Positions 1-64,000 of a stretch of DNA of 64,000 bases are shown here, piece after piece. The notes under the pieces are model-generated. The model did no database searches. It was not told where the DNA came from and worked only from the letters and a program-made list of their open reading frames with translations. Origin of the DNA: an uncultured delta proteobacterium (lineage in GTDB: Bacteria; Myxococcota; Myxococcia; Myxococcales; Myxococcaceae); assembly GCA_963771175.1 (NCBI GenBank), contig CAVYSY010000033.1, positions 1 to 64,000 on the forward strand, in the 5' to 3' direction. Position 1 is the stretch's first letter; each line of letters starts with the position of its first letter. The translations under genes and the position numbers were made by a program.

Positions 1-1462
1 GTGACCGTCGGGACGCGCTCCTTGGCCAGTTCGTCGGAGACATGCCTGCTCCGGCCGAGATCGTCGCGACCCTGCCGGGCGGAGCGTCGTGGAGAACAAG
101 GCCGAAGCCCTCGCTCGTGTCCGGCTGACCCTGCTGCTGGTCGGGACCCCGCTCGATCCCGACGAGATCCGCCTCGCCATCGAGACGCTTCGGGCTCGGG
201 CCGCGGGGAGCGGCGGCCCCGACGTGCAGCTCAGCCGGGCGGCCATCAGGGCCGAGACCTTCGAAGGCCTGCTTCGGGCCGCGAGACGGAGCGGATCGGG
301 GAGGACCGCGGCTTCGATCTCCCGACGATCGTGGCCCTCCACTACGCGGCGGGTTTCGATCGCCGCTCGCCTCGGTCGCCGGCTGATCCTATTCCTCGGG
401 CTCCATGCGCTGCTGCGCGACATCGCCTGGGACGTCGCGACCCGTCAGATGGTCGCCGGCGCCTACGAGACCGAGCGCATACGTGGTGCTCGGAGCCTTC
501 CTGCTCCAGTGGGCCGAGCTGACCTCGCTCGCGGTCGCGGAGGGCTACCGGGCGGCCGAGCGGGAGATCCTCGCCGCCGACATCGCGGCCCGACGGGCCC
601 TGCTCGACGACTACCTCGGATCGGTCGCCGCCGATGCCCAGGGCAGCTGCACGGCTCCGCCGACGTGTCGCCCGCTATGGCCTCGAGCCAGACGGTCCGT
701 ACCGCGTCGTCGCGGTCACGCCCGACCCCGGAGCCGACCCGACGCCCGACCGCCCCGGCATCGACGAGGAGGACCTCGAGCGCCTGGCGAGCCGGCTCGA
801 CCATCTCGTCCGGCCGCCGAGCGGCATCGGCTCGCCGGTCCCGGCCGGGATCCGGCTCCCCCTGGCGCTCACCTGGCAGGGCCGGATCGTCGTCCTCCTC
901 GGGGCCGCGCCGGCTCCTTCGAGCGAGTCCATCGGGCGATCGACTCGACGATGCGCCGCCCGAGTAGCCGCGGTTCGGCCGACGGTGAAGTCGATGCGAC
1001 CGGTCCGGCCTGGATCGTCGTCGCCGGTGGGCCGATCGACGGCACCGCTGGGCTGGCGCCGGCGCTCGCCGAGGTCCTCGATAGCCTCCGGACGGCCGAA
1101 CGGATCGGCCGCCGCGGCTGGATCGACGACGCCGGCGAGCTCGCGGTCGAGCGGCTGCTGCTGGCCACCCGGAGCTGGCGCGTCGGTCGTCGACCGTGAG
1201 CTCCGGCCGCTCCTCGCCGACGAGCGCCTGGGCACCGAGAGCGGTCGAGACGCTGCAGGTCTTCTTCGACTCGGGCGAGAACATGCGCGAGACCGCGCGG
1301 CGGCTGCACCTCGCCAACCGGACGGTCGCGTATCGGCTCGAACGGATCGAGGCCCTGCTGGGGCACCCGCTCGACGGCGAACTGGGACGGCGGCTGGCCG
1401 TCGCACTCATGGTGATGCGGCTGCACTCGGTCTATCGAACGGGAGTCCCAGGCTCCGACTAG
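1..1462 (+). CDS. PucR/CdaR-family transcriptional regulator (several frameshifts, start uncertain)
   Basis: The C-terminal segment ETLQVFFDSGENMRETARRLHLANRTVAYRLERIEALLG is a typical PucR C-terminal HTH. Upstream pieces (AERE..RRALLDDYL, LERLLL) sit in different frames. Confidence 0.75.
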
Positions 1463-1991
1463 AGCGAGCTGCCGACGGCGAACTTCACCTGGACGCTGTC
1501 GCTCCTCAGGACGGCGAAGCCGTGATCGAGGGCGGCACGCGGAGTCGGGGCCGGGGCGAGAGTAGCGGCGTCGCGTTACCGCGGGCTTACCCGAAGGCAT
1601 TGCCTGAGGTATGCAACCGAGCGCAGCCCGATCTGCTGCGTTCGGCCGTTCTGGACGCAGCCCGCCGCCTCGATGCTGGACCGAGCCGGGGTCAGGCAGG
1701 GGGCCCGCTAGCGCACTAGCGGTCCTCGACCCGGGCCCTTGCGTCACGGCGGCAACCGACCAGTCACGACGCGCACGGCATCATGGCGTCCATGGCCATG
1801 CCCTGCCGACATGCGACCGCCCCTGCCTCGCCCGCCTGCGCTGCCCGCCCGGGACGTCTATGCGACGGTGGGACCTGGGTCGTGGACATCTCGGCATCCA
1901 GTCGAGCGCTCGATCGGAGACGCAGGCCGCGGCCCTCGTGCAGGGGCCGCCTACGGGTACCTGCTCCCGGGCTACCCAGTCCCCCTCCGGA

Positions 1992-2423
1992 TCAGCGTCC
2001 TTCGGCGTCGATCCGGGATAGCGCGTCAAGGATCGCAGCGATGACCTCCGTGGTCGAGGCCGCCGGGAGGTCGATCCGGGTCGTCGCGGACTGCGTCAGC
2101 ATCGGGTTGTAGTCGCCGGCATTGCCGGCGAGTGCGCGAAAGTCGGTCCGGACGAGGACCACCGGTTTCCTCGTGCCGAACGCGTAGCCGACCTCCCAGG
2201 CCGTCCCCGAGTCTGGATCCGGCCCGTCCATGATCGCGACCACGCCGTCCGCCCAGTCGATCCCGCCCAGATCGGTCGCGAAGATGCCCGGGCCATCCTT
2301 GCCGGGCTCCCGCTCCTGCGGCAGGAAGACCTCGTGCCCGGCGGCGCGCAGGGCCGAAGTCACCTCGGCGTTCCAGGTGCGCTCGGACGTCGTGAACAAT
2401 GGCCCGGCGAAGTAGAGCTTCAT
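1992..2423 (-). CDS. Nucleoside 2-deoxyribosyltransferase family protein
   Basis: Family motifs MKLYFAGPLF...D..GI..AD..VA..DG...DSGTAWEVGYA...KPV; ATG at 2423. Confidence 0.85.
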   Translation of the reverse strand: MKLYFAGPLFTTSERTWNAEVTSALRAAGHEVFLPQEREPGKDGPGIFATDLGGIDWADGVVAIMDGPDPDSGTAWEVGYAFGTRKPVVLVRTDFRALAGNAGDYNPMLTQSATTRIDLPAASTTEVIAAILDALSRIDAEGR

Positions 2424-2475
2424 CGGACGAGTATCGCGGCGGCCTTGGCTCCCGGGAGCTGCGCCCGATACGGCG

Positions 2476-2658
2476 CTAGGCGTCGCGCCGGTCTCGCCGC
2501 AGGATATCGAGGTAGACACCGGCACCGACGACAGCGGCGACCACCCAGACGAGGATGTTGCCGGAGCCGAAGAGCCATCCGGCCACAAGCGACACCGCGA
2601 GCCACGCGATCACGAACGAGCCGAACGCTATCCCGACTCGGCGAGCGACCTTGACCAT
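2476..2658 (-). CDS. Small two-TM membrane protein
   Basis: MVKVARRVGIAFGSFVIAWLAVSLVAGWLFGSGNILVWVVAAVVGAGVYLDILRR has two hydrophobic helices. Confidence 0.6.
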   Translation of the reverse strand: MVKVARRVGIAFGSFVIAWLAVSLVAGWLFGSGNILVWVVAAVVGAGVYLDILRRDRRDA

Positions 2659-2758
2659 GGGTCGACCCCCGATGCCAGCATTCGTGGAGCATCCACCGCA
2701 GCGTTCGTCTGGGTGGCGCAGGCCGTCAAGGGCCGGATCGGTCCCGGCGAGCGAAATA

Positions 2759-3103
2759 TCATTCTTGCCTGACGATATCGACCGAGATCTCCACCGCCGG
2801 GATCGTTCCCCTGTTCTCGAGCCAGTGGGTCGTGTGCCGATCCTCGGGCCAGCCCACTCCCGGCCCATAGTCCGTGGCGACGCCGTTTCGATGGTCGGTG
2901 ATCGTTCCCTGCAGGATGTAGACGGTGCCGGGTCTGCCCTCGTGGTCGTGGATCGGGCCGAAGACGCCGCCGGGCTCGATGGTCACCATGCGCATTCGAA
3001 GCTGGCGCCCTGCCATGCCCTCGATCTCGTCGGCGAGGTCAACCGTCGCCAGGACCTTCACCGCGACACCGTTCGTCTCGGGTGCCACTCGTTCGTTGCT
3101 CAT
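2759..3103 (-). CDS. Cupin domain protein
   Basis: Cupin motifs VTIEPGG..GPIHDH.GRPGTVYILQG...H WLENRG; GAGGAG upstream of ATG 3103. Confidence 0.8.
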   Translation of the reverse strand: MSNERVAPETNGVAVKVLATVDLADEIEGMAGRQLRMRMVTIEPGGVFGPIHDHEGRPGTVYILQGTITDHRNGVATDYGPGVGWPEDRHTTHWLENRGTIPAVEISVDIVRQE

Positions 3104-3523
3104 CGTGCTCTCCTCGCGGGCATCGTCCGGGTCGCTCGCGCCCCGCAGACGGGCGCGCATGCTCGGTCGCGTAGCCGCGACCTCACGTCCAGCGCGAGTC
3201 GTCGACGCCAGCCTGCCGGCCCGCAGACCGGCCTCGATGGGCGACGGCCGTCGGTGTGTCGGTTCCGGCAGCGGGTGCCGATCCGGCTGTTGCGCATCGC
3301 GCAAGTCTAGGGCGCCTGTCTCAGGCACCTCACGCGCCGGCGAACGGCGCCATGACGGGAATGTGGTGCACCTGCGCACCGGATGGTGGTCGCCCGCGTC
3401 GTTGGGTGATAGGGTTTCGCCGCCGATCGGGCGAGTCGCGGCTGGAGAGAGGGGACGGGCAATTCCGTCGGCCAGCCGATGCACGGGGGTGGTGTCATCG
3501 ACCCGATCGAAGGAGGCGTCTCG

Positions 3524-4342
3524 ATGCGCAGACTGATTCTGCTCGGCACGGTCGTGGCCCTGTTGGCGATGGCCTTGCCCGGCTCGGCGCTGCGCCACCA
3601 GGCCAGCTGCCGGAACCTGCTCGGGCGGGACGATGGCCGGGGCACGTACCGGCAGCTTCACCGTCAAGGGGATCTGCATGATCGCCGAAGGCGCGAACGT
3701 CCAGATCAACGGCAACCTGATCGTCGCCAGCGGAGCCAGCCTCGATGATCGTCAGACGGCGGAGGGGTGGCAGGGCGCGCAGCAGGATGCCGGCTGTACA
3801 TCACCGGCAACGTGATCGTCGGCAAGGGCGCGGTCCTGGGCCTCGGCTGGAACGCACCGGAGGGCACCCTGGGACCCGACACGGTGGGCGAGAACATCAT
3901 CGCCTATGAGCCGCTGGCGCTCCAGGTGGGCAACGTCACCGTCAATGGCAACCTGGTCTCGTACGGTGGTGGGGTGCTCAGCACGTCCGTCGAGGACTTC
4001 CGCAACTTCCCCGTCAAGGACAACACGATCCACGGGAACCTGATCGTCCAGGGCTGGCACGGGGGCTGGATCGGCCTGATCCGCAACCAGGTCGGCAAGA
4101 ACGTGATCTTCACCAACGAACGTGAGCGTGTCGAACCCTCGAGACCGGACCCGGGACGGACGAGGACTCCAGCGAGATCCAGGGCAGTGCCCTCGGGGCC
4201 GAGCAGTTCCCGCGGCCCGATCGGCGGAAACCTGATCTGTTTCGGCAACGTCCCAGCCGCGCAGGTCAACCAGATCGACGCCGGCGACTACAACTTCGTC
4301 GGAGGCAAGGGGATCGGCGAGTGCGCGGGACTCACGCAGTAG
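3524..4342 (+). CDS. Secreted protein with beta-helix-like GN repeats (frameshifted)
   Basis: AAGGAGG RBS, signal peptide MRRLILLGTVVALLAMALPGSA, and repeated (V/I)xGN(L/V) units spread over several frames. Confidence 0.6.
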
Positions 4343-4413
4343 GCTCGACCGCTCGCGGGACGTGAGCGTCGGCGCCTGACCGCCGGGACCCACGCCGCTC
4401 ACCGCTGCAAGGA

Positions 4414-4434
4414 AGGCCCGCCCCCGGCGGGCCT
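4414..4434 (+). terminator. GC-rich hairpin after the secreted-protein gene
   Basis: Inverted repeat AGGCCCGCC-CCC-GGCGGGCCT; weak U-tract. Confidence 0.4.
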
Positions 4435-4525
4435 GCTTCACTTGCCCGCCAAGGGTCCGGCTTGCGGTCGTCGAGAGTCCCGCCCGTATCCTGCGGCGGC
4501 TCCATCCGCACGAGGGACCTCGACC

Positions 4526-5521
4526 GTGACCGACAGCGGCGACACGCGATCTCGAAGGACCATCCTGGCCGGGGCCCTGGGCGGACTGGCCGGCCTGGCG
4601 CTGAGCGCGCTCGGGAGGCCGGCCGAGACACGCGCGGCCAACGGCGAGACGGTGACCGTCGGCGGCTCGATTCTCGGGTACGGCCACCACCCAGCTTACG
4701 GTCTCGGTGGCGCAGCCGGCCATCGCCGGGTACTCGACCGCGACCACCGGCACCAGCGACGGCGTGCGCGGGGAGGGGTACACACCGGACGGGAGTCGGC
4801 GTGTACGGCATCGCGCGCTCGGACACCGGCGCTGCGACCGGCGTGCGCGGCGACACGTTCAGCCCATCCGGGACCGGCGTCTACGGCGGGGGCGGGAGCA
4901 CCGGCGTCTCGGGCTACAGCCAGCAGCCGTACGGGAGGGGCGTCGATGGGTACGCCTACTCGGCGACGGCCGGCCGACCGATCGGGGTGAGCGGCGGCAG
5001 CGGCCACGCCTCCGGCATCGGCGTCTTCGGGCAGAACACGCCGGGCGGTCCCGGGGTGGTCAGGTCGAGCGGGAGCGACGTGTTCACGACACCGCCCAAG
5101 ACCGGCGTCTACGGGCACGCGACCAAGGAACTCCGCGAGCCGCGGCGTGCACGGTCGATCGTCGTCGGGGCGCGGGGTGTACGGCCAGGCCGGCACGGGC
5201 AGTGGGGTCTACGGCTCCGCCACGAGCGGCGTCGGCGTCCATGCCACGGCCAGCTCGGGAACCGCCCTCCAGGCCGACGGCCAGGTCCGCTTCAGCACCG
5301 CCGGCCGGGGCACGATCGCGAGCGGCACGAAGTCCAAGACGGTCGATCCCGGGGTCCCGTTGACGACGTCGAGCAAGGTCCTCGTGACCCTGATGGGCAA
5401 TCCCGGAGGCGTCACCTCGGTCCAGCGCGTCAGCGTCAATGCGACCGCCGACACCTTCACCGTCTACCTCACCGCGAACGCCACGGCGTCGACCGCCTTC
5501 GCGTACTTCGTGATCTCGTAG
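4526..5521 (+). CDS. Probable Tat-exported Gly-rich GVxG-repeat protein (frameshifted)
   Basis: Twin-arginine-like signal SRRTILAGALGGLAGLAL...AETRA, many GVYG/GVRG/GVSG repeats, C-terminal domain ending FAYFVIS. Confidence 0.6.
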
Positions 5522-5578
5522 GGCGAGCCCGCCGACGGCGGTCCGGCCACGGCGACGGCCCGAGCCGCTGGGTCCGCG

Positions 5579-6153
5579 TCAGAGCTCCAGGCTGGCGACC
5601 ACCTCGCCGCCGTCGACCTCGCCGGTCGGGACGAACCCGAGGCCGAGGTAGAACGGCTCGGGGCTGCCGTCGCCCGGGACCCAGCTCACGAGGAGCTCGC
5701 GCGCGTTCGGCAGCGACCGGACGTGCTCGACGATCAGCCCGAGCGCCGCCCGGCCGTAGCCGCGGCCCTGGAAGCGGTCGTCGATCATGAACCGCCACAG
5801 GAAGTACTCGGGCGTCTCGGTGTCGATCGAGAGCATCGCGAAGCCGACCGGCTGGCCGTCGGCGTAGATCGCCCGGTACCAGGCCTTCGGCTCGTAGTGG
5901 GCCTCGGCGAACGAGACGGCGTTGGGGGCCACGAAGCCGACGCTGGTCGGGCGCGACCTGGAGGGCGCAGATCTCGCGGACGGTCTCGCCGGAGACCTCG
6001 CGCAGCTCGACCTCGCCACCGTCGCGAACGGCGCGCGGGCCGGCCGGTCGGGAACTCCCCGCCGGCCCGCCGGCCCTCGGCCCAGCCGGCCATCGCGCGC
6101 CGCCTCGGTCCCGGAGGTCGTCGACGTCGGGCGGGGTCGGCGTCGCTCGTCAC
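5579..6153 (-). CDS. GNAT N-acetyltransferase, polyamine acetyltransferase-like (N-terminal part frameshifted)
   Basis: [12 protein letters not shown]...[20 protein letters not shown]...FYLGLGF contains the acetyl-CoA-binding motif A. Confidence 0.8.
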
Positions 6154-6161
6154 GCCGCGCC

Positions 6162-8748
<2,587 letters not shown>

Positions 8749-8766
8749 GGGCTCCGGATACGACGA

Positions 8767-8794
8767 GACCCCCCGCCGATCCGGCGAGGGGGTC
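8767..8794 (-). terminator. Hairpin between the tRNA-Ala 3' end and leuS
   Basis: Imperfect inverted repeat GACCCCCCGCCG-ATC-CGGCGAGGGGGTC. Confidence 0.4.
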
Positions 8795-8821
8795 GTGGTG
8801 GTTCGGCGTTCCGCAGGATCT

Positions 8822-8897
<76 letters not shown>

Positions 8898-8967
8898 ACG
8901 CCGGAGCCGGAGTATAGCGCCCGGGCGGTCCGACCGGCGCCCCTGGTCGGCCCGTCGCCGCCGGGCG

Positions 8968-9180
8968 TCAGCCGCCTTCGTGCGCCTGCGGACCCGGCGC
9001 CGACCCCTCGTCCGGCAGGACGACCACCTCGTCCGCGCAGGTGTCGCAGCGATAGAGCCTGGCGCCCTTCGCGAGCGCTCGCTCGATGTCGTGGTCGGCC
9101 GGATCGTGATGCTCGCGGCGGGTCATCGGGACGAGCTCGCCGCCGTGCAGGTGGGCGAGCTGGACGCGAATGTCGAACAC
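8968..9180 (-). CDS. Small hypothetical protein with CxxC and His residues (possible Zn-binding)
   Basis: GTG start; FDIRVQLAHLHGGELVPM...HHDPADHD...LYRCDTCADEVVV. Confidence 0.55.
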   Translation of the reverse strand: MFDIRVQLAHLHGGELVPMTRREHHDPADHDIERALAKGARLYRCDTCADEVVVLPDEGSAPGPQAHEGG

Positions 9181-9271
9181 GAACTCCGTCGTGTGATCAG
9201 GGAATGGTAGCGGCCCGACGACGCGGGGCCTGCATTGGGTGCCCCGTCTACGCGCCGCGCACGGCTCGCCT

Positions 9272-10928
9272 CTACGGCGTGCGGCCGGGTAGCTCGACGC
9301 CGCCTCCCAGCCGACGAAGACGCCGTCCACGTCGAGGCGCTGACCGCCGTCGGTGGCGACGAGAGGAGGTCCGGCCGTCCCCGTTGTCCAGCGCCAGGCG
9401 ACGGTCACCACCGGACAACCCCACGAACAGCCCTTTCGGACCGTCGAGGCTCGAGACGACGGCGTAGCGGTTGGAGCCTCGAATCGCCCGATCGGCAGCT
9501 TGCCCTGGTCGGGAGGGAGGAGCATGAGCACGCTCGTCGCATCGGACGCCCGGCGCGGCATCGAGCGCGGTCGGCGCACCAAGCGTCGCCGGGTACCACG
9601 TCGCGACGTGGTGCCGTCGGCGGTGAACGTGGTGACGAAGCAGCCGCTCGCGCTCGGCCCGTCGTCGCACGCCTCGCCGAGGGTCGACCCGTCGGCGCCG
9701 GTCGCCCGGCCCATGCCGGTCGCCGGGTAGGTCTCGGGCGTGCCGGCGGTGAACGTCCCGTCCAGCAGCGAGACCCAGCCCGGCTCGACGGTGTCGCCGC
9801 TCGTCCGCGCGGCGAGCAGACCGGTGCCATCGAGCGTCCAGACGTATCGATCGCCGCTGCCAAGCCGCCGGCGCCTCGCAGCTCGATGCCGTCCGCGAGC
9901 GAGATGCCGGTCGCGGTGGCCGCCGCCAGTTAACGAAGAGTGGGCCGTTCGCCGTCCGGACGACGAGTCGTCCGCACGGTCCCCACACGAGTCCCGGGCA
10001 TCCGGGCCACGACGTCGTCGATGACCATCCCTGTTCCCGACGGGTCGTAGAGGTCGACGATGGCGACGACGCGGTGTCTCCCTCGGGTTGGGTCACGATC
10101 GGGACCGGGAGCCGACCGAGCTCACTCACCTTCGGCGGGTATACCCCGAGCTCGATGGTGCCGTCGGGCATCGCGTTCCGCGCGATCGTCGCCAGGGTCG
10201 TCTCGGCGCCATCGGGCGGCACGGCGACGACCGCGAGGGACTCGTCGGCTCCCTCGCGGACGAGGATCGCCGTGTCCGGGTCCGCCGCTCCCAGCGGCGC
10301 GCGAGCCGCCGGGGACGGTGAGGTCGCCCGGCGCGACCACGACGATGCCGTGCCAGATGGTCTGGCCGTCGACGGGGACGGTCAGCGACTCGGCGGCCAT
10401 CTTGGAGTGAGGTCGCGGGCGACGCGATCCGTCGCAAGGCACCGGCGCCATCGTCCCGCTGGACCGTCGGTGAGGATCATGTTGCGATCCGAGCCGAGGT
10501 CGCCCGGGCCGAGGCATACGACGCGATGTCGTACCGACCGACCTCGCAGATCGAACCGATCGGCGTCACGGCCGGGTTCGCGGACCCGCTTGGTCCGCCC
10601 GTCTCGTCGATCACGACCGTTCCGGCCGGCGGGCTCAACGACGGCAGGGCGCCACTCGGCAAAGGCGAGACAGCCGACGGCGTCGGGGCGGCGACCGGGA
10701 CGGTCCGGCCCAGTCCGCGGACGAGCAGGAACCCGCCACCGACGGCCAGGGCGACGACCGCGGCGGTGGCGAGAGGCGCGACTGCGGCGCCGCGCCCGCT
10801 CTCGTCGGCCTCCCAGTCGCGGCGCGGACGACGGTCGGATCGACCTCGATCGGGCTGGCGTCCGCCTCGCCGTGAAGGCTGCGGCGCGAACGAGCGCCTC
10901 GGGCTCGGCGAGCGCTGCGGTCAGGCAT
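9272..10928 (-). CDS. Membrane-anchored hypothetical protein downstream of the ECF sigma (anti-sigma-like layout; heavily frameshifted)
   Basis: ATG 10928 overlaps the sigma stop codon. A hydrophobic anchor near 10,730-10,790 is followed by beta-rich fragments in several frames. Confidence 0.45.
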
Positions 10929-11200
10929 GTCGCACCTCCGCGGTGCCCGGCGCCTCGTCCGCCAGCGCGGTGCGCAGGTGGTCGAACGCGGCCTGGAGCT
11001 GGGACTTGACGGTGTTGGGGCTGACGCCGAGCGCTTCGGCGACCCCCTCGACCGACAGGTCGGCGTAAAAGCGAAGCACGACGGCAGCACGCATGCGGGG
11101 TGGCAGTGCACCGATGGCGGCGACGACCGCGGCGCGCTCGGGATACGCCGCCGAGCCCGCCGCCACCACCGACCTCCGGCACGACGTGCAGTGGCACGAC
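10921..11200 (-). pseudogene. ECF sigma-70 factor, region 4 only (5' part cut off at the junction)
   Basis: AIGALPPRMRAAVVLRFYADLSVEGVAEALGVSPNTVKSQLQAAFDHLR is a sigma70 region 4.2; no region 2 upstream. Confidence 0.8.
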
Positions 11201-12214
11201 CGCGCCTCCTCGTCCGACATGCGTCTGCAGCACCCCTCCATCAGCCGCCGCCACGCCCAGCTCACCCGCCGCGGCGACTGGCTCGCCCTGAAGGATCTCG
11301 GCAGCCAGAACGGCACCTTCGTCAACCGTGTCCGCCTCACCGGGGAGCTCGAGCTCCATGCCGGAGATGAGGTCGCCCTCGGCAATGCGCTCCTCCGGGT
11401 GCGTGGACCGGGAGCCACCCCCGAGCCCCCTCGGGCCGCCCCCAGCCGGACTCCCTCCTCGCTCCGCGTGGGCATGAGCGCCCGCCGCGTCGTGCTGCTC
11501 TCCGTCGCTACCGGCGCCCTGTTGGCCGTGTTCATCACGCTCGCCCTGGTGCGGCTCATGAGAGGGAGAGCTGAACCCGCCTCCGCCCCCGTGGCGCGGC
11601 ACGCGGCCCCCCAGATCGAGGAGGCACCTCCCGTCCCCGAGACTCCATCAGCGGACCTCGCGTCCCCGGAGGGCGCTCAGGACCCGGAGCCCTCTCCCGA
11701 GCCTGTCGCGGAGCCCGTCCGGGAGGAGCAGGTTCGTTCCGCGCCCCAGACGCGCCCCTTGAGCGCCCAGGCCATCGCCAACAAGTCCGGCGCCACGAGG
11801 GAGAGCACCCCCAGGGAAGCTCCGACCCGATCGAAGACAACCGGGAACCGCTCCGTCCAGGCAACAGGGAAGGCCTCCGTGAGGGCCCCTGCCTCCTCGC
11901 CTGATTCCTCGGCCCCCGCCGTCGAGGACGCGGAAGCGGAAGCCGAGGCCCGCACCCGCTACGAGGCCGGAGATGTCGGCACCGCCCTCGCGATCGCCCG
12001 CCGGGCCCACCTCGATGCGCTCTCCGACCAGCTCGTCCGATTCCAGGCCGCCTGGGCCGCGGGCAGTGCCGCCCTGGAGGCCGGTGATGCCCCCACCGCC
12101 CTCCAGCAGCTCACCACCGCCCAGGAACTCGACCACGAGCTGTCCCAGGGCTGGAGCCGCTACGCGCCCCGGATTCGCGCCGCCGTGGAGCGGGCCCAGG
12201 CCCTGTCACGGTAG
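11201..12214 (+). CDS. FHA-domain membrane protein, myxobacterial type, 5'-truncated
   Basis: FHA motif RASSSDMRLQHPSISRRHAQL...LKDLGSQNGTFVN, then a TM helix, a Pro-rich linker and a helical C-terminus. Confidence 0.8.
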   Translation, partial: RASSSDMRLQHPSISRRHAQLTRRGDWLALKDLGSQNGTFVNRVRLTGELELHAGDEVALGNALLRVRGPGATPEPPRAAPSRTPSSLRVGMSARRVVLLSVATGALLAVFITLALVRLMRGRAEPASAPVARHAAPQIEEAPPVPETPSADLASPEGAQDPEPSPEPVAEPVREEQVRSAPQTRPLSAQAIANKSGATRESTPREAPTRSKTTGNRSVQATGKASVRAPASSPDSSAPAVEDAEAEAEARTRYEAGDVGTALAIARRAHLDALSDQLVRFQAAWAAGSAALEAGDAPTALQQLTTAQELDHELSQGWSRYAPRIRAAVERAQALSR

Positions 12215-12261
12215 ACCTGGGTCTCCAGGAAGCCTTGCTCGCAGTGCTATCCTCCGAGCCC

Positions 12262-13158
12262 ATGCTCCCTCCTCGGAAGCCGCTGCGCGCAGGCCATTGG
12301 GTCGTCGCATGCCTGATGATGCTCGGGCCCGCCATCGCTCCGGCCCAGGCCTCCGAGGCAAGCACCCCCGCCCTCACCGCCTCGCCTCCGGGAGCGCTGG
12401 TGGGAGTGGTGGTGGCCAGCCGGACCTTGGAGCTCGCGCCCAAGGTGGAGGGCCGCATGGAGGTGCTGAAAGTGCGCCTGGGCGAGCGCGTCTCCGCCGG
12501 TCAGGAAGTGGCCCTGCTGGAGCTGGAGCCCTTCGAGCTCGAGCTCGCCGCGCGGCTGGCCAACCTCAAGGCGGCCGAGGCCGACCAGGCCAAGAACAGC
12601 CTCCTCCTCACCCAGGCCCAGCAGCGGCTGGAGCGTGAGAAGCGCATCCGCGAGTACTCCGCCGCCGAGGCGCTGGAGATGGCCGAGACCCAGGTGGCGC
12701 TGGCACTCGCCGACGTGGAACTGGCCAAGGCCCACACCGCCGAGGCCAAGGCCCGGTTCGACCTGGCCGCCAGCAACCTCGCGAACGCACGGGTGCGCGC
12801 CCCCTTCTCCGGCGTGGTGGCCGAGGTCCTCCTTCAGCCCGGCGTGCTGGTGGGACGGACCACGCCCCTGCTGCGGCTGGTGAGCGACGAGCTGCGGCTG
12901 CGCTTCGCCGTGCCCGCGGCCCAGTCGGGCAACATCCGCCCCGGCACCGAGGTGCACGTGCGGCTGGAGGCCCTGAACATCACCGTGACGGGCACCGTGG
13001 ACAGCATCTCACCCGAGCTCGACCCGGCCTCACGACACCTGCGGGCCGAGGCGAAGCTGAACGTCCCGGCGGCCCAGCGTGGGCGCATTCCCTCTGGACT
13101 GCTCGCCCAGGTGGAGCTGCGCCCCGCCTCCGGCAACATCGCCTCGACCGTGCCCTGA
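12262..13158 (+). CDS. Efflux periplasmic adaptor (membrane fusion protein)
   Basis: Lipoyl-like half motifs (LAPKVEGRMEVLKVRLGERVSAGQ ... VRAPFSGVV), a coiled hairpin, and ISPELDPASR. Confidence 0.85.
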   Translation: MLPPRKPLRAGHWVVACLMMLGPAIAPAQASEASTPALTASPPGALVGVVVASRTLELAPKVEGRMEVLKVRLGERVSAGQEVALLELEPFELELAARLANLKAAEADQAKNSLLLTQAQQRLEREKRIREYSAAEALEMAETQVALALADVELAKAHTAEAKARFDLAASNLANARVRAPFSGVVAEVLLQPGVLVGRTTPLLRLVSDELRLRFAVPAAQSGNIRPGTEVHVRLEALNITVTGTVDSISPELDPASRHLRAEAKLNVPAAQRGRIPSGLLAQVELRPASGNIASTVP

Positions 13159-13344
13159 GCCCTCCACGAGGAAATACCTCCGGGGTGCGAGTCACTTCCG
13201 CGGGGCCCGCGAAGGAGGCAGGTGACCTCCCTCCCGGGCGCGAACTCGCGCAACTTGTACAATGAGTGGACAAGTTCGCGCGCCGCGCGGCCGGGAGGCC
13301 GGCGGGTCTCGGCGGACAGAGGACCCTCCGGGCGCGGTCTGGAG

Positions 13345-13371
13345 AAACCTGTCCGACAGTCGGACAGGTTT
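13345..13371. repeat. Perfect 27-bp palindrome (REP-like)
   Basis: AAACCTGTCCGAC-A-GTCGGACAGGTTT between convergent genes. Confidence 0.85.
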
Positions 13372-13404
13372 TGGAAGAGCGCGAAGCGACCTCCTTCGGA
13401 TGGC

Positions 13405-14793
13405 TCAGCGGCCCTGGGAGATCTTCACCTGGCCGCCCGAGAGCCGCGCCACGTCACCCGGGTTCCACTCCAGCACCTGCGTCTGGAGGCCCCGGCGCGC
13501 GAGCTCCTCGCGCATGAGTGTGTTGCGGCTGGCCTCCGTGGGCTCGCCCTCTCCCCAGCCGATGTCGGTGATGATGTGGCCCACCCCCTCGAAGCCATTG
13601 GCGTAGGGCAGGAAGTAGCGGGCCTGGGCCGCGGCGCACGCATCCACCGCGCCATCGATGCCCGCCGTGGTGCTCTTGAGCTGACCCTGCTGGAACTGCC
13701 GATATAGCCCCCGGAGCTGCTCGAAGGGCACCGCCGCCCAGTAGTGGTTCAGCCCGCCGAAGAAGGGCGACTGGAACTCACGCTGGCAGCACAGCACCAC
13801 GTCCGCCGGGCCGCGTCGCCGGCAGGACTCGGCCAGCACCTCCGCCATGCCGCCTTCCGGGTCCGCCCCGCTGTCCACCAGCAGCACGCACGAGAAGTCC
13901 TCGGTGTTGATGCGGTAGCAGTTGCCCCAGCTCCTCAGGCCCTCGCGCAGCCGGGGGCCCTCACGAGTGGGCTGCTCGCCGTAGAAGGGCAGGATGTCGA
14001 TCTCGATGTCGCCCACCTTCACCGTCTCGCCCCAGGCGGCGGCCTGGACCGACTGACCGCACGCGCGCACCGTGGCCGCGAAGTCCTGAAAGGTGAGCAG
14101 GCTCACCCGAGGCACGCGCGGCACGAGCACCGGCAGATTCGGCCGGGCCAGGTGCGCCAGGAACGAGGGCATGTGCCAGTGGTCCACGTGGCTGTGGGTG
14201 ATGGCCACCACGTCCACCATCTCCGGCCGCAGGTTGTTGGGGGCCCCGCGCATGTTCAGCAACCGGCGCTGCATGCCGATGGGGTCCACCAGGATGCCCG
14301 TTGTGCGCGAGCGGATGAGCAGCGAGGCGTGCTCGCGGCGGTAGATGCCGGGCCCGTCCGGCTCGGGCCACTGGAGCCCGGGAGTCGGAGCCTCCACGAG
14401 CCGTTCAATCCACGCCTCGTCATCGAAGGGCCAGGCCTCGCGCACCTTGCGCGGGTCGTTCGTATGGGTGGCCGCACGGAGGAACTCGGCCACCACGGGC
14501 ACCGCCTCCTCGGGCAGCTCGCTGCTCAGGCGCTCCTCCCCATCCTGGAAGACGACCCACCAGGTGCTCTTCTCGGGGAATAGCACGCGGTCCTCGACGA
14601 GGAAGCCACCGTCCTCCGCCCCCTTCGGGCGCAGCACCGGCTGGGGGAGCAGCGTGTTGGCGCGCTCGAACAGCTCCCGCGTGGCCTGGGGGTCCAGGTT
14701 CGCGCGGATCATCCCGTTGAGCAGGTCACCGAACTTCACCCCACCGAGGTCCGGCAGTGGCACCAGGTCCACGATGAAATTCGGAGAGAGCAT
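13405..14793 (-). CDS. Metallo-beta-lactamase-fold enzyme, CmlA-like; candidate lanthipeptide tailoring enzyme
   Basis: HASLLI..LVDP, ITHSHVDH (HxHxDH), PFYGEQ, LLVDSG, PYANG. It starts 7 bp after the PCAT stop. Confidence 0.8.
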   Translation of the reverse strand: MLSPNFIVDLVPLPDLGGVKFGDLLNGMIRANLDPQATRELFERANTLLPQPVLRPKGAEDGGFLVEDRVLFPEKSTWWVVFQDGEERLSSELPEEAVPVVAEFLRAATHTNDPRKVREAWPFDDEAWIERLVEAPTPGLQWPEPDGPGIYRREHASLLIRSRTTGILVDPIGMQRRLLNMRGAPNNLRPEMVDVVAITHSHVDHWHMPSFLAHLARPNLPVLVPRVPRVSLLTFQDFAATVRACGQSVQAAAWGETVKVGDIEIDILPFYGEQPTREGPRLREGLRSWGNCYRINTEDFSCVLLVDSGADPEGGMAEVLAESCRRRGPADVVLCCQREFQSPFFGGLNHYWAAVPFEQLRGLYRQFQQGQLKSTTAGIDGAVDACAAAQARYFLPYANGFEGVGHIITDIGWGEGEPTEASRNTLMREELARRGLQTQVLEWNPGDVARLSGGQVKISQGR

Positions 14794-14799
14794 TGTCGG

Positions 14800-17058
14800 T
14801 CACCCCACCTTGGCGGCCCTCTCGGGGGCCGGGCTGCCGGCACTGGTGCGCTCCTGGGAGGACACCAGCTCGAAGTAATAGCCCCGCCTGGACATCAGCT
14901 CGTCGTGCGTCCCCCGCTCGACCAGCCGGCCCTGGTTCATCACGAGGATGACGTCCGCGCCCTGGATGGTGCTCAGCCGGTGGGCGATCACCACGCGCGT
15001 GCAGCGCAGTTGCGAGAGGGCATCCTGCACGGCGCGCTCCGTCTTCGCATCCAGCGCGTTGGTGGCCTCGTCCAGCAGGAGGATGGCGGGGTTGTGCACC
15101 AGCGCCCGGGCGATGGCGATGCGCTGGCGCTGGCCACCCGAGAGCGAGACGCCCATCTCGCTGAGCACCGTCTCGTAGTTCATCGGCATGGCCACGATAT
15201 CGTCGTGCACCTGGGCGCGCTTCGCGGCATCCACCACCTGCTCCAGCGGCAGCGTGGGGTCCGAGTAGGCGATGTTGCGGCGGATGTCCCCGCGGAAGAG
15301 CGAGGGGCTCTGCAGCACCACGCCCATCTGCTGCCGCAGCTCCTGCAGGTCCATGTCCTGCAGCGACACGCCGTCATAGCGGATGGCGCCGGCGGTGGGC
15401 AGGTACAGGCCGAGCATCAGGTGAGCCAGGCTGGACTTGCCCGCGCCCGAGCGGCCGACGATGGCCACGAACTGGCCCTGCTGAATCTCCACCGACACGT
15501 CCTGCACCACCAGGGGCGCGTGGGGGCTGTAGCGGAAGGAGACGTTCTCCACCTGGATGCTGCCCTGCAGCTTGTGGGTGCGGCGCGTGGTGGCGGGCAC
15601 CTGCTCGCGCGGCGCCTGGAGCACGTCGTCCACTCGCTCCAGGTAGCTGCCCACGAGCTGGAGCTGGAAGGCGGTGGCCACCAGGTTGGAGATGGGGTTG
15701 AGGAAGCTGCCCGCCAGCGCGTTGAGCGCCAGCATCTCGCCCAGGCTCAGCGCCCCATCGAGCACCTGAAGGGTTCCCACCGCCAGGATGGCCAGCGGCG
15801 AGGCCATGCGCAGCGTGCTGGCGATGGACTCGGTGAGCGCCTGCAGGCGCCCGCGCTCCAGCGAGACGTTGAGCACGTCCACGTAGAGGTTGGACCAGTG
15901 CTGCACGGCCCGGTCCTCCAAGCCCATGGCCTTGAGCGTCTGGATGCCGGTGAACATCTCCACCTCGAAGTTCTGCGAGCTGGCGCTCACCTCGAGGTTC
16001 TTGGACATCAGCTCGCGCTGCTTGCCCCGCGCGAAGAGGAAGACGAGCACCTGCAGCAGGGCCAGCCCCACGGCCAGCAGGGCGATCTGCCAGCTCCCGG
16101 CGAACAGCAGCGCGAGGTAGACCACGACCAGGCCGCCGTCGAGTACCGCGGACAGCGCGCCCGAGGTGAGCAGCTCGCGCACGGTGGCGTTGCTGTTGAG
16201 CCGGCTCATCAGGTCGCCGGCGGAGCGCACCTGGAAGAAGGAGAACGGCAGGTGCACCAGGTGGTCCAGGAAGCCCAGCGTCAGCCGGGTATCCATCACC
16301 GTGCGCAGGTGCAGCAGCAGATGGGCACGCACCAGCGAGGAGATGAGCTGGAAGCCCACCAGGGCGCCCATGCCCGTGGCGAGAATGGCCAGCAGCGACC
16401 TGTCCCCGTTGGGCAACACCCGATCCACCACCGCCCCGGTGAGCGACGGCAGCGCCAGGGCGAAGAGCTGCAGCAGCAGCGACATCACCGCCACCCGCCC
16501 CAGGATGGCGCGCGCCTCCGACAGCAGCCGCAGGTAGCGCTCCGAGCCGCGGGCCGACGAGCCCTTCTGGAAGGACTCGGAGGGCTCGAAGAGCAGCGCG
16601 ACGCCGGTGAAGGACTTGCGGAACTGCTCCAGGGTGATGTGGCGGCGCCCGAAAGACGGATCCACCACCTGCACGCCCTTGCGCGTCAGCTTCTCGAAGA
16701 CGATGAAGTGCTTGAACTCCCAGTGCAGCACGGTGCCGGGCTCGAGCAGGTGGATCTGATCCATGTCCACCTTGGCCGCCCGTCCCAGCAGGCCGAAGCG
16801 CCGGCCGGCCTCGAGGATGCCGCGAGCGCTGATGCCCTGCGTGCTCAGCCCGGCGGCCACGTGGATCTCATCCAGCGACACCTTGCGGCCGTAGTAGCCC
16901 AGCACCATGGCCACGCACGCCGCCCCGCAGTCCACGTTGGTGACCTGCGCCACGTAGGGGATGCGCCGCTGCCGCAGCCGCTCGCCCAACCGCTGGAGCG
17001 CGGGAAAGCGCTCGCCGAGCGAGGGCGACTCGGGCGTCGGCGATTCGGAATCAGCCAC
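14800..17058 (-). CDS. lanT: Peptidase-containing ABC transporter (C39 peptidase + TMD + NBD), LanT-type
   Basis: C39 triad motifs QVTNVDCGAAC / HWEFKHF / VVDP; Walker A GRSGAGKS, signature LSGGQRQR, Walker B LLLDEAT. Confidence 0.95.
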   Translation of the reverse strand: MADSESPTPESPSLGERFPALQRLGERLRQRRIPYVAQVTNVDCGAACVAMVLGYYGRKVSLDEIHVAAGLSTQGISARGILEAGRRFGLLGRAAKVDMDQIHLLEPGTVLHWEFKHFIVFEKLTRKGVQVVDPSFGRRHITLEQFRKSFTGVALLFEPSESFQKGSSARGSERYLRLLSEARAILGRVAVMSLLLQLFALALPSLTGAVVDRVLPNGDRSLLAILATGMGALVGFQLISSLVRAHLLLHLRTVMDTRLTLGFLDHLVHLPFSFFQVRSAGDLMSRLNSNATVRELLTSGALSAVLDGGLVVVYLALLFAGSWQIALLAVGLALLQVLVFLFARGKQRELMSKNLEVSASSQNFEVEMFTGIQTLKAMGLEDRAVQHWSNLYVDVLNVSLERGRLQALTESIASTLRMASPLAILAVGTLQVLDGALSLGEMLALNALAGSFLNPISNLVATAFQLQLVGSYLERVDDVLQAPREQVPATTRRTHKLQGSIQVENVSFRYSPHAPLVVQDVSVEIQQGQFVAIVGRSGAGKSSLAHLMLGLYLPTAGAIRYDGVSLQDMDLQELRQQMGVVLQSPSLFRGDIRRNIAYSDPTLPLEQVVDAAKRAQVHDDIVAMPMNYETVLSEMGVSLSGGQRQRIAIARALVHNPAILLLDEATNALDAKTERAVQDALSQLRCTRVVIAHRLSTIQGADVILVMNQGRLVERGTHDELMSRRGYYFELVSSQERTSAGSPAPERAAKVG

Positions 17059-17998
17059 GGTCGCCTCCCCCGAGGTACTCGAGAATCGGCAGCAGCGTCA
17101 CCCAGCCGTTGCGCGCGCGCACCTTCACCCGGGCGATGCCGGGCATGCCGGTGTAATAGCTGTAGGTGCGGCCATCGGACTGGAAGGTGCTCGAGGGCAG
17201 CCTCGCCGACACCGCCACCACCGGGCCCTGCAGCATCACCGCGTCCGCCAGGCCCGGCCCCAGATAGCGCCGCACCTCGGCCGGTCCCACCAGCTCGTCA
17301 CTGATCGCCGTGACTTCCAGCTCCTGGTACTCGTAGGGAAAGCCCTCCAGCTCCAACCGGAAGCCCTGCCCCGGTTTGATCATCGGCCGGTAGCGGCCGG
17401 GCACCAGCGCCAGCGCCCAGGACTCGGAGCCGTCCCGGAGGACGGAGACCACCACCTCGCCCGCGCTCAGGAACTGACCCTCGCGCACGCGCACGTCGTT
17501 GACCTGCCCGTCGAACGGGGCCCGCAGGGAACGCTCCTCCAGGCGCGCCTGGCTCGACTCGAGCTGGGAGCGCAGGGCCGAGAGCGCCGCCTGCGCGGTG
17601 GCGTTGGAGGGATTGAGCAGCGAGGCGGCGAGCTGGTTGCGGAACTCGTGCTCCAGGCGCTCGCGCTCCCCGGACTCCACGCCCGAGTACAGCTCCACCA
17701 GCGGCTGGCCGGCCTTCACGTGCTGCCCGCGGCTCACCCACACCCGGCTCACCCGTCCACCCGCGGTGGCGGTAACGTCCTCCAGGCCCTTCACCCGCAC
17801 CAGCAGCGGGCCCTCGGCGTAGTCGTTGATGTCGATGAGAGCCAGACCCACGCCCCCCACCACCACGAGCGCCACGACAATCCAATACGCACTGCGCGCC
17901 CACACCGGCGAGAGCTGGAGCAGGCTGCCCCGGGCCTCGGGCCGAGCATGGTGCGTCAGCGCTTCCTGCCGGAAGAGCTGCTGCGGGTTGTCGCTCAT
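17051..17998 (-). CDS. HlyD-family secretion adaptor
   Basis: LFRQEAL N-terminus, single TM, lipoyl-like halves (TAGGRVSRVWVSRGQHVKAGQPL ... LRAPFDGQV). Overlaps the lanB stop and the lanT start. Confidence 0.85.
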   Translation of the reverse strand: MSDNPQQLFRQEALTHHARPEARGSLLQLSPVWARSAYWIVVALVVVGGVGLALIDINDYAEGPLLVRVKGLEDVTATAGGRVSRVWVSRGQHVKAGQPLVELYSGVESGERERLEHEFRNQLAASLLNPSNATAQAALSALRSQLESSQARLEERSLRAPFDGQVNDVRVREGQFLSAGEVVVSVLRDGSESWALALVPGRYRPMIKPGQGFRLELEGFPYEYQELEVTAISDELVGPAEVRRYLGPGLADAVMLQGPVVAVSARLPSSTFQSDGRTYSYYTGMPGIARVKVRARNGWVTLLPILEYLGGGDRG

Positions 17999-20900
17999 GT
18001 CCCCTTCTTCATCCGCGCCAGACGCGAACGATACAGCCGCACCAGGAAGTCATGGAAGATGAGCTCCTGGGCCCGCTGGTCCTCCACCATCATGCGATTG
18101 ATGTGCATGTGGAGGTAGCTGTCGGCCAGCCGCTCGACAGGCACGGAGAGACGTCCCTCGCGCTCGGCTTGGAGCAGGCGCTCCACCACCGGGCGTAGCC
18201 GCTCGCTCCGACGTCTCAGGGCCACCAGCCCCGCCTGGGCCAGGCCCCGGGCATCCGGCGGCGCCGTCAGCAGCGTCTCCAGGCTCCGGCTCTCGCGGCG
18301 GTAGCGCTGGCCGAGCTGCTCCTCGAAGCGCTTGTCCACCCAGAACTCGGCATGGAAGGCGGCGCGGGCGCGCTCCTCCACGGCCAGCTTGCCCTCCAGC
18401 GTCAGCCCCAGGTCGTCCAGCAGGGCGTCCATGCCCTTGAGGACCATGCGCCAACGCAGCTCGGCGCCCGCGTCACCGGGGTAGGCCTGGAGCATGGCCA
18501 GCACGGCCTCGCTGTCCGCTGTGAAGAGTTCCTCGGACAGCTCGACGCCGACGGGGCCGCCGTAGCGCTCCACCTCGCGCTCGTAGGTGTCGAGCTGCAC
18601 GCGCCAGCCCGTCCCCTCCTCCAGACTGGCCGCGCAGGCGGCGCGCAGCGCGGGCCACACCTCCGCGTCCAGCCGCGCGGGCGTCCCGTGGAAGCGCAGC
18701 CGCACGTGCTCCTCGGGGTCCTTGTAGCGGAGGAAGAACCAGCGGTCCGCCGCACCCGAGCCCATCACCTTCTGGATGGCCTCGCCCAGCGTGCTGCCCA
18801 TCAGCCGGTCCAGGGAGGCCGCGCCCCCGTAGAGCTTGAGGTACAGCCACTCGGAGCCGGGCGGGAATCGGCGGGGGGTGGAGCGCGGCACCGGCGCCGG
18901 AGCCGGGCGGGCCGGCTGCTCGGCGGGGGCCTGACGCACGAAGGGCACCACCACCTCGTGTACGTAGCGACCCTCCCTGCCCTCCACACACAGCGCGTCG
19001 GGCCCGGGGAAGAGCTCGTCCAGCAGGATACGCGAGCGTCCCTTCACGAGCTGGACGAACGTCTCCACGCTCAACGCGTTGTCCAGGTCCACGGGGAGCT
19101 GGTTGTCACCATCGCGCAGGCTCACCCACCGGGGCAGCCTCGCCTTCGCACGGAAGCGCTGCACGGCGGCGAAGCGCGGAGCGCCCTCGGTCTCGCCCCA
19201 CTCCCGCAGCGTCTTCCCGTCCACGGCCCAGCACGCCAGCGAGAGCACCGTCCGGCCACACACCACGCGCGGCAGGAAGTTGGCGTGACTCAGGGGCCCC
19301 CACTGGAATTTCAGGCCCATGCGGTGCGGGTTCTGCAGCATGCAGAGGAAGCGGTACACGCCCAGGCCGTACGCCGAGTAGTTGTGCGCGTTGGTCAGCC
19401 GGGGGATGACCTCCTTGCCCAGCCGTTGCGAGCGCAGCACCACGCGGGTGCCCTCGACGGAGACCCACAGGTCCGTCAGCGCGATGCGCTCCAGCCCGTC
19501 CGCGCCCGACTCCCCGAGGAAGGCGATGTCATGGGGCCGCAACCGGGGCCGGCAGATGACGTTGCCCATGCGGCCCTGCGGCAGGTGGACGATCTCCGCG
19601 AAGATGGCGTCCGGCCGCAGCGCCTCCTCGGCGCGCAGGTGCTCGCGAACGAAGCCATCCAGCGCCTCGTCCCCGTGACAGAAGCGCCCCAGGTAGATGG
19701 CGCCCGAGGGGCCATGGAGGTTCTCCAGCGCCACCTGGAACTCGCCCCGGTCCACCGCCTCCGCGGAGCTCGCCACCACCGTGCCCACCACTCCGAAAGC
19801 ATCCGGCAGCGGGCACGGCTCCGAGGTCTTCATCGCCGCCAGGTCCTCGGCGGTGAGCACCAACTCGTGCCCTCCGGTGGCCCAGAGGGACTCCAGCCGG
19901 CGCAGCAGGTGCTTGTAGCGGGGCTCCCAAGTCACCTGCTCGCCACCGCCACCGCCCTCCTGGGGGAAGTGGAAGCCCGCCAGCAGCGGGCCCGTGGCCA
20001 TGCCCGGCGACCTGGAGACGGCGAAGCCGATGCCGCTCTCCTCGTCCAGCGCCTCCACCAGCGGCACCGAGCGGCCCTCGTAGCGCTCCAGGAAGCGGGA
20101 CGCGGAAGCGGTTGAGCGGATGGTCCTCGCGATTGGGCGGGGTGATGGACCGCAGCACCTGGACGCCGTGCAGCAGCGCGTCCACCACGCGCGAGGAGAG
20201 GCTGGCCTCGGGCGCCGGGCGGAACATGTCCACCTGGAAGAGGCGGGGCAGCTCAACGGGCGTGGGCAACGCCTCCAGGCCACGTGCCACCTCGAGGTAC
20301 GCCGTCGGCGCGTTGCCCGGGCCCCCGAGTCCAGTCGGGACAGCTGCTCGTGGACGCCCGTCAGCCGCTGTCGCACCTCGGCCAGCCCGGGGATGCTCGC
20401 GCGAGCCCTCGATGAGGTGGGGCACGGGCTCGGCGCCGGTGACGGGCGCGGCCCAGGTGGGCACCAGGAGCTGCTCGGATACCAGCGTCTCCACGAAGGG
20501 GCGGGCATCCTCCAGGGTGATGTCGGGATCGCTCGCCACCAGCGCGACCGCCAGCTCCTCCAGCTTCGCGCCACCGCGGGCCCGCTCCAGCGTGGCCTCC
20601 AGGTAGGGCGAGGGCTCCACGCCCACCAGGTGGTAGGAGCGATCGCGCCCGCGCACCCGCATCTCCAGGTAGCGCAGCCGGCCACCGGAGCGGTAGAGGC
20701 TGGAGTTGGGCACGTAGCGCAGGGCGTCTCGCACCTCGGGGGTGCCGCGCACCTGCTCCACCAGGGCGCAGACGTAGTCCATGTCCAGCCGCGTGTGGCG
20801 GCGGATGGCGGTGCGCTCGGAGATGTGCAGCCGGGTGTGGGGGCCGATGCGGCCCACGGAGTTGCCGGCGAAGAGGCCGAAGGGCGTGGCGCGACCCGCC

Positions 20901-21229
20901 ATGCGCGCGAAGTAGCGCACCAGGGTCCGCTCCACCTTCTGCCCGCGCTCCGACTCCGGCGCGGACTCCCAGGCGGACAGGCTCTCGTCGAGCACCGGCG
21001 AGGCGATGAAGAGGGCCTCGCGCACCACGGGGTCCGCCACCTGGCGGCGCAGCCGCTCGCGCAGCACGAGCCGATCCCTCTTCAGCGCCTCCTCGAGCTG
21101 CGTCCCGGAGGCCGTGGCCGCGCCGAGCTCCCGAGCCCACTCCACCAGGGCCTCGAAGGGAAGCAGCGGGGTGCGGAAGGCAAAGAATCCCGACGGGGCG
21201 AAGGCCGGCAACGGTCGGGCTTCGTTCAT
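17995..21229 (-). CDS. lanB: Class I lanthipeptide dehydratase, full length (about three frameshifts near 20,400, 20,330 and 20,100)
   Basis: Glutamylation domain: FAFRTPLLP, RYFARMAGRATPFGLFAG, GRFCH, AEIVHLP..RMGNV..RP, PRLTNAHN. Elimination domain: EWLYLKLY, WFFLRYKDPEEHVRLRF, YEREVERYGG, SYLHMHINR. Confidence 0.92.
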
Positions 21230-21378
21230 GGAATCGGTCACGATGGCGACACCCGAAGAGCGAGCCTGGAGAGAGCCGAAGGATTCCACGGTGCTCGCTC
21301 GGGCATCAATGCAAGGGCGGAACAATCCCCACCGGCCTTGCTTCGGGGGAGCATCGGGAGGCTCACCGACCGCGGACC

Positions 21379-21422
21379 AAAAAAAACTGCTCCAGAGGGG
21401 AACGGAGCACCCTCTGGAGCAG
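21379..21422 (-). terminator. Intrinsic terminator/attenuator between lanA and lanB
   Basis: Perfect 13-bp stem CTGCTCCAGAGGG / CCCTCTGGAGCAG with a 10-nt loop, followed on the minus strand by T8. Confidence 0.85.
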
Positions 21423-21514
21423 CGTGCCGCAATGACCTGGGCGAGGAGACTCGCGGCGGCCAGGCGACGGCCCCACCTGGGAGCGACAGCCCTCCCGGGC
21501 GACAGGCGAACTCC

Positions 21515-21676
21515 TTACTCCGCGATGGTGATCATGGTCAGGGGGCAGCCACCGGTATCGGTACCACCCACCACGCCATCGAGAAGGGAGACCTCGGAGT
21601 CATTCAGGGTCTTCAGCGTCTCCTTCTTGAGGGACAGCTTCTTGTTCAGCTTGGGCTCGTTGGTCTTGTTGTCCAT
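21515..21676 (-). CDS. lanA: Lanthipeptide precursor peptide (53 aa)
   Basis: MDNKTNEPKLNKKLSLKKETLKTLNDSEVSLLDGVVGG-TDTGGCPLTMITIAE; GAGGAG RBS, LxLxKx5L motif, double-Gly site; lies between lanC and lanB. Confidence 0.9.
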   Translation of the reverse strand: MDNKTNEPKLNKKLSLKKETLKTLNDSEVSLLDGVVGGTDTGGCPLTMITIAE

Positions 21677-21749
21677 GACTTGCTCCTCGCTTCGCGGGGG
21701 CTGTGAACGAAAAGCCGGCTTGCCCGAAATCACCGCTCACAGTGAAAAG

Positions 21750-21803
21750 AAAATAAGTAGAACTATCCAGGCAGTCAAGCAGGCTACTGATTGCCTGCCT
21801 GGA
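21750..21803 (-). promoter_or_regulatory. Putative sigma70 promoter of lanA with an overlapping inverted repeat
   Basis: Minus strand TTGACT-17 nt-TATTTT. Inverted repeat TCCAGGCAGTCAA (21766-78) / TTGCCTGCCTGGA (21791-803). Confidence 0.55.
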
Positions 21804-21835
21804 AGGATCACCGAGCAGGAAATCCAGGAGAGCCT

Positions 21836-23155
21836 TCACGTGCCGGACGTAGTGCACGCGAGGGTCGCCCATCCGCATGAGCCAGGCCCCTGCTTGGAGA
21901 TCCGCTCAGGCGTGAGCGAGAAGAGGAAGGCCTGGTCCCAGTCCGGCTCGAGGTCCGAGACGGCGGCGATGAGAGCGAGCGCCGTCCCGGCGGCGCCGAA
22001 CTGGAGAGCGGCCACGGCGCGCTCCGGCTCCTGTCCGAACTGTCCGAGCAGGTAGCCCCCAACGCCGACGCCGGGCTGGCGCAGGGCCAGCGTGTGCCGC
22101 AACCAGAGCACGGCGGCCTCTTCGAAGACAGGCACGCCGGAGGCGCGGAACAGCCGGTGGAAGACGTGGGCAGTGCCCGACGTGCCACAGCACAGGTTGG
22201 CACTGCGCGGCAGGGGCTGGTCCAACGCCTCGCGCGCCACCGCGATGGCCCACGCCAGCGTGCGGGCCTGCCATTCGGGGTGGCCCCACACCCGGGCGGC
22301 CCACCACAGCACCCCGACGATGCCGGGATTGCCGGCACACCAACTGAAGCGCGCGTAGGGGTCGGCGAAGGGCTCATCCCCGTGCAGGTAGAAGGGAAAT
22401 CGCGGAGGGCCCTCCGGCCGGGCCTGGCGCGCCACCCACCGGAAACCCTTCTCGAGCAGGGCCTGGGCCCGCTCCCGGGCCACCCCGTGCGCATGGGCCG
22501 CCGCGAGCACGGCGAGCACGACGGGCACCCCGTGGGCCACGCCCATCATGTACAGGCCCCGGGGGAAGGCGGCCTCGCGCCCGAGGAGGGCCCAGTGGGA
22601 CGGCGGCATGGGCCAGGAGCTGCCGTCGTCGAGGGGCTGGGCCAGTTCCTCCAGCGTCTCCACCACGCGCTCCAGCAGCCGGCGCCCGGAGGGATGGGGC
22701 ATGCGCTCGAGGGCATACAGCCCGAGGCCCGCCAGTCCATCGCGGATGTCACAGGGATGCGGGAAGGGCGAGCGGCCCAGCTCCCGCTCCACCAGCTCGT
22801 CCGTGGCCGCACACAGCTCCTCCACGTCCAGGCCGGGGTGGTTCGCGGCGATGCGGGCCGCCGCCCAGCCCACGCCACTCAAGCCCACGTGAAGGCCGAG
22901 CACGGGCTTGCGCTCGCGGGCGAGGACGAAGAGTTCCGTGGCCCGCTCCAGGCAGACGCCCACCTCGTCCAACAGGCGCGAGTCGGTTGCCCGGGAGGCC
23001 ATGTCGAAGAAGAGCGCGAAGCCGGCATGGCCCGACAGGAGGCCCGCGGGCAGCTTCTCCCGGGGGGTGGCGACCACGTCCGCGACGATGTCCCGGATGG
23101 CCTCCAGGGCTTCCGTCTGGAGGGAACCGGAGAGCAACGGGGTCCAGGTGCGCAT
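21836..23155 (-). CDS. lanC: Lanthionine cyclase LanC
   Basis: GLHVGLSG, DIRDGLAG, GVAHG, SWCAGNPG, NLCCGTSG, GAAG repeats of the LANC-like barrel. Confidence 0.92.
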   Translation of the reverse strand: MRTWTPLLSGSLQTEALEAIRDIVADVVATPREKLPAGLLSGHAGFALFFDMASRATDSRLLDEVGVCLERATELFVLARERKPVLGLHVGLSGVGWAAARIAANHPGLDVEELCAATDELVERELGRSPFPHPCDIRDGLAGLGLYALERMPHPSGRRLLERVVETLEELAQPLDDGSSWPMPPSHWALLGREAAFPRGLYMMGVAHGVPVVLAVLAAAHAHGVARERAQALLEKGFRWVARQARPEGPPRFPFYLHGDEPFADPYARFSWCAGNPGIVGVLWWAARVWGHPEWQARTLAWAIAVAREALDQPLPRSANLCCGTSGTAHVFHRLFRASGVPVFEEAAVLWLRHTLALRQPGVGVGGYLLGQFGQEPERAVAALQFGAAGTALALIAAVSDLEPDWDQAFLFSLTPERISKQGPGSCGWATLACTTSGT

Positions 23156-23201
23156 GGGTCAGACGCAGACGAAGGGAATGGGCCTTGGCGCTTCCATGAG
23201 T

Positions 23202-23861
23202 TTACACGAAATTCCGATTCCGAATCGACCCGCCCAGGCCGCGCACCAGCAGCGCCAGGTTGGCGAGGACGAAGGTCAGCAGCACCAACGCCACCAGGAG
23301 CACCCCCCGGTCCGCACCGGGCCGCTCCCCTTCCACGATGAGCCACAGCCGCCCGTCCTGGGGCTGCACCTCCCCCATCTCCCGCAGCAACGTGAAGCCC
23401 TCGCGGTAGCGCTCCGCGTCCGCCTCGGCCAGGAGCCGCCCCCTGACGCCGAAGGGTCGCTGATCTGGCTGACGTGGCGCCCTCCCCGGAGCCCACTCCT
23501 CACCCGGGAGCGCTCGTCGGCGCACGAGGAACGGTGAGTCGCGCAGCCCCACCACCACGTACACGTCCTCGCCCTCGCGGCCGTAGGCGCCTCGGGCGGT
23601 GGGGATGCCATGCACCTGGACGTAGCGGTTGGACGCCAGGAGCTCGTAGCGGTACGCGCCCTCGGCTCCCAATGTGAGCGGCGTGCGCGGCGAGAAGAAG
23701 TACGCCAGGTCCTTCCTGAGCATCCCCAGCAGCGCCCCACCCACCAGGATCGCGAGCACGGCCACCGGGGCCTTCACCCCCACCCCGCGCCGCCGCTGGC
23801 GCGCCTCCAGCTCGGCGATGCGCCGATCCCGCTCCTGCTGCAGCTCCGAGTCGTTGGACAT
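23202..23861 (-). CDS. Hypothetical membrane protein
   Basis: Intact 219-aa ORF with N- and C-terminal TM helices, directly downstream of cdnL. Confidence 0.7.
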   Translation of the reverse strand: MSNDSELQQERDRRIAELEARQRRRGVGVKAPVAVLAILVGGALLGMLRKDLAYFFSPRTPLTLGAEGAYRYELLASNRYVQVHGIPTARGAYGREGEDVYVVVGLRDSPFLVRRRALPGEEWAPGRAPRQPDQRPFGVRGRLLAEADAERYREGFTLLREMGEVQPQDGRLWLIVEGERPGADRGVLLVALVLLTFVLANLALLVRGLGGSIRNRNFV

Positions 23862-23862
23862 G

Positions 23863-23900
23863 AAAAACCCCGGTCCCCACCTTCGGGGAACCGGGGCTTT
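23863..23900 (-). terminator. Intrinsic terminator after cdnL
   Basis: Minus strand AAAGCCCCGGTTCCCC-GAAGGT-GGGGACCGGGGTTTTT. Confidence 0.7.
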
Positions 23901-23928
23901 CTACCTCCGCCTCGCGAGGCGGGGGTGA

Positions 23929-24423
23929 CTAGGCGAGATTGAAGATCTTCTTCAGATCCGACTCGACCTCATCCTCGGAGCAGTCCTTGGCGAGCGACAG
24001 CTCCTTGATCAGCAGCGAGCGCGCGGTATCCAGCATCTTGCGCTCACCGAAGGACAGATCCTTGTCGCCCTTCAGAAGGTAGAGGTCACGAAGCACCTCG
24101 GCGATCTCGAACACGGATCCCGTCTTGATCTTCTCCATGTACTCCCGGTAGCGACGGTTCCACGTCGTGGAGTCGACCGAGATGTCCTTCTCCTTCAGGA
24201 TGGAGTAGACCTGCTTGACGTCGTCCTCGCTGATGATCTCCCGGAGGCCGACCGAGCCCACCTTGTTGATTGGGATCATGATCCGCATCCCATTCTCCAG
24301 GATGCGCAGCACGTAGAAGGACTGGCGCTGCCCAGCGACTTCGGTGTGCTCAATCCCCATGACTTCGCCAACGCCCTGCCCGGGGTACACCGCTTTGTCG
24401 CCGGTCTTGAAGCTCGTCTGCAC
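23929..24423 (-). CDS. cdnL: CarD_CdnL_TRCF-family RNA polymerase-binding factor CdnL
   Basis: 164 aa, FKTGDKAVYPGQGVGEV...TWNRRYREYMEKIKTG...KDLSFGERKML; matches myxobacterial CdnL as I recall it. Confidence 0.93.
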   Translation of the reverse strand: MQTSFKTGDKAVYPGQGVGEVMGIEHTEVAGQRQSFYVLRILENGMRIMIPINKVGSVGLREIISEDDVKQVYSILKEKDISVDSTTWNRRYREYMEKIKTGSVFEIAEVLRDLYLLKGDKDLSFGERKMLDTARSLLIKELSLAKDCSEDEVESDLKKIFNLA

Positions 24424-24621
24424 TCGTTACCGCCTCCTTGGATGGCTCGACACCCGGCCTCAGAAAGCAACTCACGAGTACCACAATCCACCCCTTGCAG
24501 CAACACTGAAGCCTTGACCCGCCCAGAATCTCCCGACTAGCGTGGTGACTTTACGTATGCGCGCTCGCTCGGTAGGGCGAGTCGCCACGACGGGACGGAT
24601 TGGGTTGGTGGTGGGGGGTGG

Positions 24622-27110
24622 ATGGTGGGCCGATACTCGTGGCGTGATCTGACCGCGCGTCCTCTCTTCTTCCCCGCCGTGAGCCTCCTACTTGGCGCGG
24701 GGTTGGGCTCGAAAACGAGCGTTGTCGCCGGATTATTCCAGCTAATGGCCGCCTTGGCCGTGGGCATCGCCTCCCTTTGGCTCGCTCGCCTGCCTGGTGC
24801 CCATCTGGGCGTGCTCCTGTGCCTCGGGCTCTCCGGAGCCGGATTGGCCGCCCTGGAGGCGGGAGCCGATGTGCCGCGCGCACTCCAAGAAGGTGGCACC
24901 GCGGTGCTGGAGGGCGAGGTGGAGCGCGTGGAACACTTCGAGGACTCCACCCGCCTCCTGGTGGCGGTGGCCCGCGTGGGAAAAGGAGCCGGGACGCCCG
25001 CCCGCTTCCACGCGAGCCTCTACGCCCAGGGTGAGCCCCCCTCGCTGCTGCCCGGCCAGCGCGTCCGCGTGGAGGCCAGGCTCAAGCCGCTCGAGTCCGC
25101 GCTGAACCCCGGAGAAAAGGATTTATCCGCAACACGGCGACGACAGGGGCTCGTCTTCACCGGCAGCTTCCCGTCCGCGGGGCTGCTGGTGCTGTCCCCG
25201 CCCTCGGGCTGGCGCCAGGAGCTGGTGCGCACGCAGGCGGGGCTCTCCGAGGCGCGTGCGCGCCGTGGCTCCGTCGGCGGATTCCGCGGCCCTCTTCCTC
25301 ACCCTGGCCGCCGGGGCAGCGCGCCGCGCTCGATGATGACCTGGAGGAGGACTTCTCCCGAAGCGGACTCGCGCACGTGCTCAGCGTGAGCGGGCTGCAC
25401 GTGGCGGCGCTCGCGCTCATGACGCTGGCCCTGCTGCGCCGATTGCTCGTCCTGGCCGGGTCGCGGCTGCGGAGCCTGCGGCGCGTGGATGCCCGCCGGC
25501 TGGCCGCCCCCGCCTCGGTGCCCTTCGTCTGGGCCTATGTCGTCTTCACCGGCAACCAGCCGCCCGCGGTGCGCTCGGCGGTGATGGCCACGGTGGTGCT
25601 GCTGGGGCTCGCGCTCTGGCGGCGGGCCGATGGGCTCAACAGCCTCGCCGCCGCCGCCGCGCTGCTCGTGGCCTGGGCGCCCTCCAGCGTCGCGGACCTG
25701 TCGCTGCAACTGTCCTTCCTCGCCGTCTTCAGCCTGCTGCTGCTCACCCCCGCCCTGCGCGAGGCCGTCCCCCTCGCTCCTCCCGACCCGCGCGAGTCCC
25801 ACCGGCTGAAGCGCCTGCTCGCGAGCACCCGGGAGACGGTGCTGGAGACGTTCTGCGCGAGCCTCGCGGTGACGGTGGCCAGCATTCCCCTGGTGGCCGG
25901 CACCTTCGGTCGCGCGAGCCTCGCGGGGCTCATCTCCAACATCGTCTGCATGCCGCTGTGCGGACTGCTCACCGGGTTCGCGGCCGGTGGCGCGGCCCTC
26001 TACGTGGTGGCGCCGGTGCTGGCCACGCCGCTGCTGTGGGGCGGAGCGTGGGTCTCACAGTTGCTCCTGGTGTTCACCCGCTTCTTCGCACACGTGCCGC
26101 TGGCCACGGTGGACCTGCCCACCTTCGGCACCGCGGCCACCCTGCTCTACGCCGCGGGGCTCGCGTGCTGGGCCCTGGGCGAGCGGCGCTGGCGCCTGGG
26201 CGGGCTGCTCGCGCCCGTGGGCGTGGCGCTCGTCGTGCTCGTGCCTCGCCTCACTCCCGAGCCCGGGCTGCGCATCACCTTCCTCTCCGTGGGTCAGGGG
26301 GACTCGGTGCTGCTCAGCTCCCGGGGGCACCATGCCCTCGTCGATGGCGGGGGTGTGCCCGGCGGCGCGGACCCGGGGCTCCGCGTCGTCGTCCCCTTCC
26401 TGCGCGCCTCGCGCATCGAGCGGCTCGACCTCGCCGTCCTCTCCCATCCGCATCCGGACCATGCGCTCGGGCTCATCTCCACGCTGGAGCAGGTGCCCAC
26501 CGAGCGCCTCTGGCTCTCCGCCGACAGCGCGGACGGGCACCTGTCCCGGAAGCTCGTGGCCGCGGCCTCCGGCGCTCTCGTGGAGGAGGTGCAGCTCGGT
26601 CATCCGTCCTACGCCCTGGGCGAGGCGACCCTGGAGGTGCTCGGCCCGCCCGAGGACCGCGAGTTGATGGAGGGCGTGAATGACAAGAGCGTGGTGTTCC
26701 TCGTGCGCCACGGCGACGTCACCGTGCTGCTCCCCGGCGACGTGGAGGAAGAGGGCGAGGCCGCGCTCCTCGCGAGTGGACGGCTCGGGCCGGTGACGGT
26801 GCTGAAGGCGCCGCACCACGGCTCGCGCACCTCGTCCTCGGAGGAGTTCCTCGAACGGCTGCGCCCGCGCTACGTCGTCTTCTGCGTGGGCCGCCGCAAC
26901 CGCTTCGGCTTCCCCCACCCCGAGGTGGAGGAGCGCTACCGGACCCTGGGCACCGAGTGCCTGCGCACGGACGTCCACGGCGCCATCACGCTGGAGAGCG
27001 ATGGGCACGACATCCGACTGAGCACCTTCCTGACTCCAGAGGCCCCGGCTCCCGAGGCTCCGGTCGCCTCGCGCTCCGAGCCTCGAGACGGGCTTCGGCC
27101 CGAGCACTGA
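24622..27110 (+). CDS. comEC: ComEC/Rec2 DNA-uptake protein (frameshifts near 25,250-25,370)
   Basis: HVLSVSGLHV, PAVRSAVM, SLQLSF, then a C-terminal MBL domain (SVGQGDS, SHPHPDH, NDKS, HHGSRTSS). Confidence 0.9.
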
Positions 27111-27243
27111 GCAGGCCCGTCCGGTGCCATTGCCCTGGAGGGTGAAGGGCGCGATGCCCGCCCGAGCCCCCTCCAGGCTCCCGAGGCCCCGGTTCAGGCG
27201 GACCCGGTTGCCCCAGCGGACTTCCATCACCAGCCTTGGGACG

Positions 27244-27498
27244 ATGATTTCCGACGACCTGGATCTGCGGCTGCTCACCGCCGAACTGAAGCACAGGCTC
27301 GCCCCGGGCGAGCCCGTGGGCTATCTGCGCGGCAAGTCGCTCATGCGCGATCTGCTCGTGGAGATGAAGGGCTTCTCCGAGTACGAGGCCGAGGAGCTCG
27401 TCGACACCCTCGAAGGGCGCGGCTTCCTGCGCTTCCTGGGGGACCCCTCCGAGCGTTCCGTCGCGGACGCCCCCTGGGAGATCTCCCCCCACTCGTAG
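27244..27498 (+). CDS. Small hypothetical protein
   Basis: MISDDLDLRLLTAELK...GYLRGKSLMRD...EAEELVDTLE; protein-like composition. Confidence 0.65.
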   Translation: MISDDLDLRLLTAELKHRLAPGEPVGYLRGKSLMRDLLVEMKGFSEYEAEELVDTLEGRGFLRFLGDPSERSVADAPWEISPHS

Positions 27499-27501
27499 CG
27501 C

Positions 27502-28701
27502 CTACTCGAAGACGAGCCAACCGAAGCGCGGCAGCGCGTGGAAGTCCCCCACGAAGAGTGGCGAGAAGGACTGGCCTTCCACCTGCTGCCGCCCCACGTG
27601 CTCCAGCCGGTAGAGGTTGAAGCGCCAGCGCTCGCCCTTCTTCGGCGGAAGGTTCGGCACCTCGGCCAGCCGGGCGAAGGGAATCTTCATCTCCACCCGC
27701 CAGCCCTCGTCGCGGTCCGCGGGGTTGTCCACCGTGCCGCGCACCTTCACCGCCGTCGTCATCCCCGAGTCCCAGCTCAGGTCCATCCCCTGCCGGCGCG
27801 CGGGGAAGTAGGCGTCGAAGTTCACGTTGTGCGGAGACACCTGCATCTCGTTGTAGGTGCGCCCGTCCGCGTTGGCGTCGAGGAAGATCTCCACCACCTC
27901 CTGCTCGTAGATGGGCTCGTCCCGCTTGCGGAGCGTGCCCCAGACGTCCGGATCCTCCGCATCGAAGGCAACGTAGAGGGACTGGTCGTCGTAGGTCAGG
28001 CGCGCCTCGGTGCGCAGCGAGGGCTGGCGCCCATCGAAGCTGCCGCGCAGCACCACCGGGGCGGCGTCCTTCCACGCCGCGTCATTGAGCTCGCCGTCGA
28101 TGACCGGGGCTCGGGTCGTGCGACGAACCGTGTACTCGGGCAGCGACGGGAGGGCACCGCCGAGCTGCGGACCCAGCACCCGGTTGTCGCCCATGTGCGC
28201 CTTCGGCTCGTCCACCGGGAGGCGCGAGTCCCCCTGCCAGAAGCCGAGCACCACCCGGCCGGGCGTCGCGGGCATCGGCACCGTGTGGACGTCCTCCACC
28301 ACCTTGCCCACGGGCCAGGAGCCCACGGGCGCGGCGCCGCCCGCGAAGGAGTGGTCCGCATTGACGAGCATCTGCCCGCTGGCCGGGTCCACCACGTGGA
28401 CGAAGAAGTCCCAACCCGGGGGCATGGGGCGCAGGGCCTCGAAGTAGTGCGCGAGCTGCACCGGCTGCCCGGGCTGCGCCCCCTGTGGGGTGACGCGCGT
28501 ACCGAGGTAGCGCACCGCGCCTCCACCCAGAGTGGCCCCACTGCGGTACGTGAGGTCCGCCGGCGCGGCCTCCAGCACGCGGGCCTGGGTAGGTGGGGGC
28601 AAGGCCTTCGCGCGAGGCTTCGGGCCGGCCTGCTCGTCGCGACAGGAGGTGGCGAGCAGCATGAGCAGCGAGAGCGACAGGAGGCGGGAGGCAGGGCGCA
28701 T
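27502..28701 (-). CDS. Lipoprotein with a CBM9-like/DOMON sugar-binding domain
   Basis: Lipobox LATSC; APVIDGELNDAAW, YDDQSLYVAF, EVVEIFLD, WRVEMKIPF, WRFNLYR, DFH. Confidence 0.8.
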   Translation of the reverse strand: MRPASRLLSLSLLMLLATSCRDEQAGPKPRAKALPPPTQARVLEAAPADLTYRSGATLGGGAVRYLGTRVTPQGAQPGQPVQLAHYFEALRPMPPGWDFFVHVVDPASGQMLVNADHSFAGGAAPVGSWPVGKVVEDVHTVPMPATPGRVVLGFWQGDSRLPVDEPKAHMGDNRVLGPQLGGALPSLPEYTVRRTTRAPVIDGELNDAAWKDAAPVVLRGSFDGRQPSLRTEARLTYDDQSLYVAFDAEDPDVWGTLRKRDEPIYEQEVVEIFLDANADGRTYNEMQVSPHNVNFDAYFPARRQGMDLSWDSGMTTAVKVRGTVDNPADRDEGWRVEMKIPFARLAEVPNLPPKKGERWRFNLYRLEHVGRQQVEGQSFSPLFVGDFHALPRFGWLVFE

Positions 28702-28869
28702 CGAGGCCGCGAATCCTAGGACCCCCTCTGGCGGATGTCTCGGAGAAGGGACCCGAACTCCGTCCACGAGGGTGGACGGAGGGCCGGAGCCGGGACGCCC
28801 CGGAGGCGGCAACCCCCCGGAACTCCGCCCGTCCGAGCCGGCACCCGGTTTGCTGCCCTCGACCGCGCC

Positions 28870-29736
28870 ATGCACTTCGAATTCGAGCACCTGGGTACCA
28901 CCACCCCCTTCGAGCTGCCCGAGGGCCTCCACCTGCTGGGCGGAGGCGCCGAGGATCACATCCGGCTCGAGGGGCTCCCGTCCGGCCTGCTGACGCTGCG
29001 CATCGAGGACCACCGCTTGATGGTGGAAGCCACCCGCACCTTCACCGTGGAGGGCGTGATGGTGCCCTCGGGTGTCCCACGCCTCGTGCTGCCGGGAGAG
29101 GTGGTGGGACTGCCCGACATGATGAGCCTGAAGGTGATGGACCTCGACGGTGACGCCGAGCGGCAGGTGGGCACCCTGGCCGTCCTCAAGAACCTCCTCA
29201 CGGACACGGAGGCCCTGACGCCCTCGCGGGCCGCCGCCCTCACCTGTCTCACCGGGGCGGACGTGGGCCGCACCTTCGCCCTCGCCGAGGCGAGCACCGA
29301 GCTCGGCCGGGGCAAGGAGGTGGCCGTGCGCCTGCGGGACATCGCCGTGTCCCGCCGTCACGCGCGCGTGCGCCACCAGGACGGTGCCTTCCTCCTGGAG
29401 GGCCTGGGCAGTCCCAACGGCGTCTTCCTCAACGGCAAGCGGGTGGAGGCGCCCTCCCCGCTCGCCGAGGGCGATGTCATCGAATTGGGCCGGACGCTGC
29501 TGCGCTTCCAGGCGCCCATGGCCGAGCCGCCACCTCCCCCGGAGAAGAAGAGTCCCCCGCCCGAGACGGAGACGGCCTCCGCGCCAACCGAGGAGCCTGC
29601 TCCCCCCCACGAGGCACCCGCGACGCCCTCCGACGGGGACGCACCGGAGCGCCCGCGGTGGGAGTGGTGGCTCATCGGCCTCGGGGCAACGACGGCCCTG
29701 GCGGGGCTGCTCGCCACCTACGCCCTGGCGGGCTGA
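28870..29736 (+). CDS. FHA-domain protein with a C-terminal TM helix
   Basis: LGRGKEVAVRLRDIAVSRRHARV...LGSPNGVFLNG. Confidence 0.85.
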   Translation: MHFEFEHLGTTTPFELPEGLHLLGGGAEDHIRLEGLPSGLLTLRIEDHRLMVEATRTFTVEGVMVPSGVPRLVLPGEVVGLPDMMSLKVMDLDGDAERQVGTLAVLKNLLTDTEALTPSRAAALTCLTGADVGRTFALAEASTELGRGKEVAVRLRDIAVSRRHARVRHQDGAFLLEGLGSPNGVFLNGKRVEAPSPLAEGDVIELGRTLLRFQAPMAEPPPPPEKKSPPPETETASAPTEEPAPPHEAPATPSDGDAPERPRWEWWLIGLGATTALAGLLATYALAG

Positions 29737-29739
29737 ACG

Positions 29740-30171
29740 TCAGGCGCGCAGGGGCGAGAGGCCGGCGCGCTCGACGAGGAGCCGTGCCAGGTCGCGGTGA
29801 TGCGCGAAGAAGCTGGTGAAGTGCACGAGGCCGCGGCGACACCGCACGGCGTACACCGTCACCGGTCCGGGCAACACCTCCACCTTGTTGATGTCGGCGA
29901 AGGAGAAGCGCCGCGTGCGTACCAGCCCCCGGTAGGTGATGCCTCCCGCGTCCACGATGATCCGGGTGCGGCCGTAGTACGTCACCGACACCCCGAAGAA
30001 GAGGACGAAGAAGACCGCGGAGAGGAACGTCTGGAGGGGGACTCCGTCGAAACGGAGCAGGTACAGCAGCACCCCCAGCCACAGCAGCGTCGCGCCCCCC
30101 ATGATGGCCGCGAGCACCCGGTGAGGGCGAAATACCTCCTGCCTGCCTTCCTTCGGTTCGCGCCCGGTCAT
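29740..30171 (-). CDS. Membrane protein with a bacterial PH-like domain
   Basis: Two TM helices, then IIVDAGGITYRGLVRTRRFSFADI. Confidence 0.65.
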   Translation of the reverse strand: MTGREPKEGRQEVFRPHRVLAAIMGGATLLWLGVLLYLLRFDGVPLQTFLSAVFFVLFFGVSVTYYGRTRIIVDAGGITYRGLVRTRRFSFADINKVEVLPGPVTVYAVRCRRGLVHFTSFFAHHRDLARLLVERAGLSPLRA

Positions 30172-30291
30172 ACCGGTGAACCTAAGGTCCCGGCCTGACA
30201 TGCGCCACCCGCTCCCCGGGCAAGGGAGTCCGTGGGTTGACTTCCTGGGAACTCCGAATGTTCGGAGTTCCTCAGCCATGTCCGGAGCCGC

Positions 30292-31614
<1,323 letters not shown>

Positions 31615-34600
31615 TTAGCACGCACGAGGGCCCGCGTGACAGTGTTCCGCGAAGCCACAGCCCAGTGATTCGCAAGCGGCCCGCTCCTTGCCCGGCCACC
31701 TGCCACCCACATCCGCCGCCACCAGGGCCCGAGCCGCCTCCCGGAGGCGCTCGGCGATGGAGCCCAGGTCCGTGGGGAGCGAGGGAAACTCCGGCTCCGG
31801 CACCTCCTCCCCCAGGAAGGCCACGCCCACCCGCACGGGGACGCCCTCGCGCACCAGCCGCCGGGAGGCCAGCAGCAGGGCTGACAGGGACTCGGCATGT
31901 GCCTCGGCGCCCTTCGGGTGCCGCTTGCCCGGTTTGAAGGACACCACCCGGGCCTCACCCGTCGGAGTCTCCCAGAGCAGGTCCACCTCGCCCTCGAGAG
32001 ACGCCGACTCATCCCCCGACAGCGACAGCACGAAGGGCAGCGCGCGATGCACGCTCGACGTCGGAGCGGCGGCCAGCCTGTGGGCGAAGGCGGTGCCCAG
32101 GAAGCGCTCCACGGTGGCGAGTGCCTCCCCGACGCCGTCCTCCCCCTCGTCCCAGCCCGCCTCGCGCACGAGCGTCTCCAGGTGCGCGCGCCGCTCGGAG
32201 GCGGGGGCCTCCGCGACACGGAAGTCCACGGCCCGCAGGAGGCTCAGCACCCGACTGGCGGGGCTCGGGGCCGGTGCGCCCCAGGACTCCCGCTCGAGGT
32301 ACGGCAGCGACTCGCGCGGCGGTGCTTCCCAGGGGGCGCCTTCCGCGCGAAGCCCGAGCCCGTGCACATAGCGGTAGCGACGCGGACAGGTGAGGAAGTC
32401 CTGCACGGCCTCGGTGCCCACCACCGACACCTCGGGCGCGACCGGGGCCAGGGCCTCGTGGACACGCCGCACCGCGGCCTCGATGCGGGCCTCCTGCTCC
32501 AACGGGTCCACGTCCTCCAGCCCGTCCGATTCCGCGGGAGGGGGCAGCGTCTCCACGTCCAGGTCCTCGACGAGCCCGCGCAGCCGCGTGTCCTCCCCCA
32601 GCCGCTCGTCGAGCAGGCACCACCACGAGTCGGACGCGCCGCGCTCCTTCCCACCGGAGAGGATGAGCCTGTCCTGGGCGCGGGTGAGCGCGACGTACAG
32701 CAGGCGCCGGTACTCGGCCGTCTCGCGCCGCTTCAGCTCGTCCTTCACCTCGTCGAAGCGGGGGGAGCGGTACTTGTCGAGGCTGTCCGGCAGCCACGGC
32801 CGCAGGCAGAGTCCATGGGTACGCTCGAAGAGGGCCCGCCCGCTGGTGAAGCGCCTCAGGCCGCCGAGCGCCGGCACCACCACCACCGGCCACTCCAGGC
32901 CCTTGGCGCGGTGGATGGTGAGGAGCTGCACCGCGCGCGGGTCTCCCGCCTCCAGCAGGTCCGCCTGGGCCTCGGTGGGGTCCTCGTTGGCCAGCCGCTG
33001 CAGCTCGCGGGCGAAGCTCACGCAACCCCCCGTGCCGCGCTCGTCGCGCCGGCCCGCCAACGCGAGCAGCTTCTCCACGTTCGCGCTCGCCTGCTCCGCG
33101 TAGGGAGTCCCCGCGAGCGCCTCGCGGTAGCCCGTCTTCTCCAGCGCCACCCCCAGCAGGGCGCGCACGCCGAGCCGATCCCGCTCGCGCCGCAACACCG
33201 GCAGTACCGCGAGGAAGCGCTCCAGCCGCACGCGCTCGCCGTCGGGCAGTCCCTCCAGGGCCGAGCTGCCCAGGCGCTCCACGGCGGGCAGGGAGAGTCC
33301 CTCGGGCCCGGCGAGCCGGAAGAGCGAGGCATCCGACAGCCCCACCAGCGGCGAGCGCAGCACCGCCGCGAAGGCGAGCGCGTCCTCGGGGTCCGCCAGC
33401 AGCGACAGCAGCGAGGCCAGGTCCAGCACCTCCTGCGCTCCGTAGAAGCCGCGCCCGCGCAGCACCCGGTGCGGAATGCCGTGGCGGATGAGGGCCTGCC
33501 GATACACCTCCAGGTGCGTGAAGGTCCGGAAGAGCATGGCCACGTCGCCACCACGCGCCGGGCGCAGCTCCTCGCTGTCCTTGCTCACGGCGATGCAGGG
33601 CTCCGCTCCCGGGGCCAGCAGCACCTTCAGCCGCTTCGCCACCGCGTCCGCGTCCGCCAGACGCAGCTCGCCCGTGGAGAGCTCCTCGTCGTCCAGTTGC
33701 AGCCGCTCCACCACCGGAGCGGGCACCGGGGCCGGACGCACTGGCTGGAGGTCATCGCCCTCGGGGTCGTAGATGACTTCGTAGGGGCGCGCTCCGCCCT
33801 CGCCCGCCACCAGCACGCCCGCGAAGGCCTGGTTGAAGAACCCGAGCAGCGGCGGCACCGAGCGCCGGTTGTGCTGGAGGAAGTCGCGTGCGCCGCCCTC
33901 GGCTTCGATCTTCTTCGCCAGCACCTCGAAGACGGACACGTCGGCGCCGCGGAACTCGTAGATGGACTGCTTGCGGTCACCCACCGCGCACAGGAAGGCG
34001 GGCTCCAGCGGGAGCGCGTCCACCAGGTTCTCGTCCGGGCGCAGCGGGCGCGGGCCGCCGTCGCGCTTCTCGGCCAGCAGCAGCACCAGCTCGAGCTGCA
34101 GGCGGTTGGTGTCCTGGAACTCGTCCACCAGCAGCACGCCCAGGCGCTCCTGCACCTGACGGCGGAAGTCGGGGATGTCCCTCAGCAGGTCGCGCGTCTT
34201 CACCAGCAGCGCGGTGAAGTCGAGCGCATTGCGCCGGACGAACTCCTGCTCGTGACGAGCCTCCACCTGTGTGAGCAGCGCGCGGAACGAGGCCTCGAAG
34301 GGCGCGGTGCGCCACCCGGCGTACGCATCCTCCAGCCGCATCACCGAGCCATCGCTCTTCCCGAAGAGGCTCCAGTACAACTCCTTCATCGAGTTGCCCG
34401 GCTCCTTCTTCAGCCGGCGCACGTCGCGGCCGTCCTCCAGGAAGGCCGCCTTGAGCGAGGGGAGCCGCTCGGGCTCGAAGCAGTTCTCCGGCGTGAGGCC
34501 CTTCAGCGCGGCCTCGAGCTCCTCGCGCAGGACGCTCCACTCTCCCTTGACGTCCAGCTCGCGCACGGTGTCGCACAGCTTCCGGCACCGCTCGACGAGC

Positions 34601-35271
34601 TTCTCCAGCCCGGCCCGAGCCTCCTCCACGTTCGAGATGCGGGCCTCCGCCGCGCGCAGGCCCTCCTCGCGCAGCTTGCCGTAGACGGCGACCAGCGAGG
34701 ACACCAGGCCCTCGGTGAAGTCCGAGCCGGAGAAGGTCAGCTCCTGGCACAGCTCGCGCACCCCCGCGTCACCGGCTTCGAGCGCCTCGAGCACCACGCG
34801 CTCGCACACGTCCGTCACCAGCGAGCGGGCCTCCAGCTCGTCGAGCACCTCGAAGGACGAGTCCACGCCCGAGCCCGGCGGCGCACGACGCAGCAACTGG
34901 CCGCACAGCGAGTGGAAGGTGCCCACCGAGGCCGCGCCCAGGTTCTCGCGCAGGGCGCGCCAGGTGTCCCGCGAGGGGAAGGGACGCCCCAGCCGGTCGA
35001 GCGAGGCCCGGAGCTCCTTCTCCTTCGTGTCCTTCAGCTCGCTCTGCACGAGCACATCCAGGCGCTCCCGGACGCGCGAGCGCATCTCCGCGGCGGCCTT
35101 GTCGGTGAACGTCACCATGCACAGCCGCGAGGGCTTCAGGGGCTCGGCGCCCTCACGAGCACCGGCCAGCAGGTGCAGCGTCATCGTCACCAGGCTGTAC
35201 GTCTTGCCCGCGCCGGCACCCGCCATGAGGGCGAGGTTCTTCTCCAGCGCCAGCAGGGAGGTGTCACTCAC
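31615..35271 (-). CDS. addA: AddA-like UvrD/SF1 helicase with a C-terminal RecB-type nuclease domain
   Basis: AGAGAGKT, TFTDKAA, TFHS, VDEFQD, VGDRKQSIYEFRGAD, TIHRAKGLEW, LLYVALTRA. Confidence 0.85.
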   Translation of the reverse strand: MSDTSLLALEKNLALMAGAGAGKTYSLVTMTLHLLAGAREGAEPLKPSRLCMVTFTDKAAAEMRSRVRERLDVLVQSELKDTKEKELRASLDRLGRPFPSRDTWRALRENLGAASVGTFHSLCGQLLRRAPPGSGVDSSFEVLDELEARSLVTDVCERVVLEALEAGDAGVRELCQELTFSGSDFTEGLVSSLVAVYGKLREEGLRAAEARISNVEEARAGLEKLVERCRKLCDTVRELDVKGEWSVLREELEAALKGLTPENCFEPERLPSLKAAFLEDGRDVRRLKKEPGNSMKELYWSLFGKSDGSVMRLEDAYAGWRTAPFEASFRALLTQVEARHEQEFVRRNALDFTALLVKTRDLLRDIPDFRRQVQERLGVLLVDEFQDTNRLQLELVLLLAEKRDGGPRPLRPDENLVDALPLEPAFLCAVGDRKQSIYEFRGADVSVFEVLAKKIEAEGGARDFLQHNRRSVPPLLGFFNQAFAGVLVAGEGGARPYEVIYDPEGDDLQPVRPAPVPAPVVERLQLDDEELSTGELRLADADAVAKRLKVLLAPGAEPCIAVSKDSEELRPARGGDVAMLFRTFTHLEVYRQALIRHGIPHRVLRGRGFYGAQEVLDLASLLSLLADPEDALAFAAVLRSPLVGLSDASLFRLAGPEGLSLPAVERLGSSALEGLPDGERVRLERFLAVLPVLRRERDRLGVRALLGVALEKTGYREALAGTPYAEQASANVEKLLALAGRRDERGTGGCVSFARELQRLANEDPTEAQADLLEAGDPRAVQLLTIHRAKGLEWPVVVVPALGGLRRFTSGRALFERTHGLCLRPWLPDSLDKYRSPRFDEVKDELKRRETAEYRRLLYVALTRAQDRLILSGGKERGASDSWWCLLDERLGEDTRLRGLVEDLDVETLPPPAESDGLEDVDPLEQEARIEAAVRRVHEALAPVAPEVSVVGTEAVQDFLTCPRRYRYVHGLGLRAEGAPWEAPPRESLPYLERESWGAPAPSPASRVLSLLRAVDFRVAEAPASERRAHLETLVREAGWDEGEDGVGEALATVERFLGTAFAHRLAAAPTSSVHRALPFVLSLSGDESASLEGEVDLLWETPTGEARVVSFKPGKRHPKGAEAHAESLSALLLASRRLVREGVPVRVGVAFLGEEVPEPEFPSLPTDLGSIAERLREAARALVAADVGGRWPGKERAACESLGCGFAEHCHAGPRAC

Positions 35272-38200
35272 GGGCACCCTCCTCCTCCACGAGCCGCCGC
35301 TCGGTGATGCGGCACACCGCGCGGTAGCCACAGCTCCCGCAGTCCTTCGGCCTCACGGCGAACTCCCCCGCCCTCACGGTCCGCACCAGCGCCTCCACCG
35401 CGTTGGCCAGGTTCGGCTTCGCCTCCGCCGCCAGCTTCGCCCGCACCTCCGGCTCCGTGGACAGCAACTCCTCCAGCTCGACCGCGTCCTTCTCCAGCAC
35501 CTCCGACAGGTGGATGACCTCGCCCGTCCGCAGCGAGAACCACGCGGCCTGCCGTGTGTCTCGGTGCCCACTGGCCCGAGCAGCGTACAGGTACAGCGGG
35601 AGCTGGAAGTCCGAGTCGAGCAGCTTCTTCTTCAGCTCCGACCTGGAGAGCTTGCCGGACTTGTAGTCGATGACGCCCACCTGTCCTCCGCCCATGTCGA
35701 GCCGGTCGATGGTGCCCTCGAAGTGGATGACGTCCTCGCCCACCGTCAGCGTCACCTCGTTCCAGCCCTCGGCCGGGTTGCGCGGACCGAAGCGCAGCTC
35801 GAAGTCCGAGGGGGTGAAGCGCTCGAAGGGCAGGCCCCGCCGCTCGTCCATGAGGATGCGACGCACCATGTTCTTCGCCCGCTCGCGCGCCAGGCGCCAC
35901 AGCGCCGGGTGGCCCACGTAGTGGCGCTGCTCGAAGTGCGCCCGCACCTCGTCGAGCACCGTGTCCAGGAACGGCTCCGGTATCTCGTCGAGGCCCAGGC
36001 CCAGCAGGTTGCGCTCCTTGAGCCGCTTGAAGAACTCCTCCAGCACCCGGTGCCAGAAGATGCCCTGCCCCCTGCGGTCGAACTCCTCTCCCGGCTGCTC
36101 CGGCTCGGGCACCTTCAGCCCGTAGGACAAGAACCCCTGGAAGCCGCAGTTGCCGAAGCGCGCGAGCGCCGAGGCGGACAGCGGACGAGTGGCGTCGAAG
36201 CGGAAGGCCTCCCGGAGCGCCTCGCCCAGGGATGGATCGTCCACCACGCCGGTGTAGCGGCCCGCGCGCGTCCCCGAGTCTCCGAAGAAGTGCAGCCGCT
36301 CGATCTCCACCTGCACCATCTCCCGCGCGGCGGCGAGCCACGGCGCGTCCTCGAAGCGGCGCTTGAGCAGATTCCGGGCCGGGTCCGGCTCGGAGACGCG
36401 CAGCTTCTCCATCGCGAGCGACTCCAGCACCACGCGCTGGCGCAATTCCGACTCCGTGAGCACCTCGTCGAGCGGCGCGATGGCCGGCAACGAGCGCGTC
36501 GTCCACGTCTCTCCCGTCAGCCGCCGGATCTCCTCCAGGAAGGTGGAGGGCGCCTGCTCCTGCCCGCCCGGCCCCTCCACCGAGAAGGACAGGCTCACCG
36601 TCTGCTCGGCGGTGGCCAGGAGGCTGGCGAACAGGAGCCGATCCTCGGTGAGACGCCACTGCGCGCGGTCCTCGAACTCGCCACCGGTGAGACGGAAGAC
36701 GTCCCGGCTCAGGTGCTTGTTGAGCGAGCGCCGCTCGGAATCGCCCAGCAGCGGGTTGGGCTCGTCGCGGCCCGGGAAGCGGCCCTCGGCCAGGCCCCCG
36801 AGGAAGACGTGCCCGAAGGTGCGCCCCTCCAGCTCGCGGACGTCCAGCACCTCCACGGCGCCCACCGAGGGCCCGCGCGGAGGCAGGTGAACGTCACGCA
36901 TCACGTCCTGCAACCAGCGACCGAAGGTGCGCCGCCGCAACCGGGGCCCACCGCCCACCGCCGCGAGCGTCCGCTCCAGCTCACGCACCCGCATCGCGAG
37001 CGCCGCCCGCGCGGCATCGTCCCGGGCCCGGGCCTCCAGAGAGAGCGCGCCCAGCCCCTCGTCCGCGGGCGTATCCATCGCGCCCTCCGAGTCCAACAAC
37101 CCAAGCCGCCGCACCACCTTCCACCACGCGGCGAGCAGCTCCGAGGCACGCCCCTGCTCCGGAATGCGGCGGCAGGACTCCAGCAGGAAGAGGCACCGCT
37201 CGCGCAGCACCCGGGCCTCGTGGGCGCGCCGCTGTTCCCTCGGGCGCACCTGCTCCGGCAGCGGCTCCAGCCGCCTGGCCAGCGCCTCCAGGCGGAGGTC
37301 ATAGGCCCCCTTCCCGCGCGTCGCGCCCAGCCGGTCGTCCCGGACGGCCGCGAGCGTGAGGAGCGTGGCAGGAGCCTCGGGGGCGCCCCGGGAGAGCGCG
37401 GGCGCGTAGCGACTGGAGACCAGCTCCGCCACGCGCTCGGCGGGGAAACCGTCCTCCACGAGCAGGGGCAGCTCCAACGCGAGGCGCACCGGGCCCGCCA
37501 GCGCGAGCGGCTCGCCCCAGGGCAGGCGCACGGGGACACCGAGCTCCGCGAACGCATCCGCCACCCAGCGGACCTCGGGTCCCAGGTCGCGCCAGGCCAC
37601 CGCGATGCTCCCGGGCGGAACTCCGTCCGACACCAGCCGGCGCACGTCCCGGGCGATGAGGCGGGCCTCGTCCCGGGCCGCTCCGGCGCTCCACATCCGG
37701 AGGCCCTCCACCGCGCCCTGGAGCACGTCCTTCTGAGCGCGGGGCGAGAAGAGGTGACGGCCGAGCTCCAGCATGGGGCGCGACTCGAAGGTGACGTCGG
37801 CCTTGAAGAGGTCCACGTGGGGGAGGGCCTCGCCCCGGTTCTCGAAGGCACGGAAGAGGGCCGCCAGGGCCGCGTCCGCCACTGGCGAGCCACCCACCGG
37901 AGTCTCCACGCGCAGGGTCACCTTCCGCGCGTCGCAGGCGGCGGCCAGGGCCAGCAGCAGCTCCAGCCCCGAGGGCCGGACGTCATAGACGCCGTGCAGC
38001 ACGAGGGTGCCCACGTCGTCCCAGGCCGTGGGCCAGGCGTTGCGCTCCAGGGCCTCGCGCGCCCCGCGCACTACGTCCTCGCGGTCCGCGAGACCCAGCT
38101 CGGCCATCTTCTGCTCGTACGCGTGGTGCAGGAGGGCGAGCATCCGGACGCGGTTGCGCCGCTCGGGAGGGAGCACCTCCAGGGCATCCTGCAGCTCGCG

Positions 38201-38515
38201 CGGGGAGAGCCGACCGGCCTTGAGATCCAACAGCACGTCCAGGGCGGCGCGGGCGAAGGCGGGCTCGTGGACGAAGTCACCGAAGGGCGTGTCGCCCAGG
38301 CCCTGGGCGAGCGAGGCCACCACGGTGCGCGCGACGAGGGGCGAGCACGGGCGCCGACCCAGCTCACGCGCTCCGCCGAGGGCCTCCAGGAAGCCCTCCC
38401 AGGTGAAGAAGGAGTCCCCCCGGACGAGCCCGGCCGAACTCCGGACGGCACGTAGGGCGGCCTGACGGCGACCGTTGTCGGGGAAGACCTGGAGGGTTCG
38501 ACGTGCGTCGGACAT
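35264..38515 (-). CDS. addB: AddB-like subunit (degenerate helicase + PD-(D/E)XK nuclease with Fe-S cysteines)
   Basis: SASAL..FGNCGF, GTIDRLD...VIDYKSG, QLPLY, CGSCGYRAVC; overlaps the addA start. Confidence 0.85.
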   Translation of the reverse strand: MSDARRTLQVFPDNGRRQAALRAVRSSAGLVRGDSFFTWEGFLEALGGARELGRRPCSPLVARTVVASLAQGLGDTPFGDFVHEPAFARAALDVLLDLKAGRLSPRELQDALEVLPPERRNRVRMLALLHHAYEQKMAELGLADREDVVRGAREALERNAWPTAWDDVGTLVLHGVYDVRPSGLELLLALAAACDARKVTLRVETPVGGSPVADAALAALFRAFENRGEALPHVDLFKADVTFESRPMLELGRHLFSPRAQKDVLQGAVEGLRMWSAGAARDEARLIARDVRRLVSDGVPPGSIAVAWRDLGPEVRWVADAFAELGVPVRLPWGEPLALAGPVRLALELPLLVEDGFPAERVAELVSSRYAPALSRGAPEAPATLLTLAAVRDDRLGATRGKGAYDLRLEALARRLEPLPEQVRPREQRRAHEARVLRERCLFLLESCRRIPEQGRASELLAAWWKVVRRLGLLDSEGAMDTPADEGLGALSLEARARDDAARAALAMRVRELERTLAAVGGGPRLRRRTFGRWLQDVMRDVHLPPRGPSVGAVEVLDVRELEGRTFGHVFLGGLAEGRFPGRDEPNPLLGDSERRSLNKHLSRDVFRLTGGEFEDRAQWRLTEDRLLFASLLATAEQTVSLSFSVEGPGGQEQAPSTFLEEIRRLTGETWTTRSLPAIAPLDEVLTESELRQRVVLESLAMEKLRVSEPDPARNLLKRRFEDAPWLAAAREMVQVEIERLHFFGDSGTRAGRYTGVVDDPSLGEALREAFRFDATRPLSASALARFGNCGFQGFLSYGLKVPEPEQPGEEFDRRGQGIFWHRVLEEFFKRLKERNLLGLGLDEIPEPFLDTVLDEVRAHFEQRHYVGHPALWRLARERAKNMVRRILMDERRGLPFERFTPSDFELRFGPRNPAEGWNEVTLTVGEDVIHFEGTIDRLDMGGGQVGVIDYKSGKLSRSELKKKLLDSDFQLPLYLYAARASGHRDTRQAAWFSLRTGEVIHLSEVLEKDAVELEELLSTEPEVRAKLAAEAKPNLANAVEALVRTVRAGEFAVRPKDCGSCGYRAVCRITERRLVEEEGARE

Positions 38516-38555
38516 GCGGGGCGAAGGATTCTAGAACGGGGAGGAAGGCGCTTTT

Positions 38556-39467
38556 ATGCTCGAAGCCATGCCCTCCGCTCTCTGTTTTCTTGCGCTCGCC
38601 TCCCTGGTCGCCGTCTCCCCCGCCTCCGCCGAGTCCCTCCCGTCTGCCCAGCAGGCCTCCGACGCCCCCACCCTCCACGAGCTCAGGTTCGACTGGGGGC
38701 GGGATGCGGCCATCACGGGCGTCGCCGGGCTCCTGTGGATTGGCAGCGAGACCCTCTTCAAGGAGGAGCTCGCTCCCGATACGTGCAAGTGGTGCGATCG
38801 CTCGGCCGACGGCACGGACACCCTCAACCAGGTGGACCGGTGGGGCCGAGGCATCGCGGCGGAGACGGCCGAGGGTCGCAAGCAGTGGGACACCTGGAGC
38901 AACGTCGTGGACTTCGGCGTGCTGCCGGTGGGCGTGCTCGGGACGCAGTACCTGCTGGGCCGGGGCAGCGGGGCGTCGCCGCGCTACTTCGCGCAGGACG
39001 CCACGATGATCATCGAGTCGGTGGTGGTGTCCGCGGTGGCGAACCAGGCGGTGAAGTTCGCCGTGGGTCGCGAGCGCCCCTTCGTCCACGTGCTGCCCGA
39101 GGACCAGAAGGCGCTCACCGAGCACCCCAACGACAACAACCTGTCCTTCTACAGCGGGCACACCAGCATGGCGTTCGCGCTCGTCACGGCGGCGGGCACG
39201 GTGTCCGAGCTGCGCGGGTACAAGAACCGCTGGGTCATCTGGGCGGTGGGCCTGCCGGCGGCGGCCTCGGTGGGACTGCTGCGCATGGGCGCGGACAAGC
39301 ACTACTTCACGGACGTGCTGACGGGCGCGGTGGCGGGTTCCCTCTTCGGCGTGGGCGTACCCCTGCTGCTGCACGGGCGCCAGCAGGAGACCCAGGAGCA
39401 GAACGCGGGCGTGTCCATGCAGGTGTCGGGCAACCTCGGCGGCGTGATGGTGTCCGGGCGGTTCTGA
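38556..39467 (+). CDS. PAP2-family phosphatase
   Basis: KFAVGRERP, SFYSGH, RMGADKHYFTD; signal peptide. Confidence 0.9.
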   Translation: MLEAMPSALCFLALASLVAVSPASAESLPSAQQASDAPTLHELRFDWGRDAAITGVAGLLWIGSETLFKEELAPDTCKWCDRSADGTDTLNQVDRWGRGIAAETAEGRKQWDTWSNVVDFGVLPVGVLGTQYLLGRGSGASPRYFAQDATMIIESVVVSAVANQAVKFAVGRERPFVHVLPEDQKALTEHPNDNNLSFYSGHTSMAFALVTAAGTVSELRGYKNRWVIWAVGLPAAASVGLLRMGADKHYFTDVLTGAVAGSLFGVGVPLLLHGRQQETQEQNAGVSMQVSGNLGGVMVSGRF

Positions 39468-39557
39468 GAAGGCTGTTGAATGGGACGAGCTCATCATCTG
39501 AGCCCGAACAGGCAGGTCGAACCGCCCTCGTAGGATGCCCGCTGCAAAGGGGGTCTC

Positions 39558-40034
39558 ATGCACATTCGGCCATCATTCACGGCACGTGTAGTCCTGCTGT
39601 TGCTGGCGGTCCTCAGCGCCGCCCAGCTCGCGTGCGTCGGCGGTCACATCCCGCCGTCGATGTTCGAGTTCGAGAACGTCGTGCCCTATACCGGTCCGAA
39701 GGAAGGGGGCTGGAAGGTCGCCCAAGTGCTCGTCCTGCTGAGCAAGATCTCCCCCATGTTCTCTTCAACCGCCACCTGCGACATCGAGGTGGGCGTTCCG
39801 GAAAGGAATGTGAAAGGGTGGGTTCTGGATGAAGTCGCGCAGGTGGAGGCAGCCAAGGCAGCGGACAAGGCCGCACGCATTGTCCTGCGGGAGCAACAGC
39901 CGACCGCCCTGGCCTGTATCAAATTCAGGGAACACATGCAGAGCATCCTGACGGATCCGGTGTCCGGCCCCATCCCTGGCGCCAAGGTCACCAGATTCCA
40001 GGAGGTGGGCGTCCCCAGGAAGACGTTTCCGTGA
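39558..40034 (+). CDS. Hypothetical lipoprotein
   Basis: Hydrophobic signal ending AQLAC; 158 aa. Confidence 0.65.
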   Translation: MHIRPSFTARVVLLLLAVLSAAQLACVGGHIPPSMFEFENVVPYTGPKEGGWKVAQVLVLLSKISPMFSSTATCDIEVGVPERNVKGWVLDEVAQVEAAKAADKAARIVLREQQPTALACIKFREHMQSILTDPVSGPIPGAKVTRFQEVGVPRKTFP

Positions 40035-40111
40035 CTACGAGAGCCCCCCGCACATCTCGAACACGGTAGAAGAACCGAGCGCCCTCACCAACCCATTGAG
40101 GAACCCTGTTC

Positions 40112-40699
40112 ATGAATCCGGAACTGACGGCCGACGCGCTCGTTCAACTCGTCCACCGCTACTACCCGGCGGGCCTCCTCAACATTGATCCTCGATACGA
40201 TGCATCAGAGGAGGGCCAGCGCCTCACCGCGCTGGTCAATGCCAACGCGGACCCTTCGCCAGCCTGGAAGAGCTTCATCCAGCGGCTCCACGAGGAGTTC
40301 CCAGATTGCTCCGTCTGGGACACGACCATCCCCCACCATGACCCCTGTTACTATTGCCGCGTCTCCCTCCCGGGATTCGTGACAGGAGACCCCCGCTATG
40401 ACTGCATCGTCTGCCTGCTGAGCCAACTCGCTCCGGTCTACGCCCTCTACGCGTCTCACATGGAGGAGAAGGGCCCCGGCCTCCCCCGGGACTACTGGCT
40501 CCGCTTTCCGCCATTTCCCCCCGAGTTCCAGGCGCAGGAGGCGAAGCTCGCCGAGTTCATCGAGTCCTCCTTCGGATTCACCCGACTGTCCAACGATGTC
40601 CTCTTCACCCCCGTGCCGGACCTCGTCCCGCGCACGGCCAACCACGGGCTTGGCAAGGCGCAGCTCATCGACTGCCTCTTCACCGAGCACCGCTGGTGA
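40112..40699 (+). CDS. Hypothetical cytoplasmic protein
   Basis: GAGGA RBS; intact 195-aa ORF. Confidence 0.7.
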   Translation: MNPELTADALVQLVHRYYPAGLLNIDPRYDASEEGQRLTALVNANADPSPAWKSFIQRLHEEFPDCSVWDTTIPHHDPCYYCRVSLPGFVTGDPRYDCIVCLLSQLAPVYALYASHMEEKGPGLPRDYWLRFPPFPPEFQAQEAKLAEFIESSFGFTRLSNDVLFTPVPDLVPRTANHGLGKAQLIDCLFTEHRW

Positions 40700-40705
40700 G
40701 GCGCC

Positions 40706-41614
40706 TCAGCAGCCCGCCTCCACGGGTCCAGGCTCCGGCAACCGCGGCAGCGAGCCCAGGCCCCACGGCTGCCCGGCCCGCCACGACACCTCGCCCGAGA
40801 TGCCCCACCCGGCGCACACCACCTCGCGGCCCCGGAACTCCATCCAGAACACCGACTCGTCGGGCCTCGCCGCCTGATCCAGGCACACCACGCGCGTGGG
40901 GTGCCTCCCACCATGGCCCCCGAGCGACACCGCGAAGGCCCGGTGCGAGTGCCCGCACAGCACCCACTTCGGGTGCGTCGTCTCCACCAGCCGCCGGGTG
41001 ATGGGGTTGCCAATCCAGTACGACGGCAACGTGCGGCCCGGCGGCGGCTCCCCCTGCTCCCGGACCCGCTGCGGCAGGCCCCTCGGCCACTCGTGCACCA
41101 ACATCAGGTCCACGTCCCGTAGCGCCGACACCTTCTCCACCTCGGGCGCGCGGAAGTAGCCGGCCTGCTTCGCCGTGTCGAGCGAGCGCGGCCGCTTCAA
41201 GGGCTGCTCGTAGAAGCGCGGCGCGTGGATGCCCGACAGGTACCCCACCCGCAGCCCGTGCAGCACCTTCAGGCCCGCGCGCCCCAGGTAGTGCACGTTC
41301 GGCGCGAGCAGCAGACCCTCCGGCGAGTCGTGCAGCGCCTCGAAGTCCTCGTTGTTGCCGGCGATGAAGTACAGCGGCCGCTTCATCGTCCGCACGCCAT
41401 CCGCGTACTCGGCGAACTCGGCGGGCATGGCGCGCTTGGCCGTCTTGCGCCGGTGGTCGTCCGCGTGCCGGAAGGCCTCCACGTCCCCTACCGCCAGCAC
41501 CAGGTCCACCGGACGGCCCCGCGCCTCCGCCAACGCGTCGAGCCATGACTCCACGCGGTGGAAGCGACCGTGGATATCTCCCACACCGGCGACCAGGAGA
41601 GAATCCGGAGCCAT
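40706..41614 (-). CDS. Calcineurin-like metallophosphoesterase, Dbr1-like
   Basis: GDIHG, AVGD, FIAGNNE, LAPNVHYLGRAG, LSGI, HEWP, GHSH. Confidence 0.85.
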   Translation of the reverse strand: MAPDSLLVAGVGDIHGRFHRVESWLDALAEARGRPVDLVLAVGDVEAFRHADDHRRKTAKRAMPAEFAEYADGVRTMKRPLYFIAGNNEDFEALHDSPEGLLLAPNVHYLGRAGLKVLHGLRVGYLSGIHAPRFYEQPLKRPRSLDTAKQAGYFRAPEVEKVSALRDVDLMLVHEWPRGLPQRVREQGEPPPGRTLPSYWIGNPITRRLVETTHPKWVLCGHSHRAFAVSLGGHGGRHPTRVVCLDQAARPDESVFWMEFRGREVVCAGWGISGEVSWRAGQPWGLGSLPRLPEPGPVEAGC

Positions 41615-41683
41615 GATGCCCACCACCCTGCCCCGGGGCGCGTTCCCTGTCGAGCGGGATCTCCCCGCGCTGTGTCAAAAATG

Positions 41684-41713
41684 AAAAGGGGCGCCCCACG
41701 CGGGAGCGCCCCC
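41684..41713 (-). terminator. Intrinsic terminator after the large lipoprotein gene
   Basis: GGGGCGC...GCGCCCC stem followed by a T-tract on the minus strand. Confidence 0.55.
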
Positions 41714-41736
41714 TCTGGCCCGTGGGCTCCCCGGCC

Positions 41737-44697
41737 CTAGCAGCCCACCGGGTAGGTGATCTCCACGGTGGCCCCGGGAGCGGGCGCCGCGTTGAGGTCG
41801 AAGATGACGCTGTTGGTGCCCGCGTCATACGTCCACCCGGTCGTCACCTGCACCCCATCCACCTTCACCACGATGCGCGAGGGGTCCGAGGGCTTCTCGC
41901 TGAGCGTGAAGGTGCGGTTGGGACCGAAGGCGCTCTCCGAGAGCTTCTCCAGCGAGCCGGCCCAGTTGGGCGTGCAGATGCTCTCCACCACGCCGCCAGT
42001 GGCCTGGGCGAGCTGGATGTAGCGGTTGCCAGAGCTGCTGGCCTTGGGGCAGGTGGCCAGATCGCTCGGCCCGGCGATGGCGGAGAAGATGACCTTCGAG
42101 GCGTCTCCCCCCTTCAGCCCCAGGAGGAACGTCTCATAGAAGGACACCGGCTGCGGAGAGAAGTCCTCCTCGTCGGTGATGGCGATGATGGCCAGCTTGG
42201 CATCGTTGCGCAGGAAGTTGGCGTTGCCGTCATTGGTCAGCGGGGTGCGCGGGTCGTCCAGGTTGAAGACGAGCGGATCCGACAGGCTGCGGTACATGGC
42301 CTCCAGGCCCTGCTCGTTCCAGTGGCACACGCCCACCTGCGTGTTGTGCGCGAAGACGGACTCGGCCGCCGGCGTGGTGGGGGTGATGACGCGCGGCGAG
42401 GAGCCATCCACGGGGAAGAAGCGCCCGTTCTCACCGCCCTCGGCTCCACCCGGGCACACCGCCCAGCCGCCCGAGGAGCGCTCGAGGCCGGTGGTGGTGA
42501 CGGCGATGTGGTAGTCCACGCCCGCGGCGGCCGCGTGGATGAGGAAGGCCGAGAAGTTCTGACCCAGGTTCTGCTGCTCGTCCATCATCGAGCCCGAGTT
42601 GTCCACCACGAACAGCACGTCCACCCTGGCCTCGGACTGCTGGATGAACTCGTCGGTCTGGTCCGTCTTCAGCACGCCCTTGCCCACCAGGCCCACCGTG
42701 TAGGGCGAGCCCGTGCCCAGATCGAACCGGAGCGCGGCCACGTCATCCCCATCGCTCTGCGGCTCGTACGTCACCTTCATGAGCGTCTCGCTGTTGGCGG
42801 CGAGCACCGCCGGGAAGAGCAGGCCGTGCGTCAGCTTGAAGTCGCTCGCGTCGCCCTCGAGGTTCATCCCCACCAACGTCGTGGGCCCGGGGCACTTGTT
42901 GTAGACGACCAGCCCGCGCTCCTTCGGGCCGCAGGTGAGCCGATTGACGCCGAAGTCCAGGGTGGTGGGTTGCACGGAGAAGCAGCCCTGCACGCCCTGA
43001 CCGTGCAGAGGAATCAGCACGTGGCCGTTGGACGGGTGGTTGACCCAGCCCTCCGCCATGCCGGAGAACCCGCCCGCCTCGCCCGGCTTGAAGCGCACGA
43101 GCAGCAGGGCCCGCTGGCCCGGCGCGAGCACGGTGTTCCCCGTCTTGTCCGCACTGAAGGACGCATCCGAGCCCTCGGCGAGCTGCATCCCCGCCAGGTA
43201 GCACTCGGTGGCGCCGATGTTGCGAATCGCCGCGCTGAGCGTCACCTCGGAGCCCACCGGCACGCTGCCGAAGTCCACCGAGGCCGGCTCGGCCTTGTAC
43301 TGGCAGGGCGAGAACACCTTGCCCGCGCCCATCACCTTCACCACCTCGGTGGACGTGCTGCGCCCGTCGAGCACCTTGACGGAGAGCTCCGCCTCGCCCG
43401 CCCCGAGGCCGGCGCGCGGCATGAAGGTGATGGGCACCGCGATGGACTGGCCCGCGGCGACGGGCATGCTGGAGGGCGCCTGCGCCAGGAGGAAGTAGCC
43501 GCCCTTCTTCGTGGAGAGCTTCACGTCGCTCACCAGCACGTCGTTGCGGCAGCGGTTCACGATCTGCACGTCCCGGGTGGCGTTCATGCCCTCGGCCACC
43601 TCGCCGAAGTCGAGCGGATCCGGCTGCAACACCACGCACGAGGCACCACCCTCACCTGTCAGCGTCACCTTGGGCCCGGGTTTCGTGGTGCCCACGGGCC
43701 GCACGTCGATCTCCAGCCGAGCGGCGCGCACGGGGCCGCTGGCGGTGGGCGAGAAGGCCACGCGGATCTCGACCACGGCGCCCGCGGCGAGCACGTTGCC
43801 CACGAGCGTGGGCTCGCTCACCACGCGGAAGGCGCCGCTCGCGTTGTCCAGCAGCTTCACGCCGCCGTACGCCATGTGCTCGGTGCCCAGGTTGCGCACG
43901 GTGATGCGCTCCTCGGCGGTGGCGCGCAGCTGCACCCGGCCGAAGTCCACCCGCAGGGGCGTCACCTCGAGCTGCGTGGCAATGCCCGTGCCGGCGAGCT
44001 GCACCACGGTGGGCTCGCACGTGGAGCACACCGACACGCGCGCGATGGCCTGGGCGGCGCCCAGCCGCTCCGGCGTGAAGGACAGCGACACCCGGCGCTC
44101 CTCGCCCGGCGCCAGCGTGAAAGGCACCCCGGCCTCGCTGGAGCCGAACTCGTCCGCGTCCGCCCCGTCCAGGTCCACGCGCACCGGGCTGTCCACCTGC
44201 GAGGGATTGCGCACCACCAGCTCGCGCAGCTCTACGTTGCCCAGCTCCACGTTGCCGAAGTCGATCGCGGGCGTCTTCACCTCCACCCACGCCTTCACGC
44301 CCTGCCCGTCCACGCCGAGCCGCGCCACGCCCTCCTTCACGTTGTCGGCGTCGGTGAGCACCTCCAGCATCCCCTGCACCGCGCCCTCCACGTCCGGCGT
44401 GAAGCGCACCTCCAGCTCCCGCTCGCCGCCCGCCTTCAGCACGAAGGCCTCGAAGGGCAGCACCTCCACGTTGGGCAGGCTGGCCGTCGCCCCCTGCACG
44501 GTGAAGGGAGCTCGGCCCCGGTTGGACAGCCGCACCTTCATCGTCTTGGTGACACCCACCGCCGAGAGGCCGAACTCCAGCTTCTCCGGGAACGCGCCCA
44601 GCCCCGTCTGGGCCGGTCGCGACGACCGCGGATCGCAGCCCGCCCCGAACAGGGCCAACACGCACGCTGCCACGCACACCCAGCGCAATCCGACCAT
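41737..44697 (-). CDS. Large lipoprotein with tandem Ig-like (choice-of-anchor D / ASH-like) repeats and a C-terminal vWA domain
   Basis: Lipobox GAGC; about six (L/V)DFG.V...N.G repeats; MIDAS motif VDVLFVVDNSGSM. Confidence 0.8.
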   Translation of the reverse strand: MVGLRWVCVAACVLALFGAGCDPRSSRPAQTGLGAFPEKLEFGLSAVGVTKTMKVRLSNRGRAPFTVQGATASLPNVEVLPFEAFVLKAGGERELEVRFTPDVEGAVQGMLEVLTDADNVKEGVARLGVDGQGVKAWVEVKTPAIDFGNVELGNVELRELVVRNPSQVDSPVRVDLDGADADEFGSSEAGVPFTLAPGEERRVSLSFTPERLGAAQAIARVSVCSTCEPTVVQLAGTGIATQLEVTPLRVDFGRVQLRATAEERITVRNLGTEHMAYGGVKLLDNASGAFRVVSEPTLVGNVLAAGAVVEIRVAFSPTASGPVRAARLEIDVRPVGTTKPGPKVTLTGEGGASCVVLQPDPLDFGEVAEGMNATRDVQIVNRCRNDVLVSDVKLSTKKGGYFLLAQAPSSMPVAAGQSIAVPITFMPRAGLGAGEAELSVKVLDGRSTSTEVVKVMGAGKVFSPCQYKAEPASVDFGSVPVGSEVTLSAAIRNIGATECYLAGMQLAEGSDASFSADKTGNTVLAPGQRALLLVRFKPGEAGGFSGMAEGWVNHPSNGHVLIPLHGQGVQGCFSVQPTTLDFGVNRLTCGPKERGLVVYNKCPGPTTLVGMNLEGDASDFKLTHGLLFPAVLAANSETLMKVTYEPQSDGDDVAALRFDLGTGSPYTVGLVGKGVLKTDQTDEFIQQSEARVDVLFVVDNSGSMMDEQQNLGQNFSAFLIHAAAAGVDYHIAVTTTGLERSSGGWAVCPGGAEGGENGRFFPVDGSSPRVITPTTPAAESVFAHNTQVGVCHWNEQGLEAMYRSLSDPLVFNLDDPRTPLTNDGNANFLRNDAKLAIIAITDEEDFSPQPVSFYETFLLGLKGGDASKVIFSAIAGPSDLATCPKASSSGNRYIQLAQATGGVVESICTPNWAGSLEKLSESAFGPNRTFTLSEKPSDPSRIVVKVDGVQVTTGWTYDAGTNSVIFDLNAAPAPGATVEITYPVGC

Positions 44698-44964
44698 TGC
44701 AGCCTCCACCAGACCGGCGCCCGCACGGCTCGCGCGCTCACCAGCCATACCTGGGGTGAGGGTCTCTGCAACCTCGGGGCCGAGGAGAAAGGACTGCCCA
44801 CTGACGCGACAAGTCGCGGGACTCTTGGGAAAACTCTTGGACTCGCGGGAGACGCAACCTGCCCCGCGGTCCCCCTCTTCTGAAAAGACTTCCGGAGTGC
44901 CCGACAGGCGACGGGTAAAAACCGGAACCCCCCGGGAGAAGAAAGGGAACCACGAACTCCCGGT

Positions 44965-45864
44965 TCAGGGCGAAGGTCGGGAAGCCAGGATGAGCAGGCG
45001 AGGAGCCAGGCCCGTGCCCCACAGCACGCCGCCCATGCAGATCAACGCACCCACCAGCGCGAGCGGCTGGAGGGGTTCGCCCAGCAGCAGCGCGCCGAGC
45101 ATCCACGAGAAGGCGGGGGTGAGCTGGGTGGTGATGCCGCCCACGGCCGTCGACGTCACGTGGGCCATGCCGTAGGTGAAGATCATCTGCGCGACCGCCG
45201 AGGACAGGCCCACACCGAGCAGCGGCAGCAGCAGGTCCCCACTCAGGGGCCGCCAGTCCTGGAGGGCGAAGGGCAGGCCGAACAGCAGCCCGAAGAGGCA
45301 GAAGGACAGGAAGATGGAGGAGGCGTCGGTGTCGTGACGCAGGGCGCGCAGGGCGATGACGGCCGCACCGCTGAAGACGGCGGACAGCGCCCCGGCCCCC
45401 GCGCCCACGCCCAGGGTGAAGCCCATCCCCCCCTGGACCGTGCTCCAGATGACGAGCCCCGCGCCCACCGTGGTAGCCGCCAGCCCCGTGGCCAGATAGC
45501 CGTTCACCCGCTCGCCCAGGATGAAGAGGCCCAGGATGGCCGCGCAGATGGGCCAGCAGGAGTTGAGCAGCGTGGCGGGCCCCACCGCCAGCTGGTCGAT
45601 GGCCACGAAATACAAGTAGACGGAGGCGCCTCCGAAGATGCCGCGCAGGGCCCACAGCCCGGGCCGCCCCATGCGCGGCCGCGTCCCGGTGAGCGGGTAG
45701 TACAGCGCCAGGAAGGCGAGGCCGATGACGAAGCGCGCGCACACCACCTGTCCCACCGACAGCCGGCCCGACACCGAGCGCGCGCAGAAGGCCATCACGG
45801 CGAACAGGAAGCTGGAGATGACGAGCAGCGGAGAGCCGCGCAGGCGCTCGGGGATGGGGGGCAT
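44965..45864 (-). CDS. DMT/EamA-family transporter
   Basis: About ten TM helices in two repeats, each ending LGE. Confidence 0.85.
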   Translation of the reverse strand: MPPIPERLRGSPLLVISSFLFAVMAFCARSVSGRLSVGQVVCARFVIGLAFLALYYPLTGTRPRMGRPGLWALRGIFGGASVYLYFVAIDQLAVGPATLLNSCWPICAAILGLFILGERVNGYLATGLAATTVGAGLVIWSTVQGGMGFTLGVGAGAGALSAVFSGAAVIALRALRHDTDASSIFLSFCLFGLLFGLPFALQDWRPLSGDLLLPLLGVGLSSAVAQMIFTYGMAHVTSTAVGGITTQLTPAFSWMLGALLLGEPLQPLALVGALICMGGVLWGTGLAPRLLILASRPSP

Positions 45865-46039
45865 GCGAGCGGCACCCTACACGCGGACGGGGCCGCCGCC
45901 CACGGCCCCCTTGTCCGCCCGCTCCCCTCCCTGGCGGCGGGGGGATGGGCCTTGAAAATCCAGCTGTTCAGGGCCATTCAACCCCCGCGCGCCCGCATTC
46001 CCCCTACCTGCGCGCCCTTTCAGTGGTACACCGCGCCCC

Positions 46040-48919
46040 ATGTCCGAGCCCGACGTCATCTCCATCCGAGGAGCCAAGGAGCACAACCTCAAGAACATCT
46101 CCCTGGAGATTCCGAAGAAGAAGCTGGTGGTGTTCACCGGCGTCTCCGGCTCGGGGAAGAGTTCCTTGGCGTTCGACACCCTCTACGCCGAGGGCCAACG
46201 CCGCTACGTGGAGAGCCTCTCGGCCTATGCCCGGCAGTTCCTCGGGCAGATGGAGAAGCCCAAGTACGACACGATCCGCGGCCTATCGCCCACCATCTCC
46301 ATCGAGCAGAAGGCGGCCAGCAACAACCCGCGCTCGACGGTGGGCACCGTCACCGAGGTGCACGACTACCTGCGCGTGCTCTACGCCTCCGTCGGCGTGC
46401 AGCACTGCCCCAACTGCGGCAAGGTGGGCAAGCAGAGCGCCCAGCAGATCGTCGACACGCTGATGGACTCGCCCACCGGCACCAAGCTTCAGGTGCTCGC
46501 GCCCGTCGTCACCAACCGCAAGGGCGAGCACAAGGACATCCTCACCGAGGCGCAGAAGCGCGGGTTCTCGCGCGCGCGCATCGACGGCAAGGTGAAGAGC
46601 CTGGAGGAGCGCATCGAGCTGGACAAGAAGTGCAAGCACGACATCGCGCTCATCATCGACCGGCTGGTGCTCAAGCCGGAGGTGAAGCAGCGGCTGACGG
46701 ACTCGGTGGAGACGGCCCTGCGCGAGGGCAAGGGCATGCTCATCATCACCGACGAGACGGGCAGCCTCGCGAGCGACCGCATCATGAGCGAGCTCAACGC
46801 CTGCCACGCGTGCGGCCTGTCCTTCGGCGAGCTCAGCCCGTCCTCGTTCTCCTTCAACAACCCGCTGGGCATGTGCTCGGACTGCAACGGCCTGGGCACG
46901 AAGGCGGAGATGGACCCGGACCGGATCGTCCCGGACCCCTCTCGCAGCCTGCGCGACGGCGCGGTCGAGCCGTGGGCCAGCGGCATGAACAAGGGCGAGG
47001 GCTGGACGGCGGACTTCGTGGAGAGCCTCGCCGAGGCCTTCGACATCGACCTGGACGCGCCGTACGCGAAGCTGCCGGCCAAGGCGAAGAAGCTCCTCAT
47101 GAACGGCGCCGAGGGCAAGCGCTTCACCGTCAAGTGGGGCGAGGGCGGCCGCTACGAGATGGAGTGGGAGGGGCTCGTCAACAAGCTGATGCGCAGCTTC
47201 AAGACGACCACGTCCGAGGCGATGCGCACCTACTACCAGAAGTTCTTCAGCGACAAGCCGTGCCCCACCTGCGACGGGGCGCGCCTGAAGCCGGAGAGCC
47301 GGGCGGTGAAGGTGCACGGGCGCTCCATCGTGGACCTGAGCGGGCAGACCATCGGCGACGCGCTGCGCTGGCTGAAGGGGCTGGAGCTGACGCAGACGGA
47401 GCGGAAGATCGCCACCGAGCTGCTCAAGGAGATCCGCAGCCGCCTGGGCTTCCTGGAGGACGTGGGCCTCGCGTACCTGACGCTGGACCGCACCGCGTCC
47501 ACGCTCTCCGGTGGCGAGAGCCAGCGCATCCGGCTGGCCTCGCAGATGGGCAGCGAGCTGACGGGCGTCATCTACATCCTCGACGAGCCCTCCATCGGCC
47601 TGCACCAGCGCGACAACGGCAAGCTGCTGGCCACGCTCAAGCGGCTGCGCGACCTGGGCAACTCCGTCGTCGTGGTGGAGCACGACGAGGAGACGATGGA
47701 GGAGGCGGACTGGCTCGTGGACTTCGGGCCGGGCGCGGGCGAGCTGGGCGGCGAGGTGGTGGCCGAGGGCACTCCGGCGCAGGTGATGGACAACGAGAAG
47801 AGCTCCACCGGCGCGTACCTCTCCGGCCGCAAGGAGATCGAGGTCCCCGATCAGCGACGCGAGCCCGGCAAGACGAAGGTGCGAATCGAGGGCGCGAAGG
47901 AGAACAACCTCAAGGACGTGACGGTGGACATTCCGCTCGGGATGTTCGTGGCCGTGACCGGCGTGTCCGGCGCGGGCAAGTCCACGCTCATCAACGAGAT
48001 CCTCTACCCCGCCGCCGCGCGAGCGCTGTACGAGAGCCGCGAGGTGCCGGGCAAGCACAAGGCGATTACGGGGCTGGAGCACCTGGACAAGGTCATCGAC
48101 ATCGACCAGCGGCCCATCGGACGCACGCCGCGGAGCAACCCGGCCACGTACACGAAGGTGTTCGACGCCATCCGCGAGGTGTTCGCGATGACGCCGGAGG
48201 CGCGGGCGTTCGGGTACACGGCGGGACGCTTCTCCTTCAACATCAAGGGCGGGCGCTGCGAGGCGTGCGAGGGCGACGGCGTGAAGCTGGTGGAGATGCA
48301 CTTCCTGGCGGACGTGTACGTGCCGTGCGAGGTGTGCAACGGCAAGCGCTTCAACGAGGCCACGCTGCGGGTGCTCTACAAGGGGAAGAACATCGCCGAG
48401 GTGCTCGAGATGAGCGTGCGCGAGGCGATGCAGCACTTCAGCGCGCACAAGGACATCATGCGCGTGCTCCAGACGCTGGAGGACGTGGGCCTGGGCTACA
48501 TCCGGCTGGGGCAGAGCTCCCCCACCCTGTCCGGCGGCGAGGCCCAGCGCATCAAGCTGGCGCGCGAGCTGGCGCGCGTGGCCACGGGCCGCACGCTCTA
48601 CATCCTCGACGAGCCCACCACGGGCCTGCACTTCGAGGACATCCGCAAGCTGCTGCACGTGCTCAACCGGCTGGTGGAGGCGGGCAACACGGTGCTGGTC
48701 ATCGAGCACAACCTGGACGTCATCAAGAGCGCGGACTGGGTGATCGACCTGGGACCCGAGGGCGGCGCGGGCGGCGGGCAGTTGCTGGCCACGGGCACGC
48801 CCGAGCAGGTGGCCGAGGTGAAGGAGAGCCACACCGGGCGCTACCTCAAGCACGTGCTGACGAAGTCGCGGAAGCACCGCGTGGGCCGCAGGCCCGACAC
48901 GGCGGCTCCCGCGGCCTGA
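46040..48919 (+). CDS. uvrA: Excinuclease ABC subunit A
   Basis: [19 protein letters not shown], zinc fingers, LSGGESQR, second [11 protein letters not shown] / LSGGEAQR. Confidence 0.98.
48663..48860 (+). repeat. 198-bp direct repeat, copy 1 (inside the uvrA 3' end)
   Basis: Matches 51229-51426 with 6 substitutions by manual comparison. Confidence 0.9.
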
Positions 48920-48939
48920 TCGTGTGAACATCACGGGGC

Positions 48940-48967
48940 GGCGAGTTCGATTCCCGCCGCCTCCACC
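48940..48967 (+). repeat. tmRNA/tRNA 3'-end-like fragment (T-arm + acceptor strand), copy 1
   Basis: GGCGAGTTCGATTCCCGCCGCCTCCACC; no 5' half nearby. Confidence 0.65.
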
Positions 48968-48972
48968 TTCAG

Positions 48973-49010
48973 GGCCCCAGGTTCTCAGGGACCTGGGGCC
49001 TTTTGTTTTT
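48973..49010 (+). terminator. Intrinsic terminator downstream of uvrA
   Basis: GGCCCCAGGT-N8-ACCTGGGGCC followed by TTTTGTTTTT. Confidence 0.85.
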
Positions 49011-49173
49011 CCGGGGGACCATCGGTGCTGAAGCGCCGTTCGATTCCGTTGATACCTTTTCGGGCGCATGGCAGCGTCGACGACCTCGTGAGCATGACGA
49101 TTGCGCACCCCCGGAGCGCTGATTGTCGTTTCTGGCGCGCCTTCGTCTGCCGGGCGGACTACGTTCGCCTCCG

Positions 49174-50001
49174 ATGTCCGGAACCCGAAAAGACAAAATC
49201 GACAAAATCAGCACTGACGAGGTCCATCGCTGGCTGGGCCCGTTGCTGCGCCAGCGCACGAAGCTGGTGCCGGGAGCAGCCGCCCGCGACGACTCTCTCC
49301 TCGCCACCCGCTTCGGTGGCGTGCCCACGGGCTGCCGCGGCGAGTGGTGGCCCACTTGTGACTGCGGCCGCCTCCTGAGCTTCGTTGCGCAGGTGAACCA
49401 TGCGCGGGACGCCCTGCACTCGCCAAAGCTCGACATCGACTTCTTCACGTTCTTCTACTGCTGGGACTGCAACCCGCTACGGCCACGGAAGAAGCCGGGC
49501 GGATTTCGGGTGATTGCGTACCCGTCGCTCCCTCATGACCAGGCGTGCGAACTCCGACCCGAGCCGGACGCCATCAAAGGCAGCAGATGGTACGAGTTCG
49601 AGCCTCGATTCGTGACCCCGCGACTCGAACAATCGCTCCCCGATTCCGTTGGGTTTGAGGTGCACTGCCCTCCGCTCTGGGACCGGGTTCCCGGAGACTC
49701 CGGTGCTCGGCAGGCGTGGGAGAACTGGCACGTGGTGGATCAAGTTGCCAGCGAGCTGGCGGGTGTTCCCGAGCGGCCTTCGCTTCGCAACCGAGGAGTG
49801 GTGCTCGGCGGATATCCGCACTGGGCGAACGGCCCGGACGAGACGCCACGCTGCACCGCTTGCGGAGAGCTGATGGAGCTGCTGCTGCAGATCTCCCCCT
49901 CCGAGGTGACGGACGCCACCTGGGGCGATGTGTGGACGCCTTATCTCTTCATGTGCCGGACACATCTGGAGGAAGTCGCGCTTCGCCTGCAGGGCACGTG
50001 A
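49174..50001 (+). CDS. YwqG/DUF1963-like protein
   Basis: TRFGGVP...WPTCDCGRLLSFVAQVN and LGGYPHW...CTACGELMELLLQI...WGD. Confidence 0.7.
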   Translation: MSGTRKDKIDKISTDEVHRWLGPLLRQRTKLVPGAAARDDSLLATRFGGVPTGCRGEWWPTCDCGRLLSFVAQVNHARDALHSPKLDIDFFTFFYCWDCNPLRPRKKPGGFRVIAYPSLPHDQACELRPEPDAIKGSRWYEFEPRFVTPRLEQSLPDSVGFEVHCPPLWDRVPGDSGARQAWENWHVVDQVASELAGVPERPSLRNRGVVLGGYPHWANGPDETPRCTACGELMELLLQISPSEVTDATWGDVWTPYLFMCRTHLEEVALRLQGT

Positions 50002-50106
50002 CCGGACTTCCATTCGCTTGTTCCAGACGATTTGGGAGAGATGTCCGTCATATGATTGATGACACTCTGCCCCGTCCGCCTCCGGGCAGCCACCGTCCGG
50101 CGTCGT

Positions 50107-50670
50107 TCAACTGGACGTGGAGGGCTCCGCTGCTCGCGGTAGAGGCGCTGCCGCACCAGCGCTCCGACGGGCCCGTACCGGCAGCCCGGCCGAGCTCCGC
50201 GCGAACCAGTACAGCGCCATCAGGAACGAAATGAACGTGATGAAGTCGAGAGGCGCACGGAGGAACGTCAAGCGCGTCCAGTTGTCGACCCGCGCCAGCA
50301 ACTCGGGCATCGGGGCGGAGTCCACCGGGACCTTCTGGAAGGCGAGCATCTCCGGGATGAAGTACAGAAAGCTCCACGTGCGCATAACCAGGTACGAGGC
50401 CACGCCCACCAGCAGCCACCGCCGCACCCTCCGGTCATGCCAGGTCGACACCAGCGCGGCGATGATGAGCAGCGTGATGAACCCGTGCACCGGAATCCAG
50501 AAGCGCTGAAGCGGAACGCCCGAGTCTGGCTGGATGAGGGTGAATGAGGCCGGGGGGGACGCGCTCCAGATGGGGTTCACAACGAAGTGCTCATAGAGCC
50601 CACCGCCGATCGCCGCCGCCGACGACACGCAGAGGAGCAACAGGCACCACTTCGCGATCTGGTGCTTCAT
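50107..50670 (-). CDS. Four-TM membrane protein (DUF1772-like)
   Basis: GGGLYEHFVVNPIW...RFWIPVH...YFIPE; TM pattern. Confidence 0.6.
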   Translation of the reverse strand: MKHQIAKWCLLLLCVSSAAAIGGGLYEHFVVNPIWSASPPASFTLIQPDSGVPLQRFWIPVHGFITLLIIAALVSTWHDRRVRRWLLVGVASYLVMRTWSFLYFIPEMLAFQKVPVDSAPMPELLARVDNWTRLTFLRAPLDFITFISFLMALYWFARSSAGLPVRARRSAGAAAPLPRAAEPSTSS

Positions 50671-50949
50671 GCCGCCACTCAAACTACTCACGAGCTCGGC
50701 GTGGCGTCGGAACCGTTTCACCGCTCGCCAGAGAGCTCGCCCCGCTACCTCCTCGTCGTCCGCCGACGTGCCGAGCTCGGGCACTTCGCACGCCCGGGCC
50801 GTATTCCCACCATCTGGAGTCCCCCGTGCGCGCATACACAGCGGAGGGGCGGGCGCGCCTTGTCAGACGCCGGAGGGCTCCGAACCTTGTACTTTATACA
50901 GAAGGGCGGAACCCCCTCCCGCCCTGTGGATCCACGAGGAGCCCCAGCC

Positions 50950-51210
50950 ATGGCCGACATCAAGAGCAAGGAGACCTTCACCCACGCCAATCTGGATAGC
51001 GCCACCGAAGAGGAGCTCCGGACGGCGAACCAGGCTCCCGAGGAGTTGGAGCGGGCGGCCAGGCACCAGCCTCCTGGGGAGGAGCGCCGCGACGTCACCG
51101 ATGCGGACATCGGCGAGGACGGCATCCTCCGCAAGGGCATCGGCTTCCGCGAGGACGCGGACGCCGCCGTGCGCAAGGAGCCGCCCCTGCGCGACAAGAG
51201 CCGGGAGTGA
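50950..51210 (+). CDS. Small acidic hypothetical protein
   Basis: GAGGAG RBS; 86-aa [10 protein letters not shown]... Confidence 0.65.
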
Positions 51211-51228
51211 GCGGGAGGCGTGTGCCTG

Positions 51229-51426
51229 TCAACCGGCTGGTGGAGGCGGGCAACACGGTACTGGTCATCGAGCACAACCTGGACGTCATCAAGAGCGCGA
51301 ACTGGGTGATCGATCTGGGACCCGAGGGCGGCGCGGGCGGCGGGCAGTTGCTCGCCACGGGCACTCCCGAGGAGGTGGCCGAGGTGAAGGAGAGCCACAC
51401 CGGGCGCTACCTCAAGCACGTGCTGA
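51229..51426 (+). pseudogene. Duplicated uvrA 3' fragment (198-bp direct repeat, copy 2)
   Basis: Encodes [21 protein letters not shown]...[10 protein letters not shown]. Confidence 0.9.
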
Positions 51427-51433
51427 ACGAGGT

Positions 51434-51461
51434 GGCGAGTTCGATTCCCGCCGCCCTCCAC
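51434..51461 (+). repeat. tmRNA/tRNA 3'-end-like fragment, copy 2
   Basis: GGCGAGTTCGATTCCCGCCGCCCTCCAC (one extra C relative to copy 1). Confidence 0.65.
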
Positions 51462-51466
51462 TGGAT

Positions 51467-52087
51467 TTAGCAAAGCCCGCCAAGAGCTACTCGGGGCAGG
51501 ACTTCGCGCATGGAGCCCTCCACGATCTGGCTTGAGACCTGCCGGGCCACACACTCGAAAGCATAGTCCTTGAAGAACAGGAGGTAGTGGCGCAGGGCTC
51601 GCCAGACCGCGGGATCGTACTGCGGGTGGTTGCGATTCATGGCCTCGAGTTCCCCGAGCCAGGGGGAGTTCTCCACCATGTAGGCTCCCCCCACGTCGAT
51701 CCCCTTTCCGAACAAGGGATGGCCCTCGATGACCTCGTCATTGGGGGCACCCAGTTTCATGCTCTCGCAGTCCTCGAATGTGAGGATGGCGATGCGACGA
51801 GGCACTGGCTCGGTCCCCAGCGCTTCATACAGCACCAGGGCGTTGAGTCCATCACCGAGCACGAGCGGGCTGGGCTCTATGGAAAAAGTCCAATCCTCGG
51901 GCCACGGCCAAGGAACCGCATACGGTTCCCCCTTGGCCGCAGCCAGCGCGCGCTCCGCATGGAGAACCTCGTCATGGAGTTGGAGAAGTTCATGCCTGTC
52001 TCCACCCCTCTGCCTTTGTTCTCGTACCGCATCTTCGTAGCGTCTACGCGCTTCGAACAATTCCCGCTCGTGTCTTTCGATGTTCAT
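51467..52087 (-). CDS. Hypothetical protein (GxPNDE...GHPL motif)
   Basis: Intact 206-aa ORF in visibly more AT-rich DNA. Confidence 0.7.
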
Positions 52088-52191
52088 GGCGAACTACTCC
52101 TGTCGGAATACCTCCATCGCACGGCATTCGTATCGTGATGTCATCAGGTGCGATCGGATAGCCAGTGCCTCCTTTCTTGGCTGCCATCCTT

Positions 52192-52299
52192 GTCGCCGAG
52201 GAGTACGAGGCGAACGGGCTAACGCAGAGGGTGTTCGCGCAGCGCCGGGGCATGACGCTGAGCACGTTGCCGTCGTGAGTGTACCGGCGTAGGCGTCAG
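52192..52299 (+). mobile_element. IS66-family tnpA (HTH accessory gene) remnant
   Basis: Translates VAEEYEANGLTQRVFAQRRGMTLSTLPS*VYRRRRQ, with TGA where Trp is expected. Confidence 0.6.
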
Positions 52300-52304
52300 A
52301 ACGG

Positions 52305-52770
52305 CGCGCTGAAAGGCGGGACGGGCGTGCAACCGCTCCAGGTAGGCGCCCAGGGGGGCGAAGGGCTCCAGGAGACCCGTCGGCCGCGCGGCTTCCAGCA
52401 CGAAGCTCATCTGGATGTCGGCGGCGCTGAAGGTGTCGCCCAGCAGGTAGTCCCGTTTCTCCAGCGCTCCGGAGATGTACCCCAGGTGGTTCATCATCTC
52501 GCTGGAGATGCGCGGCTTGAGCGGCGCGCCCGCCTCGCCCAGGCGTCCCATGTATATCCCGAGGATGAACGGCAGCATGGCCGAGCCCTCGGCGTAGTGC
52601 AGCCAGTGCACGTAGGTGTCGTACTCGGCCGAGTCCGGCGCCGGCGCCAGCCGTCCATGGCCATGGTGGCGCACCACGTAGTCGATGATGGCACCGGACT
52701 CGGCGAGGACCCGTCCATTGTCCTCCAGCAGCGGGGACTTGCCGAGCGGATGGATCGCCTTGAGCTCGGT
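52305..52770 (-). pseudogene. Glutathione S-transferase fragment (N-terminus missing)
   Basis: ELKAIHPLGKSPLLEDNGRVLAESGAIIDY...WLHYAEGSAM...FSAADIQMSF...RPAFQRA; no in-frame GST start. Confidence 0.8.
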
Positions 52771-52854
52771 CCATCACAAGGCCGCGCCTCCGACGGGTGT
52801 GGGAAAGGCCACACGGCCCGGCACCCTCTCGGCAACGAAACCCGAGCGGGCAGG

Positions 52855-53505
52855 TCAGCGCAGCTGAAACACGTTCGATGCTACGCGATGGCCGGCGAGG
52901 TCCGTCACCACAATCACCGCGCTGGAGGCCGGGGTCGCGAACACCACCTGCTGGGTGAGCACGCCGTTGACGAACGGGTCGCTCACCTTCGGCCCGAAGT
53001 TCACGCCCGGCCCCGACTCGAAGCGCACGTTGCCGTGGAAGCTCTCCGCGTTCGGGCCTTGCGCGCGGACGGTGATCGTGAACGGCACGAACGGAGCCTG
53101 TGTGTCGATCGGATCAATCGAGTAGGTGTCCGGCCACTGGCCATCGACCACGGTGAACGCCGACGGCGCCGTCGCGACGCGCCCATCCGAGAGCGTGACC
53201 CGAACGTCGTAAGCACCCGGAACGAGGAGCGTCGGCACCTGCGTCGCGAGCACGCCCTTTCGGGTGAACGTCGGCGTCGCGAGCTCGAGCGAGCCGAGTT
53301 CGACCTTCACCGCGGTCGAGACGTCGACCGTGCCCTGTTCGTAATCGACCGTGGCCGGAAGAGGCAGGTCGGCGGATATCTCGATCGGCGTGTACTCGCT
53401 CGCGAGCATCTGCGACGGCGACACCGCGCGGATCTCCGGATCCGGCCAGTCCTCACAGCCGGACGCGAGCAGCAGCAGGAACGTTCCAATGCACACGCGT
53501 GTCAT
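52855..53505 (-). CDS. Lipoprotein with an IPT/TIG-like Ig domain
   Basis: Lipobox LASGC; PEIRAVSP...PGAYDVRV. Confidence 0.65.
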   Translation of the reverse strand: MTRVCIGTFLLLLASGCEDWPDPEIRAVSPSQMLASEYTPIEISADLPLPATVDYEQGTVDVSTAVKVELGSLELATPTFTRKGVLATQVPTLLVPGAYDVRVTLSDGRVATAPSAFTVVDGQWPDTYSIDPIDTQAPFVPFTITVRAQGPNAESFHGNVRFESGPGVNFGPKVSDPFVNGVLTQQVVFATPASSAVIVVTDLAGHRVASNVFQLR

Positions 53506-54197
53506 GGCAGCCGGTACCTCACCCCGAGCGTCCCCTGGAGACCCGTCGCGCGCCCGAGCACGAACGGAATGGATGCCTCGCCGAAGGCAAACCGCGCCTC
53601 GCCGAACAGCTCGACGGCGGAAAGCGGCACGCGGAGCTGAAGCCCCACGAGCGCGTCCCACCCCACCGCGGTCCGGACGGTCGACTGAGAGAAGGAGCTC
53701 GCCAGGTACTGCAGCGCGAGCGAGGGTCCGACGCCCAGACGTGCATCGAGGCCGACCGGACCCAGACGCAGCACGTTCAGCCGGCCCGACAGATAGAGGG
53801 GCACGCCGTGCAACGCCGACGTCACCGTCCCTCTGTCGGGCACCGTCGCGTCGAACCGGGTGAAACGCCAGTCGAGCTCGGCGTCGAGCGCGAGTCGACC
53901 GTCCCAGATCGGCGGAGTGATCGAGAACACCGCCGCCACGAGCGGACCGCGGTTGTAGCCGCCGCCGTAGAAGCCGCCCCCGGCGAGGGCGAACGCGTAA
54001 CGAATCGGCTGGGGGCCGCGAGTCGAAGCCGCAACACGCGAAGGCTCGGACTTTCGAGAAGGCTCGCCAGCCGCCGGCGTGGGCGTCGACTTCGGCTCCG
54101 GTTTCGCGACGGGCGCGGGCCGCCGCTTCGGAGGTCGTGACGGCCCGCCGACGGCAAGCGAGGCGACCAGCAGGTTCAGCAAGAAGATCCACCGCAT
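53502..54197 (-). CDS. Probable small outer-membrane beta-barrel protein
   Basis: Signal peptide, Pro-rich linker, amphipathic strands ending LGVRYRLP; overlaps the lipoprotein start. Confidence 0.6.
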   Translation of the reverse strand: MRWIFLLNLLVASLAVGGPSRPPKRRPAPVAKPEPKSTPTPAAGEPSRKSEPSRVAASTRGPQPIRYAFALAGGGFYGGGYNRGPLVAAVFSITPPIWDGRLALDAELDWRFTRFDATVPDRGTVTSALHGVPLYLSGRLNVLRLGPVGLDARLGVGPSLALQYLASSFSQSTVRTAVGWDALVGLQLRVPLSAVELFGEARFAFGEASIPFVLGRATGLQGTLGVRYRLP

Positions 54198-54278
54198 CGG
54201 ACCGACTTCACCGGCCTGGTGCGTGGCGGTCAAGTCCCGAGCGCAGCCGGTTCACTCTTCGCGTATCGGGCGAGCGGA

Positions 54279-54707
54279 CTAGAGCAGTTTCGCCATGATC
54301 TCGCGCTCGCGCTGCTCGAGCTTGATCGAGGCGAGCGCCCAGTCGATGAGATCGTCGGCGACCGACACGTCGAAACCGAAGGCGCTGGCGGTCGCCTTCA
54401 CCGACGCGCGCTCCTCGTTCGCGATCTCGCCGTCGGCGCACGACACCTCGACGATCATGCGCAGGAGGGCAGCGCGCAGCTCGCGGTTTTCGATCTTGCT
54501 GACGATGTCGGTGAGGCGGCTGGGCTTCTGGAATTCCTGCTCGATGAGCGCGGAGATCTGCTCGTCGCGAGGCGACAGGCCGATGCCGGCCACCACGTTG
54601 TCGAGGTGCTGGCGCTCGTCCTCGGTGATGCGGCCGTCGCTCGCCACCACGTTGGCCATGGCCTGGACGAACGCCATCAGCTGTTCCTGGGGATACTCGC
54701 GCGTCAT
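54279..54707 (-). CDS. TerB-family protein
   Basis: VVASDGRITEDE ... VSCADGEIANEE. Confidence 0.85.
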   Translation of the reverse strand: MTREYPQEQLMAFVQAMANVVASDGRITEDERQHLDNVVAGIGLSPRDEQISALIEQEFQKPSRLTDIVSKIENRELRAALLRMIVEVSCADGEIANEERASVKATASAFGFDVSVADDLIDWALASIKLEQREREIMAKLL

Positions 54708-54901
54708 GTTGTCTCCTTGGCGAGCGGCACGCGGCTGGCCAGTGGCTCGCGGACAGATGAGAGGGGCGGGGCTGCTCGGCGCGGCAGGATAGTCGGCGCC
54801 GACGAGGACCGGAACCGGTTTTCGCTCGACCCCCCCGCCGCCACCGAGCCGCCGCCTCGCGGAACGCCGCGACAAACGCCCGGTGCTGCTCGCGCAGTTC
54901 C

Positions 54902-55792
54902 TCAGTCCGTCTCCGTAGCGAGGCTCAACCGTCCAGACAGCTGCAGGTAGCTGCGGACGAGGATCGACAGCATCAGGGCGATCCCCAGGGCTTGGATGGC
55001 ATGGCTCAGCATGCTCCCCACTGCCATGCCCAGCTGGCCCAGGAGCGGCGAAATGAGCGACGACACCACGCCGCCCATCAGGGTCATGCCGATGCAGCTC
55101 CCCCCGCAGATCAGCAGCAAGAGGAAGACCTTCATGCGGTGGCCCTCGGTGAAGGCCCAGGAGAAGATCATCGCCTTGATCGGACCGAGCGGGTGCAGCA
55201 CCAACGCCGGGGCCGAGATCGCCAACCCGACGCCCAGGAAGATGGCCGGCGCGACACACATCACGAAGCCGATCGCCAGGACGATCCAGAGGCAGATGGT
55301 CAGCCAGAGCATCGGCCGCACGCGACCGAGCCCCTCGGAGATGATCTCCCCAGGCGAGCGCTCGCGACCCGTCAGCACATCGCCGAGGAAGCGGATGAAG
55401 AGCGGATAGGTCATGGCCGAGAAGGCCGTGGTGGCGAGCAAGAAGCCCACCCGCGCGGCGTGAAACACCCCCTCGTCCAGCGGCGTATCGAGCGAAACGT
55501 AGGTGAGCGGCAGGGTCACCAGGCCGAAGACCCCCGCGGCCGAGCAAAAGGCCGCGAGCGCCCGGGGATGCTGGAGGAGGATCCGGAAGGACTCCCACAG
55601 GGTGCTCCCCACATCGAGGCCCACCGGGGCGAATCGCTCACCGCAGTGGGTGCACAGGGAGCCCTCCTCCGGGCTCATGCACGCCAGGCAGATGAACGTT
55701 CCACAGCGGGTGCAGGTCGTCGGGGCGACATCGACCAATTCGGGGTGCTTCGGGCAGGGAGCCGGAGCAGCGGTGTCCATGTCCGCACTCAT
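54902..55792 (-). CDS. Membrane protein with an N-terminal B-box-like Zn finger
   Basis: CPKHP...CTRCGTFICLAC...LCTHC followed by about six TM helices. Confidence 0.7.
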   Translation of the reverse strand: MSADMDTAAPAPCPKHPELVDVAPTTCTRCGTFICLACMSPEEGSLCTHCGERFAPVGLDVGSTLWESFRILLQHPRALAAFCSAAGVFGLVTLPLTYVSLDTPLDEGVFHAARVGFLLATTAFSAMTYPLFIRFLGDVLTGRERSPGEIISEGLGRVRPMLWLTICLWIVLAIGFVMCVAPAIFLGVGLAISAPALVLHPLGPIKAMIFSWAFTEGHRMKVFLLLLICGGSCIGMTLMGGVVSSLISPLLGQLGMAVGSMLSHAIQALGIALMLSILVRSYLQLSGRLSLATETD

Positions 55793-55900
55793 AACCCGAG
55801 CAGCGCCCGCGGCGGGATTTCGTGACGGTGGCTCGCTCACTGGGAAGGGCCGTAGGCCCTGGATTCGTGGCATCCTTGTCCTCGGAGGGGGATGCCCGAC

Positions 55901-56035
55901 ATGCACCTGACCAAGGTGGATGCGATCAGTGAGAGGGCAACACTCACCGAGAGCGACCTCAACGACAACTTCAAGAAGCCCCTCCAATACCAGACGCCCC
56001 GGCAGGTGCGCCTCGGCCTGCGCTACACCTTCTGA
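55901..56035 (+). pseudogene. C-terminal remnant of an Oar-like TonB-dependent receptor
   Basis: Ends ...NDNFKKPLQYQTPRQVRLGLRYTF-stop; not in the ORF track because it is under 60 aa. Confidence 0.6.
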
Positions 56036-56044
56036 CGGACGCGC

Positions 56045-57340
56045 TCAGGCGGCGCTCACCGCGGGGGGCACCTGCGCATGGGTGGCCATCTCGGCCACGC
56101 ACTGCGGCTCGTCCGACCAGAAGCGCAACCACTGCTCGCGCAGCGCGCGGGCGTCCTGCCGGCCCAGGTCGATGAGCATGTCCGCGAAGCCTCCGTCGAA
56201 CAGCAGGTAGGAGGCCAGGTCCGCCTCGTGCGGGGCCTCCCGGTCCACCAGCCGGAGAATCGCCTTGTGCGCCAGACCGGAGCTGCGTCGGCGGAACTCG
56301 GGCGTGCGGACGTACTCGGCGGCCAGCGCGCCGAGGTCCCTCGAGGGCCGCACCAGCAGTTCGCGCACGTAGCGCAGGGGCTGGCTGCGGTGGGGCTCCA
56401 CCACCGAGCCGAGCGTCTGCGCGAAGCCCGGTCCGTAGGCCACCGTCCCCGCCTCGAGAATCGCGTTGAGCCGCCGCAGCCGGCCGAGGTCCTGGTCCGT
56501 GCGGTCCATCATCAGCGTGTTGAGCATCTTCCCCACGAGGAAGGGCGCGGTCGCGAAGGCCTGCTCGCGCTCCTGCTCGGAGCTGCCCGACTCGCCGTCC
56601 GGCTTCCGAGCGCGGACCGCCTCGTGCCGCAGCGAGATGACCACCACCCGCTGGGCCCCGAGCCGCAGCGCGGGGCTGAGCGGCACGTTCAGCCGCAGCC
56701 CGCCGTCCACGTGCAGCTCGCCCCGGATGCGCACCGCCGGGAAGGCCACCGGGATGGCGGCCGAGGCCAGTGCATGCAGGGGACCGATGCGCGTGGCCTC
56801 GGCCTGGTAGGAGGGATCATTCCCCCAGGAAGGGATTCCACCGCCGTGCCGTTGGACGAACACCGAGGCCCGCCCGCTGCCCACGTGCGTGGCGCTCACC
56901 GCGAGGGCATCGAGGTGTCTCCTGCGCAGGTTGCGGCCGATCCCCAGCCACGGAATGCCGCGGCTCACGATGGCCCGCAGCCCACGCGGATCCACCAGCC
57001 CGCCGTACTGGATGTCGCGTGGATGATCCGCCGGCTTGCCGAGGGCCTCGCGCAGGAGCCGGAAGATGTCCCCCACGCCGAAGCGGAGCACCTCCTCCAC
57101 CTTCATCCCGGTCCAGTGGGCCCGCATGCCCCGGGCCTGAAGCCGGGGCTGATCGCTCGTCGCGGCGAGGTAGCAGGCGTGGATGGCGCCCACCGAGGTG
57201 CCCGCGAGGATGTCCAGCCGCAGCTCCCGGCCGAGCTCCGGCTCCAGCTCCTCGCGGAGATAGGAGAGCACCCCTGCCTCATAGGCGCCTCGCGCCGCAC
57301 CACCTCCGAGCACCAGACCCGTCTTCAGTCGACTCATCAT
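56045..57340 (-). CDS. Patatin-like phospholipase
   Basis: GGGARG, GTSVG, ASAAIP, DGG. Confidence 0.9.
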   Translation of the reverse strand: MMSRLKTGLVLGGGAARGAYEAGVLSYLREELEPELGRELRLDILAGTSVGAIHACYLAATSDQPRLQARGMRAHWTGMKVEEVLRFGVGDIFRLLREALGKPADHPRDIQYGGLVDPRGLRAIVSRGIPWLGIGRNLRRRHLDALAVSATHVGSGRASVFVQRHGGGIPSWGNDPSYQAEATRIGPLHALASAAIPVAFPAVRIRGELHVDGGLRLNVPLSPALRLGAQRVVVISLRHEAVRARKPDGESGSSEQEREQAFATAPFLVGKMLNTLMMDRTDQDLGRLRRLNAILEAGTVAYGPGFAQTLGSVVEPHRSQPLRYVRELLVRPSRDLGALAAEYVRTPEFRRRSSGLAHKAILRLVDREAPHEADLASYLLFDGGFADMLIDLGRQDARALREQWLRFWSDEPQCVAEMATHAQVPPAVSAA

Positions 57341-57507
57341 CGCGGAGACCCTCTAAGAGACAGTCTACGGCGGATGGAGATGTGACTGGGAGGGGCCGAG
57401 GACCCCCGACGGGCGGACAAGGCCGCTCGGGAGTATGTTGGCCGAGCGCTTGTTGTCGTCGGCGTCGGACGACCGGAGGGGCCGCGTGCGTCCGGTTCCA
57501 TGGGAGT

Positions 57508-57978
57508 ATGGCCATGTGGAAGCGAGTGGGAGTCGTACTGGCCGTGTCGCTGGTGGGACTCGGAGCCAATCCCGCCGAGGCGCGTTTCGGTAAGCGCTCG
57601 CGCCCGCATGTCGTCGCAACCCCCGTCGAGTCACCGACCGCCGGGCGAGGGCGGGTCGTACCGCCCCAACCCGTTCTACGACCGTGGCCATGACGGGTAC
57701 GGCGACCCCTGGTACCGCTACTACTACGATCCGTCCTGGGCCTGATCTCGGGAGGCCTGGACGTCGCCTTCGCGCCGGACGCCCTCTTCGTGGGGCCGGG
57801 CCTGGGGACGAGCGCGCTGATGCGCGTGATGGGGCCACTCAAGCTGGAGGCGAGCGCCCACTGGACGCCCTTCCCTTTCACCGCCATCTACCTGAGCGAC
57901 CAGGGCCGCGTGGAAGCAGGGAGGATCAACCGCGAGCTCTTCGCGGGACCCTACGCCGGCGTGGCGCTGCACCTCTGA
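57508..57978 (+). pseudogene. Secreted/outer-membrane protein, disrupted
   Basis: Signal MAMWKRVGVVLAVSLVGLGANPAEA, then a frameshift and a stop; last strand FAGPYAGVALHL. Confidence 0.45.
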
Positions 57979-58067
57979 GCGCGCGGAGCGGCCCTGGGTT
58001 GTGTCCAGGGCCACCCGTGGGGTAGGCACGTCGCTTGGAACCCCAACCGACGAGGAATCCCCCGTCC

Positions 58068-59531
58068 ATGGCCAGCACCCCCAGCGCCACGACCAGCGAC
58101 CGTTTCCCGCCGCAAGTCCCCTACATCATCGGCAACGAGGCCTGTGAGCGCTTCAGCTTCTACGGGATGCGGAACATCCTCACGGTGTTCCTCATCGACT
58201 ACCTGCTGCGCAACGCCGTGCCCGATGAGGGCGCCCGCTCCGCCCATGCGAAGAGCCTGATGCACCTCTTCATGGCGGGCGTGTACTTCTTCCCGCTGCT
58301 GGGCGGATACCTCGCGGACCGCTGGCTCGGGAAGTACAAGGTCATCCTCTCGCTGAGCCTCGTGTACTGCCTGGGCCACGCGTTCCTGGCGCATCTTCGA
58401 GAACAACGCCACGGGCTTCTACACGGGCCTGTTCCTCATCGCCCTGGGCAGCGGCGGCATCAAGCCGTGCGTGAGCGCCATGGTGGGAGACCAGTTCAAC
58501 GAGTCCAACAAGCACCTGGTGAAGAAGGTCTTCGCCATCTTCTACTGGACCATCAACTTCGGCTCCTTCTTCGCCTCGCTGTTCATCCCGCTGACGCTCA
58601 AGCACCTGGGGCCCGCCGTGGCGTTCGGCATCCCCGGCATGCTGATGTTCATCGCCACCGTCATCTTCTGGGCGGGCCGCCGGCACTACGTGGTGGTGCC
58701 GCCCACCGGCCCCAACCCGCACTCCTTCCTCAAGGTGATCGGCTCGGCGCTCCGCCACCGGGAGCCCGGCAAGCCCTGGCTCGACGGCGCCATGAAGAAG
58801 CACCCCGCCGAGGCGGTGGAGGGCGCCAAGGCCGTGCTGCGCATCAGCGGGCTGCATCTTCCCCACCATCCCGTTCTTCTGGATGCTCTTCGACCAGAAG
58901 GCCTCCACGTGGGTGGTGCAGGCGCGCTCCATGGACCCGCAGGTCGGCCCCTTCACCTTCCAGCCGAGCCAGATGCAGTTCGTCAACCCGGCGCTGGTGA
59001 TGCTCCTCATCCCGCTGCTCGTCGGAGTGGTGTACCCGGCCTTCCAGCGCTTGGGCTGGGAGCTCACGCCGCTGCGCCGCATGCCGCTCGGGCTCGCGGT
59101 GGGCGCGTTCTCGTACGTCATCGCCGGCTACTACCAGGTGCGTCCTCGAGCGGGGCACGACGCTCGAACATCGCCTGGCAGCTCTGCCCTACATCGTGCT
59201 CACGCTGGCGGAGGTCCTCGTCTCCACCACCGGCCTCGAGTTCGCCTACACCCAGGCGCCGCGCGAGATGAAGGGCATCATCCAGAGCCTCTGGCTGCTC
59301 ACCACCACGCTGGCCAACGTGGCGGTGGCCATCGCCTCCGCGCTCAACGTCTTCACCGGCTCGGGCCAGTTCTTCTTCTACGGAGGCTTCGCGCTGGTGG
59401 CGGCCGTGGCCATGGCCCTCATGGCGCGCCACTACCAGGTGCGCGACTACTACCAGGCCGACGTGGTCGGCCCCGTGCCCGACCGGGCCCAGCCTCCGCT
59501 CGCCACCGTGGGTGACTCGAAGGCGCTGTAG
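58068..59531 (+). CDS. POT/PTR proton-dependent oligopeptide transporter (frameshifted)
   Basis: EACERFSFYGM, GGYLADRWLG, GGIKPCV, FYWTINFGS, LEFAYTQAP. Confidence 0.9.
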
Positions 59532-59557
59532 CTCCGCGCCTCGGCTCCCGCAAAGCA

Positions 59558-59594
59558 AAGGGCCCCGAGTGATTGCGCTCGGGCCCTTCTCTTT
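59558..59594. terminator. Probable bidirectional terminator between the convergent POT genes
   Basis: AAGGGCCCCGAG...CTCGGGCCCTT with A-rich and T-rich flanks. Confidence 0.55.
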
Positions 59595-59641
59595 GGGGGA
59601 CTCACCCCCGTCCTCTCTCAGCGAGAGGGAGGCTCCACGAC

Positions 59642-61046
59642 TCAGGCCGAGGGAGCCGCCTCGGCCGCGGTCGGTCTGCGCGGCGCGCGGGCTGCGTCTC
59701 GTCCGCGCCGTGCATCATCCGCTTCAGCATCGGCGCGATGGCCAGCAGCACCGCGCCCGCCACGGCGGTGGCGATGGTGATGGACAGGAACACGTCGAAC
59801 TCGCCCAGCTTCTCCGCGTAGCCGCCGATGACGCCGGACAGCTTGTTGGCCACCGCGTTGGCGAGGAACCACACGCCCATCATCAGCGAGACGAACCGCG
59901 CCGGGCGCCACCTTGGTCACCATGGAGAGGCCCACCGGGGAGAGGCACAGCTCGCCCGACGGTGTGGAAGAGGTAGGCCATGATCACCCACCACGCAGCG
60001 CCGCCTTGCCCACGGCCGTCGCTCTGGTTGGAGGCGCCCAGCATGAAGACGAAGCCGAAGCGAGAGCAGCAGCAGGCCCATGCGCCATCTTCACCGGGAT
60101 GGTCGGGTCCTTGCCCTTGCGGCGCCAGGCCGCGTCCACATGCTCGGCGAAGATCGGGGCCCAGCAGCACGATGAAGATCGGGTTGACGTTCTGGAACCA
60201 GGTGGTGGGAACCTCCCAGCCGAACACGCTCGCGGTCCACCTTCGGCGTCCGTGTAGAGGTTCATCAGGCCGCCGGCCTGCTCGAAGGCCGTCCAGAAGA
60301 AGACGACGAAGAGCGCGAGATGAAGATGACGACGATGCGGTCCATCTCCGCGCGGGTGAGGGCCACGGCCTTCACGGGCGCCTGCGCCCGCCTGCTCGCG
60401 CTCCACCTTCTTCGGCGCCATGCCCACCTCGCCCAGCAGGCGCTTGCCCGAGGGCCAGGAAGAGGATCACGCCGAGCAACATGCCCACGCCGGCGGCGCC
60501 GAAGCCCCAGTCCCAGCCGACCTTCTCGCCCAGCGTGCCGCACACGCCGAGGCCAGGAACGCGCCCAGGTTGATGCCCATGTAGAAGATGGTGAAGGCGC
60601 CGTCGCGGCGGCCGTCACCGGGCGCGTACAGCCCGCCCACCATGGTGGAGATGTTGGGCTTGAAGAAGCCGTTGCCCACGATCAGGAAGCCCAGGCCCGC
60701 GTAGAAGATGCGCCTCGGCTGCCGGGCAGCGCCAGCAGCAGGTGGCCGATCATCATCAGGGTGCCGCCGAGCACCACCGCCTTGCGCTGGCCGATGTAGC
60801 GGTCCGCGATGAAACCGCCGATCAATGGGCGTCAGGTACACGAGGCCCGTGTACGTGCCGTAGAGCGCGAGCGCGTTCGCCGTGGACCAGCCCCAGCCGC
60901 CCATCTTGTCGGCATCGAGGAAGAGCACGAGCAGGGCGCGCATGCCGTAATAGCTCATGCGCTCCCACATCTCGGTGAAGAACAGCAGGTAGAGGCCCTT
61001 GGGGTGGCCCTTCGGGTCGGGGCCGCGGCGGCCGTGCTCTGTGCAT
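59642..61046 (-). CDS. Second POT/PTR peptide transporter, DtpT-like (frameshifted)
   Basis: [52 protein letters not shown]. Confidence 0.9.
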
Positions 61047-61155
61047 GCGCAAGGTTTCCTCGCGGCGGGGAGAGAAAGAGGAATATAGCAGACCACGCTG
61101 GTTGTACCAGAAGCCCTGCGCTCCTGGCAGAAACCCAGGTCAGGTGCGAGCGACC

Positions 61156-64000
61156 CTACGTGCGCCAGTGCGGGCTGGCTGAGGCGCCCCTCGGAGAGCA
61201 ACGGGGGTCGGATGCGGCCTCCGGATCCGCATTGGAGCAGGGCAGCCGCACCTCCACGCGCGTGCCCTTGCCGGGGTCACTGTGGAGGCGGATGCGGCCG
61301 CCCTGGCGCAGGACGATGCGGCGGCTGAGGGCCAGCCCCAGGCCCGTGCCCTCGCCCGCGGCGCGGGTGGAGAAGAAGGGCTGGAAGAGGCGATCCATGT
61401 GCCTCGGGCGTGATGCCCACGCCGTTGTCGCCGATGTGCACCACGGCGTCGTCGCCCTCGCGCGAGGTGGACACCTTCACCCGCCCGTCGGCCGCCCACC
61501 GCGCGCAGCGCGTTGTCCAGCAGGTTGACCCACACCTGGTTGAGCGAGCCCGGGTCGCCCAGCACCGGCTCCGCGGCACTTGTAGTCGCGCTCCACCTTC
61601 ACGCCCGGGGGCAGCTCCACGCCAGAGCGCCTGCAGGCGTGGAGTCCAGCGAGCGCGCCCAGGTCCACCGCCACCGCCGTGCTCGCCGGTGCGCACGAAG
61701 GACAGCAGGGCCTCGGCCAGGTGGCGGATGCGCTGCCCGCACTCCTCGATGAGGCTCCAGCATGGCCCTGGCCAGCGCCGGGTCCGGGGTGCCGCCGGCT
61801 CGAGGCTCTCGCGCAGCGGCAGCAGCGCGTTCATCAGCCCGTTGAGGGGGTTGCGCACCTCGTGGGCGAAGCCGCGAGGTGAGCAGGCCGGTGGCCGCCA
61901 GCCGCTCGTTCTCCGCCGCGCGCACCGCCGCGTCGCGCAGGCGCAGCTGCGCGTCGATGCGCGCGAGCAGCTCGCGCGGCTGAAGGGCTTGCCCAGGTAG
62001 TCGTTGGCGCCCATGGACAGCCCCTCCACCTTCGCGTCCACCTCCTGGCGCGCGGTGAGGAGGATGACGGGGATGTCCAGCCGTCTCCGGCGAGTGTGCG
62101 CAGGCCACTCCAGCATCTGCAGGCCGGACATCACCGGCATCATCACGTCGGACACGATGAGGTCGCGGGCCGCTCCGCCTGCGCGCAGCGCCAGCCCCTC
62201 CTCGCCGTTGGCGGCCTCCAGCACGCTGGTAGTGCTGGCCGCAGGCACGCTGCGCAGGAAGCCGCGGATCTCCGGCGTCGTCCTCCACCAGCAGCACGCG
62301 AGGCGCGTCCCGGTCGGCCGCGGCCTCCGGGGTGTCGCTCCGGCGAGGCGCCTCCAGCCGCGCCGCGAGGCCCCCGGCGCCGACGGCGCGGGGAGCAGCG
62401 CCGCCAGGTCCGGCGGCTCCGCGCGGGGACGGACGCATCCGCGGCCAGGGCAGCTCGCGCAGCTCCTCGCGCACGTGGGCGCGCCCTTGGGCAGCCGCAC
62501 GTGGAAGGTGGAGCCCTTCCCCTGCTCGCTCGTCACCTCGATGCCGCCCGCGTGCAGCTCCAGCGTCTCCTTCACCAGCGCCAGGCCGATGCCGGTGCCG
62601 CCGAAGCGCCGGGTGCCGCTCGCGTCCGCCGGGCGAAGCGGTCGAAGATGACGGGGCAGTCCTGCGCGGCGATGCCCGGGCCGGTGTCGCTCACCTCCAC
62701 GTGCACGCTGGCGTCGTCCTCGCTCAGCCGCACCGTCACCCCGCCCTGCCTGGTGAACTTGAGCGCGTTGGAGATGCAGGTTCTGGAAGACGCTCTCCAT
62801 CTTCGCCGGCGTCCACCTGGACGGGGGTCACCGGCCTCGCCCTCCAGCGCGAGCGCCAGGCGCTTCCGCTCCGCCACCACGTGGAAGGGCAGCAGCAGCG
62901 AGGCGAGGAAGCCGTGCAGCTCCAGCGGCTGGTAGCGCAGCCGCGCCTTGCCGGACTCGATGCTGGGCCAGGTCCAGCAGGTTGTTGATGAGCCGCAGCA
63001 GGCGCGAGGCGTTGCGGTCCATGGTCTCCAGGTGCTGGCGCACGGACGCGGGCAGCACTCCCCGCGTCGCGCTGCAGCAGCGACTCGAGCGTGAGCAGGA
63101 TGAGCGTGAGCGGGGTGCGCAGCTCGTGGCTCACGTTGTCGAAGAACTCGCTCTTGACGCCGGTCCAGCTCCTGCTGCTTGCGCGAGCGCGTCTCCAGCT
63201 GGGCGTTGGCCTCGGTGAGCTCGCGCGTGCGCTGCCGCCACCCGGTCCTCGAGGGCCAGGTTGATGCGGAACATGTCGCTGTAGCGCTGCTGCAGCTCGC
63301 TGAGCGAGCTGCATCAGGCCCTCGTTCTGACCGGCCAGCAGCTCGTCCTTGCGGCGCAGCTCCCCGCGCGCGTCCAGCCAGGCCCCGAAGGAGGCCCCAC
63401 CCAGCGCCAGCGTGGGCACCATGACGGTGGCCGGCGCCACGTCCACCATTCCCACGCCCAGCCCGCCCACCGCGCCCGACACCAGGCCGATCACCGACCA
63501 CCAGCTCCGCACCGGGTTGGTCCACCGCACGTGGTAGCGGCAGCAGTCCGCGCCGTTGATCTGGCACTGGTACTCCACCACCTCCGCGGGCGGGCGCTTC
63601 CAGATGGTGGGGATGGAGGCGAACTGCGCCATCCGTCCCTCGCACAGGTTGCGGTTGGACTCGGGGATGTGGCTCTTGTACGAGAGCTCCATCGAGTTGA
63701 AGCCGAGCTTCTCGATGATGAAGGCGCCCGCCCGGTTGAAGGTGGGCTGCAGCTCCACCATCTTCCGATACGTCTGCGCCGGGTTGCCGAAGGTGCGCAG
63801 GATGTGGAAGAGGAAGCCGAGCGCCTGCGGGCTGGCGGTGAGCATGCCCGCCTTGCGCATGAAGGCGGGATCACCGGACTCGGTGATGAGCGCGTCGATG
63901 ATGCGCTCGATGAAGTTCAACGAGACGAAGTTCGTCATCGTCGTGACGTACTCGAGCGACAGGCTGAAGCCCCTGCGCCGCCACATCTCGACGAGTCGCT
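61156..64000 (-). CDS. Hybrid sensor kinase: V4R-like domain, TM, HisKA-HATPase, REC, HisKA-HATPase (frameshifted, runs off the window)
   Basis: CQINGADCCRY, SHELRTPL, GGTGIGL, SDVMMP...LLTA...DYLGKPF, AHEVRNPL, GEGTGLGL. Confidence 0.85.

Follow-up and report, generated by a model that had tools for sequence, protein, structure and literature searches.

The locus described here raises the question of what kind of peptide is made by a block of six genes in an uncultured delta proteobacterium, and of what an MBL-fold protein contributes to its making. The block lies in a 64,000-nucleotide stretch of DNA (hereafter the window), and an earlier note had read it as an unusual class I lanthipeptide system, with six co-oriented genes between an FHA/MFP pair and the cdnL locus. 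All six are indeed on the minus strand, and the flanks are those described. The features are as follows.

24423..23929, minus strand: CdnL/CarD gene (Pfam scan)
23861..23202, minus strand: gene for a 219-residue protein, between LanC and CdnL
23155..21836, minus strand: LanC (PF05147, E 2e-25)
21804..21871, minus strand: remnant of an LLM-class oxidoreductase gene ('LanO'), 68 nt aligned to the LLM gene of genome G011
21750..21778, minus strand: predicted sigma-70-like promoter upstream of lanA (consensus match)
21676..21513, minus strand: lanA, 53 residues (translation)
21388..21409, minus strand: terminator-like hairpin in the lanA-lanB gap, with a T8 run after it (consensus scan)
21232..17995, minus strand: LanB, in two frames (PF04738 and PF14028)
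20101..20396, strand not given: three single-base indels in LanB (+1 near 20101/2, -1 at 20318, +1 near 20394/6)
17998..17051, minus strand: HlyD-family membrane-fusion protein (PF16576 and PF13437), translationally coupled to LanB and PCAT
17058..14800, minus strand: PCAT/LanT with C39 domain (PF03412, PF00664 and PF00005)
14793..13405, minus strand: two-domain, CmlA/FrsH-like MBL-fold protein of 462 residues (PF12706)
12235..13158, plus strand: second HlyD-family protein (MFP2), convergent with the operon (PF13437/PF16576; TIGR01730, 121 bits)
11093..12214, plus strand: FHA-domain protein (PF00498), 20 nt upstream of MFP2

From lanB to the MBL gene the coding regions overlap or abut, as had been noted. 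Read directly, the LanB stop and HlyD start share 4 nt (ATGA), the HlyD stop and the GTG start of PCAT overlap by 8 nt, and 6 nt separate the PCAT stop from the MBL start. The predicted promoter upstream of lanA is the sole sigma-70-like match in 11 kb, against 0.1 expected in shuffled sequences; the hairpin is one of five terminator sites found by the consensus scan, against 2.8 expected. The 219-residue gene, which matched no family in Pfam or NCBIfam, is treated as flanking since in G011 a radical SAM (rSAM) gene separates it from LanC. Membership of the FHA gene in the cluster is doubtful: an orthologue adjoining MFP2 was seen in G011 only (locus L049, 81% identity), and the window query retrieved none at the other loci examined.

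We read the block as a lanthipeptide operon of class I with a GG leader and a PCAT, a type common in the genus and family to which the window belongs (Myxococcota). LanB homologues occur in 16 of the 17 other genomes of the genus, with up to five matches each, the top matches all lacking internal stops. Pfam and NCBIfam matches bear out that a class I LanB and LanC go together here with a precursor of GG-leader type, export by PCAT and HlyD, and a gene for an MBL-fold protein. LanA consists of a 38-residue leader ending in GG and a 15-residue core, TDTGGCPLTMITIAE, with four Thr and one Cys. The leader carries an LxLxKx5L motif (as LSLKKETLKTL), terminates in VVGG and narrowly passes the NCBIfam model NF038153, lant_leader_L1a (22.6 bits against a cutoff of 22, E 8.7e-5, residues 4-32). 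In an alignment of 13 LanAs (A2), positions K13, L14, K18, L32, V35, V36, G37 and G38 of the leader are invariant; against this conserved leader the cores are hypervariable and cannot be aligned. With one Cys in 15 residues the core allows one thioether ring at most, in agreement with the short, singly cyclised product suggested before.

LanC is a stand-alone cyclase with PF05147 and the motifs GVAHGVP, SWCAGNPG and NLCCGTSG; its metal motif is Cys-Cys-Cys, CCG replacing the usual CHG, so that the third ligand is Cys and not His. We take the Cys residues of the WC and CCG motifs to be zinc ligands from what is known of NisC and ProcM. CCG is common to the readable LanCs at 51-87% identity, while more distant ones have CHG. 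The transporter has the full domain set of a PCAT (PF03412 at residues 33-161, E 1e-32; PF00664 at 190-455; PF00005 at 519-667). Its best NCBIfam match, TIGR03796, scores 630 bits, below the cutoff of 853, making it a relative of the NHLP-type bacteriocin exporter equivalog but not a member.

The combination of class I enzymes, GG leader and PCAT had been called unusual, but it is already in print. Walker et al. 2020 described in Bacteroidetes class I LanAs whose LxLxKx5L leader ends in GG and which go with a C39 protease (PMC7268733), and Singh & Sareen 2014 described 'type IA + C39 LanT' clusters of the same layout in Corallococcus coralloides and Cystobacter fuscus (PMC3951391). Shared with these are a full-length LanB, a LanC, an LxLxKx5L precursor ending in GG and a PCAT in the cluster. 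The window's copy differs in the CCG of its LanC, in its one short single-Cys core and in having only a remnant of the LanO/LLM gene carried by the myxobacterial examples; both of those studies are bioinformatic only. The same gene set as in the window, including MBL and MFP2, is found at Corallococcus loci L077 and L078. The cluster is, then, one more uncharacterised member of a lanthipeptide type which genome mining had brought to light in 2014 and 2020. It was correctly described as uncharacterised: we found in the literature no class I lanthipeptide of a myxobacterium that had been characterised by experiment. A class II lanthipeptide of Archangium violaceum is called the first to be characterised from a deltaproteobacterium (PMC9576775), and a class I cluster of Aetherobacter has an architecture different from the window's (PMC11876861).

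With nisin-type systems (NisABTCIPRKFEG) the locus has in common a LanB with glutamylation and elimination domains, a LanC and a ribosomal precursor. It is not itself of that type: Pfam scanning of the block and of the genes around it yielded no LanP, peptidase-free LanT, LanI/LanFEG or LanRK, the leader is not of FxLD type and ends in GG, and export would be via PCAT and two HlyD-type adaptors, as expected of a diderm cell. The lack of a LanI/LanFEG immunity gene and of a regulator, remarked on previously, holds for all the genes scanned with Pfam between 9.3 and 27.1 kb.

What is new at the locus is the presence of a CmlA/FrsH-like MBL protein, whose family occurs next to lanthipeptide synthetases of both class I and class II, across five or more phyla. 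The earlier note had called the protein an MBL-fold enzyme. The databases name it a hydrolase, the family being 'MBL fold metallo-hydrolase' or UlaG in all sources; Pfam matches it to Lactamase_B families only, and the Pfam CmlA_N domain (PF18456) is undetected in its N-terminal 150 residues even at E 10. However, FrsH and CmlA rank first in a PDB profile search, in Foldseek and in VIA-align, are the sole matches to align over both domains and, in the profile and Foldseek searches, lead all hydrolases by 6-8 orders of magnitude. CmlA (chloramphenicol) and FrsH (FR900359) are non-heme diiron beta-hydroxylases of MBL fold (PDB 4jo0, 5kik, 8a90). FrsH is reported to show a band at 300-400 nm (PMC7794379). 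The likeness is a distant one, with only 17-21% identity in structural alignments, and the window protein is some 70 residues shorter. In the ESM Atlas the third set of matches bears Pfam CmlA_N, with a score of 0.96.

The metal site points the same way. Residues H200, H202, D204 and H205 (HxHxDH) are invariant in the family alignment A1 and align to THNHQDH of CmlA. In the alignment E273 of LPFYGEQ falls opposite the Glu of LPFLGEH in CmlA and of LPSYGE in FrsH, placing Glu where the third-motif His ligand would be. Past residue 207 no His is invariant in A1, and the last MBL His, whose place is taken by Ala482 in CmlA, is presumably missing. CmlA also has Asp403 as a ligand. In CmlA, Glu377 replaces a His ligand, and this His-to-Glu change has been tied to Fe-binding MBL members (PMC7846560). 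The HxHxDH and GEQ motifs are present in 84/84 family members, a conservation which is partly by construction since loci L071-L150 were retrieved using these two patterns. The family search gave 203 loci. Judged from these comparisons, the MBL-fold protein is probably a peptide-tailoring oxygenase of the iron type and, given the likeness to CmlA and FrsH, the hydrolase reading is probably wrong.

A metal-dependent hydrolase could be a peptidase that trims the exported peptide or breaks down the leader once released; it could also be an esterase or serve in self-protection; besides the database names and Pfam matches, the want of a recognisable immunity gene in the cluster favours such a role. 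Against it, in addition to the ranking of FrsH and CmlA and the changed ligand, leader removal is already accounted for by the C39 domain, and relatives of the protein lie within NRPS clusters of Burkholderia, Collimonas and Sorangium (others are beside LanB, LanM or LanKC). NRPS clusters are the known setting of CmlA-type hydroxylases (PMC7794379). We regard the hydrolase as unlikely, though it keeps some claim to attention.

The oxygenase reading has its own difficulties. The cluster shows no obvious reductase partner, which counts against that reading. Furthermore, CmlA and FrsH act on a substrate held on a carrier protein, whereas that of the MBL protein would be a ribosomal peptide; the cluster has no carrier protein, and the ORFs scanned between 9.3 and 27.1 kb contain no NRPS domains, leaving the aminoacyl-carrier substrate of CmlA and FrsH without a counterpart. 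Nor did comparison of the myxobacterial class I with the LanM-linked cores find a target residue common to all MBL-linked cores. In all 11 of the myxobacterial class I cores from MBL-linked clusters the first residue is Thr and the last is E, Q or N, but these peptides are closely related, the cores of the MBL-less genome G013 likewise end in E, and the LanM-linked cores are different (...KIKW in Nostoc, Cys-rich in Archangium), so that we draw no conclusion on a shared core feature. One LanM-linked homologue, at Nostoc locus L109, is accompanied by Nif11 peptides.

Oxidation by a cluster-encoded accessory enzyme, the role proposed for the MBL protein, has precedent among lanthipeptides in CinX and DurX (Fe/2OG Asp beta-hydroxylases), GarO (a flavin sulfoxidase) and CoiH, of a new sulfoxide-forming family (PMC12186529 and bioRxiv 10.64898/2026.08.26.747419). 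These have folds and cofactors unrelated to those of the MBL protein and none is MBL-fold; CoiH is described as a new kind of fold that lacks a metal site, and the word 'lactamase' does not occur in that text. It is equally absent from the main texts of PMC7268733 and PMC3951391, and one supplement file of the former has no entry for PF12706, PF00753, PF13483 or Lactamase_B. A search of the literature outside subscription journals brought up no earlier report of an enzyme of MBL/CmlA type in clusters for lanthipeptides or RiPPs. If the protein does oxidise ribosomal peptides, it would represent a new family of RiPP post-translational modification enzymes, and a documented case of one tailoring fold common to ribosomal and non-ribosomal peptide pathways.

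Does the operon work in this organism? In the assembly LanB is split between ORFs 21325..19529 and 20685..17995, as the earlier note implied in writing of a 'repaired LanB'. The N-terminal part (20103..21232, minus strand), comprising the glutamylation domain in a first frame, covers PF04738 profile positions 1-311 and is 88% identical to the G011 LanB. The C-terminal part (17995..20101, minus strand), with the rest of the glutamylation domain and the elimination domain in a second frame, covers PF04738 216-648 and PF14028 1-255 and is 90% identical to the intact G011 protein. With E-values of 3e-63 and 2e-92 for PF04738 and 2.5e-66 for PF14028, the pieces together amount to a full-length two-domain LanB.

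The three indels are probably, on these alignments, assembly errors and not the mark of a dead gene, since they are absent both from G011, a relative at 91% identity, and from near-identical contigs in all three sequencing runs which cover the region (X1, X2 and X3, from two studies), where each site has the G011-like state. In X1 a single 33.5-kb contig covers 19000-22000; a further run, X21, is almost without cover. Similar paired single-base insertions relative to G011, in ComEC (25254, 25316) and in a gene near 41698/41732, also indicate assembly error; the completeness of the assembly is 81.7%. A genuine strain-specific pseudogene is still conceivable, as X1-X3 are near-identical to the window but may be from another strain, X1 differing by 19 substitutions in 3 kb.

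Genuine loss has occurred close by. By its gene content the window copy is, on sequence comparison, the reduced descendant of an ancestral cluster with more genes. G011 has in addition a TIGR03975 RiPP rSAM C-methyltransferase (591 bits) and a TIGR03558 LLM protein (216 bits), and three lanA genes to the window's one. The B12-rSAM C-methyltransferase gene is absent from the window copy, while the LLM gene survives as 68 nt, or 22 codons, 130 nt upstream of lanA, aligning to residues 123-145 of the 298-residue G011 protein; an intact LLM gene is found at loci L011, L012, L017, L052, L054, L075, L077 and L078. The earlier note had the genes of the cluster right, but recognised neither its reduced state nor the probable artefact in LanB.

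The undoubted LLM deletion, the missing rSAM gene, the single lanA against three in G011 and the two frames of LanB might together suggest an operon in decay and without function, in which LanB is truly frameshifted and no lanthipeptide is made. Yet, apart from the evidence for assembly error, LanC, HlyD, PCAT, MBL and MFP2 are all intact, and X1 combines the reduced layout of the window (single lanA and LLM remnant) with an intact LanB. Furthermore, dN/dS against G011 (LanB, 0.31-0.33; cluster, 0.23-0.39) is no different from the 0.20-0.67 of seven comparison genes (ComEC and six ORFs between 27 and 45 kb), although such pairwise values are blind to recent inactivation. We consider a dead operon improbable. 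With the break in LanB likely an artefact, the pathway should not be dismissed, nor should LanB be mended by guesswork: the intact G011 orthologue or X1-type sequence gives the frame.

That the MBL gene is a mere neighbour, acting on another substrate without a role in lanthipeptide maturation, is very hard to credit: 26/83 other family loci have no lanthipeptide, NRPS or PCAT gene by the queries used, and most genomes of several genera carry an MBL paralogue of about 38% identity outside any obvious cluster, but many of those loci are on short contigs, the MBL start almost adjoins the PCAT stop, PCAT-MBL adjacency is kept in G011, G012, G140, G156, G167, G107 and G099, and at 45/83 other loci, in several phyla, the family gene has a LanB or LanM gene no more than 10 kb away. 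The lanthipeptide-linked loci include some from Acidobacteriota, Cyanobacteriota, Bdellovibrionota, Pseudomonadota and one Actinomycetota MAG. In the window's own family, 14 of the 150 other genomes carry a full-length MBL orthologue, with LanB and/or HlyD-PCAT nearby at 12 of the 13 loci retrieved.

On balance, therefore, we favour a GG-leader/PCAT class I operon, reduced but with a probably intact LanB, in which the MBL protein serves as a CmlA/FrsH-like peptide oxidiser. In such a pathway lanA would be transcribed from its own predicted promoter, and partial read-through of the hairpin terminator would supply the coupled lanB, hlyD, PCAT and MBL genes. LanB would convert Thr residues of the core TDTGGCPLTMITIAE to Dhb by glutamylation and elimination, and LanC would join the sole Cys6 to one Dhb, most simply that from Thr3 or Thr1, to give one methyllanthionine ring. 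The MBL-fold protein would oxidise the peptide, hydroxylation being likeliest, the C39 domain of PCAT would cleave after Gly38, and PCAT, HlyD, MFP2 and a putative outer-membrane channel would export the product. A bolder proposal, offered tentatively and with rather more doubt than confidence, is that the MBL protein is the founder of a branch among the CmlA/FrsH diiron oxygenases that modifies peptides, in an enzyme family which has moved between NRPS and ribosomal pathways. Its members would oxidise lanthipeptides made by LanB/LanC or LanM, beta-hydroxylation being the simplest guess, and the divergent N-terminal domain would be re-used for binding peptide instead of carrier.

The inclusion of MFP2 departs from its previous treatment as a flanking gene only. 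MFP2 homologues adjoin the related clusters at L012, L017, L021, L028, L049, L050, L052, L054, L056, L057 and L059, and are beside the cluster at many of loci L071-L100. From this conserved proximity, MFP2 (12235-13158) is a probable member of the cluster, as part of the exporter; at L079, L085, L087 and L100 the genes for MFP2, HlyD and PCAT form a co-directional triple.

The operon at 13405..23155 comprises six co-oriented genes, as the earlier note had described; all are on the minus strand, and reading of the coordinates confirms that it lies between an FHA/MFP pair and the cdnL locus.

Genes of the operon and its flanks
11093..12214, +, FHA gene
12235..13158, +, MFP (convergent HlyD-type adaptor)
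14793..13405, -, MBL-fold protein, 462 aa (PF12706)
17058..14800, -, PCAT (C39-peptidase ABC transporter; PF03412 + PF00664 + PF00005)
17998..17051, -, HlyD-type adaptor
21325..19529 and 20685..17995, -, LanB in two pieces (PF04738 + PF14028)
21676..21513, -, lanA, 53 aa (from translation)
23155..21836, -, LanC, 439 aa (PF05147)
24423..23929, -, CdnL/CarD

The overlapping or abutting junctions claimed from LanB through the MBL gene were likewise found on direct reading of the sequence: the stop codon region of LanB shares 4 nt (ATGA) with the start of HlyD, the end of HlyD shares 8 nt with the beginning of PCAT at its GTG start, and the MBL start lies 6 nt from the PCAT stop. Around lanA the G+C content drops to 65%, and consensus matching alone marks a promoter-like sequence 5' of the gene (21778..21750) and, 3' of it, a hairpin followed by a run of eight T (21409..21388).

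The predicted LanA precursor has a 38-residue leader ending in VVGG, followed by a 15-residue core, TDTGGCPLTMITIAE. The leader contains the LxLxKx5L motif and narrowly passes the cutoff of NCBIfam NF038153 (leader L1a, 'class I lanthipeptide'; 22.6 against 22 bits). When 13 LanAs were aligned, their leaders proved nearly identical in pattern and their cores unalignable. The pairing of class I enzymes with a Gly-Gly leader and PCAT, which the earlier note considered unusual, has already been published, though only from genome mining, myxobacteria included (PMC7268733, PMC3951391). The cluster type is already known from such mining. Walker et al. 2020 describe class I LanAs in which LxLxKx5L replaces FxLD, many of them Gly-Gly-ended and clustered with a gene for a C39 protease (PMC7268733); motif, Gly-Gly end and protease are all matched here. 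Singh & Sareen 2014 report a Corallococcus cluster with LanB, LanC, LanO and a double-glycine precursor, and list an equal gene set for Cystobacter fuscus (PMC3951391). In the literature searched, no class I product of deltaproteobacteria or myxobacteria was found to have been characterised; a class II peptide of Archangium violaceum is given as the first characterised deltaproteobacterial lanthipeptide (PMC9576775). At window position 21532, a near-identical contig from public sequencing run X1 has C for T, which turns Ile49 of LanA into Val (core ...TMVTIAE); this reflects strain variation or else a mistake in the window assembly.

LanB is split over two ORFs, with parts of PF04738 on both. 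Compared with the intact orthologue of the nearest relative, G011 (91% identical), it carries three single-base indels: a +1 near 20396 which, with a -1 at 20318, puts 26 codons out of frame, and an uncompensated +1 near 20102. Public contigs were aligned on window positions 19000-22000. A single 33.5-kb contig of run X1, with 19 substitutions and 11 gap letters, spans this region, which is covered as well by runs X2 and X3 of a second study; a fourth run, X21, gives almost no cover. All three indel sites have the G011-like state in X1, X2 and X3. Paired +1 insertions relative to G011 also occur in ComEC (24622-27110, +), at 25254 and 25316, where the gene is split into a DUF4131 part (24622..25389) and a Competence plus Lactamase_B part (25377..27110), probably through an assembly error of the kind suspected in LanB. 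A further pair of single-base insertions, at 41698/41732, falls between the ORFs 40706..41626 and 41737..44748. The assembly, of 58 contigs, has a completeness of 81.7%. For the window compared with G011, dN/dS is 0.31-0.33 for LanB, 0.23-0.39 across the cluster genes and 0.20-0.67 for a comparison set of seven, namely ComEC and six ORFs at 27-45 kb. Because of the G011-like contigs, the paired insertions elsewhere, the completeness and the dN/dS values, we regard the break as a likely assembly error. A strain-specific LanB pseudogene is the less probable alternative, to which some room is given by the fact that X1-X3, near-identical to the window, are of unproven same-strain identity.

The window copy is a reduced member of its cluster type. 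Of the 17 other genomes of the genus, 16 contain LanB homologues, frequently more than one each. Window proteins were mapped on 18 loci fetched from other genomes, and the G011 locus was read directly. Its order is the 219-aa gene found in the window at 23861..23202, an 879-aa RiPP-maturation radical-SAM C-methyltransferase (TIGR03975, 591 bits), LanC, a 298-aa LLM-class oxidoreductase (TIGR03558, the 'LanO' of the 2014 paper), three lanA genes, LanB, HlyD, PCAT, MBL, convergent MFP and FHA. In the window cluster the radical-SAM gene is absent, with a clean junction at 23184, the LLM gene is represented by a 68-nt remnant (21871..21804, -) matching LLM residues 123-145, and there is one lanA rather than three. 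Since the LLM gene is found in G011, G012, G013 and the Corallococcus loci, and the radical-SAM gene in G011 and G140, comparison of gene content indicates that the window state is derived by loss. The X1 contig has the same reduced layout. The convergent MFP accompanies the cluster in many loci and several have a co-directional MFP-HlyD-PCAT triple; on this comparative reading we count the MFP as a putative part of the exporter. Among the loci compared, the FHA gene is kept only in G011.

LanC of the window and of five other loci (L011, L012, L017, L077, L078; 51-87% identical) has NLCCG, a three-Cys metal site as in ProcM-type LanM enzymes, where other LanCs of the genus have LCHG; in L075 the stretch falls outside the alignment. 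Both kinds occur together, one LanC each, in a single cluster of G012. Cys-free cores were seen in L050, from G140 (17415-17772), and L081 (3634-3744), namely TITVTIKVSAE, TVRVTIEISISADAQ and the eight-residue TKWWTKLQ of L081. No LanC was found near them within the retrieved stretches, and LanB in clusters of this kind may produce dehydrated, uncyclised peptides.

Databases name the family of the MBL-fold protein only as 'MBL fold metallo-hydrolase' or UlaG (224 matches). A profile of 30 members searched against the PDB matches FrsH (8a90, 'non-heme diiron monooxygenase'; 8.8e-12) and CmlA (4jo0; 3.4e-10), followed by NAPE-PLD at 5e-4. The confident AlphaFold model (pLDDT 92.9) gives the same top matches in Foldseek (2.5e-17 to 1.6e-16), with the best hydrolase-type protein at 3.9e-11. 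In the ESM Atlas, the third set of matches consists of clusters carrying Pfam CmlA_N (score 0.96); the first 150 residues of the protein itself do not match CmlA_N even at E 10, which speaks against its belonging to the CmlA/FrsH family. The family HxHxDH aligns to THNHQDH of CmlA, and invariant E273 (LPFYGEQ) to the Glu of the CmlA stretch LPFLGEH, at SEQRES position 379, which we infer to be Glu377. According to PMC7846560, Glu377 replaces the fourth His in Fe-binding MBL-fold proteins and the last His is absent from CmlA; in our alignment there is no invariant His beyond residue 207.

Of 150 other genomes of the family, 81 have a match; in 14 of these it is a full-length orthologue and in the others a core paralogue of about 38% identity. 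This paralogue (roughly 500-650 aa, similar over residues 145-361) occurs in nearly every genome of several genera, outside obvious biosynthetic clusters (e.g. L148-L150 in Myxococcus; G054:C1:2535002-2535649). Twelve of 13 fetched orthologue loci contain LanB and/or HlyD-PCAT. A broader survey took the best 80 of 203 relatives in species-representative genomes, six further loci and the window (87 in all), keeping 84 whose MBL alignment reached 250 columns or more, without L131, L138 and L144, and scoring neighbours by tblastn within about 10 kb. Among the 83 loci besides the window, the neighbours are LanB in 19, LanM in 26 (mostly cyanobacterial), a LanKC-like protein in one, NRPS in seven, PCAT only in four and none in 26, many of the last being short contigs or the distant paralogue. 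Arrangements verified with Pfam include LanC-LanB-MBL in Bryobacterales; a class II cluster in Nostoc (L109, 4685-17852) with three Nif11 precursors, then LanM, MBL and a 2OG-Fe(II) oxygenase, with PCAT nearby; a conserved thioesterase - MBL - cupin_8/JmjC - NRPS order in Burkholderia/Collimonas (L086, L088-L090, L092); and PKS/NRPS, cupin_8, MBL and MbtH in Sorangium (L099). The Nostoc Nif11-leader precursors have hydrophobic cores with KIKW or CGKW ends. A quick tree, built from 74 rows, mixes members linked to LanB and to LanM in both main clades and places those linked to NRPS among them as two small clades. Six putative ligand columns (H200, H202, D204, H205, E273, D307) are kept in 84/84 members; with the loci found by the patterns LPFYGEQP and HxHxDH, the search-independent columns are only D307, H155, D170, D262 and D331. 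The literature searched holds no prior mention of a CmlA/FrsH-like MBL-fold family linked to lanthipeptide synthetases of two classes: the word 'lactamase' does not appear in PMC3951391 or PMC7268733, and one supplement file of the latter has no matching Pfam entry. The recently described sulfoxidase CoiH differs in belonging to a non-MBL family.

The gene set and motifs, which are directly observed, suggest a pathway in which LanB would dehydrate Thr residues of the core, LanC would close a single methyllanthionine between Cys6 and a dehydrated Thr, and the MBL-fold protein would act on the peptide as an iron-dependent oxygenase. The C39 domain would then cleave after Gly38, and PCAT with the two adaptors would export the product. 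Were Thr1 dehydrated, the peptide freed of its leader would, on the model of Pep5-type peptides, begin with a 2-oxobutyryl group. LLM-type reductases of other lanthipeptide pathways give D-amino acids. The cores, which are hydrophobic and beta-branched and have an acidic end, appear compatible, together with the lack of immunity genes, with the idea of the earlier note that the product could be a signal or surface-active molecule rather than an antibiotic.

Follow-up and report, generated by a model that had tools for sequence, protein, structure and literature searches.

The window, by which we mean the whole 64,000-nt stretch of DNA analysed here (G+C ~70%), carries on its minus strand, in this order, lanC, lanA, lanB, an HlyD-family gene, a peptidase-C39 ABC exporter (PCAT) gene and a gene encoding a 462-residue MBL-fold protein, P0001 (Table 1). 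A preliminary description of this DNA had placed the last of these genes at the correct coordinates, but the gene has to be read on the minus strand: translation of both strands finds 13405-14793 open on the minus strand only, as a single ORF, with the plus-strand translation interrupted by stops. The PCAT stop codon lies 6 nt ahead of the ATG of the MBL gene, and the junction sequence has a GGTGGGG stretch upstream of that ATG. Pfam and NCBIfam searches of the neighbouring genes found no NRPS in the operon, as had been stated, and no reductase gene.

Table 1. Features of the window, motifs of P0001 and classes of related loci (L numbers).
Feature	Position, residues or loci	Strand	Basis
Second HlyD/RND-type adaptor, convergent with MBL gene	12235..13158	+	Pfam, NCBIfam
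MBL gene encoding P0001 (462 aa, CmlA-related MBL-fold)	13405..14793	-	ORF and translation; stop codon 13405-13407
MBL-fold catalytic domain of P0001, residues ~147-462	13408..14355	-	Invariant columns, CmlA/FrsH alignments, fold matches
N-terminal domain of P0001, residues 1 to ~140; no known family or fold	14374..14793	-	Pfam, Foldseek, VIA-align
Peptidase-C39 ABC exporter (PCAT)	14800..17058	-	Pfam Peptidase_C39, ABC_membrane, ABC_tran
HlyD-family membrane-fusion protein, overlaps PCAT start	17051..17998	-	Pfam HlyD_D23, HlyD_3
lanB, class I lanthipeptide dehydratase	17995..~21229	-	Pfam Lant_dehydr_N and Lant_dehydr_C; tblastn with L005 LanB
lanA precursor, 53 aa, double-glycine leader, predicted core TDTGGCPLTMITIAE	21515..21676	-	ORF; NCBIfam lant_leader_L1a
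lanC cyclase	21836..23155	-	Pfam LANC_like, E 2.2e-25
P0001 motifs	HASLLI 155-160; LVDP 168-171; ITHSHVDH 198-205; VLVPRVPRVSL 222-232		Translation
P0001 motifs, continued	PFYGEQ 269-274; VDSG 306-309; PYANG 396-400		Translation
Class I LanB loci	L002, L004-L007, L009, L011, L013, L015, L026 (split), L027, L028
Class II LanM loci	L008, L016, L018, L023, L033, L039; cyanobacterial L034, L036, L040-L043, L045
Class III/IV lanthipeptide enzyme locus	L029
NRPS loci, 6/47, with type II thioesterase and Cupin_8/JmjC gene	L017, L020-L022, L024 (Collimonas, Burkholderia); L032 (Sorangium)
Radical-SAM gene loci, 2/47	L019, L030
PCAT-only loci, 3/47 (L001 and L003 contigs <10 kb)	L001, L003, L031
Nif11- or 2OG-cassette-only loci, 4/47	L035, L038, L044, L046
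Loci without recognised biosynthetic context, 6/47	L010, L012, L014, L025, L037, L047

The window has the components of a class I lanthipeptide cluster, namely LanB, LanC, a LanA with a leader and an exporter, with lanB frame-broken in the assembly. LanA matches NCBIfam lant_leader_L1a with an E-value of 1.8e-4 and 21.6 bits, against a cut-off of 22, and its leader is conserved in 12 related peptides. The PCAT matches NCBIfam NHLM_micro_ABC1 with an E-value of 4.5e-189, yet below the cut-off of that model. The lanB gene is spread over two reading frames, being interrupted at three places (near 20395, 20318 and 20101) by 1-nt breaks, and comparison with the intact LanB of a related locus (L005) by tblastn gives three frame switches between ~20400 and 20095. 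Three sequencing runs with near-identical DNA yield contigs that, compared with the window, have -1 base at 20394/20396, +1 at 20318 and -1 at 20101/20102, so that these close relatives have one continuous lanB frame; one of the contigs, 33.5 kb in one piece, shows 24 substitutions relative to the window across 3.9 kb. The three breaks are thus peculiar to this assembly, reflecting sequencing errors or else genuine mutations. No RNA data set is among the 21 runs listed.

All seven motifs listed for the protein in the preliminary description are found in P0001, in the order claimed there, and they are preceded by the extra N-terminal region that it had noted, of ~140-150 residues ahead of the MBL domain. 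Pfam matches P0001 with generic MBL models only (Lactamase_B_2, E 7.4e-10), and NCBIfam gives no match above its cut-offs. The sequence has no signal peptide and no membrane segment. An AlphaFold2 model of the protein has a pLDDT of 93.2 and a pTM of 0.92, and the MBL domain bears the residues H200-x-H202-x-D204-H205, E273, D307, a conserved C336-x-R338 and Y397-A-N-G. Searching a database with P0001 returned 224 homologues at E<=1e-3 among 8,000 candidates scored, nearly all of ~465 aa, and an alignment of 39 homologues with 39-92% identity (A1) served as a profile. This profile, run against 1.84 billion representatives, matched 259 clusters at E<=1e-30, 448 at <=1e-10 and 1,267 at <=1e-3. 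With ~259 clusters at 50% identity and E<=1e-30, the family of P0001 is distinct and of modest size.

CmlA, from the chloramphenicol pathway of Streptomyces venezuelae (PDB 4jo0, 5kik, 5kil), and FrsH, from the FR900359 pathway (PDB 8a90), are non-heme diiron beta-hydroxylases, characterised by an oxo-bridged cluster and by O2-dependent beta-hydroxylation. The kinship with CmlA that had been proposed from the motifs is borne out both by sequence profiles and by Foldseek, in which CmlA and FrsH are the nearest entries. A single-sequence phmmer search of the PDB with P0001 places CmlA at the top (E 1.7e-4) and FrsH second, and the A1 profile finds FrsH at E 4.6e-12 and CmlA at 5.4e-11, with the best hydrolase, NAPE-PLD, at 2.2e-4 and UlaG at 0.3. 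Foldseek with the P0001 model gives FrsH at 1.7e-18 and CmlA at 7.4e-18; the next entry stands at 1.7e-11, and those that follow the pair, 3bv6 and UlaG (UlaG-type 3e-10), are six to seven orders of magnitude behind. VIA-align superposes the model on FrsH with Z 27.8 (333 residues aligned, rmsd 3.7) and on CmlA with Z 24.7 (351 aligned, rmsd 4.0), both alignments covering residues 1-451 of the model. With these enzymes P0001 shares the two-domain layout, the C-terminal MBL fold, HxHxDH, the motif-3 Glu, the bridging Asp (D403 of CmlA) and YA(M/N)G, whereas identity in the structural alignments is 14-21%.

An alternative is that P0001 is an MBL-fold hydrolase using Zn, Mn or Fe, with a function in self-protection or as a peptidase or esterase acting to trim or open the peptide, and that its likeness to CmlA reflects common descent only. 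The source databases would agree, as they name its homologues only 'MBL fold metallo-hydrolase' or 'UlaG' (JGI calls many of them 'UlaG'), and NCBIfam contributes faint RNase Z and PRK00685 matches, although far below cut-offs. The MBL domain itself has the same fold as UlaG, 3bv6 and NAPE-PLD-type hydrolases: on this domain alone, VIA-align gives 3bv6 (Z 24.7) and UlaG (2wyl; Z 24.6, 254 aligned, rmsd 3.0) a tie with CmlA, and the NAPE-PLD-type entry 4qn9 reaches Z 22.9. Fold alone therefore cannot tell an oxygenase from a hydrolase: Foldseek, the comparison that had been suggested, puts FrsH and CmlA ahead of UlaG- and NAPE-PLD-type hydrolases by E-value, but the domain Z-scores of VIA-align do not. 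Sequence profiles and the extent of the alignments, however, do separate the two kinds of kinship. The profile E-values favour CmlA and FrsH by at least seven orders of magnitude over any hydrolase, those of Foldseek do so by six to seven, and beyond the MBL domain only CmlA and FrsH align to P0001 in VIA-align, the UlaG/3bv6/NAPE-PLD-type hydrolases leaving the N-domain unaligned. Furthermore, P0001 has E273 at motif 3 and R338 at the motif 5 position, whereas these hydrolases have His at both. Oxygenases are not alone in having a Glu at this motif, as the alkylsulfatase SdsA1 has one, and the carboxylate that CmlA has at E430 is absent from P0001, a point in favour of the hydrolase. On balance we regard a hydrolase as unlikely.

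To place the metal site, we compared P0001 with CmlA column by column (in the printed alignments the chain index of CmlA is the literature number + 2). The positions of the CmlA ligands, E430 among them as an iron ligand, were checked against the printed alignments. These alignments show vgHAcv..lvDP, ITHNHQDH, VLVPK, LPFLGEH, AADS and VYAMG, so the CmlA motifs given in the preliminary description were roughly correct. In the phmmer alignment, H200, H202, D204 and H205 of P0001 occupy the columns of CmlA H305, H307, D309 and H310 in the ITHNHQDH motif. E273 falls in the column of E377, where the entry for the E377D mutant (5kil) has its Asp exactly, and the Glu of PFYGEQ is thus the equivalent of the CmlA Glu ligand, as had been suggested. 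D307 aligns to CmlA D403, the Asp of AADS, by way of a distant homologue (L078) and of a CmlA-like protein encoded at a Sorangium NRPS locus (L032:15780-17372), itself a clear CmlA relative (Pfam CmlA_N 5.8e-83; PDB matches FrsH 1.2e-123, CmlA 8.3e-109). Without exception, the 39 homologues aligned in A1 have H155, D170, H200, H202, D204, H205, E273, D307 and Y397, and the ligand residues HxHxDH, E273 and D307 are invariant also in an 8-sequence alignment that includes the Sorangium protein. Judged by this conservation and by the profile matches to FrsH and CmlA, the motifs of P0001 are not a product of chance.

The exception is the seventh position. CmlA E430 lies in FIGM-E-S, seven residues past a conserved Asp in the printed alignment; in P0001 the corresponding residue is R338 (D331-VVLCC-Q-R338), on the same strand and likewise 7 residues past the conserved D331. 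At least 90% of homologues keep R338 and C336; C292 is conserved as well, and the adjoining E339 is variable. The CmlA-like ligand set claimed earlier therefore holds at six of seven CmlA positions and fails at the E430 column, where a conserved Arg stands, so that the metal site of P0001 differs from that of CmlA. The site may still be dinuclear in a modified form, or else mononuclear.

These residues bear directly on a second alternative, in which P0001 is a mononuclear oxygenase, with H200, H202 and E273 as a 2-His-1-carboxylate site and Arg338 holding a substrate carboxylate, or catalyses a non-hydroxylating reaction such as desaturation, epoxidation, oxidative cleavage or cross-linking. 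The conserved Arg338 in place of the second-site Glu of CmlA speaks for it, as do the conserved C292 and C336. Many clusters of relatives, moreover, already hold separate hydroxylase genes (Cupin_8/JmjC, 2OG-Fe(II) or Asp/Asn hydroxylase), which makes a reaction beyond simple hydroxylation conceivable. The remaining second-site ligands, D204, H205 and D307, are nevertheless still invariant, which argues for a retained second metal, and we consider this alternative, too, rather improbable.

The N-terminal domain departs further from that of the known enzymes. It is ~140 aa long, as against the 232-position CmlA_N of CmlA and FrsH, and P0001 has no match to Pfam CmlA_N (PF18456) at E<=0.01, in a search in which the Sorangium protein served as positive control with its score of 5.8e-83. 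In the ESM Atlas, CmlA_N is borne by the third set of clusters nearest P0001 (score 0.96). Modelled as a domain (pLDDT 79.8), the region consists of a strand, three helices, a beta-hairpin and three more helices. Folded alone, this model has no significant structural neighbour, either in Foldseek (best E 1.1) or in a wide VIA-align search (best Z 3.8). The latter places an entry for ThcOx, which bears a RiPP recognition element (RRE, a PqqD-like winged helix), at Z 3.1. The leader-binding role put forward for this domain in the preliminary description is conjectural. By sequence, P0001 is set apart from CmlA in two defining features, the E430 ligand and the Pfam CmlA_N domain.

A scan of genomes, made to define the genomic setting of the family, yielded 192 confirmed loci; we kept the best 80 and took L001-L047 as the family proper (E<=1e-36, with the N-domain covered in most). 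To annotate the latter, we ran a panel of cluster proteins against them in tblastn and searched their called genes with Pfam. The nearest public contig to the window, L001, belongs to an Archangium sp. MAG (95% identity), and the family spans Myxococcota, Bdellovibrionota, Proteobacteria and Cyanobacteria. A lanthipeptide synthetase gene (LanB, LanM or LanKC) lies in the flank of 26 of the 47 best related loci. The co-occurrence that the preliminary description had put forward for testing is therefore found, with homologues linked to lanB or lanM and to PCAT. L001-L007, L009, L011 and L016 retain the order HlyD-PCAT-MBL, and the second HlyD/RND-type adaptor adjoins the MBL gene in L001, L002, L004-L007 and L009 (tblastn). 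P0223, a member of the family with 869 aa, carries a PCMT (protein-carboxyl methyltransferase) domain as a fusion. Among the more distant loci, L049, L064 and L080 have a LanB-like gene next to an MBL relative of 500-550 aa.

Linkage of the family to RiPPs holds in that most loci are ribosomal-peptide clusters, but it is not exclusive, as 6 of the 47 loci are NRPS clusters; the Sorangium NRPS locus holds its genuine CmlA-family protein in addition to the P0001 relative. We considered whether the Burkholderia NRPS loci represent the fragin ham cluster and rejected this identification, HamA being heme-oxygenase-like and HamD an A-T-R protein in the available part of the published description (PMC5878181).

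This distribution also bears on whether P0001 acts on LanA at all, or instead travels with the HlyD-PCAT module for the sake of a small molecule or another exported peptide. Linkage is tightest to HlyD-PCAT and less tight to LanB and LanC, and the family occurs with very different synthetases and, at 6 loci, without any. The NRPS, cyanobacterial LanM and radical-SAM loci, however, carry the MBL gene without an adjacent PCAT, which makes peptide biosynthesis, and not export, the common denominator; the lack of a signal peptide or membrane segment in P0001 is a further point against such a role, and we think it very unlikely. What the family loci have in common is peptide natural-product biosynthesis, mostly ribosomal.

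The precursors at the related loci all have double-glycine leaders, of lanthipeptide, NHLP or Nif11 type. Of the 13 myxobacterial precursors that were aligned, 9 have a Thr immediately behind Gly-Gly. Apart from this Thr+1, present in part of them, the aligned core peptides of the relatives have no residue in common, and so no target residue can be named. The earlier suggestion that P0001 hydroxylates Asp2, Pro7 or an aliphatic residue is accordingly without support, as the cores of the relatives share no such residue. Complex prediction for P0001 (A1) with LanA (A4) gave scores of 0.21, 0.32 and 0.20 relative to a mark of 0.32, in runs made without controls.

Taken together, we favour the reading that P0001 is an oxygenase of the cytoplasm, dependent on non-heme iron, that modifies peptides with a double-glycine leader ahead of their export, and that it belongs to a lineage sister to the CmlA/FrsH diiron beta-hydroxylases; we put the probability of this reading as a whole at roughly 0.5. 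The PCMT fusion of P0223 and the CmlA_N-bearing neighbours in the ESM Atlas count in its favour; the missing reductase gene, the six loci without recognised context and the frame-broken lanB count against it. P0001 would be made from the same transcript as the HlyD protein and the PCAT exporter. LanB and LanC would dehydrate and cyclise LanA, after which P0001, as a metal-dependent enzyme most likely using non-heme iron, would act on the leader-bearing, modified LanA and oxidise a residue of its core in an O2-dependent reaction, hydroxylation being the most plausible outcome. The PCAT would then cleave after Gly-Gly and export the peptide. The homology, the fold, the six conserved ligand positions, the place in the operon and the recurrence in RiPP clusters come from the analyses above; iron as the metal, the dependence on O2, the peptide substrate and the succession of steps are inferences.

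The proposed substrate distinguishes P0001 from its characterised cousins. In the available part of one report (PMC7794379), CmlA is the sole characterised member of its family at that time, and the enzymes, FrsH as well as CmlA, are described as acting on amino acids tethered to a T domain, so that NRPS carrier domains are the only partners known from it for CmlA-type enzymes. The gene for P0001 lies in a lanthipeptide/PCAT operon, whereas those for CmlA and FrsH stand beside NRPS genes. We suggest, more tentatively than for P0001 itself, that the family arose from the CmlA lineage and lost the N-domain that depends on a carrier protein as well as, by a change of Glu to Arg, one iron ligand, that its own N-domain is novel, and that it installs an undescribed oxidation directly on ribosomal peptides, namely class I, II and III/IV lanthipeptides and Nif11/NHLP peptides.

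Oxidative tailoring of lanthipeptides is known from CinX-type 2OG Asp hydroxylases and from P450s. A further lanthipeptide enzyme, CoiH, forms a sulfoxide and has a novel fold without a metal site, according to the available part of its description (bioRxiv 10.64898/2026.08.26.747419). These enzymes resemble the proposed P0001 in that they are encoded within lanthipeptide clusters and oxygenate the modified core, but their folds are unrelated and none is an MBL fold. On the same partial account CoiH, with its unrelated, metal-free fold, was rejected as a relative of P0001, as were SmaO and SmaX, which convert Asp to aminomalonate and, as far as the available text of PMC12186529 goes, have unrelated folds. 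In the open-access literature we found no characterised MBL-fold or CmlA-like enzyme of a RiPP pathway. P0001, an uncharacterised distant cousin of CmlA and FrsH, is thus a good candidate for a new peptide-tailoring enzyme and a solid lead for genome mining.

If the favoured reading is correct, a sister family of the CmlA-type oxygenases acts on ribosomal peptides and would constitute a new class of oxidative RiPP tailoring enzymes, of use for biosynthesis and engineering. It would show how a carrier-dependent oxygenase came to be re-targeted to leader peptides, and several hundred uncharacterised clusters would become accessible to mining. New iron chemistry may also follow from the altered metal site, in which an Arg stands where CmlA has a Glu ligand.

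Thirteen LanA-type precursors were aligned, and in nine of them, that of the window included, the Gly-Gly cleavage site is followed immediately by Thr; beyond this residue the thirteen cores are unrelated. At two loci with relatives of the window's CmlA-related MBL-fold protein (P0001), L002 and L004, we identified a second precursor-like peptide, which has the same leader type and a core devoid of Cys (VSLAID...TRTL). The window has no counterpart of this second peptide. The FHA-domain protein of the window is also present in locus L001 (81% identity).

Coordinates of precursor features and of the FHA-domain gene
Feature	Location	Strand	Remark
Thr codon after Gly-Gly in lanA	window 21560-21562		
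Second precursor-like peptide	L002:12618-12797	-	adjoins second adaptor gene
Second precursor-like peptide	L004:12555-12734	-	adjoins second adaptor gene
FHA-domain protein	window 11093-12214	+	adjoins second adaptor gene

Within the window, lanB contains three 1-nt frame switches inside approximately 300 nt (20095-20400, minus strand). The lanB frame is uninterrupted in relatives, since contigs of three related runs differ from the window at the break sites by -1 base (20394/20396), +1 base (20318) and -1 base (20101/20102). The breaks are either assembly errors or private mutations.

In Sorangium sp. So ce315 (L032), a single cluster (8865-18366) encodes both a short-N member of the P0001 family and a genuine CmlA homologue bearing the CmlA_N domain. 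A Cupin_8/JmjC protein is encoded there too, as is an Asp/Asn beta-hydroxylase. The two MBL lineages thus occur together and are presumably not redundant.

Loci L048-L080 specify a more distant subfamily of 500-550 residues, with 31-38% identity over residues 155-400, in which the HxHxDH, GEQ and DSG motifs are all kept. Some of these loci carry YcaO/TfuA, radical-SAM or small LanB-like genes, and several from Myxococcus and Archangium are without biosynthetic context (examples named for the subfamily are L050, L064, L074 and L080, and L052, L053 and L059).

Cyanobacterial relatives belong to a repeated cassette in which LanM and the MBL protein (~485 residues) are accompanied by a 2OG-Fe(II) oxygenase, by an ADH-like gene and by another protein of the MBL fold. 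All seven listed Nif11-leader precursors adjoining these relatives (L034, L036, L041 and L045) lie in this cassette and end in the dipeptide Lys-Trp, some of them lacking Cys, which suggests that the C-terminal Lys-Trp is a site of chemistry. Finally, in the 869-residue family member P0223 a protein-L-isoaspartate O-methyltransferase (PCMT) domain is fused at the C-terminus, hinting that the MBL-family part and the PCMT domain share a peptide substrate.
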